From the NCBI GenBank assembly GCA_016191585.1, contig JACPVU010000034.1, forward strand, positions 1 through 36,273: a stretch of 36,273 nt of DNA. Reading direction: 5' to 3'. Below the pieces are notes generated by a model. That model made no database searches, was not told the origin of the DNA, and saw nothing but the letters and a program-made list of their open reading frames with translations. This stretch comes from an archaeon (GTDB lineage: Archaea > Aenigmatarchaeota > Aenigmatarchaeia > GW2011-AR5). Position numbers and translations under genes: made by a program. Shown in pieces: positions 1 through 36,273 of the stretch. Position 1 is the stretch's first letter. Each line of letters starts with the position of its first letter.

Positions 1-1178
1 ACCTTGGTTCGTGGTCAAATCATCCGGACCTTAAGGACTATTCTATCATCGCTTTTGAAAAAGCCGTCGATACTTGCATTTCCGAGGAAGTTGACTTTAT
101 TATCATCGCCGGAGACCTCTTTGACACGTCGATACCGCCTATAGACGTGCTCCGCCGTGCAGCCTCGAAACTCAGGCAGCTGAAAGAAAACAATATTGGC
201 GTATACGTGATATCAGGATCTCACGATTATTCCCCTTCTGGCAAAACAATGTTATCGGTGCTGGAAGATTCGGGACTTCTCGTGGACGTATTCAAGTACG
301 AAGAAATCGATGGCAAGATAAGACTGAAGTTCACTGAAGACAAGAAAACAGGTGTAAAGTTCACTGGCATCATGGGAAGAAAAGGATCTCTAGAACTTTC
401 ATTTTATAAGAGGCTTGACAAATCCGTCGAAAAAGAACCTGGAAATAAAATATTTCTGTTTCACGCAGGCATAGACGACAAGAAGTTTGTCCATATGAAT
501 GACTCCATGATTGTGCCTGTTGACGAACTTCCGAAAGGCTTCTCGTATTATGCAAGCGGCCACATACACAAGCAGTATTTTGATCCCGAAAGAAGGATAG
601 TATTTCCGGGCGAACTTTTTCCGACTAGCTTTGACGAGCTGGAAAACTACAACGGCGGCTTTGTAATCGTCAACATGGACGACGAATCTTTTGGCATAGA
701 GCGGAAAAGTGTCAAGCTGTTTGATGTTGTGCTGATGAAAATTGATGTAGAAAATAAGAACCCGCTTGTCGTTGAGAAGGAAATCACCGGAAAAATAGAA
801 AAAACAGATCTGGACGGAAAAGTTCTTTTATTGAAGCTTCACGGCATGCTCGACGGAAAGGTATCTGACATAAATTTCAATTATATTACGGCTATAGCGG
901 AACAAAATGGTGTAATTGTCATCAAAAAGAGCCTTTCTGCAGTGACAACAAAGGAATTCAATGAAACTATCGTGAGAACAGCCCAGTCAACAGACCAGAT
1001 AGAACGGATTATAATCAGCGAACAGAAGGAATCTCTGAAGCTCGCAGGCACAGACGACATAGAGTCACTTGTCATGAATGTTATGAAGGCACTGGACGAG
1101 GAGAAGATGGAAGACGAGACAAATGCAACTTTTGAGGCAAGGCTGAAGGCAAACGCAAAGAAGGTGCTTGGACTATGA
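1..1178 (+). CDS. mre11: Mre11 double-strand-break repair nuclease (5' end lies upstream of the window)
   Basis: Frame 3 is open from nt 3 with no start codon. Phosphoesterase motifs are present: DFIIIAGDLFD, ISGSHD, FLFHAG, ASGHIH. The stop overlaps the rad50 start in ATGA (1175-1178), typical of mre11-rad50 translational coupling. Confidence 0.85.
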   Translation, partial: LGSWSNHPDLKDYSIIAFEKAVDTCISEEVDFIIIAGDLFDTSIPPIDVLRRAASKLRQLKENNIGVYVISGSHDYSPSGKTMLSVLEDSGLLVDVFKYEEIDGKIRLKFTEDKKTGVKFTGIMGRKGSLELSFYKRLDKSVEKEPGNKIFLFHAGIDDKKFVHMNDSMIVPVDELPKGFSYYASGHIHKQYFDPERRIVFPGELFPTSFDELENYNGGFVIVNMDDESFGIERKSVKLFDVVLMKIDVENKNPLVVEKEITGKIEKTDLDGKVLLLKLHGMLDGKVSDINFNYITAIAEQNGVIVIKKSLSAVTTKEFNETIVRTAQSTDQIERIIISEQKESLKLAGTDDIESLVMNVMKALDEEKMEDETNATFEARLKANAKKVLGL

Positions 1179-2848
1179 TAATAAAATCCGTCCAGATGAA
1201 GAATATCCGCAGCTACGAGGACGAGAAAGTGGAATTTCCATTAGGATCAACGCTGCTTGCAGGCGACATAGGTACGGGAAAATCAACGATACTCCTGGCT
1301 ATAGATTTTGCATTTTTTGGCTTCAGAAAAGGCGAACTATCAGGTTCTGACATGCTGAGACACGGAAAGGACCGCGGTTCCGTGAAAGTAAATTTCGAGC
1401 TTGAGGGAAAAAATATTTCCATAGAACGCACCATAAAGCGCGGAAAAGACTCATTCCCCCAGGACAACTGCATAATGAATATAAACGAAACTACGTATGA
1501 AATGACGCCGGTTGAACTGAAGTCAAAAGTACTGGAAATGTTCGGCTACCCGCAGGATATACTCAAGAAAAACAGGCCGCTTTTCCGCTTCACCGTATAC
1601 ACCCCGCAGGAGCACATGAAGCAGATACTGATCGACGAGGAAGAGAGGCTGGAGATACTGAGGAATATTTTCAGCATCGATAAATACGGCCGCATACGCA
1701 GCAACGGCAAAATATTTGTCACAGAACTAAGGGCCATGAAACGCGAATGCGAGGCAGTGGCGAGGGACATAGACATAGACAAAAAAAGGCTTGAAGAGTT
1801 CATTGAACTTCAGATGAATGCATCAGCAGATCTCGACACGGAAAAAAATAAGCTGAACAGTATTAATGCGAGGGTGGATTCAGTCCAGGAAAGGCTTTCT
1901 GCAATGAAGACGAAATTCAACGAGATAAATAACGCAAAGCACCTTCTCACGAAAAAGGAATCAGATATAAGGTCAAAGCAGGTTCGCACCAGGAAACTCG
2001 AAGAAGACGCTGTTAATTTTGAGGCGAAAATAACAAAAAACATAGAGGAACTTGACAGGATCGGAAACGTGCCGTCAGCAGCGGAGATAAAGACCCGTAT
2101 GCTGGAACTCGAGAAGATGAGGGACAGGCTTGTATCGGAAAAGGCAATACTTAACAACGAAGTGAAAAATCTCGATAAAATATATTCTGACGGTGTATGC
2201 ACGACATGCGGCCAGAAGGTTTTCAACCCGTCTGATTTCAGGAACAATATCGACGAAAAAATCAGCAGGATAAAGGAGATAGACTCAAGCATTTCAGCCA
2301 TCAACAACGATACAGCAATGCAGAAAGACCTTCTTCCGCTGTCGGAAAGGCGCGAGAACATAAAACATTCCCACGATGACTTCGTGTACTGGAAAAACGA
2401 GGCAGCAGCAGAAAAAGGGGTTCTGACAATTGATATAAAAAATCTTCATAAAGAGATCCTGGATCTGGAGGAAAAAACAGCCGGTTTCGAGACGATCTCC
2501 GCCGAGATCAGTGCAATCGATGAAGAAGCCAGGAACATTCAGATCGAGAAAACTTTCATAGAAAAAAATGTCTCAAGGATCGAGCAGCAGATTCGTGACG
2601 CTGAAAAGAATACAGCCGAAACAAGGCGTACGATAGAAAAGAAAGAAGGCATGAGGGAGAAGGCAGCAATGATAAGCGACATCATCGGGTGGTTCGAGCC
2701 TTTCACGAACCTCATGGAATCCATCGAGAAATCAGTCCTGTACACCGTCCAGAAGCAGTTCAACGAACACTTCCAGAAATGGTTCAGTATAATAATGGAA
2801 GACCAGCTGTCTGTAAGGATAACAGGCTGGCCCTTAACAAGGTCATAA
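1175..2848 (+). CDS. rad50: Rad50 ATPase, N-terminal head, coiled coil and zinc hook (frame breaks before the ABC signature motif)
   Basis: Walker A GDIGTGKST lies near the N-terminus. A long K/E/L-rich coiled coil follows, with a CxxC zinc hook (CTTC) at 2198-2209. The ORF stops at 2848 where the LSGGE signature region is expected. Confidence 0.85.
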   Translation: MIIKSVQMKNIRSYEDEKVEFPLGSTLLAGDIGTGKSTILLAIDFAFFGFRKGELSGSDMLRHGKDRGSVKVNFELEGKNISIERTIKRGKDSFPQDNCIMNINETTYEMTPVELKSKVLEMFGYPQDILKKNRPLFRFTVYTPQEHMKQILIDEEERLEILRNIFSIDKYGRIRSNGKIFVTELRAMKRECEAVARDIDIDKKRLEEFIELQMNASADLDTEKNKLNSINARVDSVQERLSAMKTKFNEINNAKHLLTKKESDIRSKQVRTRKLEEDAVNFEAKITKNIEELDRIGNVPSAAEIKTRMLELEKMRDRLVSEKAILNNEVKNLDKIYSDGVCTTCGQKVFNPSDFRNNIDEKISRIKEIDSSISAINNDTAMQKDLLPLSERRENIKHSHDDFVYWKNEAAAEKGVLTIDIKNLHKEILDLEEKTAGFETISAEISAIDEEARNIQIEKTFIEKNVSRIEQQIRDAEKNTAETRRTIEKKEGMREKAAMISDIIGWFEPFTNLMESIEKSVLYTVQKQFNEHFQKWFSIIMEDQLSVRITGWPLTRS

Positions 2849-3066
2849 ACGAGATGGTCGACACGATAAGGACAAAGGATTTGATGATTCTCGATGAACC
2901 TACGGACGGATTCAGCACAGACCAATTAGACAGAATAAGGGACATAATAAATGAGCTTGATATGAAACAGCTCATAATTGTGTCACACGAACCTAAGATA
3001 GACACGTTTGTGGACAACGTGATAAAGGTCTACAAGGAAGACCACAAGTCAAGGATTGGATATTAG
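2689..3066 (+). CDS. rad50: Rad50 C-terminal fragment (Walker B, D-loop, H-loop) in a different frame
   Basis: Only the part from about 2824 onward looks Rad50-like: RLALNKV..., Walker B LMILDEPTDG, then QLIIVSHEP. It is in frame 1, whereas the N-terminal part is in frame 2, and the homologous part has no credible start of its own. Confidence 0.6.
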   Translation: MVRAFHEPHGIHREISPVHRPEAVQRTLPEMVQYNNGRPAVCKDNRLALNKVINEMVDTIRTKDLMILDEPTDGFSTDQLDRIRDIINELDMKQLIIVSHEPKIDTFVDNVIKVYKEDHKSRIGY

Positions 3067-3168
3067 TAAGAAAAAGGATGCTGGATACTTTTATCATTGT
3101 AGCAAACTTTGAAGCAACAGCATTCTGATTTGCTCATAATGTCAGCTTCGTCTGATAATTAATTAGAA

Positions 3169-4104
3169 TCAGTTTTCGCAGCTGTAGTTTCTGAAGTCAA
3201 CACGCACACGGTCTATTGATTCATTGCCTACTATATTCAAACTTCTTAGATCGTTTTTAATTTCAGAAATTATATCTTTGCCGTTTTTTCCGCTGTACTT
3301 CCTGAGGTTGATTTCACCGATTTTCTTGCTATTGTTGTCTCTTATTGCAAGCTTGTAGCTACCAATATCGTACACTGCGTAGTCGCTGCCCCAGTTTGTA
3401 TTTTCTCTTTCGCAGTCGAATATTTTCTCCAAGTACCCTATTGTCACGTCATCTAGCTGGTTGTCGCAGACCTTGCCGGAATACCGCATAACATATGAAA
3501 ATTCCTTTTCATTACTGTAAGGCTGTCTGTCTGGTTTGTCATCAGGTTTCTTTCCATCGTCAACATTAGGTTTTTGTTTGTGTTTGTTGTCATCTTTATT
3601 GTCATCAGGTCTGTAACCATCGGGATTTCGGCTGCCGTTATCTACGATTTTTTTCAGCCTGTCTATTTCGTCCTGCATTTCCCTGAATTTATCCTCATTA
3701 TCAACAGGAACACCGTTGCCATTGTAGATATAACCATTCACCATGCGGTATCGCGGCACAGGGTCAGCATTTACATACTGGTTATAATAATAGTAAGGCT
3801 GTCCAACAACAACCCCTGGCTGGACCACTGGAACTCTTGTAGATGCTGCATAAAGATTATACAGGTTGTAATACTGCTGATAAAGTTGAGCAGGCGGACC
3901 GCACGGATTTCCGTAGCCATAATTCAAGTTCCCGTAATTCTGGTAGTATCCATAATTATTGCCGAAGTTATTCCCGAAGAAAACACCTGCATGACCGTAG
4001 AAACGTGTCTGTGCATCAGCATCAGAAGGAGCGATCATTTTTGCAACAAGTATGACTGCTGCAGCTTTTCCGACCTTTTTGGCGACCTTACCCATTATCC
4101 CCAT
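3169..4104 (-). CDS. Secreted or membrane-anchored protein with a Y/N/G/Q-rich low-complexity domain, a D/K/P-rich linker and a Cys-containing C-terminal domain
   Basis: Long ORF. The ATG at 4104 is preceded by AGGTG about 6 nt upstream. The N-terminus MGIMGKVAKKVGKAAAVILVAKMIAPSDADA is hydrophobic. I recognise no family. Confidence 0.6.
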   Translation of the reverse strand: MGIMGKVAKKVGKAAAVILVAKMIAPSDADAQTRFYGHAGVFFGNNFGNNYGYYQNYGNLNYGYGNPCGPPAQLYQQYYNLYNLYAASTRVPVVQPGVVVGQPYYYYNQYVNADPVPRYRMVNGYIYNGNGVPVDNEDKFREMQDEIDRLKKIVDNGSRNPDGYRPDDNKDDNKHKQKPNVDDGKKPDDKPDRQPYSNEKEFSYVMRYSGKVCDNQLDDVTIGYLEKIFDCERENTNWGSDYAVYDIGSYKLAIRDNNSKKIGEINLRKYSGKNGKDIISEIKNDLRSLNIVGNESIDRVRVDFRNYSCEN

Positions 4105-4245
4105 TTTCCACACCTAAAACGTATTTATATGATTCCTGACAAGTTTTTAAGCTGCTGAAATAACAGCAAAAGCCGGTTATTTACGAATATAGTAATCCTT
4201 GAAGACTTAAATATCTTTGTATTGTAACTATTTGAGAGTGATAAA

Positions 4246-4881
4246 ATGGGTAAATATAATGGAGAAAAACCGTCTTATTCGCGTTTTGAAACTTACAAAA
4301 AAATTGATAAAACCCTGATAAATAAGACAAATATAACCGAAGAACACATAGACAATTTAAATAGCGCTATCGGTGTTGTGGCAAAGAATTATACGGCAAT
4401 AGGTATTTTACTATCAATGAAAGAAATGGAAAATAAGTCCGAAATAGTTAAAATAAACGAGCTCAATTCCGATATCATGAATTACATAGTAAACACGCAT
4501 ATAAAAAATTCATACGATGTAGACGATGGTATATTTCTTGAATTTTTCTTGTCAAATGTACAAAACATGTTTCCATCAATAAATGGCAATATGAGATTTG
4601 TTGTTGATAATAACCCGGTAGAAAAAGTTGACAAAAAATACAAAGCAAGGGGCATGAAAACTGTTAAAAAAATATACAAATCCTTTAAAGACGATGCACT
4701 GAACAAAATTCCGGAATACTGGAATCGTGAAAGAGCGGCTACATTGCTGAACTACATAAAAAGCAATGCAGATGAAAATGCAAAGAAAGCTGTTGAAAAA
4801 ATGCTTACAGAACTTTGTTATTCGAAAGAAAACGTTGATGCAATTCATGAATCTGTTAAGAAAATAGCAAAAACCCTATAA
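4246..4881 (+). CDS. Hypothetical protein (K/N/E-rich, no recognisable family)
   Basis: 211-aa ORF with a TTAAATAT box at 4207-4214 and a purine-rich stretch just before the ATG. No motif recognised. Confidence 0.5.
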   Translation: MGKYNGEKPSYSRFETYKKIDKTLINKTNITEEHIDNLNSAIGVVAKNYTAIGILLSMKEMENKSEIVKINELNSDIMNYIVNTHIKNSYDVDDGIFLEFFLSNVQNMFPSINGNMRFVVDNNPVEKVDKKYKARGMKTVKKIYKSFKDDALNKIPEYWNRERAATLLNYIKSNADENAKKAVEKMLTELCYSKENVDAIHESVKKIAKTL

Positions 4882-4986
4882 TTTTACCTTCTGTTTGCAC
4901 GAAAAGCAGACATTCTTTCCCTTTGACTTGTCAACAAGCCTTTTTCTTTTGCAGAAGAAACATTTTGCTATGGAAAGACTCATCAT
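4876..4986 (-). CDS. Possible 36-aa zinc-ribbon mini-protein (below the ORF-track cutoff)
   Basis: My own translation gives MMSLSIAKCFFCKRKRLVDKSKGKNVCFSCKQKVKL. Two CxxC pairs are spaced 14 residues apart. It fills an otherwise empty gap between 4881 and 5071. Confidence 0.35.
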   Translation of the reverse strand: MMSLSIAKCFFCKRKRLVDKSKGKNVCFSCKQKVKL

Positions 4987-5070
4987 AATTACACACCCAA
5001 CAGTTTAATTATGCACGTGCTTGGATAAAAAGATGTAAATCATTGTCAAGGCGAAAATATACTGTCAACT

Positions 5071-5382
5071 TTATCTTTTCCTTTGCTGTGTAGGCCTTAT
5101 CATTGGTGCAAGGTATTCCTTGTCCTTCAGCATTTTCTCGGCCTTCTTCAGGTTCTGTCCTATGTACTTCATCATCTTCCTTTTCTGGAAATCCGGGGTA
5201 AATCCTTCCTCGATGCCTTTCAGGTACGACTCTATGTTATCGAGAAACTGCAATACTGTTAATCTTTTGTTTATATTATTCTCCCTGTCAGCCCTTTCCC
5301 GCAGGCGGTCGTATTTTTTTCTCAGCCTGTAAGGCGTATTCCTGAAGAAGAAAAAATCAACTACGCTCATAAATTGCACCAT
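5071..5382 (-). CDS. Hypothetical small basic protein
   Basis: 103-aa ORF. A TATA-like ATAAGTATAT lies immediately upstream on the minus strand, suggesting a leaderless transcript. No family recognised. Confidence 0.45.
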   Translation of the reverse strand: MVQFMSVVDFFFFRNTPYRLRKKYDRLRERADRENNINKRLTVLQFLDNIESYLKGIEEGFTPDFQKRKMMKYIGQNLKKAEKMLKDKEYLAPMIRPTQQRKR

Positions 5383-5407
5383 ATATACTTATAACAGACT
5401 AAATTTA

Positions 5408-6073
5408 ATGTTTATCATGGACAAAAGTTCCCATATTGGCGTGGACGAATCAGGCAAGGGCGACTATTTCGGTTACCTGGTCGCGGCAGGCGTGCTCGTG
5501 GATGAAGGAAGTGAAAAAAAGCTCAAACAGCTTGGTGTGAAGGACTCAAAAAAACTTCTTGACGCAACTGCGTTGAAGATAGCTGTCCAGATAAAGAAAG
5601 TGTGCAAGTACGACATTGTAAAAATCTCCCCCGAACGTTATAACTCGTTGTACAAAAAGTTCGGTCCTAGGGGCCTGAACAAGCTCCTGGCGTGGTGCCA
5701 CGCGCGTGTCATTGAAAATCTTCTGGAGAAGAATGAGTGCAGTTATGTGATTACAGACAAGTTTGGCGATGAAAAATTCCTGAAAGATGCGCTGATGGAA
5801 AGGGGAAAGAAAACAAGGATTATCCAGCAGGTGCGTGCCGAAAGCGACATAGCAGTCGCAGCTGCATCCATCCTGGCGAGGGCAGAGTTCCTGAAAACCC
5901 TCAGGAAGCTGTCGCTTGAAGTCGGCTACAAGCTGCCAAAAGGTTCTACCGATGTAGAGGCGACAGCGAAACTGATGGTGGAAAAATACGGCGAAAAGCT
6001 CCTGCCTATGGTAGCAAAGATGCACTTCAAGATTACGAAACGCGTCCTAAAGAAGACAATACAGTCAAAATAA
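5408..6073 (+). CDS. rnhC: RNase HIII-like ribonuclease H (type 2), catalytic domain only
   Basis: GVDESGKGDYFGYLV matches the RNase HIII DESGKGD(Y/F)FG motif rather than the archaeal RNase HII DEAGRGP motif. DSKKL, DKFGDE and AESDIAVAAASILAR are also present. At 221 aa it lacks the roughly 80-aa N-terminal domain of bacterial RNase HIII. Confidence 0.75.
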   Translation: MFIMDKSSHIGVDESGKGDYFGYLVAAGVLVDEGSEKKLKQLGVKDSKKLLDATALKIAVQIKKVCKYDIVKISPERYNSLYKKFGPRGLNKLLAWCHARVIENLLEKNECSYVITDKFGDEKFLKDALMERGKKTRIIQQVRAESDIAVAAASILARAEFLKTLRKLSLEVGYKLPKGSTDVEATAKLMVEKYGEKLLPMVAKMHFKITKRVLKKTIQSK

Positions 6074-6128
6074 CTTATAAGTTGACGGTATCAAAAAGGC
6101 TTAAATAAATTTTGTATAAGTTTTGTGT

Positions 6129-6458
6129 ATGCCCGAGAAGATTTTGTATTCACCAAAAACATATAAAAATAACGCAGAGCTTTTGATAACACCATACCCC
6201 CCTGAAAAAGGCTATGCCGGAGTACTCATAACCATACCAAAAGACGAAATATGGAATAAAGAACCAAAGGGTAATTTTGATGTCATGGACTACGACGATG
6301 AGAGTGATGACTGGTATCCTGTCAAAAGCATAGAAAACGTTAAAATACCAGAACTTTTTCTGTCAAAAGTAAGAATTATGTTTTCTCCTCCTGACATATC
6401 AATAATCGAGCAGTTGAAATCCATCTACATAGACAAGCTTTTCGAGTCACTAAAGTAA
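6129..6458 (+). CDS. Hypothetical protein
   Basis: ORF with its first ATG at 6129 and a TTAAATAA box at 6101-6108, about 21-28 nt upstream, suggesting a leaderless transcript. No family recognised. Confidence 0.45.
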   Translation: MPEKILYSPKTYKNNAELLITPYPPEKGYAGVLITIPKDEIWNKEPKGNFDVMDYDDESDDWYPVKSIENVKIPELFLSKVRIMFSPPDISIIEQLKSIYIDKLFESLK

Positions 6459-6480
6459 TAGAAATTCGTTTATTGGCAGT

Positions 6481-6996
6481 CTATACCTTTCTTGACGACG
6501 CTATGTTCAGGTATTCATCAGGCTTCAGCAGCGACAGGCCTGCGCGGTCGCCGACAATCTCGACCTTTACGATGTTCTGTGGGTTCTTCAGATCAACTTT
6601 CGGCTTGTTTATATGTTCAGTAAGGCTCATTACAATGTCCATCGTGTTTCCTTCAAAGCCGCGTTTTCCTATGTCTATTTTCCACGATTCTGACTGGTCT
6701 ATTTTTGCGTCCATTGATTTTACAACATTTGACATGTCCGTCATGGTAGAATTGCACCACGTTTCTATCGGTATCCACCTGAATGTGTATTTGAATTTAT
6801 ACGGCTCTTCTGAGAAAATTTCCGATATTTGTTTCACGACAACCTTTGGGTTTTGTGCTGTATGCAGCATTGCCACGCCCTCAAACCCGCTTTCAAGGAA
6901 CTTCACATCGCTGAACTGTTCTGCAAGCTCCTTTATCTCCTGCTCTGCTTTCTGTGCATGCGTCGGATTGTAGGTTACAATCAAATTTGCTTCCAT
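6481..6996 (-). CDS. THUMP-domain RNA-binding protein
   Basis: 171 aa, with the stand-alone archaeal THUMP layout: ...YKFKYTFRWIPIE..., ...WKIDIGKRGFEG..., KVDLKNPQNIVKVEIVGDRAGLSLL. The overlapping plus-strand ORF is S/F/C-rich nonsense. Confidence 0.7.
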   Translation of the reverse strand: MEANLIVTYNPTHAQKAEQEIKELAEQFSDVKFLESGFEGVAMLHTAQNPKVVVKQISEIFSEEPYKFKYTFRWIPIETWCNSTMTDMSNVVKSMDAKIDQSESWKIDIGKRGFEGNTMDIVMSLTEHINKPKVDLKNPQNIVKVEIVGDRAGLSLLKPDEYLNIASSRKV

Positions 6997-7100
6997 ATTG
7001 TCACCAAATTCTATAATCGTTTCAAATCTTTTAATGCATAACCAAAACGCAAAAATCTTATCGAAATCTTTATTACAGTTTCTATCACAAAGTAACTTTT

Positions 7101-8564
7101 ATGGTCAAACATTCGGATATAACGAGAAAAATTGTTGTAAGTGGAAAATTAAGAAAACCTGATGTAGCTGACGAGACAGCCAGAAAAAACATGCGTTATT
7201 CTACGTCAGAAGGTGTGTTCAACTCGTCTTCAGACAGCATCAACAACACATTTCTTACCCCTTTTGCGATGTCTATGGGTGCAACTTCAGCAGAGGTTGG
7301 CATCCTTTCAGCTGCACAGAACCTTGCCAGCACCCTTTCGCAGATACCTGGTGCCATGCTTACCGAATACGTCGACAGGAAGACAATATGGATTTTTGCC
7401 CAGACATTCGGAAAAATCCTGCTCTGGATACCTCTTTTGCTGCTGCCGTTTTTAGGCATCAGCAATCCTGTTTCTATCTTCATCATGATTGCTTTCCTGA
7501 TATCTTTTGCAACAGGCGTACGAAGACCAGCATGGACAAGCCTCATGGGAGACGTGATACCGGCAAGCATCCGTGGCAGATATTTCGGTTCAAGAAACAT
7601 GATACTTGGCGTTGCCGGAATAGCTATGACGCTGGTTGGCGGCTATATAGTATCAAACTACGGATTTTCGACGATATTTATCATCTACATAGTTCTCAAT
7701 CTTGCTGCAATACCATTTTTTCTCAGAATGATCGAACCACCGTCCAAGAGAATATACCACTACAAGCACAGGATTTCCATAAAGCCCAGCAACTGGCCTT
7801 CTGCAATACGCGCTAACAGGGGTTTGTCAATATTTACAGCCTTTCTTGGAATAATGTATTTTTCCACGACAATTGCCTCACCTTTTTACACCGTCTACAT
7901 GCTGCGCGATCTGCACATAAATTATCTTATTTTTGCGGTCCTGACCACAGTAGGTGCAGCTGCTCACATAGTAACTTACAAGTACTGGGGAAAGCTTATT
8001 GACAGGTTTGGCAGCAGGAGCATATTGTTCATAACAGCGTCACTCAGCATATTTACGCCGCTGCTGTGGATATTGTCAAGCAATCCTCTGTCAATTGCAA
8101 TCCTGCTTGTATTTGACGGATTCATATGGGCAGGATTTGACCAGGTTGCATTTACGTTTCTTTTGGACATAATACCTGCTGAGAGAAGGCCCCAGTATAT
8201 TGCAAACCACAATTTCTTTGTTGGCATAGGAATATTTATGGGTGCATTAACAGGAGGTGTTCTTGCCACCATATTTGAAACACAGACATTATTCATATTT
8301 GCAGGGCTGCATGTACTGTTCCTCATATCCTTCCTGCTCAGGCTCGTGCCGCTTGTTCTGCTTACGAAACTGCCGTACATGGATGTCAGGCAGACTGACA
8401 TTGTTCCTGTGAAATACGTCTTCATGCAGGCAATGACGGTCGAACCAGTCAAGGATATAAACAACCTTATACACTACACATTCCGCTACCCCTATGAAAT
8501 AGAGAAGGAGTTTATGAGAGATATCAGAAAAATCAAGTACAAAATCAGGATGAAGACTGCTTAG
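7101..8564 (+). CDS. MFS-type membrane transporter
   Basis: 487 aa with about 12 hydrophobic segments. An MFS-like loop GVRRPAWTSLMGDVIPASIRGRYFG follows TM2/3. Confidence 0.7.
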   Translation: MVKHSDITRKIVVSGKLRKPDVADETARKNMRYSTSEGVFNSSSDSINNTFLTPFAMSMGATSAEVGILSAAQNLASTLSQIPGAMLTEYVDRKTIWIFAQTFGKILLWIPLLLLPFLGISNPVSIFIMIAFLISFATGVRRPAWTSLMGDVIPASIRGRYFGSRNMILGVAGIAMTLVGGYIVSNYGFSTIFIIYIVLNLAAIPFFLRMIEPPSKRIYHYKHRISIKPSNWPSAIRANRGLSIFTAFLGIMYFSTTIASPFYTVYMLRDLHINYLIFAVLTTVGAAAHIVTYKYWGKLIDRFGSRSILFITASLSIFTPLLWILSSNPLSIAILLVFDGFIWAGFDQVAFTFLLDIIPAERRPQYIANHNFFVGIGIFMGALTGGVLATIFETQTLFIFAGLHVLFLISFLLRLVPLVLLTKLPYMDVRQTDIVPVKYVFMQAMTVEPVKDINNLIHYTFRYPYEIEKEFMRDIRKIKYKIRMKTA

Positions 8565-8621
8565 TTCCCAGTTTTGGCAGCATTTAAATACTTTCTTGTT
8601 TTTACAAAAATAGTGATATAA

Positions 8622-8831
8622 GTGAAAACCTATAAATTGAAAAACATAGTAAAGGGATTGGGAATAGCATATATAGTATTTGGGTCTCTTTCAATGCTTG
8701 GCGAAGATGTAACAGGTCACAGAAGCTCCGATTTATACTTGGGAAAAAGACCGCTCACAGGCTTTGAAAAAGCTATTTACAAACCGTTTTTTGAGACTTC
8801 CGACAAAAACGCAAAAGATTATCTAAAATAA
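8622..8831 (+). CDS. Hypothetical small membrane protein (GTG start)
   Basis: 69-aa ORF with one hydrophobic segment. A TTTAAATA box lies at 8583-8590. Confidence 0.3.
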   Translation: MKTYKLKNIVKGLGIAYIVFGSLSMLGEDVTGHRSSDLYLGKRPLTGFEKAIYKPFFETSDKNAKDYLK

Positions 8832-9047
8832 ACCTTTGTTCTGGACAGCCGAATGTAAATTCCACCGCAAACAAATCATAGAAAAAGAGGTTTACATTAT
8901 AATTGCAGACAAATGCTTTTATTCTTATTTACCTTTTACCAGGGCAATAAATGTAATTGCTTCGTGATTGATGTTATATGCGTTTTTAAAATGCCGAGTA
9001 AACTGAAAGCTTTAAGTATGTACAAGAAATATTATTCTCCGATAAAA

Positions 9048-9395
9048 ATGTCAATATTCGGAAAGCTTTTCAGGAAAAAAGAGACAGAGCCGCAGTCAGA
9101 AGAGCTTACAGAGCTCCCTGTAGACGAAGAGCAGCTTCCTACTGCAAACGTTGTGATAGAAAAGCTCGAGAGCCTTTCAGATACTGATAGAATCATAAAG
9201 AAAGTCAGGAGCGGAAACATCGCAATCGTCCGCATGAAGGAACTCAAGGAACAGAACCTTGACGAACTGAAGCATTCGATATCAAAGATGAGGACTTCCT
9301 GCTCGATGTTCAACGGCGACATAGCAGGCGTCGGCGAGGAATGGCTCATAGTCACCCCGTCAACAGCGAAGATCCGCAGAAGCGAAACACTGTAA
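9048..9395 (+). CDS. sepF: SepF-like cell-division protein
   Basis: The C-terminal domain VVIEKLESLSDTDRIIKKVRSGNIAIVRMKELKEQNLDELKHSISKMR...GDIAGVGEEWLIVTP fits the SepF/DUF552 pattern. I chose the internal ATG at 9048 (MSIFGKLFRKK) because the upstream ORF extension is hydrophobic junk. Confidence 0.7.
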   Translation: MSIFGKLFRKKETEPQSEELTELPVDEEQLPTANVVIEKLESLSDTDRIIKKVRSGNIAIVRMKELKEQNLDELKHSISKMRTSCSMFNGDIAGVGEEWLIVTPSTAKIRRSETL

Positions 9396-9647
9396 TTACT
9401 TGTTCTTTCACAGTAACAGCATTCCGGCATTTAAACCTTTTTAAGGCGTATTTTGCATATTCTATACAGATAATAAAAAATGGGAGTGGTAAAAATGTTT
9501 TTGTTTCTATTTTGTTTCTTTACTATAGTTTTGTTAGTTGTGCAAGCGCAATTGATGCGGTGGTATCAAAAGGCTTAAATATAATTCATAAACAAGCTAT
9601 GAACATGGCAGAAACGTCTTTTGTTTTTGCAGTTATGAGGTGAGAAT

Positions 9648-9818
9648 ATGTCAAAAGTTGTTGAATCAAAAGTCAAGGAACAGATAAAGGCAGCTGAAAT
9701 GAACTGTGCAGGCGACTTTTGTGATGCTCTCGACAAGAAAGTCGAACAGATCGTCGCGGAAGCAATTGCAAGGTCAAAAAGCAACGACAGAAAAACAGTC
9801 AGATCAGGCGACCTTTAA
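9648..9818 (+). CDS. Small histone-fold-like (DUF1931-type) protein, 56 aa, below the ORF-track cutoff
   Basis: My own translation gives MSKVVESKVKEQIKAAEMNCAGDFCDALDKKVEQIVAEAIARSKSNDRKTVRSGDL. AGGTGA lies 6-7 nt upstream of the ATG and an oligo-T tract follows the stop. The pattern SKVKE...GDF..AL...V..I...A..R.K.N.RKTV...DL resembles DUF1931 as I remember it. Confidence 0.55.
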   Translation: MSKVVESKVKEQIKAAEMNCAGDFCDALDKKVEQIVAEAIARSKSNDRKTVRSGDL

Positions 9819-9826
9819 GCAGGATA

Positions 9827-9843
9827 TTTTTTGTTTTATTTTT
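9827..9843 (+). terminator. Oligo-T tract (T6-G-T4-A-T5) right after the 9648-9818 gene
   Basis: TTTTTTGTTTTATTTTT begins 9 nt after the stop codon. Archaeal intrinsic termination uses T-runs. Confidence 0.5.
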
Positions 9844-10125
9844 ACGATATCTATTTCTAATTTTTCTTGCAGTATAACTAGGATTTTGGATATACTTTTC
9901 TTGACTGATACCGGTATCCTTTTTGTCTGTTATCAACGTGTTCAAATCCTCCGGTTTTTTTGTTGATACAATAAGCAGGTTCACTGTGATTTTCAGGTGT
10001 GTATGTTTTCAGGCTGTGTAAATTTTTCTCAAGTGTTAAGACTCCTAATAAATAAGTGGCAGTTAACATAGAAATAATTATGCAGTGATATGTATTTATT
10101 ATTGTAAAGTTGTTAGGTGTTAAAA

Positions 10126-10740
10126 ATGTTTCCAAGCAAGAACAGATATCTAAAAAATCTCTACAGCAGGATACCGCTCAAGAGCACAATTCTTTCCCAG
10201 AACATGGAAGGCGTCACACCGCCGTCTGTTTTTGTTGGACGTGTTGGATACCCTAAGGTGAGCATTGGTCCAATGATGACGCTGGAAGCAGAAGACCCTG
10301 TTACAGTAGACAGGCCCGAGAACTGGACAAGAAAGACCGTAGAAGATATATTGTCATTCAGGATGCAGCTCGTTCGCGGCAAACATACTGTTAATGTAAA
10401 GGAAAACAACAGTTTTGTCCAGAACATGCAGGAAATTGCACTCGCGAAAAATTCTGTTGACATAGAAACACAGTTCACAAAAATTCCTACAGGCACATTC
10501 ATCAACGAAGAAATACAGCCATACGGTCCGAGCGCGCCGATAAAATCCGTCAGTACAGGCAATATCAAAATGGAAAAAACATGGGAAAAGTCTATTACGA
10601 TACAGATATGCTTTCAAAGGACGCTGTTGTTGATTTGTACCAACACGGACTCCCGATATCTTCTATCCAGAAGGCATTTAGCACAGGATCCTTTGGCAAA
10701 GAGAGGAACAGGAAGCTCGTGCCGACAAGATGGTCTATAA
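10126..10740 (+). CDS. nreA: NreA-family DNA repair protein, N-terminal part (frameshifted gene)
   Basis: TPPSVFVGRVGYPKVSIGPM is the Nre family hallmark. AGGTG lies 6 nt before the ATG at 10126. Sequence after about 10580 in this frame looks non-homologous. Confidence 0.75.
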   Translation: MFPSKNRYLKNLYSRIPLKSTILSQNMEGVTPPSVFVGRVGYPKVSIGPMMTLEAEDPVTVDRPENWTRKTVEDILSFRMQLVRGKHTVNVKENNSFVQNMQEIALAKNSVDIETQFTKIPTGTFINEEIQPYGPSAPIKSVSTGNIKMEKTWEKSITIQICFQRTLLLICTNTDSRYLLSRRHLAQDPLAKRGTGSSCRQDGL

Positions 10741-11270
10741 CCGCAGTGGATGACATGCTCGGGAAGCGCCTTATAGAAGATATCAAAAACAATCCAACTA
10801 TCAATTCGTACCAAGTCTACGAATGCAACAAACTGAACAGCCGCTTTCTTGTCATGATGATGCCGACAGAATGGCAGTATGAATTTTTGGAAGCATTTGC
10901 CCACGTTTTTGGCAGTGAAGAAATGCTGTTTGTTGACTGGGAAGGATTTGAAGGAAGAAAAACGTACGCAGGTATGGGAGGATGTTATTATTCCGCGAGA
11001 CTGGCTGTAGCAGAAAAACTGAAGAAGATGAACAAACAGGCCGGTGCTCTCGTATTCAGGGAAAGCTATCACGGTTACGTGCCATTGGGCGTATGGCTTG
11101 TTCGTGAGCATGTCCGCGCGGCAATGAATTCACAGCCCAAGAATTTTGCGGATTTTGATTCGGCTTTGAGTTATATTTACTCAAAGCTCCTGTTACATCC
11201 GTCGAATTATGTCAAGCAAAGTGTATTGCTGAAGAAATCAATACTGAAGAACAGGACGAAAATTGTATGA
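10581..11270 (+). CDS. nreA: NreA-family DNA repair protein, C-terminal part (frame 3)
   Basis: KLVPTRWSITAVDDMLGKRL and GYVPLGVWLVREHVR are conserved Nre C-terminal blocks. This part continues the 10126 ORF after a 1-nt shift at the A6 run (10574-10579). Confidence 0.75.
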   Translation: MGKVYYDTDMLSKDAVVDLYQHGLPISSIQKAFSTGSFGKERNRKLVPTRWSITAVDDMLGKRLIEDIKNNPTINSYQVYECNKLNSRFLVMMMPTEWQYEFLEAFAHVFGSEEMLFVDWEGFEGRKTYAGMGGCYYSARLAVAEKLKKMNKQAGALVFRESYHGYVPLGVWLVREHVRAAMNSQPKNFADFDSALSYIYSKLLLHPSNYVKQSVLLKKSILKNRTKIV

Positions 11271-11280
11271 CTAATCGTGC

Positions 11281-12111
11281 TTATCTCTTGATAAGATCAT
11301 CTCTGTGGTAGCGTTTTATGAGGCTTTCCCAAAAGGGGTCTATTTTTTCAATGATTACATCATATCTTTTCTTATCATCTCTTGAGACTCTCTGTCGAAA
11401 TGCTATATCATCTTCTTCGCATCCAAAAGAGATGCATATCTTGGACGGGAAATATCCTGTATAAACGCCTCTTTCTAGTTCCATTTTTGGATGTATGATT
11501 CCGGTGCCTATATTTCCCAGTTCTGACAGATGGGGCCACAACTGCTCCTTGAAAATACTCACGCCGCCGAATGCAGTTGAAACAGAAATTATATGCGGGT
11601 TGAATCCGCCTGACATAGCTTCTAAAATAGCGTTTTTTGTTTTGCCTGCAAGGTGCTCAAACTCTGGTTCTTTCAGGAATTTGTATTTGATCATTTCTTT
11701 GTATTGAATGTCATTGTAGACAAATGCAACTGGCTTCAGTTGCGAAATCACTTCATAGTCTCCTTTTGTGAGTTCAACGTCGTCGGCAATAACATAACTC
11801 AGGAATGGCACAACTTCTTTGTCCATGCATTCGTCAATGTATTTGTCAAGTTTCTTCGGTTCCAGAGTTTCTCCGTCGTCCGACAGGGGACGTTCAATGC
11901 CTTTTACAAGAATATCAATATCCAGAAATTCTATGCAGGACGTATTTTCAATTATTTCCCTGAATATGATATATCCTTTTTCTTTTTCGTACGCTATACG
12001 ATTATTGAAGTCCAGGCGGTAGTTTACAGGCTGGCGCAAGTATATGTTATCAATATTTCTAAAGCTACCTCCACCCATAGTAAGACTTCTCCATCCTATA
12101 TCTTTGAGCAT
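11281..12111 (-). CDS. Hypothetical protein (276 aa, no recognisable family)
   Basis: Long ORF with normal-looking amino-acid composition. A TTTAAATA box at 12133-12140 lies 22-29 nt upstream of the start. Confidence 0.6.
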   Translation of the reverse strand: MLKDIGWRSLTMGGGSFRNIDNIYLRQPVNYRLDFNNRIAYEKEKGYIIFREIIENTSCIEFLDIDILVKGIERPLSDDGETLEPKKLDKYIDECMDKEVVPFLSYVIADDVELTKGDYEVISQLKPVAFVYNDIQYKEMIKYKFLKEPEFEHLAGKTKNAILEAMSGGFNPHIISVSTAFGGVSIFKEQLWPHLSELGNIGTGIIHPKMELERGVYTGYFPSKICISFGCEEDDIAFRQRVSRDDKKRYDVIIEKIDPFWESLIKRYHRDDLIKR

Positions 12112-12132
12112 GAATATACAACATAATTAAAG

Positions 12133-12140
12133 TTTAAATA
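12133..12140. promoter_or_regulatory. TATA-box-like TTTAAATA upstream of the 11281-12111 gene
   Basis: It lies 22-29 nt upstream of the minus-strand ATG at 12111. Confidence 0.35.
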
Positions 12141-12214
12141 TCCTACTTAATAGTGATTAAAATTTTATTGAATTTAGTTATTTTAATCTTATTTTTAAGC
12201 CTTCTTTCCAACTT

Positions 12215-13348
12215 ATGAGCATGTACACGCATACCATGGTGCATTACGCTGAAATCGCATTGAAGGGTCAGAACAGGCCTGTCTTTGAGAAGAAACTTGT
12301 AGAAAATATAAGGCACGCTATTGGCAGGAACATAAAGATCACGCGCCTGTACGGCCGCATACTCATAGAATCTGTAGATGCTTCTGTTCTCAATAACCTG
12401 AAGAACGTTTTTGGCATCTCTCATTTCTCGCCGTGCATAGAAACTTCGCTGGATATAGAGGAAATAAAGAAAGGTGCTGTAAAAATCGCTAAATCTGTGT
12501 CCGCGAAAACTTTCAAGATCGATACGTCAAAGAGCAACAAGTCGTTTCCAATGAGGACAATAGACATAAACACAGTTGTTGGAGATGCTGTAAACGTCGC
12601 GACCAACTGGGGTGTCAAAATGAAAGATCCCAACGTGACAGTCTACGTGGAAATAGCGGAAAAGGCGTTCGTGTACACGGAAAAAATACCCGGCCCAGGA
12701 GGATTGCCTGTTGGTTCTGCCGGCACAGTGTTGTGTTTGATGTCCGGAGGGATAGACTCGCCTGTTGCTGCCTGGTACGCAATGAAGCGTGGCTGCACCG
12801 TTATTTTTGTCCACTTTCATACATACACGTCGAAAATAGAAAACAAACTGGAGAAGATACTGGAAGCATTGTCAAAGTACCAGCATCCGTCGAAAATGTA
12901 CCTTGTTCCTTTCTACGGCGTCCAGGAGGAAATAATCAAGAACGTGCCAGAGAAGATGAGGATGATCGTCTACAGAAGGATGATGTTCAGGATAGCAGAA
13001 AAAATCATGGAAAAGGAAGGCGCTCTCGCGTTTGTGACAGGCGACAACATCGCCCAGGTTGCAAGCCAGACCCTTGAAAACATGAGCGTCATTTATGCAG
13101 ATGCTAAATATCCCATATTATCGCCACTACTGGGTTTTGACAAGAAGGAAATCATAAAGATAGCCGAGAAAATCGGGACATTCAAGGAATCTATTGTGCC
13201 GTACAAGGACTGCTGCTCGACAATGATAGGCAAGCACCCGGTGACAAAAGCGAAGAAAGACGTCATTGAAAACTACGAAGAAGCGCTCGACATAGAAAAA
13301 CTTGTTAACAATGCAGTAGAAAAAGCTGAAATAATGGAAAAGGAATAA
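12215..13348 (+). CDS. thiI: tRNA 4-thiouridine synthase ThiI (no rhodanese domain)
   Basis: N-terminal HYAEIALKGQNRPVFEKKL, a THUMP region and the PP-loop LMSGGIDSPVAAW. The 377-aa length fits archaeal ThiI. Confidence 0.85.
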   Translation: MSMYTHTMVHYAEIALKGQNRPVFEKKLVENIRHAIGRNIKITRLYGRILIESVDASVLNNLKNVFGISHFSPCIETSLDIEEIKKGAVKIAKSVSAKTFKIDTSKSNKSFPMRTIDINTVVGDAVNVATNWGVKMKDPNVTVYVEIAEKAFVYTEKIPGPGGLPVGSAGTVLCLMSGGIDSPVAAWYAMKRGCTVIFVHFHTYTSKIENKLEKILEALSKYQHPSKMYLVPFYGVQEEIIKNVPEKMRMIVYRRMMFRIAEKIMEKEGALAFVTGDNIAQVASQTLENMSVIYADAKYPILSPLLGFDKKEIIKIAEKIGTFKESIVPYKDCCSTMIGKHPVTKAKKDVIENYEEALDIEKLVNNAVEKAEIMEKE

Positions 13349-13423
13349 AGCCGATCATTTTTAATATTTTTCCTTAAATTGATCTTTAGATTATGTGCTT
13401 TTTAGCGAATAGGAGTGATTTCT

Positions 13424-13987
13424 ATGGTAAGAATAGGGGAAAAGGTTCCGGATTTTGAGTTTGACGCATATCAAAACAATGAAATAAAGAAAATAAAGCT
13501 CTCTGATTACAGGGGCAAGTGGCTTGTGCTGGTTTTCTACCCGGCTGACTTCACGTTTGTCTGCCCTACGGAATTGGAAGACGCAGCTGAACTTTACAAC
13601 GAATTCAAGAAATCAGGTGCAGAAGTAATAAGCGTCAGTACAGACACTGCTTACGTCCACAAGGCCTGGCACGACACATCAGAAGCGATAAAGAAAGTCC
13701 AGTACCCTATGGCAGCTGATCCTACAGGAAAGTTGTGCAAAGAGTTCGGTACATATATCGAAAGCGAAGGACTGTCGTTGAGAGGCAGTTTTATCATTGA
13801 CCCTGACAGTGTACTGAAGACAGTAGAGATAAACGACAATAACATAGGCCGCAGTGCAGCAGAGCTTCTCAGGAAATTGCAGGCAGCCAAATTTGTCCGC
13901 GAAAACAAAGGTCTTGTTTGCCCTGCCAAATGGACACCGGGTGCAAAGGCTATGAAGCCCGGAATGGATCTTATTGGAAAAATATAG
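13424..13987 (+). CDS. 2-Cys peroxiredoxin (AhpC/Prx family)
   Basis: Peroxidatic-Cys motif DFTFVCPTE and resolving-Cys motif GLVCPAKW. AGGAGTGA lies immediately upstream of the ATG at 13424. Confidence 0.9.
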   Translation: MVRIGEKVPDFEFDAYQNNEIKKIKLSDYRGKWLVLVFYPADFTFVCPTELEDAAELYNEFKKSGAEVISVSTDTAYVHKAWHDTSEAIKKVQYPMAADPTGKLCKEFGTYIESEGLSLRGSFIIDPDSVLKTVEINDNNIGRSAAELLRKLQAAKFVRENKGLVCPAKWTPGAKAMKPGMDLIGKI

Positions 13988-13998
13988 TGGTGGTAAAA

Positions 13999-14604
13999 AT
14001 GAAATTCGAATTGCCAAAATTGCCTTATGACTATAACGCACTGGAACCGTACATAGACGAGCAGACAATGAGGATACACCACGGAAAGCACCACCAAGCT
14101 TACGCAGATAAATTCAACACAGCCCTTGAAGGACACGATGACGTAAAAAATAAATCAGCCGAAGAAATAATTCAGAATCTCAATACAGTGCCTGAAACAA
14201 TAAGGACAGCTGTCAGGAATTTTGGCGGCGGTTATATCAATCACAACTTCTTCTGGCCTGTCATGAAAAACGACAACCAGCAGCCTGACGGTGAAATAGC
14301 AGAAGCTATTGCAAAGAAATTCGGCAATTTCGAGAAATTCAAGGAGACATTCTCTAATTCAGCAGCAAGCTTGTTCGGCAGTGGCTGGACATGGCTTGTT
14401 TTCAACGGGGAATATCTTGAAATATTAAACCTTCCGAACCAGGACAGCCCGCTGACAATAGGGAAGACACCGCTCCTGGCGATAGACGTCTGGGAACATG
14501 CATATTATCTGAAGTATCAAAATAGACGTGCCGACTACATCAATGCTTTCATGAATATAATCAATTGGCAGCAAGTAGAAAAACTCTACAAAAATACGCA
14601 GTAA
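13999..14604 (+). CDS. Fe/Mn superoxide dismutase
   Basis: MKFELPKLPYDYNALEPYIDEQTMRIHHGKHHQAY and the C-terminal DVWEHAYYL metal-ligand motif. It starts 12 nt after the peroxiredoxin stop. Confidence 0.9.
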   Translation: MKFELPKLPYDYNALEPYIDEQTMRIHHGKHHQAYADKFNTALEGHDDVKNKSAEEIIQNLNTVPETIRTAVRNFGGGYINHNFFWPVMKNDNQQPDGEIAEAIAKKFGNFEKFKETFSNSAASLFGSGWTWLVFNGEYLEILNLPNQDSPLTIGKTPLLAIDVWEHAYYLKYQNRRADYINAFMNIINWQQVEKLYKNTQ

Positions 14605-14638
14605 AAACATTTAATTACAGGAAAACCAATAACAAATT

Positions 14639-15511
14639 ATGATTGAGATAGGCATCTTATTCGCTTTTGCAGCCCTTATTTTCTGGGGGATAGGCGACTT
14701 TCTGATACAAAGATCAGCGCGAAAGTTCGGCGACTGGGAAACGCTCTTCGTGATTTCTATTTTCGGCTCTTTTATTTTGCTGCCGTTTGTTTTCAATGAC
14801 ATAGGAATGATTCTGGCGTCCAGCGACCACACATTCTTGATGCTCCTCGGAATTTCGACAGTGCTGTTCGCGGCAGCGCTACTGGATTTTGAAGCCCTGA
14901 AAAAAGGGAAGATAGCAATAGTCGAGCCGATATACGCATTGGAAGTTCCTGTAGCTGCAATTCTCGCTTTCAGCGTCATAAAAGAATCCGTTGACATGAT
15001 CCAGTTGTTGCTCATATCAATGCTCGTTATCGGGCTTGTCCTTGTTTCATTGAAGTCAACAAACTTTTCAAAGAAAATATGGGTAGAAAAGGGCGTAATA
15101 CTTGCGGTAATAGGGTCGGTTTTTATGGGAGCGACAAATTTCCTTGTGGGTTTTGCTTCCAGAGTTACGAACGCGCTTGTTGTGAACTGGTTTATCAGCG
15201 TCTTTCTCGCATCGGTATGCCTTTTTTATATAGTATCTAATCACAGGGTGGGCAAGCTCATAAGGGACTTCGAAAGCAACAAGAAACTCCTGCTTTCAAT
15301 GAGTTTTCTTGACAACCTTGCATGGGTTGCGTTTGCAATAGCCATGACACTGATACCTATAGTGATTGCTGTTGCGCTCTCGGAAAGCTATATAGCACTG
15401 GCAGCTCTTCTGGGCCTAGTAATAAGCAAGGAAAAACTCCTTCTTCATCAGAAGTTTGGACTGTGTGTAGCATTGTCCTGCGCTATTATACTGGCTGTCA
15501 TGTTGCCATAA
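14639..15511 (+). CDS. EamA/DMT-family membrane transporter
   Basis: 290 aa with about 10 hydrophobic helices in two similar halves. The antisense ORF 14611-15015 is rejected. Confidence 0.7.
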   Translation: MIEIGILFAFAALIFWGIGDFLIQRSARKFGDWETLFVISIFGSFILLPFVFNDIGMILASSDHTFLMLLGISTVLFAAALLDFEALKKGKIAIVEPIYALEVPVAAILAFSVIKESVDMIQLLLISMLVIGLVLVSLKSTNFSKKIWVEKGVILAVIGSVFMGATNFLVGFASRVTNALVVNWFISVFLASVCLFYIVSNHRVGKLIRDFESNKKLLLSMSFLDNLAWVAFAIAMTLIPIVIAVALSESYIALAALLGLVISKEKLLLHQKFGLCVALSCAIILAVMLP

Positions 15512-15565
15512 ATACTGTCATAAAAATGTTTTTAAGCCGCAGCAACAATCTAATTATTGATAGCT

Positions 15566-15676
15566 ATGTCGGACTACGAGCGCAGCGAAAGATTCGAGAG
15601 GAAGAAGAAGAGGTACAAGAAATACAAGAAGGGCTTTGAAAGACGGTTCAAGAAAAGAAAGCCCCCTCTAAATTAG
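15566..15676 (+). CDS. Possible 36-aa extremely basic peptide
   Basis: My own translation gives MSDYERSERFERKKKRYKKYKKGFERRFKKRKPPLN. A TTTTTAAG box lies about 30 nt upstream. No homology is known to me. Confidence 0.25.
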   Translation: MSDYERSERFERKKKRYKKYKKGFERRFKKRKPPLN

Positions 15677-16062
15677 TATTCAAAAACCCAGTCGGGATAT
15701 TTGTCTTTCATCTTGTCTATATGTTTCTTATCAATTCCGATTTGGAAATCAGTACCGACGCCATAAAAAAGAGACTTTTTCTCTTTAATACTTATATCGC
15801 ACAGGTCGCAACCGCACATTTTGTACGGTACGTTGTCTGGAAGCAAAAACAATCCATCATCATAAACTAGTCTTTTAGTATCGATTCTTATTTCCTTTGC
15901 AAAATCAATCAGAATTTTTTGATGTTTACACGCAGGTTTGCCAAATGCATCATTGCTGAATCTCATATAAGGCTCGTCGTTCTTGTAGAACTGCATGACC
16001 TTATATTTGCCTGATTCGGCAGGCCAGATTACGGATGGTACTGATTCCTGATCTGTTGGCAT
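15673..16062 (-). CDS. Hypothetical protein (129 aa, several Cys)
   Basis: ORF with a TATTTAAAT box at 16084-16092, 22-30 nt upstream. No family recognised. Confidence 0.5.
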   Translation of the reverse strand: MPTDQESVPSVIWPAESGKYKVMQFYKNDEPYMRFSNDAFGKPACKHQKILIDFAKEIRIDTKRLVYDDGLFLLPDNVPYKMCGCDLCDISIKEKKSLFYGVGTDFQIGIDKKHIDKMKDKYPDWVFEY

Positions 16063-16083
16063 CAGTACTGGATGACAAAAAAG

Positions 16084-16092
16084 TATTTAAAT
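16084..16092. promoter_or_regulatory. TATA-box-like TATTTAAAT upstream of the 15673-16062 gene
   Basis: It lies 22-30 nt upstream of the minus-strand ATG at 16062. Confidence 0.35.
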
Positions 16093-16159
16093 CGTCATTA
16101 GGTTTTTTCCCCTAAAGAATGGCACGTATATATATGGTCATCTTCAAATACAAATTAAC

Positions 16160-18295
16160 ATGAAAACAGAAATCGTAACAGTTGCTGTGCTTCTTGTTGG
16201 ATTAGTTGCACTATCAATGCTTCCTTCTAATCATATCAGTACAGAAGACAAGCTGAAGAAATTTGCTTCTTACGATGAGTTAAAGAGCTTCATAAAGGAA
16301 AACAGCGAAAATTACATGGGCAACTATTACGGCGTCGGCATGATGGAAACACGCGCCTTAGCTGCTGATGCTGGAAATGCACCTGTTGCAGCTAGCGCGC
16401 AAAAGGCCACAGATTTCTCCACTACAAACGTTCAGGTCCGGGGTGTTGACGAGGCTGATATAGTAAAAAATGACGGAAAATACATCTATGTCGTTTCCGG
16501 CACCAAGGTTGTTATTGTTGACGCTTTTCCAGCTGAAAACGCAAAAATACTCTCGGAAATTGAGTTGAATACAACGCCGAGAAATATCTTCATAAATAAC
16601 GACAAACTCGTTGTTTTTGGCGACGAATATAATTCTTATCCTTATGTAGGTGTTCAGGAAAAAATAGGTGTCCAGGAAAGTATGATAGCCAGACCATACC
16701 CATATTATAATTCTGCTTCGTCTTACATAAAAGTCTATGACGTTTCAGACAGAACAAATCCGGTTCTTGCGAAAAACCTGTCCGTAGACGGCAACTATTT
16801 TGATTCAAGGATGATAGGAGATTATGTCTATACGATAATAAACCAGCCTGTTTATACATACGGCGATGTCGTACCACTGCCTGTCGTGAGGCCATTTACC
16901 ACTCAAAAATTCCCGGACATATACTATTTTGACGTTCCTGACAGGTCTTACAACTTTGTCAATATTATAGCCGTCAATGTCAATAACGTGAATGAAGATC
17001 CAACTGTGAAGACGTACATGCTGCCTTATTCACAGAACCTGTTCGTTTCGGCAAATAACATCTACCTTTCATATACAAAGTGGCTCGACCAGACGTATTT
17101 CTTCGACAAGTTTGTTGACGAAGTAATAATACCCGTAGTGCCTTCTGAAGTGGGAAGAACTGTCAGCGAAATCAGAAATACTAATGATACTAAGGCAGAA
17201 AAAATGAACAAGGTAATGAAAATTATAGAAGACTATGCCAACAACCTGGATCCCGAGGAAAAAGCAACCCTCGGAAAAGACGCACAGGACAGGATGCTGA
17301 AATTCCAGAAAGAGATCGCAAAGCAGCAGGAATCGACGATCATTCATAAAATAATGCTTAACGGAAACGAGATAAAATACGAAACCCAGGGAAGCGTTCC
17401 CGGTCATGTGCTGAACCAGTTCTCGATGGACGAATATAATAATTATTTCCGCATAGCAACTACAGGCGGCGACTGGCAGAGCCAGACAAACAACCTTTAC
17501 GTCCTCGACAGCGGCATGAACACTGTAGGCAAAGTAGAAGACCTGGCGCCTGGTGAAAGGATATATTCAGTTCGTTTCATGAGTGACCGTGCTTACATGG
17601 TTACTTTCAGGCAGGTTGACCCGTTGTTTGTTATCGACTTGAAGGAGCCGTCAACACCGAAAGTTCTGGGTTTCCTCAAGGTTACAGGAGTTTCTGATTA
17701 CCTGCATCCTGTTGATGAAAATCACATTATAGGAATAGGAAAGGAAGCGACAGAACAGGGCCGTTTCCTTGGCCTGAAGATGTCGCTGTTTGATGTGACA
17801 GACGTGCAAAATCCGAAGGAAATATCAAAGATAATCATAGGAGACCGCGGGACAGATTCTTACGCACTGCAGGACCACCATGCATTTTTGTTCAACAAGG
17901 ACAAGGGATTGCTTGTATTGCCTGTACTGCTTGCAGAAATAAAAAACAATAACGGAAATCCTGACTGGCAATATGGTGAATACATATGGCAGGGCGCATA
18001 CGTATTTGGCTTTTCCGTCGACACAGGCTTCACGCTGCGCGGAAAGATAACGCACGCTGTTTCAGGCAATGAGGCAGATTACGAATCATACTGGGGATCG
18101 AATTCAGTAAAGCGCAGCCTGTATATGGGCAATGTCCTTTACACGTTGTCAGACAAAATGATAAAGATGAACATTCTTGACACACTAGAAGATATAAACA
18201 AAATAAACCTGCCATATACAGAAGAGCAATGGATTGACGTCGTGCTAAGAACAGAACCTGCTATAATGACAGTACCCATTATGGAGACGTTGTAG
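16160..18295 (+). CDS. Secreted or membrane-anchored beta-propeller domain protein (COG4880 / Beta_propel-like)
   Basis: N-terminal TM segment VAVLLVGLVALSML. TTNVQVRGVDEADIVKNDGKYIYVVSG and the later ...MSDRAYMVTFRQVDPLFVIDL... blocks are typical of this archaeal family. Confidence 0.7.
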   Translation: MKTEIVTVAVLLVGLVALSMLPSNHISTEDKLKKFASYDELKSFIKENSENYMGNYYGVGMMETRALAADAGNAPVAASAQKATDFSTTNVQVRGVDEADIVKNDGKYIYVVSGTKVVIVDAFPAENAKILSEIELNTTPRNIFINNDKLVVFGDEYNSYPYVGVQEKIGVQESMIARPYPYYNSASSYIKVYDVSDRTNPVLAKNLSVDGNYFDSRMIGDYVYTIINQPVYTYGDVVPLPVVRPFTTQKFPDIYYFDVPDRSYNFVNIIAVNVNNVNEDPTVKTYMLPYSQNLFVSANNIYLSYTKWLDQTYFFDKFVDEVIIPVVPSEVGRTVSEIRNTNDTKAEKMNKVMKIIEDYANNLDPEEKATLGKDAQDRMLKFQKEIAKQQESTIIHKIMLNGNEIKYETQGSVPGHVLNQFSMDEYNNYFRIATTGGDWQSQTNNLYVLDSGMNTVGKVEDLAPGERIYSVRFMSDRAYMVTFRQVDPLFVIDLKEPSTPKVLGFLKVTGVSDYLHPVDENHIIGIGKEATEQGRFLGLKMSLFDVTDVQNPKEISKIIIGDRGTDSYALQDHHAFLFNKDKGLLVLPVLLAEIKNNNGNPDWQYGEYIWQGAYVFGFSVDTGFTLRGKITHAVSGNEADYESYWGSNSVKRSLYMGNVLYTLSDKMIKMNILDTLEDINKINLPYTEEQWIDVVLRTEPAIMTVPIMETL

Positions 18296-18613
18296 TTATA
18301 AGAAATTCTTCATTCTTGCATATATCTTCTTCGCTTTTTTTAATTCGTCAATCCCTTTTTTCGTGATCATGTAGTATTTTCTCTCTGGCCCGCCGGATTT
18401 CTCTGTTCTAGCTGCTTTAACGTATCCATCCATCTGCAGACGCTTTAGTATTATGTACGCGGTCATGTTGCCTGGATAGAAATCAAATACCTTCTCTATC
18501 TTTTCATTTATCTCGTATGCGTACAGCTTTTCTTTCTTGAGCAGCGACAATATGTATATCCACAAGTTGTCGTTTGTAAGGCTTTTCTTGAATCTTTCAG
18601 ACGGTGATGACAT
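18296..18613 (-). CDS. PadR-family winged-helix transcriptional regulator
   Basis: 105 aa. LWIYILSLLKKEKLYAYEINEKI...AYIILKRLQMDGYVKA...ERKYYMITKKG fits PadR. Confidence 0.8.
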   Translation of the reverse strand: MSSPSERFKKSLTNDNLWIYILSLLKKEKLYAYEINEKIEKVFDFYPGNMTAYIILKRLQMDGYVKAARTEKSGGPERKYYMITKKGIDELKKAKKIYARMKNFL

Positions 18614-18635
18614 GAAGAATAGATGCCATTTTTAG

Positions 18636-18644
18636 TTTAAATAA
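18636..18644. promoter_or_regulatory. TATA-box-like TTTAAATAA in the 52-nt padR / 18666 divergent intergenic region
   Basis: It lies 22-30 nt from both start codons (18613 minus strand, 18666 plus strand), consistent with leaderless archaeal transcripts. Confidence 0.4.
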
Positions 18645-18665
18645 ATTCGAAAACTGAAGAATAAC

Positions 18666-18908
18666 ATGTCAAAACGAGAAAGCTTTGATGAATATGTCAA
18701 CAAGAGGAGAAAGGAATGTGCTGCTGCAGGATACCACCTTAAGATATTAGAAACGCCAAACTACTCTTCGCCGCCCGGGATGTATCGACTTTGCACTCAT
18801 TGCTGTACTAATCTCGGAGAAAGAAGCCTTACCGATAAAGAATGGGATGAAATCAACAAATTCAGTCAATCGTATCGTAATGATGTTTTTGGGTACGCTA
18901 GTTCATAG
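18666..18908 (+). CDS. Hypothetical small Cys-containing protein
   Basis: 80-aa ORF transcribed divergently from padR. It shares the TTTAAATAA box at 18636-18644. Confidence 0.4.
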   Translation: MSKRESFDEYVNKRRKECAAAGYHLKILETPNYSSPPGMYRLCTHCCTNLGERSLTDKEWDEINKFSQSYRNDVFGYASS

Positions 18909-18912
18909 ATTT

Positions 18913-19485
18913 TTATTTTACATTCTCGCCCTTAGGGCCGCTTTTGAATTCAGGCAGTTTCATGATTTCAAGCGCAGCTTTCATGAAGGCCGCATCCTTT
19001 TTGCCTTCTGCCAAATTCAGGTCGTCTATAAGGTCGTCTTTGTTGCCGGACGCTGCAAATTTTAACGCACTCGACATAGCGTCACTAATAAAAATATCGT
19101 CTATACCTGATCGTTTCTTTGTGAAAATATCTATTTTTCCATCTTTGTGTATATCACCGAAGTAGAAGCAATCAGCACCCTTTCTTATTATAGACAGGTA
19201 TGAAATTTCTTTACCGTAAACCGTACCTTCAAATGATTGCATTAAATATTTGTTTTCAAGAACGGCTTCTCTGGAGTTGTATGTTATACCGTCTATAGTC
19301 ATACCGGAAGTTTGTCCATAAGTTTTAACAAAAATGTCAAGCTGTTTCATCAGTGCTGCAGTTGTATCCGACAGCGTATAGTTTATTTCTTCCGGATTTC
19401 TGGGTATTTCTGCTTTTGTCACTTCATCGGTAACTAAAAACAGTGCTGCTGCTCCTGCAAATAAAGGAACAATGTATTTTTTCAT
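18913..19485 (-). CDS. Hypothetical secreted protein
   Basis: Signal-like N-terminus MKKYIVPLFAGAAALFLV. 190 aa. No family recognised. Confidence 0.55.
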   Translation of the reverse strand: MKKYIVPLFAGAAALFLVTDEVTKAEIPRNPEEINYTLSDTTAALMKQLDIFVKTYGQTSGMTIDGITYNSREAVLENKYLMQSFEGTVYGKEISYLSIIRKGADCFYFGDIHKDGKIDIFTKKRSGIDDIFISDAMSSALKFAASGNKDDLIDDLNLAEGKKDAAFMKAALEIMKLPEFKSGPKGENVK

Positions 19486-19520
19486 AAGAAGGCTATCTCA
19501 TTAAAGTTTTTAAAGTTGGT

Positions 19521-19814
19521 TTATTGATGAAATAGCGACACGGCAAAAACGTATTCCAGATGCTCGTTAGAATTGTTCTTGATGTTGTGACATTTGTTTT
19601 CTTCTATATAGTATATTTCACCCTGCTTGATTTTTATTTTAAATTTTTCTTTTATCAGGATGCCGCTGCCTTTCAGTACAATAATGACTTCTTCCCTTGA
19701 ATCTGTTCTGTGTTCGCCTATTTCCTCACCCGGTTTTAGACATACTCTTCCGCATTTCAATGCTTTGCTTTCTGGCGGTTTCACAATGGAGTCGTATTTC
19801 ATGATATTATTCAT
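19521..19814 (-). CDS. Cupin-domain protein
   Basis: 97 aa. LKPGEEIGEHRTDSREEVIIVLKGSG is a cupin motif-1-like block, and a second beta-barrel block YYIEENKCHNIKN follows. Confidence 0.65.
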   Translation of the reverse strand: MNNIMKYDSIVKPPESKALKCGRVCLKPGEEIGEHRTDSREEVIIVLKGSGILIKEKFKIKIKQGEIYYIEENKCHNIKNNSNEHLEYVFAVSLFHQ

Positions 19815-19872
19815 ACAAGAACGGATATATAAGCTATTTAAACTATTTTATGCTATAAAATAGCAGGTGTAT

Positions 19873-20961
19873 ATGGAAAAGGACATAAGGCTTGCAGTAA
19901 TCGGCGTCGGAAACTGTGCGAGCAATCTTATCCAGGGAATTCAATATTATAAAGACGTTACTGATTCTTCTGAGCGTGTGCCGGGTCTGATGCACAACAG
20001 CCTTGGCGGCTATCTCATAAGGCATATCAAACCTGTTGTGGCATTTGACGTTCACGCAGGCAAGGTCGGCAAAGACCTGTCAGAAGCGATATGGGTCCAG
20101 CCAAATAATACAGTAAAGATAGCCGACGTGCCCGAAACCGGTGTGATTGTCCAAAAAGCACCTGTGCTGGATGGTATAGGCGAATTCATGTCAAAAGTCA
20201 CTCCTATTGATCATAGACAGACGCCTGTTGACATTGCAAAGACATTGAAAGAAAATGACGTCCAGGTTGTCCTGAGCTTTCTGCCTGTAGGAAGTGCTGA
20301 TGCAACAAGATTTTATGCACAAGAAATCATGAAAGCCGGATGCGGGTTTGTTAACGCTATTCCTGAATTCATAGGCAGTAATGCTGAATGGGCAAAGAAA
20401 TTCGAAGAAGCGGGCGTGCCTGTTCTTGGTGACGACACAAAGGCGCAATTCGGATCAACAATAGTTCATCGCGTGCTTTCGAGACTGTGCGAGGAACGCG
20501 GTTCAACTGTAGATAATACTTATCAGCTGAACGTCGGCGGCAACACAGACTTTTACAATATGCTCGAGCGCACAAGGCTGACGAGCAAGAAGATATCAAA
20601 GACAGAAGCAGTCCAGAGCCAGTTCAGCAAAAAACTGCCTGACGATCATATTCACATAGGACCAAGCGATTACGTTCCATGGCTTAAGTCAAAAAAACTT
20701 GGTTTCATACGCATAGAAGGCCGCTTATTTGGTGACATACCTTTCAACATAGAATGCCGTCTTGATGTAGAAGACAAGGCCAACTCATCTGGTGTGGTCA
20801 TAGACTCAATAAGATGCGTGAAGCTCGCATTAGACCGTAACGTAGGCGGCACACTTATCTCGCCTTCGTCCTACTTCTGCAAGCATCCCCATCAGCAGTT
20901 CCCTGACTCGGTTGCAAGGCAGATGACCGAGGAATTCATCAGCGGCCAGAGGGAAAGGTAA
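19873..20961 (+). CDS. ino1: myo-Inositol-1-phosphate (inositol-3-phosphate) synthase
   Basis: IRLAVIGVGNCASNLIQGIQYYK matches the Ino1 NAD-binding N-terminus of the prokaryotic MIPS family. AGGTG lies 4-8 nt before the ATG at 19873. Confidence 0.85.
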   Translation: MEKDIRLAVIGVGNCASNLIQGIQYYKDVTDSSERVPGLMHNSLGGYLIRHIKPVVAFDVHAGKVGKDLSEAIWVQPNNTVKIADVPETGVIVQKAPVLDGIGEFMSKVTPIDHRQTPVDIAKTLKENDVQVVLSFLPVGSADATRFYAQEIMKAGCGFVNAIPEFIGSNAEWAKKFEEAGVPVLGDDTKAQFGSTIVHRVLSRLCEERGSTVDNTYQLNVGGNTDFYNMLERTRLTSKKISKTEAVQSQFSKKLPDDHIHIGPSDYVPWLKSKKLGFIRIEGRLFGDIPFNIECRLDVEDKANSSGVVIDSIRCVKLALDRNVGGTLISPSSYFCKHPHQQFPDSVARQMTEEFISGQRER

Positions 20962-21005
20962 GCATTTTAAGAAGATAATTCTTATCATTCTAATAAGGTG
21001 TGATA

Positions 21006-21878
21006 ATGGCAGACATGCTGAGTCATCTGGAAAACATGTTTGGCGAAGTAAGAAATTACATGCTTACGCAGGGTTACAAGTCTCTTGGAATTCTTGGCGC
21101 CAACGTAAAAGGGAGCGACGTTACCGCGAAGTTTGACCTCGAATCCGAGAACGTTGCAATAAACTACTGCAAAAAACATGGCCTACCCGTCCAGATATGG
21201 ACAGAGGAACAAGGAATAGTTGACGTTTCAAGAGATCCTAAATATATATTTATTTTTGACCCCTGCGATGGATCTACGAACTTCAAGAATGGAATAGAGG
21301 GAAGTGCATTCTCTGCGGCTTGTGTACCTTTCAGTAAGGAAGGAATAGCAAATCCAAAAGACGTTGTTTACGCCTTGATAGGAAGTGTGGTGTCAGGTTC
21401 TGTCTTGAAGGGCTCGAAAGGAAAAGGGGTGACTTATAAGGGACCTTTTAACGGATTCAAGAAAACAGTAGCGCATACGTCAAAAAATAGCAACATACAG
21501 GCGGCACGTATTGAGATAGACCTTGATTTTGGTCTTAATGAGGCTGCAGGAGTCACGACAGAAAAGACCAAGATGAAGAGAATACATCGCCTCATCACAA
21601 CTGGCATAAAGAACATACGAAGAAACGGTTCTGCTGCCATGGGTCTTAGCTACGTGCCAACAGGTGCGGTCAACGCTTATGTTGATGTGAGAGACCTTTC
21701 CACGCCTGAGAACTGGATGGCCGCCTACCTGCTGGTAAGGGAAGCGGGCGGCGTGTTCACGGACCCGTTCGGTAATGACATCGGAGAAGTGGATAACATG
21801 ACAAAACCATACAATTACGTTGCTTCAGGAAATAAAAAGATACACAGAACCATACTTGAAAGACTTGACATGGAGTGA
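21006..21878 (+). CDS. Inositol monophosphatase family protein (IMPase/FBPase-like)
   Basis: WTEEQG, FIFDPCDGSTNF (the DPxDGTxNF motif) and LLVREAGG. AAGGTG lies upstream of the ATG at 21006. Confidence 0.8.
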   Translation: MADMLSHLENMFGEVRNYMLTQGYKSLGILGANVKGSDVTAKFDLESENVAINYCKKHGLPVQIWTEEQGIVDVSRDPKYIFIFDPCDGSTNFKNGIEGSAFSAACVPFSKEGIANPKDVVYALIGSVVSGSVLKGSKGKGVTYKGPFNGFKKTVAHTSKNSNIQAARIEIDLDFGLNEAAGVTTEKTKMKRIHRLITTGIKNIRRNGSAAMGLSYVPTGAVNAYVDVRDLSTPENWMAAYLLVREAGGVFTDPFGNDIGEVDNMTKPYNYVASGNKKIHRTILERLDME

Positions 21879-21882
21879 TTAT

Positions 21883-22476
21883 ATGACACAATACAACAAA
21901 AAATATTTCAGTTCATTTTCAGTGAAAGTAGGAATGGCTTTCAGTAAAATACCTCTTTCTCCTAACCAGTGGACATCTATATCTATTGTACCCGCTATTC
22001 TGGGATTCATTTCTGCATTTTACGGAAATATTTTCATTGCTGTAATTCTTTTTGCAATAACGGCCTTTATAGATATAATAGATGGATCAGTCGCACGCGT
22101 AATCGGCCGCGTAACAACCAAGGGAGCTTACATATCAATGATCGCGGAGAGGTACGTAGAAATATTGATGATATTATCCGTATTATTTATAGGACTGCCA
22201 AATCTATACTTTCCGTTGAACTATTGGCTCATTGTACTTGTATTCGGTTCTGTAATGTCGACATACGTAAATTTTATTCATTCTGAAGACAAACTGAAAA
22301 AGAAGGAAGGATTTTTTATTCATGCCGAATGGCTTATTCTAATGTTTATAGTTTTCATAATATCCGTATTTTCTGACAAACTTTATGCCACGTATATAAT
22401 TGCTCTGATTGCCCTGCTTTCAAACCTTTCAGCTTTACATGGAATATATTATACATATAAATCAACGAGGGAGTAG
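21883..22476 (+). CDS. CDP-alcohol phosphatidyltransferase family protein with a divergent catalytic motif
   Basis: A multi-TM protein with DIIDGSVARVIGRVTTKGAYISMIAE. The first half of D(x2)DG(x2)AR...G(x3)D(x3)D is kept, but the last two Asp positions read S and E. Confidence 0.7.
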   Translation: MTQYNKKYFSSFSVKVGMAFSKIPLSPNQWTSISIVPAILGFISAFYGNIFIAVILFAITAFIDIIDGSVARVIGRVTTKGAYISMIAERYVEILMILSVLFIGLPNLYFPLNYWLIVLVFGSVMSTYVNFIHSEDKLKKKEGFFIHAEWLILMFIVFIISVFSDKLYATYIIALIALLSNLSALHGIYYTYKSTRE

Positions 22477-22478
22477 TC

Positions 22479-23312
22479 ATGAATAAAATAGACATGCTTC
22501 TTGTTGGCCATTATACACAAGATATAATTATAACTGCGGATGGCAAAAAACATGAAAAACAGGGCGGTCCACCATCTTATATGACACCATTTCTGAAGAC
22601 CGCTGAAATCAATTTTCGTATAATTTCTAAGATAGGCAAAGATTTTAGATACACACACAACTTGTATAATCCTATCACTGTTTGTGATACACCATCAACA
22701 TGCTGGTTTGCTGATTATACAAAAGCAGAAGTCATGATGAAATTTCTTTCTGTGTGTGAATCCATAAAGCCAGAGGAGATCAAAGACGATTGTACTATTG
22801 CACTAGCATGCGGTTGCGCTAACGAAATCCCACAAGAAACTATTTTAAAAATGCGAAACACATCAAAATTTCTTCTTTGTGACATTCAAGGTTTTTGTCG
22901 TCGCACGAAGGAAGACGGCACAATTTTTTATATCGATCCCATGAAAGATTGGTTCAATGATTATGCCCACTTGTTCGATTTTATTAAGATTAGTCTACCC
23001 GAGTCAAAGATTATTGATATCAAAACAATGAAAAAGAAGACAAATGTGATAATAACAAAAGGTGGACAAGGATGTACTATAATACCGAAGAATGACAAGC
23101 CTATAGATATCCCGACAATACCTCTCAAAGAAGATGATCCTACAGGCGCAGGCGATGCCTTCCTCGCAGGTTTTGCATACGGATTGTTGAAAAATAAATC
23201 AATGGAAGAATGCTGCCGCATGGGCAACTTCTTCGGTGGTTTGGCTGTTAAACATATTGGCGTGCCTAAGGTAACGAAAGAAGACCTAAAGAATATTTTG
23301 TCTTTTAAGTAA
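22479..23312 (+). CDS. PfkB/ribokinase-family carbohydrate kinase
   Basis: A GG dipeptide region (EKQGGPPSY) and the C-terminal DPTGAGDAFLAGFAYGL signature. It starts 3 nt after the previous stop. Confidence 0.8.
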   Translation: MNKIDMLLVGHYTQDIIITADGKKHEKQGGPPSYMTPFLKTAEINFRIISKIGKDFRYTHNLYNPITVCDTPSTCWFADYTKAEVMMKFLSVCESIKPEEIKDDCTIALACGCANEIPQETILKMRNTSKFLLCDIQGFCRRTKEDGTIFYIDPMKDWFNDYAHLFDFIKISLPESKIIDIKTMKKKTNVIITKGGQGCTIIPKNDKPIDIPTIPLKEDDPTGAGDAFLAGFAYGLLKNKSMEECCRMGNFFGGLAVKHIGVPKVTKEDLKNILSFK

Positions 23313-23335
23313 ATATAACGAGAAAAGTAATTTTT

Positions 23336-24088
23336 ATGAGAATACTGGGAATATACAGGGAAGCTAACACTGCCGGAAAGCCAGAAGCCGACATAAAGAT
23401 AGCAGATGCTGTTGCAGACGAACTCAGGATCAGGGGACATGAAGTCGTAATGACAGATAACCCAGAAACATACGACTTTGGTGAATTCAATATTATATTT
23501 TCAATGGCCAGAAACCCTTCAACTCTTGATATATTGGAAAAAGTGGAAGACAAAGGAATTAATGTTGTAAACTCGCCGAAGGCCATAAGACGATGTTTTA
23601 ACAGGAAATTTGTCTATGACATCATGCAACAGAACAAAATACCTCTTCCAAAAACAGAAGTACTTTCAATTGACGATGTTCCTGTTTTTTTCCCGATTGT
23701 GCTTAAGCGCATTGATACACACGGCAAATCTGGCGATACAGCTCTTGTGAAGAATGAACAGGAAATGCAGGAAACACTGGAAAGGTTCCAATCTATAGGC
23801 GTAAAGCACCTCATAGTACAGCATTTTATCGAAGGTACAAACGTGAAATTCTATGGCATCGGAGAAAAAGTATATCTCCCCGATTATGATGGTGAAGGAA
23901 AAGAAGATATGACGAATTTCGCAGGCAGGATTGCACGGCTGTTAGGAATGAACGTTTATGGAGGAGACATAATTTACAATGGTGATGTCTTTGTCATAGA
24001 CTTCAATGACTGGCCGTCTTTCAGTTCAATTCGCGAACAGGCGGCAAAAGATATAGCAGAGCTTATAGTCAACAAGATTAGTGAGTAG
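23336..24088 (+). CDS. Small ATP-grasp enzyme of unknown specificity
   Basis: 250 aa with an ATP-grasp layout: FPIVLKRIDTHGKSGDTALV, LIVQHFIEGTNVKFYGIG, GGDIIYNGDVFVIDFNDWPSF. Confidence 0.6.
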   Translation: MRILGIYREANTAGKPEADIKIADAVADELRIRGHEVVMTDNPETYDFGEFNIIFSMARNPSTLDILEKVEDKGINVVNSPKAIRRCFNRKFVYDIMQQNKIPLPKTEVLSIDDVPVFFPIVLKRIDTHGKSGDTALVKNEQEMQETLERFQSIGVKHLIVQHFIEGTNVKFYGIGEKVYLPDYDGEGKEDMTNFAGRIARLLGMNVYGGDIIYNGDVFVIDFNDWPSFSSIREQAAKDIAELIVNKISE

Positions 24089-24089
24089 C

Positions 24090-24659
24090 ATGATGGAAGA
24101 AAAATCACGCAGTAAAGTCAAAAAAATAGCTGACCGTGTGGGTTCAAAACTCGGAAGAATAGGTTTTACTCCAAATTCTCTCACATTTTTAACGCTTATT
24201 TCAGGTATTTTGGCCGCTTATGCGATATATACGGGGCACTTCCTGTATGGAATAATTTTGATACTGCTTTCAGGGGTTTTTGATTTTTTTGATGGTTCTG
24301 TGGCTCGTGCAATGAATAGAACAACAAAAATAGGTGCTATGCTGGATTCAGTTGTTGATAAAATAACAGAACTTTCCATATATTTTGGTATTGCATTATA
24401 CAATCCCGTATTATTCTTTCCAGCATCTCTTGCAATGGTCATGTTCATGCTTTCAAGTTACATAAGTAAACATGCAGGTGCAATAGGTGCAAAATCTGGC
24501 GGAGGATTCATGCAAAGAAAAGAAAGGATATTACTTCTCATAATTGGCATGATATTCTTTGACTACATGAGTTATATGCTCTATGTTATAGCGATGTTTT
24601 CTATCTTTACAGCTATTCAGAGATTATGGAGAACGGGAAAAATTCTAAGATGGAAGTAA
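24090..24659 (+). CDS. CDP-alcohol phosphatidyltransferase with a canonical motif (candidate archaetidylinositol-phosphate synthase type)
   Basis: DFFDGSVARAMNRTTKIGAMLDSVVDK is a complete D(x2)DG(x2)AR(x8)G(x3)D(x3)D motif. The protein is multi-TM. Its ATG at 24090 follows directly after the ATP-grasp stop. Confidence 0.8.
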   Translation: MMEEKSRSKVKKIADRVGSKLGRIGFTPNSLTFLTLISGILAAYAIYTGHFLYGIILILLSGVFDFFDGSVARAMNRTTKIGAMLDSVVDKITELSIYFGIALYNPVLFFPASLAMVMFMLSSYISKHAGAIGAKSGGGFMQRKERILLLIIGMIFFDYMSYMLYVIAMFSIFTAIQRLWRTGKILRWK

Positions 24660-25304
24660 TCTCTTTATTTTTTTATGAGCTTTTGCGATCGGAGAAATAA
24701 AGTGAATCAATTGATTTGACCTCTGACCTTCAAATGTTGTTTTTCTCTTTAGTATGGCTTTTCTAAGGCCTTCTGCATCAGTTACATCGGCAAGGGTATA
24801 TGCTTTGCCGACCTCCCATGATGTATGGGCATCACTGCCAGCAGTGAATGAAAGTCTGTTTTTCCTCGCAAAATTCAGCGCCTTTTTATTTTCTTCATCA
24901 CTCAGACACCTTGAATTGAAAACTTCTATTGCATCTACCTTGTTTTTTATTTCTTCTATTCTCTTGAAAGGCTTTTTAGACCTGAAAGGATGGGAAACAG
25001 TTATCAGGCCATTCTGGCTTCTTATCTCGTCTATCACTTCAAGAAGAGACCTGGATCGTATTTCTTCTGTAAGAAAAAGGCCTATAAGTTCACCCACTGT
25101 CCTGTTATTTTCTTTTATTTTGATTTCCATACCAGGAATTATTATGAAATTCCTTATGTTTTTCAGCTGGTTGCAAGCCTTCATTGTATCGTGGTCTGTA
25201 ACAGCTATCCCGTCAACCCGCTTTTTTGCTATTTCAATAAGCTTAAGGGGCGGAATTATTCCATCCTTTGAGCAGTTTGTGTGTGTGTGAAGATCAAACC
25301 TCAT
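24645..25304 (-). CDS. PHP-domain metal-dependent phosphoesterase
   Basis: MRFDLHTHTNCSKDG, AVTDHDT, VSHPF and GSDAHT are the PHP His/Asp motifs. Its 3' end overlaps the 24090-24659 gene by 15 nt in convergent orientation. Confidence 0.8.
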   Translation of the reverse strand: MRFDLHTHTNCSKDGIIPPLKLIEIAKKRVDGIAVTDHDTMKACNQLKNIRNFIIIPGMEIKIKENNRTVGELIGLFLTEEIRSRSLLEVIDEIRSQNGLITVSHPFRSKKPFKRIEEIKNKVDAIEVFNSRCLSDEENKKALNFARKNRLSFTAGSDAHTSWEVGKAYTLADVTDAEGLRKAILKRKTTFEGQRSNQLIHFISPIAKAHKKIKRLLPS

Positions 25305-25329
25305 ATCTTATTGATTCAATACAGGTAGT

Positions 25330-25337
25330 TTTAAATA
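25330..25337. promoter_or_regulatory. TATA-box-like TTTAAATA upstream of the PHP gene
   Basis: It lies 26-33 nt upstream of the minus-strand ATG at 25304, in the divergent region shared with vapBC. Confidence 0.35.
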
Positions 25338-25395
25338 CATTATTTATAATCTTATTGTGTTCATGCATGCCTATCAGTACAACATTGGTGGTGCG

Positions 25396-25593
25396 ATGAA
25401 AGTCATATCTAAGACAAAGAAAATAGGCGGTTCGATAATGGTCAGGATACCGAAGGATCTGGCGGAGGCAGAAGGTATAACAGAAAACCAGACCGTCGAG
25501 ATAGAGATCAGGAAACCCAAAAAAGACTTTTTTGGCGCGTTAAAAGGCATAGGCAGCTTTACAAAAGAAGATGAGTTGAATACTCATGAATAA
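25396..25593 (+). CDS. vapB: AbrB/SpoVT-type antitoxin (VapB-like)
   Basis: KKIGGSIMVRIPKDLAEAEGITENQTVEIEI is a swapped-hairpin AbrB-like fold motif. GGTGG lies before the ATG at 25396. It overlaps the PIN gene by 8 nt. Confidence 0.75.
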   Translation: MKVISKTKKIGGSIMVRIPKDLAEAEGITENQTVEIEIRKPKKDFFGALKGIGSFTKEDELNTHE

Positions 25594-25972
25594 GTTTGTT
25601 ATTGATTCGTGGGCGTGGATAGAATATCTTAATGGTACACAGAGGGGCCTGAAGGCTCGTGAGATAATACAAAAATCCGATAATGAAATATTTACAAATG
25701 TCATATCCCTATCTGAAATAATTAGCGTAGCAAAAAGAAAGAATATGGATATTGATACGGCAGAAGAAGCCGTATTGTCAAACTCAGAGATAATAGGAAT
25801 AGACCAAGATACTGCTAGAGAAACAGGTTTGTTGCACGCCCAAACGAGAAAGAGTATAAGAGATTTTGGCTTGGGGGACGCCTTCGTACTTTTTGCAGCA
25901 AGAAAAATCAACGCAAGAATTCTGACAGGCGATCCACATTTCAAAGGATTTAAAGAAACAGTCTTTATTTAG
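25586..25972 (+). CDS. vapC: PIN-domain toxin (VapC-like)
   Basis: 128 aa. Acidic residues sit in the PIN pattern: VIDSWAWIEY, LSEIISV, GLGDAFVLFAA, TGDPHF. Confidence 0.8.
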   Translation: MNKFVIDSWAWIEYLNGTQRGLKAREIIQKSDNEIFTNVISLSEIISVAKRKNMDIDTAEEAVLSNSEIIGIDQDTARETGLLHAQTRKSIRDFGLGDAFVLFAARKINARILTGDPHFKGFKETVFI

Positions 25973-26035
25973 CAATACTTATGTCATTTTACCGTGGGGT
26001 GTATTGATGTGTCGATACCAGATTTCATACAGAAA

Positions 26036-26371
26036 ATGAGCAATGTAGAATGGATCATACCAAAGACCTATAAAGTAGGCATGCAGGTCCCGGCAAAGAT
26101 TATTGCAAGTCAGGACATAGTTGCTAACATGGATATGCAGGTCTACGACCAAATAACAAATGTAGCTACATTGCCAGGAATAATCAACCACGCTTATTGC
26201 ATGCCCGACGGTCACAGCGGCTACGGTTTTCCAATAGGCGGCGTAGCAGCATTCGACCTCAAGAAAGGCATCATATCCCCCGGTGGCATTGGATTTGATA
26301 TCAACTGCACCCATCCCAATAGTAAGATACTTTGCAAGTTGGGCTATTGGAAAAAAATAAAGGATATATAG
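26036..26371 (+). CDS. rtcB: RtcB tRNA-splicing ligase N-extein plus first residues of the intein (frame 2)
   Basis: [47 protein letters not shown] is near-canonical RtcB. The intein Cys1 follows at 26306. The frame ends at 26371. Confidence 0.85.
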
Positions 26372-27648
26372 AAGGTGAGATAAAGGCAGAGAACCTGTAC
26401 ACTAATGACAGAATAATGGTGTACCCTTATAAAGGCGTAGAATATGAAGAGCCAACTGACGATATTGTTCTTGATAGAAAGAACATAGAAGATGCGCTAG
26501 ATCAATTAGGTATTAAAAATGACGGCAATGCAAGAATTCAGATATTCAAGTTTTTGGATAAGTTAGAAATACTTCCGATTCGATATAATTCCGCAAAGCT
26601 TCCGATATTATTAAAATTAATGGGATTTATCTTTGGTGATGGCGTCATTTCATTTGTAAACAAAAGAACAGGCTTTATTCATTTTTACGGCAAAAGAGAA
26701 GATCTTGAGGAAATTGCAATAGATTTGATGGAACTTGGTATACCGTCTAAAATAAATGAGAGACAGAGAAAACATAAAATTGTGACGTATTATGATGAAA
26801 TAAAATTTGATTTCGTAGAAAATTCTATAATTAAAAAATCCACGGCTCTTTCTGCACTTTTTATGGCCCTTGGTATGCCATTCGGATCAAAAACGTCTAA
26901 AGAATATCATATACCAAAATGGATATTTAATTGTCGCCTTTGGCAAAAAAGGCTGTTTTTGGCCGCCTTTTTTGGTGCAGAATTATCAAAACCGGCAACT
27001 TTAAATAAATACAATTTTTATTCGCCCCAACTTAATATGAATAAGCTTGAAAGCCTGGTGCACAACGGCATAGATTTTCTTAATGAGATTAGGCTTTTAC
27101 TTTCTGAATTCGAAATAAGTACAGCGCAACCTGTAAAAGTCAGCGGATATCAATACAATGGTGCATACGGAAAAACTACTGGACTTAGACTGCTGATACA
27201 TGGCAACCCAAGAAACCTTCTTAATCTGTATGAGAAAATCAACTTTGAATACAATAAGGAAAAGAAAACTGAGGCGTGTTTGGCAATAAGCTATATACGT
27301 CTTAAAAATTTCATAAAAGATAAGCGGAAATTTATTAGAGAATCTGCAAAAAACCTTTACGATAATGGTATAAGCATAAATGAAATTCGACCATTATTTA
27401 CGGCTGAATTTACGCCTGAACAATTTATTAATCATTCTGTCTGGACAAAATTCAAGAGTTCTCCCAGAATCGCATTCGCCTTTATGTCATTTGAGGAATT
27501 CAAAAATCAATATCGTATAGGTTCTAATGGCATAGTTGCTGAAAAAATAGCAGAAATAAAGAAAATTCCTTATAATGGATATGTCTATGATGTAACTATG
27601 AATGATTCTAATCATAATTTCATTGCTGATTCTATAGTATCGCATAAC
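26306..27648 (+). mobile_element. Intein with a LAGLIDADG homing endonuclease, inserted before the catalytic Cys of RtcB
   Basis: Boundaries are DIN|C...SHN|CG. The two LAGLIDADG motifs are LMGFIFGDG (about 26611-26650) and [11 protein letters not shown] (about 26953-26993). The length of 1343 nt is not divisible by 3. Spot G+C counts are 18/60 at 26581-26640 against 33/60 in the extein at 28621-28680. Confidence 0.85.
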
Positions 27649-28809
27649 TGTGGCATGAGGCTTTTGAAAACAAACCTTACTATTGATGACGTGAAACCAC
27701 GTCTGAAAGAAATTGTCAATCTTTTGTTTCAGCGTGTCCCTGCTGGCGTTGGTTCTTCAGGCTTCATGAAATTTACGCGCGACCAGTTCAAAGAAGTGGT
27801 CACAGAAGGCAGCAAATGGTGCGTAGAAAAGGGATACGGCTGGGACGAAGACCTGAAGAGAACAGAGGAAAACGGCTGCATGGAAGGCGCTGATACTGCT
27901 GCTGTCAGCAAAAGAGCCATCGACCGCGGCATAACACAGATCGGTACTCTGGGCTCAGGCAACCACTATCTGGAAATACAGGTCGTCAAGGGGGAAAACA
28001 TATTTGAAAAACACATAGCAAAAGAATTTGGCTTGTTCCCCGGACAAATAGTTGTGATGTTTCACTGCGGTTCACGCGGTTTCGGCCACCAGATAGGAAC
28101 TGACTATCTTGAACTGTTTTTGGACGTAATGGAAAAGAAATACGGGATAAAGATACTTGATAAAGAGCTTGCGTGCGCGCCTTTTGAAAGTAAGGAGGGC
28201 CAGGATTACTACAAGGCAATGAAGTGCGCTGTGAACATGAGCTTCGCCAACAGGCAGGTCATATTGCACAGGGTACGTGAATGTTTCTCGCAGATCTTCA
28301 AGAAGACTCCTGAGGAAATGGAAATGCACCAGATATATGACGTGGCGCACAACATAGCAAAAATAGAGAAGCACGACGTCAATGGCACAGAGAAAGAAGT
28401 GCTCGTACACAGGAAAGGCGCTACAAGATCATTCGGACCAGGGAGAGAGGAAATTGTAGAAGAATACCGTCATCTTGGCCAGCCTGTAATTATTGGAGGT
28501 TCGATGGAAACAGGTTCCTATCTTCTCCTGGGCACGGAAAAAGCCATGAAGGAAACCTTTGGCACAACAGCTCATGGATCAGGCCGTACCATGAGCAGAA
28601 CACGCGCGAAGCAGCTCTTCCGCGGCGACAAGCTGCAGAAGGACATGGAAAACCGCGGCATTTATGTCAAGACAGTCAGCATGTCCGGCCTTGCCGAGGA
28701 AGCGGGCGCAGCGTACAAGGACGTCGACGAGGTCATAAACGCGACCCATGACGCAGGCATATCAAAAAAGGTCGTCAAACTCGTGCCGATCGGAAACGTG
28801 AAGGGATAA
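26332..28809 (+). CDS. rtcB: RtcB intein remainder (LAGLIDADG endonuclease) plus the RtcB C-extein (frame 1)
   Basis: The intein ends ...IVSHN at 27648. The C-extein [10 protein letters not shown]...[10 protein letters not shown]...[10 protein letters not shown]...HRKGATR...TAHGSGR... is collinear with archaeal RtcB. Confidence 0.9.
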
Positions 28810-28860
28810 AATTACGAATGTTTGGGGTCTTTTGCCTAAAATCGAGGTCGGTGAGCCGTT

Positions 28861-29886
28861 TTATGAAAAACCTGTATAAGGATAATTCAATACCAATTCG
28901 CCATTTGAATTTCTTAGATATAAGGTATCACCATCATTATTCCAAATGGCATTACATGAATAACCGCTACTGCACCAATAAAATTGTGTTTTTGTATCGG
29001 TTCCGCAACCTGTATAAAGTGTTACTGTCTTTCCACTCTCTAAAACAAATATTGGAAAAACATAAGGATTTCGTGATGATTCATCTTTAACTGTCCAACT
29101 CGTTAAATCACAGGAGTAAGAGCAGGTATTTACAAATTTCACATATTCGCCATTCAAGTTATCACAATCGTTACCTTCTGCGTTCCATTTGAAATAAGAA
29201 ATTCCTACGCATCTATTATCACAGATATTTTCGCCAGTTGGTTGTTTCCATATATTTAGTTTTAATGTTTTTGCTTCATTTTCTGCATTTCTTAGAGAAG
29301 TTTCATATTTTGTATTTGGTTGAAGGATATAAACAGTTGCATAACCTTCTTTGACTAACTGTAAATTCACAAACAAGTTATCAATAAATACATATCTTAG
29401 AAGTCTGCCATATTGGTCTTTATCTTCAATATCGTCTTCTAAAACTACATTTTTACCTTCTACAAGTTTCTTTAATCTATCAGTAGATTCTTGATAGTAA
29501 GGTTGTCCTCTTTCAGGTGTATTTATTCCAAGTAGTCTGACTTCTATGTTATTTGATAATTCAATACTGTCACCATCTATCACTCTGGATGCGAAGGCGG
29601 TAGATTTGTTAAGTGTTGTTTCTTGTCCAGAAGGTTCAATTATCTGTCGTGTGCAAGATTGCGATTCGGTTGGTTTACTTATAGTAGCCTCACAATTATT
29701 TTGATCTATGCAGGTTCTTGTTTGTTTTCCGAAGGAACTACATTCAGACCATCCAGTGCATTGCCAATTTGGAGCGCAAGGTGGTGTCCTAGAAGGTGAT
29801 GTAATTTGTCCTGTTTGAGTGCAACCACTTATGAAAACTACACCAATTAATAGAATTGCCATTATAAGAGCATAATTTATCTTCAT
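28861..29886 (-). CDS. Lipoprotein-type secreted staphylococcal-nuclease (SNase) homologue with a Cys-rich module and a C-terminal lamin-tail domain
   Basis: A signal peptide plus lipobox-like FISGC. A Cys-rich module reads CAPNWQCTGWSECSSFGKQTRTCIDQNNC. The SNase core is VIDGDSIEL...VRLLGINTPE...YGRLLRYV. The LTD-like tail is NAEGNDCDNLNGEYVKFVN...WNNDGDTLYLRNSNGELV. Confidence 0.8.
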   Translation of the reverse strand: MKINYALIMAILLIGVVFISGCTQTGQITSPSRTPPCAPNWQCTGWSECSSFGKQTRTCIDQNNCEATISKPTESQSCTRQIIEPSGQETTLNKSTAFASRVIDGDSIELSNNIEVRLLGINTPERGQPYYQESTDRLKKLVEGKNVVLEDDIEDKDQYGRLLRYVFIDNLFVNLQLVKEGYATVYILQPNTKYETSLRNAENEAKTLKLNIWKQPTGENICDNRCVGISYFKWNAEGNDCDNLNGEYVKFVNTCSYSCDLTSWTVKDESSRNPYVFPIFVLESGKTVTLYTGCGTDTKTQFYWCSSGYSCNAIWNNDGDTLYLRNSNGELVLNYPYTGFS

Positions 29887-30152
29887 AATAGTCAGTGCCT
29901 TTTTAATCTTATAAATCTTCTTATTTAAGATTTCTTTGTGCGAGTCGACCGATTGGACTTAACAGGCTTTAGCGAATTGTTGTGTAAATTGACGGATGAT
30001 TTGTAATTTTCACTATAAATACCTTCTTTTACCATATTTTATAGTAGGTTCGAATAATATCGGAACTTTTTATTGAACCTGCTATACTGTATGTTTAGTA
30101 TAAAATGTTCTGAAATCAACCGAATATACTTTTAGTTCACGAAGGTATAAGA

Positions 30153-30881
30153 ATGAAGCCGAAATACAGCATAATCATAGCGACGAAAAACGAGGAAGAA
30201 TCTATTGCAAAAGTCATTTGTTCTTTTCCTGAAAATGTGAGAAAACAATCAGAAATCATTGTAGTCGACTCTTCCACGGACCATACGCCGATAATAGCTG
30301 AAAAGCTCGGGGTAAAGGTCATTCATGAGAAAGGCAAGGGAAAGGGATGCGCAATGAAAACAGGAGTCGACGCAAGCAAGGGTGACATCGTAATATTTAT
30401 GGACGGCGACGGCACTGATCCACCAAGCTTTATTCCGAAATTGTTGAAAAAACTGGAACATGCAGATCTCGTTCTTGGCTCAAGGTCAATGAAAGAATTC
30501 CCTGAAGACGATCCTATGATGAGGCGCATCTTCAGGTTCTATGGACAGTTATCTGTACGGCCTATATTCAGGATGGCTGGATTCAAAGTAAAGGGGGATC
30601 CCTTGGCTGGTTTCCGCGCAATCCGGAAAAATGACTGGTATAGAATGGATTTGAAGAGCAATGACTTCCGCATAGAAGCAGAGATGAATATGCGTGCTGT
30701 AAAACTCGGCTTCAGAACAGGCGAAATACCGATACCACATCTTAAGCGTGGTGGCGGTTTGATGAAGAGCAAGCTCGTCACAAGCCCTAAGATGTGGATA
30801 AAGATAATGAACATACCGCTGAAGGAGATAAAGGACGAGAAGATAAAAAACAGGCTGAAGACAAAGATCAACATGCAGTAA
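30153..30881 (+). CDS. Family 2 glycosyltransferase (dolichyl-phosphate sugar synthase-like)
   Basis: YSIIIATKNEEESI, EIIVVDSSTDHT and IVIFMDGDGTD (the DxD motif). Confidence 0.8.
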   Translation: MKPKYSIIIATKNEEESIAKVICSFPENVRKQSEIIVVDSSTDHTPIIAEKLGVKVIHEKGKGKGCAMKTGVDASKGDIVIFMDGDGTDPPSFIPKLLKKLEHADLVLGSRSMKEFPEDDPMMRRIFRFYGQLSVRPIFRMAGFKVKGDPLAGFRAIRKNDWYRMDLKSNDFRIEAEMNMRAVKLGFRTGEIPIPHLKRGGGLMKSKLVTSPKMWIKIMNIPLKEIKDEKIKNRLKTKINMQ

Positions 30882-31039
30882 GCGAATCAACTATGATTGC
30901 TTTTATTCTCTAATTAGTAAAGAAGTTCAGAATTGGTTTTATTGTTGTTTCTAAAACATACAGCATAGAAAAATGCGTAGATAGTCTTTTGAATGCTTAT
31001 TTAGGCTTTTGAATATGTTTTCAACAAAGCCCTTATTCA

Positions 31040-31744
31040 TCAATTCCAGTAACTTCTGATGTAGGAATGATTAAGAAAGTAAATGACAGTAGATTTAAAA
31101 TAAGTTCTTATCGTTCTGAACAAGCCCCATTTTTTTACCCTTCTGGTGGAAGTTCCGACACGTATGTCATTAAAATAAACAAATCTCTTCATCTTGGAAA
31201 TTCTGTCTGCAACGTCATGGTCTTCGTTTGTTAAAAATTTTGTATCGAAACCGCCCGATTTTTCAAACAATGGTTTTCTGTATATGAAACAGCTTCCTGT
31301 AGTCATTGGAACACCTATGGATATCATGAACCTTGCAATCACGTTTGCAATCTTGTAATTCTTGGCGACAAGATAGCTGTCAGCGTCGTATGGAATCAGT
31401 TTGCATATGCCTCCTCCTATATCTTTTGAAAATTCTTTTTCAAGCCTTTCAAGAAAATCTTCCTCAAACCTGACGTCGGCATCAGCAAAAATAAGAATCT
31501 CGCCCCTGGCATTTTTTGCCCCCTTGTTTCTGGCTGCTCCAGGACCCCTGATACCTTCAAACATAACCTTTGCTTTGTGTTTCTTTGCTATTTTAATTGT
31601 CTTGTCATCGCTGTAAGAATCGACAACAATAACCTCGTGGTCTTTTCTCCTCTGCTTCTCTATAGAACCAAGGCACCGACCTATAAATTTTTCCTCACGG
31701 AATGTCGGTATAATAAATGAAAATTTAATTCTAGTCTTTTTCAT
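31040..31744 (-). CDS. Family 2 glycosyltransferase
   Basis: FSFIIPTFREEKFI, EVIVVDSYSDDKT and ILIFADADV (the DxD motif). Confidence 0.8.
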   Translation of the reverse strand: MKKTRIKFSFIIPTFREEKFIGRCLGSIEKQRRKDHEVIVVDSYSDDKTIKIAKKHKAKVMFEGIRGPGAARNKGAKNARGEILIFADADVRFEEDFLERLEKEFSKDIGGGICKLIPYDADSYLVAKNYKIANVIARFMISIGVPMTTGSCFIYRKPLFEKSGGFDTKFLTNEDHDVADRISKMKRFVYFNDIRVGTSTRRVKKWGLFRTIRTYFKSTVIYFLNHSYIRSYWN

Positions 31745-31875
31745 TGAACGACTACTCCTTTCTTAAAAATTGGAAACAATTAATATTATTTTATCGTAAT
31801 TTTTTTCTTAAGCTTAAATATTACTGGTATCGCAGCTTTAACTAGCTGCATAATAATTATTTGTGTAGTGGTCGT

Positions 31876-32307
31876 ATGGCATACAAATATATCGAAGGTC
31901 TTACAATGGCAGACATAGCTTTCGAGGCATCAGGCAAAACACTTGATAAGATGTTTGAATCGGCGGGATTGGCTGTCACGAACACTATGGTCAAAGACCT
32001 CAAGTCCGTCAGACATAAAATAAAGAAGACAGTCAAACTGAAAAACAAAGATATTAGCAGGTTATTGTTCAATTTTTTGCAGGAATTTGTATACTGGAAA
32101 GACTCAAAATGTCTGCTATTTCCGAAGGTCAGCGTCAAAATAAAAGAGACAAAAGGTGTGTACAATCTTGCAGCTACTTTTTATGGCGACAAGCTCGACA
32201 TGAAAAAACACGAGCTGATTGTCGACGTCAAAGCAGTAACAATGCATAAGTTTGAAGTGAAGAAAGAAAAAACATGCTGGAAATGCATAGTCATTCTGGA
32301 TATTTAA
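31876..32307 (+). CDS. Archease (RtcB activator)
   Basis: [33 protein letters not shown]..., [11 protein letters not shown] and the C-terminal CIVILDI fit the archease family. I chose the ATG at 31876. Confidence 0.75.
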
Positions 32308-33178
32308 TCGTTAAAATCTTCAAAGTCCGGCGTCTTTTCTTAGTTCTTCTGCCTTGTCCGGAACGGTCGACTTTCGAGGGGTCCTTGCCTGAGAAAGCGC
32401 CGCCGCCGTGCCTGCCTATTCCGCCGTAAGTGTCAGCTATTATCTTTCGCCCTGTTACGCCCGTGTCACCTTCAGGACCGCCGATTATGAACCTGCCTGT
32501 TGCGTTTATGAACAGTTTAGTTTCAGCATCAATATAACTTCCGCAAACAGGCTTGATTACATTCTCAATTATATCTTTTTTCAATTCGTTTTCATCAATT
32601 TCTTCCCTATGCTGCTGTGCTATTACAATGGCGTCAACGCGCTTCGGTTTTTCGTTCTCGTATTCAATAGTTACCTGGCTCTTTCCGTCAGGTCCCAGGT
32701 GCTTGATTATGTTGTTCTTTCTTACGTAAGCCATCCGTTCTGTGAGTCTGTGTGAAAGAATTATCGGTAATGGCATAAGTTCAGGGGTTTCGTTGCACGC
32801 AAAACCGTACATCATTCCCTGGTCTCCGGCGCCCTGTTCCCTGTCATCTTTCTCGGTCACGCCAAGAGAAATATCAGGCGACTGTTCATGGATAGAAACT
32901 AAAACACCTGCGTCGTAGCAGTCGATTCCAAAAGCCGGGTCTGTATAGCCTATTTCTTTTAACGTATTTCTTACTGTCTTCTGGACATCAACATAAGCCG
33001 TTGTTGTAACCTCGCCTGCGACAACCACGAGCCCTGTCGTCGTCAGCGTCTCAACAGCAACACGGCCGTTAGGGTCCTGTTTGTATATCTCATCCAGAAT
33101 CGCATCGCTTATCTGGTCACAGATTTTGTCAGGGTGCCCATCGGTTACAGATTCGCTTGTTATGAAATATTTTCTCAT
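32291..33178 (-). CDS. metK: Bacterial-type S-adenosylmethionine synthetase, internally deleted or truncated
   Basis: [37 protein letters not shown] and [31 protein letters not shown] are canonical MetK. After DRS the frame reads basic junk into the archease gene. About 100 aa of the C-terminal domain is absent. Confidence 0.85.
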
Positions 33179-33250
33179 TTGATACCACTTGTTTTTACAT
33201 TATAGCAATACAAGGAAATAAGCAAGTTATTACTTTCTTGTTTGCTATAT

Positions 33251-33291
33251 GCAAACCCACAATTCCTGTCGGTATTCTTTTGTGGGTTTGC
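33251..33291. repeat. Perfect 12-bp inverted repeat (GCAAACCCACAA ... TTGTGGGTTTGC) with a 17-nt spacer
   Basis: Read directly from the sequence: 33251-33262 pairs with 33280-33291. It lies between the VIT1 stop (33332) and the metK start (33178), both on the minus strand. ATAGCAAAC half-sites flank it on both sides. Confidence 0.7.
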
Positions 33292-33331
33292 TATAAATCT
33301 GCAGAAAAATATTAAAGCTGATCAAAAATGT

Positions 33332-34042
33332 TTATATGCCCATAACCACGCCAAGGGCCGTTCCAATGCCATAGCCAATAATAGCTGATACCATTCCTAT
33401 TAAAGCCATTTCTATGCCGCCTTTTATTGGACGCCCGACAGTTATCTTGTTCTTTACCATACCAGTTGCGAACAGGGCTATCGTCGAGATTGTTATCGAG
33501 AAAATAATCCCGGTTCCTGTATCCAAGAAGAAGAAAGGCATTATAGGTATGATGGAACCAACAATAGCTGCGATACCTACAACAAACGCCTGCTTCAAAG
33601 GGCTGTCTTTTTCTGGGTATAGATGAAGCTCTTCTTCCATCATCGTGTTGAGCCATATTTTCTTGTTTGACGTGATTTTTCTTACAGCCTGTGCCAGGAG
33701 AGGTCCCCTGAATCCTTTCTTATAGAATATATCCATTATTTCTTTCCTCTCCTTTTCAGGCACTTCTTTCATTTCTCTTTTTTCCCTTTCCAGTTCAGCA
33801 TTATAGAATTCTCTCATGGCCTTTGACGAAGTATATGCGACAGCAGCCATTGATATTGATTCGGCAAACGTCGCGGCAAGGCCTGCAATAATCACGATCC
33901 TTACGTCCTGCGTCGCCGTCGCCAGCGCCAGTATAATGCCAAGAACGTTGACAAGTCCGTCCTGGCCGCCAAGAATCAGTTCCCGCAGCGTGTGGCCTTT
34001 GTTCGAATGCACTTCTTTGTGAATATGCAGTTTGTTGACCAT
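33332..34042 (-). CDS. VIT1/CCC1-family iron/manganese transporter
   Basis: LRELILGGQDGLVNVLGIILALATAT, a central charged helical segment and C-terminal TM helices are typical of the VIT family. Confidence 0.8.
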   Translation of the reverse strand: MVNKLHIHKEVHSNKGHTLRELILGGQDGLVNVLGIILALATATQDVRIVIIAGLAATFAESISMAAVAYTSSKAMREFYNAELEREKREMKEVPEKERKEIMDIFYKKGFRGPLLAQAVRKITSNKKIWLNTMMEEELHLYPEKDSPLKQAFVVGIAAIVGSIIPIMPFFFLDTGTGIIFSITISTIALFATGMVKNKITVGRPIKGGIEMALIGMVSAIIGYGIGTALGVVMGI

Positions 34043-34093
34043 TCTTAACTATTATTTTTCTTGTAATTTAAGGTTTTCATTGCTACTGTTTTT

Positions 34094-34768
34094 ATGAAAT
34101 ACTGGATTGAGCACTCAAAGACATATGATAGGTTTATGACAGCATATCCAAGATACTTATCCATGCTTGATTTTCATAGGCAAGCCCTTCGAAAGTGCAA
34201 TTTAGTGTTAGACAGCGGTGCAGGTACAGGGAATCTTACTCTTGCACTTTTGGAAGATGGCCATAATGTTGTGGCTGCTGACAGCAATGAATATGCACTG
34301 AATATTCTGAAGAGAAAATGCAAGCCTTATATCTCAAGATTGAACGTAGTTAAGATAGATCTATCAAAGAAAACATCATTTTCATCGGATTATTTCGATG
34401 GTGCAGCTTCATGTCTTGTTGTTCCTCTTGTAACTAGACCTGAGCTTTACTTGACAGAAATTTATCGTACCCTGAAGAATGGGGGATATTTTTCTGCTTC
34501 TCCTCTTCTGCCCAAAAAGGGGCTGTTTGATTACCTGATAAATACTTTGGAAACCGACATAAAACATACAGGACTAACAATAAAGTACAGGCCAGAATGG
34601 AAGAAATTTATTGCTTCAGCTAAAGAGAATGCAAAACAAATAATGAAAAAAAGTTTGGAGGCAGAAGAGCTTATGTCGATGCTTGACAGGATAGGTTTTT
34701 CAGAAATAGAGGTTTCTAATGACAGGCTTTTTAATGGATATATAATTTTAGTAAGATGCAGAAAGTGA
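34094..34768 (+). CDS. Class I SAM-dependent methyltransferase
   Basis: Motif I VLDSGAGTGNLTLAL and an acidic post-I motif (VVAADSN). No (D/N)PP(Y/F/W) DNA-methyltransferase motif is present. Confidence 0.75.
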   Translation: MKYWIEHSKTYDRFMTAYPRYLSMLDFHRQALRKCNLVLDSGAGTGNLTLALLEDGHNVVAADSNEYALNILKRKCKPYISRLNVVKIDLSKKTSFSSDYFDGAASCLVVPLVTRPELYLTEIYRTLKNGGYFSASPLLPKKGLFDYLINTLETDIKHTGLTIKYRPEWKKFIASAKENAKQIMKKSLEAEELMSMLDRIGFSEIEVSNDRLFNGYIILVRCRK

Positions 34769-34772
34769 TTGA

Positions 34773-35135
34773 ATGATAGACTTTGACCATATGATTGACA
34801 ACTATCTGAAGAAGGAGCACAGGCCGAAAGGCATGGGAAGATACTATCCAAGCGAGATAGGGTTGTGCATGCGGAAGACGTGGTATTCTTACAAGTTTCC
34901 CCAGGAAACGCAGCCTGACCTGATCAAGGTGTTTGAGGTCGGAAACATAATGCACGATTTTGTTGTTCAGGTTCTGAAGAGCGAGAAAAATCCCGAGGTC
35001 GAGCTCATAAAATCCGAGTTTCCTTTTCACCACCAGGTTGACGATTTCGTCATATCTGGCCGTATCGACAATCTGATTCTCACGTTCTCGGCGTTCACGA
35101 CGGAATATTACTGTACTTGGACAAAAGGAACCTGA
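34773..35135 (+). CDS. Cas4-like PD-(D/E)XK nuclease, N-terminal part (disrupted gene)
   Basis: YYPSEIGLCMRKTWY carries the N-terminal cluster Cys, and VISGRIDNLIL carries the catalytic Asp strand. The frame then reads junk and stops at 35135. Confidence 0.6.
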   Translation: MIDFDHMIDNYLKKEHRPKGMGRYYPSEIGLCMRKTWYSYKFPQETQPDLIKVFEVGNIMHDFVVQVLKSEKNPEVELIKSEFPFHHQVDDFVISGRIDNLILTFSAFTTEYYCTWTKGT

Positions 35136-35341
35136 AGAGCAAGATATTCACGATACCCTACGACAAAGACCAGGCAGAATCAATAATAAACAGGTTCAGG
35201 ATGCTTAACGGTCATTTGAAGGACGAGACCATACCGGTTCCGGAAGCAAGGTCAACAAGAGGCACTATATGGATGTGCAGATTATGTGAATACCGCGACC
35301 GCTGCTATTCAGAGACCTCCAAGGATACAAAATGGATGTAA
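35117..35341 (+). CDS. Cas4-like PD-(D/E)XK nuclease, C-terminal part (frame 2)
   Basis: This frame is open from 35042 and reads ...LGVHDGILLYLDKRNLKSKIFTIPYD...WMCRLCEYRDRCY. The C-x2-C-x5-C pattern is the Cas4-type Fe-S cluster motif. Confidence 0.6.
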   Translation: MDKRNLKSKIFTIPYDKDQAESIINRFRMLNGHLKDETIPVPEARSTRGTIWMCRLCEYRDRCYSETSKDTKWM

Positions 35342-35386
35342 AAATCAATAAGTAAGAGTGTGGAAAAAAATTCAAAACCGAAAAAC

Positions 35387-35479
35387 TTATTTCATCAGAA
35401 GGTATGCAGCTACTATAATAATTATAATGATTATTGCTGCTCCCCATTTCTTTGAAAAACCTTTCTTGTTTGTTTTCAT
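35387..35479 (-). CDS. Possible 30-aa single-TM peptide
   Basis: My own translation gives MKTNKKGFSKKWGAAIIIIIIIVAAYLLMK. It sits in the gap between the nuclease and gdh. The only support is the ORF and its hydrophobic core. Confidence 0.25.
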   Translation of the reverse strand: MKTNKKGFSKKWGAAIIIIIIIVAAYLLMK

Positions 35480-35509
35480 GAATATAATTGGTTTTGCGGG
35501 GTTAAAAAG

Positions 35510-36273
35510 CTAGACCCTGCAAGTCTTGCATTTTTCCAGCACGCGGGACTTTGCGATTTCCATTGCAGCTGCTCTCGGAGTCTTTGTTGAAGACGTTTCT
35601 TTCAGAACCATCCTGACGTTTGTTTTTATCTTCTGTTCGACTGTCTTGAACATCTCGTCAACTGTTCCGCCTTTGTATTCGATATAACTGCTTATTACCC
35701 CGCCCGCGTTTGCCACAAAATCCGGTATGACAAGTATGTCTTTCTTGTGGAGCATTTCTTCTACACTTGACGTCATAGGTATGTTTGATCCTTCGATTAT
35801 CAACTTTGCCTTTATGTTGCTGACGTCACTGGCAATAATGAGGTTTGGAACAGCAGCAGTTATAAGTATATCAGCGTCGACCTTGATTATGTCTTTGTTC
35901 GACAGGACTGTTCCTGGATTGTAGTCTACTACAGAACCGCCTTTCTCCTTTATTTTTTCTAATTTCTCATGGTCAAGTCCTTTCTTATTATAGATGCATC
36001 CCCGCGAATCAGAAGCACATACAAGAGTAGCCCCTGCTTCTGTAAGGAATTTCGAGGCAAACAAGCCAACGTTTCCGTATCCTTCAATGGCAAACGTTGT
36101 TTTCTTTATGTCAATGTCGAGATGGTCAGCTGCTATAAGCGCCGCATGAAAAACACCGAAGCCCGTTGAACCGAGCTCGTGAGGTATGCCGCCCATATCC
36201 TTAGGCTTTCCTGTTGCTGATTTCTTGCTGCCGTTTGCATTAACAAAAACCCTCATTTCTTCCTCGGCCATGT
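35510..36273 (-). CDS. gdhA: Glutamate (Glu/Leu/Phe/Val) dehydrogenase, C-terminal NAD(P)-binding part (5' end outside the window)
   Basis: GGIPHELGSTGFGV and FAIEGYGNVGLFASKFLTEAGATLVCASDSRGCIYNKKGLD (the Rossmann GxGxxG). The ORF is open to the window edge. Confidence 0.85.
   Translation of the reverse strand, partial: MAEEEMRVFVNANGSKKSATGKPKDMGGIPHELGSTGFGVFHAALIAADHLDIDIKKTTFAIEGYGNVGLFASKFLTEAGATLVCASDSRGCIYNKKGLDHEKLEKIKEKGGSVVDYNPGTVLSNKDIIKVDADILITAAVPNLIIASDVSNIKAKLIIEGSNIPMTSSVEEMLHKKDILVIPDFVANAGGVISSYIEYKGGTVDEMFKTVEQKIKTNVRMVLKETSSTKTPRAAAMEIAKSRVLEKCKTCRV

Follow-up and report, generated by a model that had tools for sequence, protein, structure and literature searches.

An operon composed of two modules was found in the window (the whole 36,273-nt stretch of DNA analyzed here, from a DPANN-like archaeon that probably belongs to the Aenigmarchaeota), and its predicted role, to which a probability of about 0.5 was assigned, is to make an inositol phospholipid head group of the archaetidylinositol type, with a predicted ATP-grasp kinase conditioning the substrate. 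This interpretation draws on the gene identities, the kinase signature of the PfkB protein, the decay of the first CDP-alcohol phosphotransferase, and the linkage and fusions of the ATP-grasp family in Archaea and Bacteria.

Gene Content of the Inositol Operon

Six co-directional ORFs were listed on the forward strand (19867/19873–20961, 21000/21006–21878, 21820/21883–22476, 22479–23312, 23336–24088 and 24081/24090–24659), and with ATG starts the intergenic gaps are 44, 4, 2, 23 and 1 nt. A convergent PHP gene (24645–25304, reverse strand) overlaps the last operon gene by 15 nt. The positions, gaps and overlap given by the sequence-only reading were all reproduced. The features are as follows:

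18296–18613, reverse strand: PadR-family regulator, possibly regulating the operon (Pfam PadR)
19873–20961, forward strand: myo-inositol-1-phosphate (Ins3P) synthase, MIPS (Pfam PF01658 Inos-1-P_synth, 109 bits)
21006–21878, forward strand: IMPase/FBPase-family phosphatase (Pfam Inositol_P, 72 bits)
21883–22476, forward strand: CDP-alcohol phosphotransferase type 1 (CDPOH1), degenerate (Pfam PF01066 CDP-OH_P_transf, 52 bits)
22479–23312, forward strand: predicted ATP-dependent myo-inositol kinase of the PfkB/ribokinase family, MI3K-like (Pfam PfkB, 69 bits)
23336–24088, forward strand: ATP-grasp enzyme of an unmodelled family with a DFNDWPSF motif, proposed inositol/inositol-phosphate kinase (AlphaFold/Foldseek fold)
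24090–24659, forward strand: CDP-alcohol phosphotransferase type 2 (CDPOH2), intact and AIPS/PIPS-like (Pfam PF01066, 71 bits)
24645–25304, reverse strand: PHP-family metal-dependent phosphoesterase (Pfam PHP and PHP_C)

In the Pfam profile search, five of the six operon proteins and the PHP protein passed the gathering score, and the motifs GVGNCAS, DPCDGSTNF and DPTGAGDAF were present in the translations. With AlphaFold and Foldseek used for the ATP-grasp protein, every earlier domain call held, as did the statement that no nucleotidyltransferase domain is visible in the operon. Such a domain was also not found in the 30 other ORFs scanned on the contig, and a tblastn search of the window with two NTP transferases from bacterial clusters as queries gave no match. 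The view that the six genes form one inositol-related unit, whose enzyme set differs both from the textbook archaetidylinositol route and from the IPCT/DIPPS route, was likewise borne out.

The MIPS protein aligned over its full length with TIGR03450 (460 bits, below the equivalog cutoff of 638). The IMPase-family protein scored 127 bits against NF009321 (cutoff 264), its top PDB matches were PH1897 and the MJ0109 IMPase, and the EE and DPCDGS motifs are present; an Asn (in PENWM) is aligned where the C-terminal metal-binding Asp is expected, which counts against the interpretation favored here. This phosphatase is particular to the cluster as found in the present genome: the related loci L001, L003, L007, L092 and L097 do not have the gene, and HAD or HAD-like proteins serve as the phosphatase there.

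Composite Origin and Decay of the First Transferase

In the closest syntenic relative, L092 (MIPS 80%, RtcB 80% and MetK 83% identical), the gene order is PadR-MIPS-CDPOH1-MazE-PIN-RtcB, and the matching site holds only MIPS and one CDP-alcohol transferase, the other five window genes being absent. The six-gene order is thus not conserved in relatives; the conserved unit is the ATP-grasp gene with the second transferase and a phosphatase, usually with PHP. Module A, which would be ancestral at this site, comprises MIPS (57–59% identical to the L001 and L007 orthologues) and the AIPS-like CDPOH1, now degenerate. Module B, which would have been added, comprises the PfkB myo-inositol kinase, the ATP-grasp enzyme, the intact CDPOH2 and the PHP phosphoesterase, and is present in L001, L003, L007, L097 and L098. 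The IMPase-family gene would have been inserted after MIPS.

In the alignment, CDPOH1 of the window deviated at 10 of 40 family-conserved columns, whereas intact orthologues deviate at 0–3. The changes include D85S and D89E (the third and fourth signature aspartates), R150W, Q186H and R187G, which leaves the protein with half of its four catalytic aspartates and without two conserved arginines. CDPOH1 is only 51% identical to its L092 orthologue, against 80–83% for MIPS, RtcB and MetK. The L007 orthologue is also degenerate (9 of 40 columns changed), and that of L001 is a pseudogene with a stop codon and a deletion of DxxDG; decay was observed only where module B is present (the window, L007 and L001). 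From these substitutions, CDPOH1 is probably inactive or of changed function. Since catalytic residues are lost and the orthologues beside the ATP-grasp module are degenerate or broken, one working head-group transfer is more likely than the two distinct transfers proposed earlier.

CDPOH2 keeps the full DxxDGxxAR-x8-GxxxDxxxD signature together with the ER..ER and QR motifs, and its sequence marks it as the likely working transferase. It scored 130 bits against NF040950 (archaetidylinositol phosphate synthase; cutoff 180) and 108 bits against the PIP synthase profile (cutoff 170), falling below both cutoffs, and it is 54–57% identical to the copies in L001, L003, L097 and L098, each of which adjoins an ATP-grasp gene. 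The PHP phosphoesterase is a conserved partner of the ATP-grasp/CDPOH2 module: its gene adjoins CDPOH2 in L001, L098, L007 and L003 (co-directionally in L003), and the L001 protein is 69% identical with the same 15-nt convergent overlap. The top NCBIfam match of the PHP protein was a CehA/McbA-type metallohydrolase domain (72 bits, cutoff 80).

The PfkB Protein Resembles Myo-Inositol Kinases

The PfkB protein was aligned with TM0415 and read against the published list of inositol kinase residues (PMC5931981). D15, G29/G30, Q137, R141 (DxQGFxR motif) and D226 in GAGD are conserved; as judged from this alignment, the protein carries the substrate-binding signature of both characterized myo-inositol kinases, T. 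kodakarensis TK2285 (myo-inositol 3-kinase, MI3K) and TM0415. These two were also its top Foldseek matches (TM 0.75–0.79) and are of a similar length class (273–286 aa, against 277 aa), although sequence identity is only about 19%. The residue signature and the structural matches agree with the earlier assignment as myo-inositol-kinase-like, and a close homologue is annotated as 1D-myo-inositol 3-kinase by JGI. Ala224 points to the ATP type rather than the RXGRGD type, and the GAGD nucleotide motif is like that of TK2285 and unlike that of TM0415, the PPi-dependent myo-inositol 1-kinase of T. maritima. At the positions distinguishing 1- from 3-phosphorylation, Ala78 and Met87 are non-polar as in the 3-kinase but not identical to it. 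In the related locus L091, a PfkB homologue has CarS and a CDPOH1-type transferase as neighbors, which is a lipid context. The compact operons of the window and L097 each contain both a PfkB and an ATP-grasp gene, which makes it unlikely that the two enzymes do the same job.

The ATP-Grasp Protein Defines an Unmodelled Family

The only Pfam match of the ATP-grasp protein was ATP-grasp_3, at 20 bits against a cutoff of 23. The fold predicted by AlphaFold (pLDDT 95.9) is nevertheless unambiguously ATP-grasp (Foldseek TM 0.72–0.80), with equal TM values for LysX/RimK/Ddl and ITPK1. The PDB profile matches were PsnB (2e-7), RimK (4e-5) and ITPK1 (6e-4), the last covering only the C-terminal stretch, and among 56 family members Pfam RimK matched 4 and Ins134_P3_kin (PF05770) matched 1 (E = 0.008). 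By these comparisons the protein falls outside both RimK and ITPK1, and the unmodelled family that it defines counts 596 representatives at E ≤ 1e-30. Grouping with RimK or CofF, which would have counted against the sequence-only reading, was not seen, and the protein is closely associated with inositol clusters. In sequence as in fold, it lies no nearer to kinases than to ligases, which counts against a kinase assignment.

ITPK1 is an ATP-grasp enzyme that phosphorylates Ins(3)P (PMC6900528), the product of MIPS or TK2285. It shares the fold with the window protein (TM about 0.75), and in both, a Mg-binding D-x-N precedes an aromatic-Pro-Ser-aromatic motif; the family and Entamoeba ITPK1 have the C-terminal motif D-x-N-x-[FW]-P-S-[YF] in common. 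The full-length sequence relationship is, however, not significant, and the window protein is 70–100 residues shorter. Equivalents of ITPK1 H167 and R212, two of the three most conserved inositol-phosphate contacts, were not found in it, and in the RimK alignment the Arg position is occupied by a residue that is not basic.

The ATP-Grasp Gene Is Linked to Inositol Clusters in Archaea and Bacteria

In each of the six archaeal loci, the ATP-grasp gene is within one gene of a CDPOH2-type transferase. Among 80 bacterial loci, an IPCT-like NTP transferase gene is directly upstream in 75 and a CDP-OH transferase gene directly downstream in 70, with HAD in 74, MIPS in 28 and an MprF-like LPG_synthase_TM protein in 41; this linkage spans Bacteroidota, Desulfarculales, Binataceae, Bacteriovoracaceae and other groups. 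The whole length of the partner NTP transferase can be aligned with the IPCT domain. Fusions of NTP transferase to ATP-grasp were confirmed with Pfam in six proteins, four more representatives having the same length and domain position, and two ATP-grasp–HAD fusions were found. The gene also occurs, without an NTP transferase, in BT_1523/BT_1522-type clusters, and what the two bacterial cluster types have in common is a step that supplies or processes inositol phosphate. One bacterial orthologue is located between BVU_RS13095 and BVU_RS13105.

The bacterial loci correspond to the putative "alternative" inositol-lipid cluster described in Bacteroides vulgatus and Prevotella by Heaver et al. (2022; PMC9246714) as NTP transferase, CDP-alcohol transferase and HAD only, where the ATP-grasp gene is never mentioned. 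Hundreds of bacteria from gut and soil carry this uncharacterized ATP-grasp gene in their inositol-lipid clusters, where it has gone unnoticed until now, and the pathway, earlier taken as a candidate new one, has this putative cluster as its bacterial counterpart. The two systems share the ATP-grasp family (30–36% identical) and its proximity to a CDP-alcohol phosphotransferase, a phosphatase and often MIPS, and the bacterial product is an inositol phospholipid or sphingolipid. In contrast to the bacterial cluster, the window has a short AIPS/PIPS-like transferase (against 300–490 aa), IMPase-family and PHP phosphatases (against HAD) and an additional PfkB inositol kinase. In most bacteria the gene is accompanied by an NTP transferase that the archaeal clusters lack, so a single mechanism may not apply to both settings.

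Proposed Pathway and Alternative Readings

In the proposed pathway, Ins(3)P would come from glucose-6-phosphate via MIPS or from salvaged inositol via PfkB. The ATP-grasp enzyme, in our best guess a kinase that acts on inositol or inositol phosphate to supply the transferase, would phosphorylate inositol or, more likely, inositol monophosphate. CDPOH2 would condense this conditioned substrate with a CDP-activated lipid, whose synthase is not on the contig, and the IMPase-family and/or PHP enzymes would strip the extra phosphate(s). We know of no AIPS or PIPS described to use an inositol bisphosphate as acceptor, and this would count against the proposal if such a compound were the acceptor here.

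Archaetidylinositol synthesis proceeds through MIPS, AIP synthase and AIP phosphatase. The window likewise encodes MIPS and an AIPS-like transferase with phosphatases alongside, L092 has the minimal MIPS–AIPS-like pair, and NF040950 was the top match of both window transferases, both below the equivalog cutoff. The window differs in its degenerate transferase copy and in that no CDP-archaeol synthase was found on the contig, and the described route has no role for an ATP-grasp enzyme or a PfkB kinase. The IPCT/DIPPS di-myo-inositol-phosphate pathway also uses MIPS, a CDP-alcohol phosphotransferase and an IMPase-type phosphatase. A DIP-like solute is nevertheless an unlikely product: the window has no cytidylyltransferase, CDPOH2 is AIPS/PIPS-like (130 and 108 bits, against 50 bits for DIPPS), and flippase-like membrane proteins (LPG_synthase_TM, GtrA, VTT) recur beside the module, which indicates a membrane lipid. 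The ADP-heptose pathway (HldE kinase/adenylyltransferase and GmhB HAD phosphatase) and the Kennedy pathway are similar in logic only: kinase, phosphatase, nucleotidyltransferase and CDP-alcohol phosphotransferase are co-encoded and kinase–nucleotidyltransferase fusions occur, but protein families and substrates are unrelated, and the analogy generates a hypothesis rather than indicating homology.

The ATP-grasp enzyme might instead be a ligase that activates a carboxylate (e.g., an amino acid) as an acyl phosphate and forms an ester or amide on the inositol head group or its precursor, giving a decorated inositol lipid; we consider this rather unlikely. Its top PDB profile matches are ligases, PsnB being an ester-forming graspetide macrocyclase, and its top NCBIfam match is a RimK family (63 bits), but all RimK-family scores are far below the cutoffs and few members match Pfam RimK. 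A class-III aminotransferase and a GFO/IDH/MocA oxidoreductase, which directly follow the ATP-grasp gene in Proteobacterial and Binataceae clusters, could make a cyclitol amine for acylation, and the frequent MprF-like protein would suit such a product; the aminotransferase is, however, confined to certain lineages, whereas all of these clusters have the ATP-grasp gene. Moreover, nucleotidyltransferase and phosphatase fusions are the classic pattern of kinase-containing activation pathways, and P. veroralis and B. vulgatus, which have the cluster, are reported to make plain PI-dihydroceramide (PMC9246714).

It is improbable that both transferases are active and yield two products, possibly including a new DIP-like solute, from a further-phosphorylated or ligated inositol phosphate. 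Two PF01066 genes do lie within one operon, L007 also retains both types, and both transferases match archaetidylinositol-phosphate synthase best and the DIPPS part of IPCT/DIPPS more weakly; against this stand the lost CDPOH1 residues, its degenerate and broken orthologues, the missing cytidylyltransferase, and the flippase-like proteins and the CarS of L091, which favor a lipid. Least probable by far, and already strongly disfavored, is an incidental juxtaposition in which only MIPS, PfkB and one transferase matter and the ATP-grasp enzyme, unrelated to inositol, is a RimK/LysX-type glutamate ligase acting on a protein or cofactor. Its weak top family matches (RimK, MptN, LysX and CofF) would allow this, but the inositol linkage in every archaeal locus, the upstream IPCT-like gene across several bacterial groups and the physical fusions argue against it.

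In L092 and L001, MIPS is immediately preceded by a divergent PadR-family gene (70% and 42% identity, respectively); the window has three small ORFs between the two genes.

Organization of the operon and gene identities

The six genes of the operon and the convergent gene at its 3' end are listed below.

Genes of the operon and its 3' neighbor (coordinates in the window, strand, product, basis of the assignment)
19873-20961, +, MIPS (inositol-phosphate synthase); ORF with ATG start, Pfam and NCBIfam
21006-21878, +, IMPase/FBPase-family protein; ORF with ATG start, Pfam and NCBIfam
21883-22476, +, CDPOH1, first CDP-alcohol phosphotransferase; ORF with ATG start, PF01066
22479-23312, +, PfkB kinase; ORF with ATG start, Pfam
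23336-24088, +, ATP-grasp protein of 250 aa; below threshold by sequence, fold from the AlphaFold model
24090-24659, +, CDPOH2, second CDP-alcohol phosphotransferase; ORF with ATG start, PF01066
24645-25304, convergent, PHP phosphoesterase; Pfam/NCBIfam, 15-nt overlap with the last operon gene

The ORF listing agreed with the sequence-only reading on six co-directional genes with gaps of 44, 4, 2, 23 and 1 nt (ATG starts) and on the PHP gene overlapping CDPOH2. Its domain calls for MIPS, the IMPase-family protein, the two CDP-alcohol transferases, PfkB and PHP were upheld by Pfam and NCBIfam, and the ATP-grasp call was borne out by a clear fold in the AlphaFold model, although the protein is sub-threshold by sequence. 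As had also been proposed, a nucleotidyltransferase was absent: no NTP_transferase match was found in the 37 window ORFs scanned or by tblastn, so the operon differs from IPCT/DIPPS systems, in which such a cytidylyltransferase domain is fused or adjacent to the transferase. The IMPase-family protein scored 72 bits with PF00459 (cutoff 27) and carries the TEEQG and DPCDGS motifs; its C-terminal metal-binding Asp was aligned with Asn in both PDB alignments.

The nearest named homologs of three operon proteins were from Candidatus Aenigmarchaeota. The window spans the complete archaeal contig, which also encodes Nre, SepF, ThiI and an RtcB with an intein; a CDP-archaeol synthase was not found on its 36,273 bp. 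The Rfam, tRNA and sigma-70/terminator scans were uninformative, the promoter scan not being designed for archaea.

Composite origin and archaeal relatives

The operon is composite. In L092 (GCA_964373255.1), the closest syntenic relative, MIPS and RtcB are 80% identical to the window proteins, MetK 83% and PadR 70%, and the equivalent site reads PadR(-)-MIPS-CDPOH1-MazE-PIN-RtcB, without the IMPase, PfkB, ATP-grasp, CDPOH2 and PHP genes. The six-gene order, the conservation of which had been proposed as a check, is thus not kept, since only MIPS-CDPOH1 of the operon genes are present there. The second half of the operon was found as a module (the ATP-grasp gene and CDPOH2, with or without phosphatase and PHP genes) in further DPANN-type contigs.

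Gene order of the module in five other archaeal loci
L001 (Aenigmarchaeota): MIPS, MFS(-), ATP-grasp, 295-aa HAD-like, CDPOH2, PHP(-), broken CDPOH1
L098: ATP-grasp, HAD-like, CDPOH2, PHP(-)
L003: MarC, ATP-grasp, HAD, CDPOH2, PHP
L007: MIPS, CDPOH1, 162-aa protein, ATP-grasp, HAD-like, CDPOH2, HAD, PHP(-)
L097: ATP-grasp, CDPOH2, PfkB, MFS, VTT; genes overlap

In all six archaeal loci, the window included, a CDPOH2-type transferase gene lies at most one gene from the ATP-grasp gene. A phosphatase of some family is present in five of the six (the exception being L097) and PHP in 5/6; the IMPase gene occurs in the window alone.

In L001, L007 and L098, the ATP-grasp gene is followed by a gene for a protein of 280-307 aa. 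These proteins were considered as PfkB orthologs and rejected, as they form a HAD-like family instead. This family (L001 8765-9652, L007 2833-3675, L098 842-1765), which lies between the ATP-grasp gene and CDPOH2, has the motifs FDxGGPxxDD (N-terminal) and FVDDS (C-terminal), with members 35-50% identical; it gave no Pfam or NCBIfam match and is absent from the window. Directly upstream of the ATP-grasp gene of L097, and overlapping it, a 423-aa protein is encoded (582-1853), the sole match of which was a C-terminal HVO_A0114-type winged-helix domain, with none over the N-terminal 330 residues. Toxin-antitoxin genes adjoin the inositol module, namely PIN (window 25586-25972), MazE-PIN (L092 10849-11425) and HicA/HicB (flanks of L001, L003 and L007), and may mark it as mobile or recently inserted.

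Degeneration of CDPOH1

The PF01066 signature, D1xxD2GxxAR-x8-GxxxD3xxxD4, requires all four Asp residues. It is complete in CDPOH2, which reads DFFDGSVARAMNRTTKIGAMLDSVVDK and scored 71 bits (Pfam cutoff 22). CDPOH1 reads DIIDGSVARVIGRVTTKGAYISMIAER, with Ser at D3 and Glu at D4; the second half of its signature is GAYISMIAER, whereas its orthologs keep the canonical DxxDGxxAR-x8-GxxxDxxxD. The further changes R150W, Q186H and R187G were also found, with loss of the arginine conserved in ER..ER and of QR at the C terminus, and the Pfam domain score was still above the cutoff (52 bits). Of the NCBIfam families, NF040950 (archaetidylinositol-phosphate synthase) scored best for both proteins, with 130 bits for CDPOH2 and 91 bits for CDPOH1 against an equivalog cutoff of 180, and both are therefore relatives of that equivalog, not members.

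When 18 CDPOH1-type and four CDPOH2-type proteins were aligned, and departures were counted over 40 columns (those in which 16 or all of the other 17 members agree), window CDPOH1 departed at 10 and the L007 copy at 9, all other members departing at 0-3. CDPOH1 of L001 is interrupted by an in-frame stop, has lost the DxxDG segment through a deletion and carries Lys in place of the fourth Asp. The window, L007 and L001 are exactly the genomes in which CDPOH1 occurs together with the ATP-grasp-CDPOH2 module, and window CDPOH1 is 51% identical to its L092 ortholog, compared with 80-83% for its neighbors. Because the degeneration is confined to module-bearing genomes and the identity is only 51%, CDPOH1 is read as an ancestral transferase functionally replaced by CDPOH2. 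This decay and apparent replacement argue against the two distinct head-group transfers of the sequence-only reading, the observations of which stood while its interpretation was supported in part.

The PfkB protein as a putative myo-inositol kinase

Inositol is contacted by D12, G26, Q136, R140 and D219 in the 3-kinase of T. kodakarensis, and by D11, N78, Q141 and R145 in the PPi-dependent 1-kinase TM0415 of T. maritima, where D234 is catalytic (Nagata et al., PMC5931981). In the TM0415 profile alignment, window PfkB keeps D15, G29/G30, Q137, R141 (LLCDIQGFCRR) and D226 of GAGD. These correspond to the inositol-contact residues of the myo-inositol kinases (the Asp following strand 1, the Gly-Gly loop, and a Gln and an Arg four positions apart) and to the catalytic Asp of GXGD. 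It reads PTGAGD and not the PPi-type RXGRGD, and the small Ala224 would mark it as ATP-dependent rather than PPi type. A Foldseek search with the predicted model (pLDDT 90.9) had 1vk4, 5ysp and 3w4s as top matches and ranked TM0415 and the T. kodakarensis kinase 1st and 3rd-7th, with TM scores of 0.75-0.79 in both normalizations; the target-normalized TM of other ribokinase-family proteins was 0.61-0.72. A nucleoside kinase was rejected: MJ0406, the best sequence-profile match, lacks QGFxR and was a poorer structural match. By signature, window PfkB is thus a predicted myo-inositol kinase.

At the two positions where mutation makes a 3-kinase of the 1-kinase (according to the title of PDB entry 7e4l), window PfkB has Ala78 and Met87, where the 3-kinase has Leu/Leu and the 1-kinase Asn/Ser. 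Since both residues are non-polar, as in the 3-kinase, Ins(3)P is probably its likelier product.

In an archaeal MAG (GCA_053529875.1; L091, 56-2645), genes for a CarS-like CDP-archaeol synthase, a VTT/DedA protein, a PfkB inositol-kinase homolog and a CDPOH1-type transferase are clustered. The homolog, 30% identical to window PfkB, lies between CarS/VTT and the transferase, an order that ties this PfkB clade to lipid head-group synthesis; the locus is a compact salvage-type archaetidylinositol cluster.

Fold and family of the ATP-grasp protein

The AlphaFold model of the ATP-grasp protein (pLDDT 95.9) has the three-domain ATP-grasp fold, with Foldseek TM scores of 0.72-0.80 to LysX/ArgX, RimK, Ddl and ITPK1. 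K124, K171, D222 and N224 are invariant in its family, which is recognized by the motif DFNDWPSF, and D211 is 98% conserved and always acidic; the ATP-binding Lys residues and the acidic-x-Asn Mg site of the superfamily are thereby present. The protein scored 63 bits with TIGR00768 (RimK family; cutoff 143) and had no match to Pfam RimK. Over 56 family members, RimK (PF08443) matched 4 and Ins134_P3_kin (PF05770) one, at E = 0.008, and no Pfam family covers these 56 proteins. The PDB profile matches were all weak (PsnB, 2e-7; RimK, 4e-5; ITPK1, 6e-4 to 6e-3), that to ITPK1 being limited to the C-terminal Mg-binding motif stretch. The profile comparison of Ins134_P3_kin with RimK models, suggested with the sequence-only reading, accordingly pointed to neither family, and on these scores the protein is neither RimK nor ITPK1.

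K171 presumably fits the position of ITPK1 K199; equivalents of ITPK1 His167 and Arg212 were sought in the ATP-grasp protein and none was found, which places it outside ITPK1. In the human enzyme, the inositol phosphate is contacted by H167, K199 and R212 (PMC6900528). The motif D-x-N-x-[FW]-P-S-[YF] is common to the ATP-grasp family and Entamoeba ITPK1. In the literature on ATP-grasp and inositol or CDP-alcohol genes, Bacteroides and Aenigmarchaeota included, no description of the ATP-grasp gene was found.

The ATP-grasp family in putative inositol-lipid clusters of bacteria

The family comprises 596 representatives (50% identity) at E <= 1e-30. The exact DFNDWPSF motif occurs in at least 600 stretches of species-representative genomes, 599 of which were confirmed by tblastn. 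The best 80 of these 599 loci are all bacterial (Bacteroidales, Desulfarculales, Syntrophobacteraceae, Binataceae, Bacteriovoracaceae and others).

Neighbors of the ATP-grasp gene in the best 80 of 599 loci
IPCT-like NTP transferase directly upstream: 75/80
CDP-alcohol transferase directly downstream: 70/80
HAD hydrolase in the locus: 74/80
LPG_synthase_TM protein in the locus: 41/80
MIPS in the locus: 28/80

Six NTP_transferase-ATP-grasp fusions were confirmed by Pfam, with four more representatives alike in length and domain position, and two ATP-grasp-HAD fusions were confirmed. These loci are the putative "alternative" inositol-lipid cluster proposed for B. vulgatus and Prevotella by Heaver et al. 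(PMC9246714), who listed an NTP transferase (BVU_RS13095), a phosphatidyltransferase (RS13105) and a HAD protein (RS13115) and found that inositol lipids affect the fitness of gut Bacteroidetes. The term "ATP-grasp" does not occur in the text of that paper; judging from synteny in Phocaeicola loci, the ATP-grasp gene is probably RS13100, a locus tag passed over in that list. Since the model omits an enzyme that is conserved and in some proteins fused, the pathway as drawn is probably incomplete. That cluster needs an NTP transferase, a CDP-alcohol transferase and a HAD gene near MIPS, whereas the window has neither NTP transferase nor HAD and, besides MIPS and the CDP-alcohol transferase, shares only the unlisted ATP-grasp gene. 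The operon is a relative of the cluster, not a member.

In three Muribaculaceae loci (L056, L061 and L065, about 9900-13100), the ATP-grasp gene is grouped with genes for a GtrA-like protein, a PIPS-like transferase and PAP2_3 (BT_1522/AUR1-like) in a BT_1523/BT_1522-type cluster, where it fills the position that MIPS has in the cluster of B. thetaiotaomicron; neither an NTP transferase nor MIPS was found within 10 kb. In L026 (4626-16198), and also in L010, L014, L063, L066 and L070 (Desulfarculales, Bacteriovoracaceae, Binataceae), genes for a class-III aminotransferase and a GFO/IDH/MocA oxidoreductase come after a HAD/NTP-transferase/ATP-grasp trio. Loci of this type, which also encode a B12-radical SAM enzyme, an MMPL transporter and a CDP-alcohol transferase of 490 aa, look like a pathway to an aminocyclitol-containing lipid.

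Proposed pathway and alternatives

The step common to PIPS/AIPS-type and NTP-transferase-type clusters is inositol phosphate supply or processing, inositol phosphate being the acceptor in the former and the substrate for CTP activation in the latter. From the observed gene identities and linkages, we infer the following chemistry: Ins(3)P would be supplied by MIPS or PfkB and phosphorylated by the ATP-grasp enzyme, CDPOH2 would couple a CDP-activated lipid with the phosphorylated product, and phosphate(s) would be trimmed off by the IMPase-family and/or PHP enzymes. A probability of roughly one half is given to this composite explanation as a whole.

That the ATP-grasp enzyme is a kinase is held tentatively, at slightly under even odds. 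The occurrence of PfkB and the ATP-grasp gene together in two compact operons favors inositol monophosphate over free inositol as the substrate, and an ATP-grasp kinase acting on Ins(3)P is known, namely ITPK1 (PMC6900528). Since the TM scores are similar across LysX/ArgX, RimK, Ddl and ITPK1, the fold search cannot tell kinase from ligase, and a ligase decorating the head group would fit the fold as well; we consider it unlikely. In the ADP-heptose route, HldE works together with GmhB, a HAD phosphatase, and the last step of the Kennedy route is catalyzed by a CDP-alcohol phosphotransferase. By analogy only, a kinase, a phosphatase and a nucleotidyltransferase occurring together, sometimes fused, would resemble the pattern of a sugar-activation pathway.

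On the kinase assignment, it is possible rather than probable that the DFNDWPSF family is an unrecognized prokaryotic inositol-phosphate (or cyclitol) kinase, the step missing from a widespread pathway for inositol lipids. In bacteria, it would work with the HAD phosphatase and the IPCT-like cytidylyltransferase to shift the phosphate on the MIPS product (Ins3P to InsP2 to Ins1P to CDP-inositol), and a Kennedy-type route would thereby be complete. In DPANN archaea, the kinase would be coupled to a dedicated AIPS-like transferase displacing the ancestral one. If so, a host-dependent archaeon may furnish lipids that it has acquired with new head groups, or produce an archaeal inositol lipid that is phosphorylated and PIP-like.

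Synthesis of inositol phospholipid head groups is already known as a class of pathway. New are an ATP-grasp partner that is found across domains, is fused in some proteins and has apparently not been described, the dedicated transferase subtype displacing the ancestral one in DPANN genomes, and PHP and HAD-like candidates for the archaeal phosphatase step. To our knowledge, no archaeal phosphatase has been assigned to the last step of archaetidylinositol synthesis, and the module-linked genes for PHP, HAD-like and IMPase proteins are concrete candidates for it. The findings bear on how DPANN archaea obtain or tailor membrane lipids, in that this lineage would be keeping and actively replacing head-group chemistry.

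Other genes on the window

The bacterial-type S-adenosylmethionine synthetase MetK (32291-33178, -) covers only residues 3-275 of its 385-aa L092 ortholog, and no tblastn match to the C-terminal third was found within the window. RtcB (25994-28809) contains an intein of about 445 aa that is missing from the L092 ortholog. Its N-extein (26015-26308) is out of frame with the ORF of the intein and C-extein (26332-28809; C-extein 27646-28806), which points to a frameshift or a sequencing error at the junction, or to disruption of the gene there. The archaeal Nre protein (10117-11270) falls into two ORFs that overlap, 10117-10740 and 10581-11270, covering Nre_N 12-162 and then Nre_N 160-264 with Nre_C, and a frameshift is likely.
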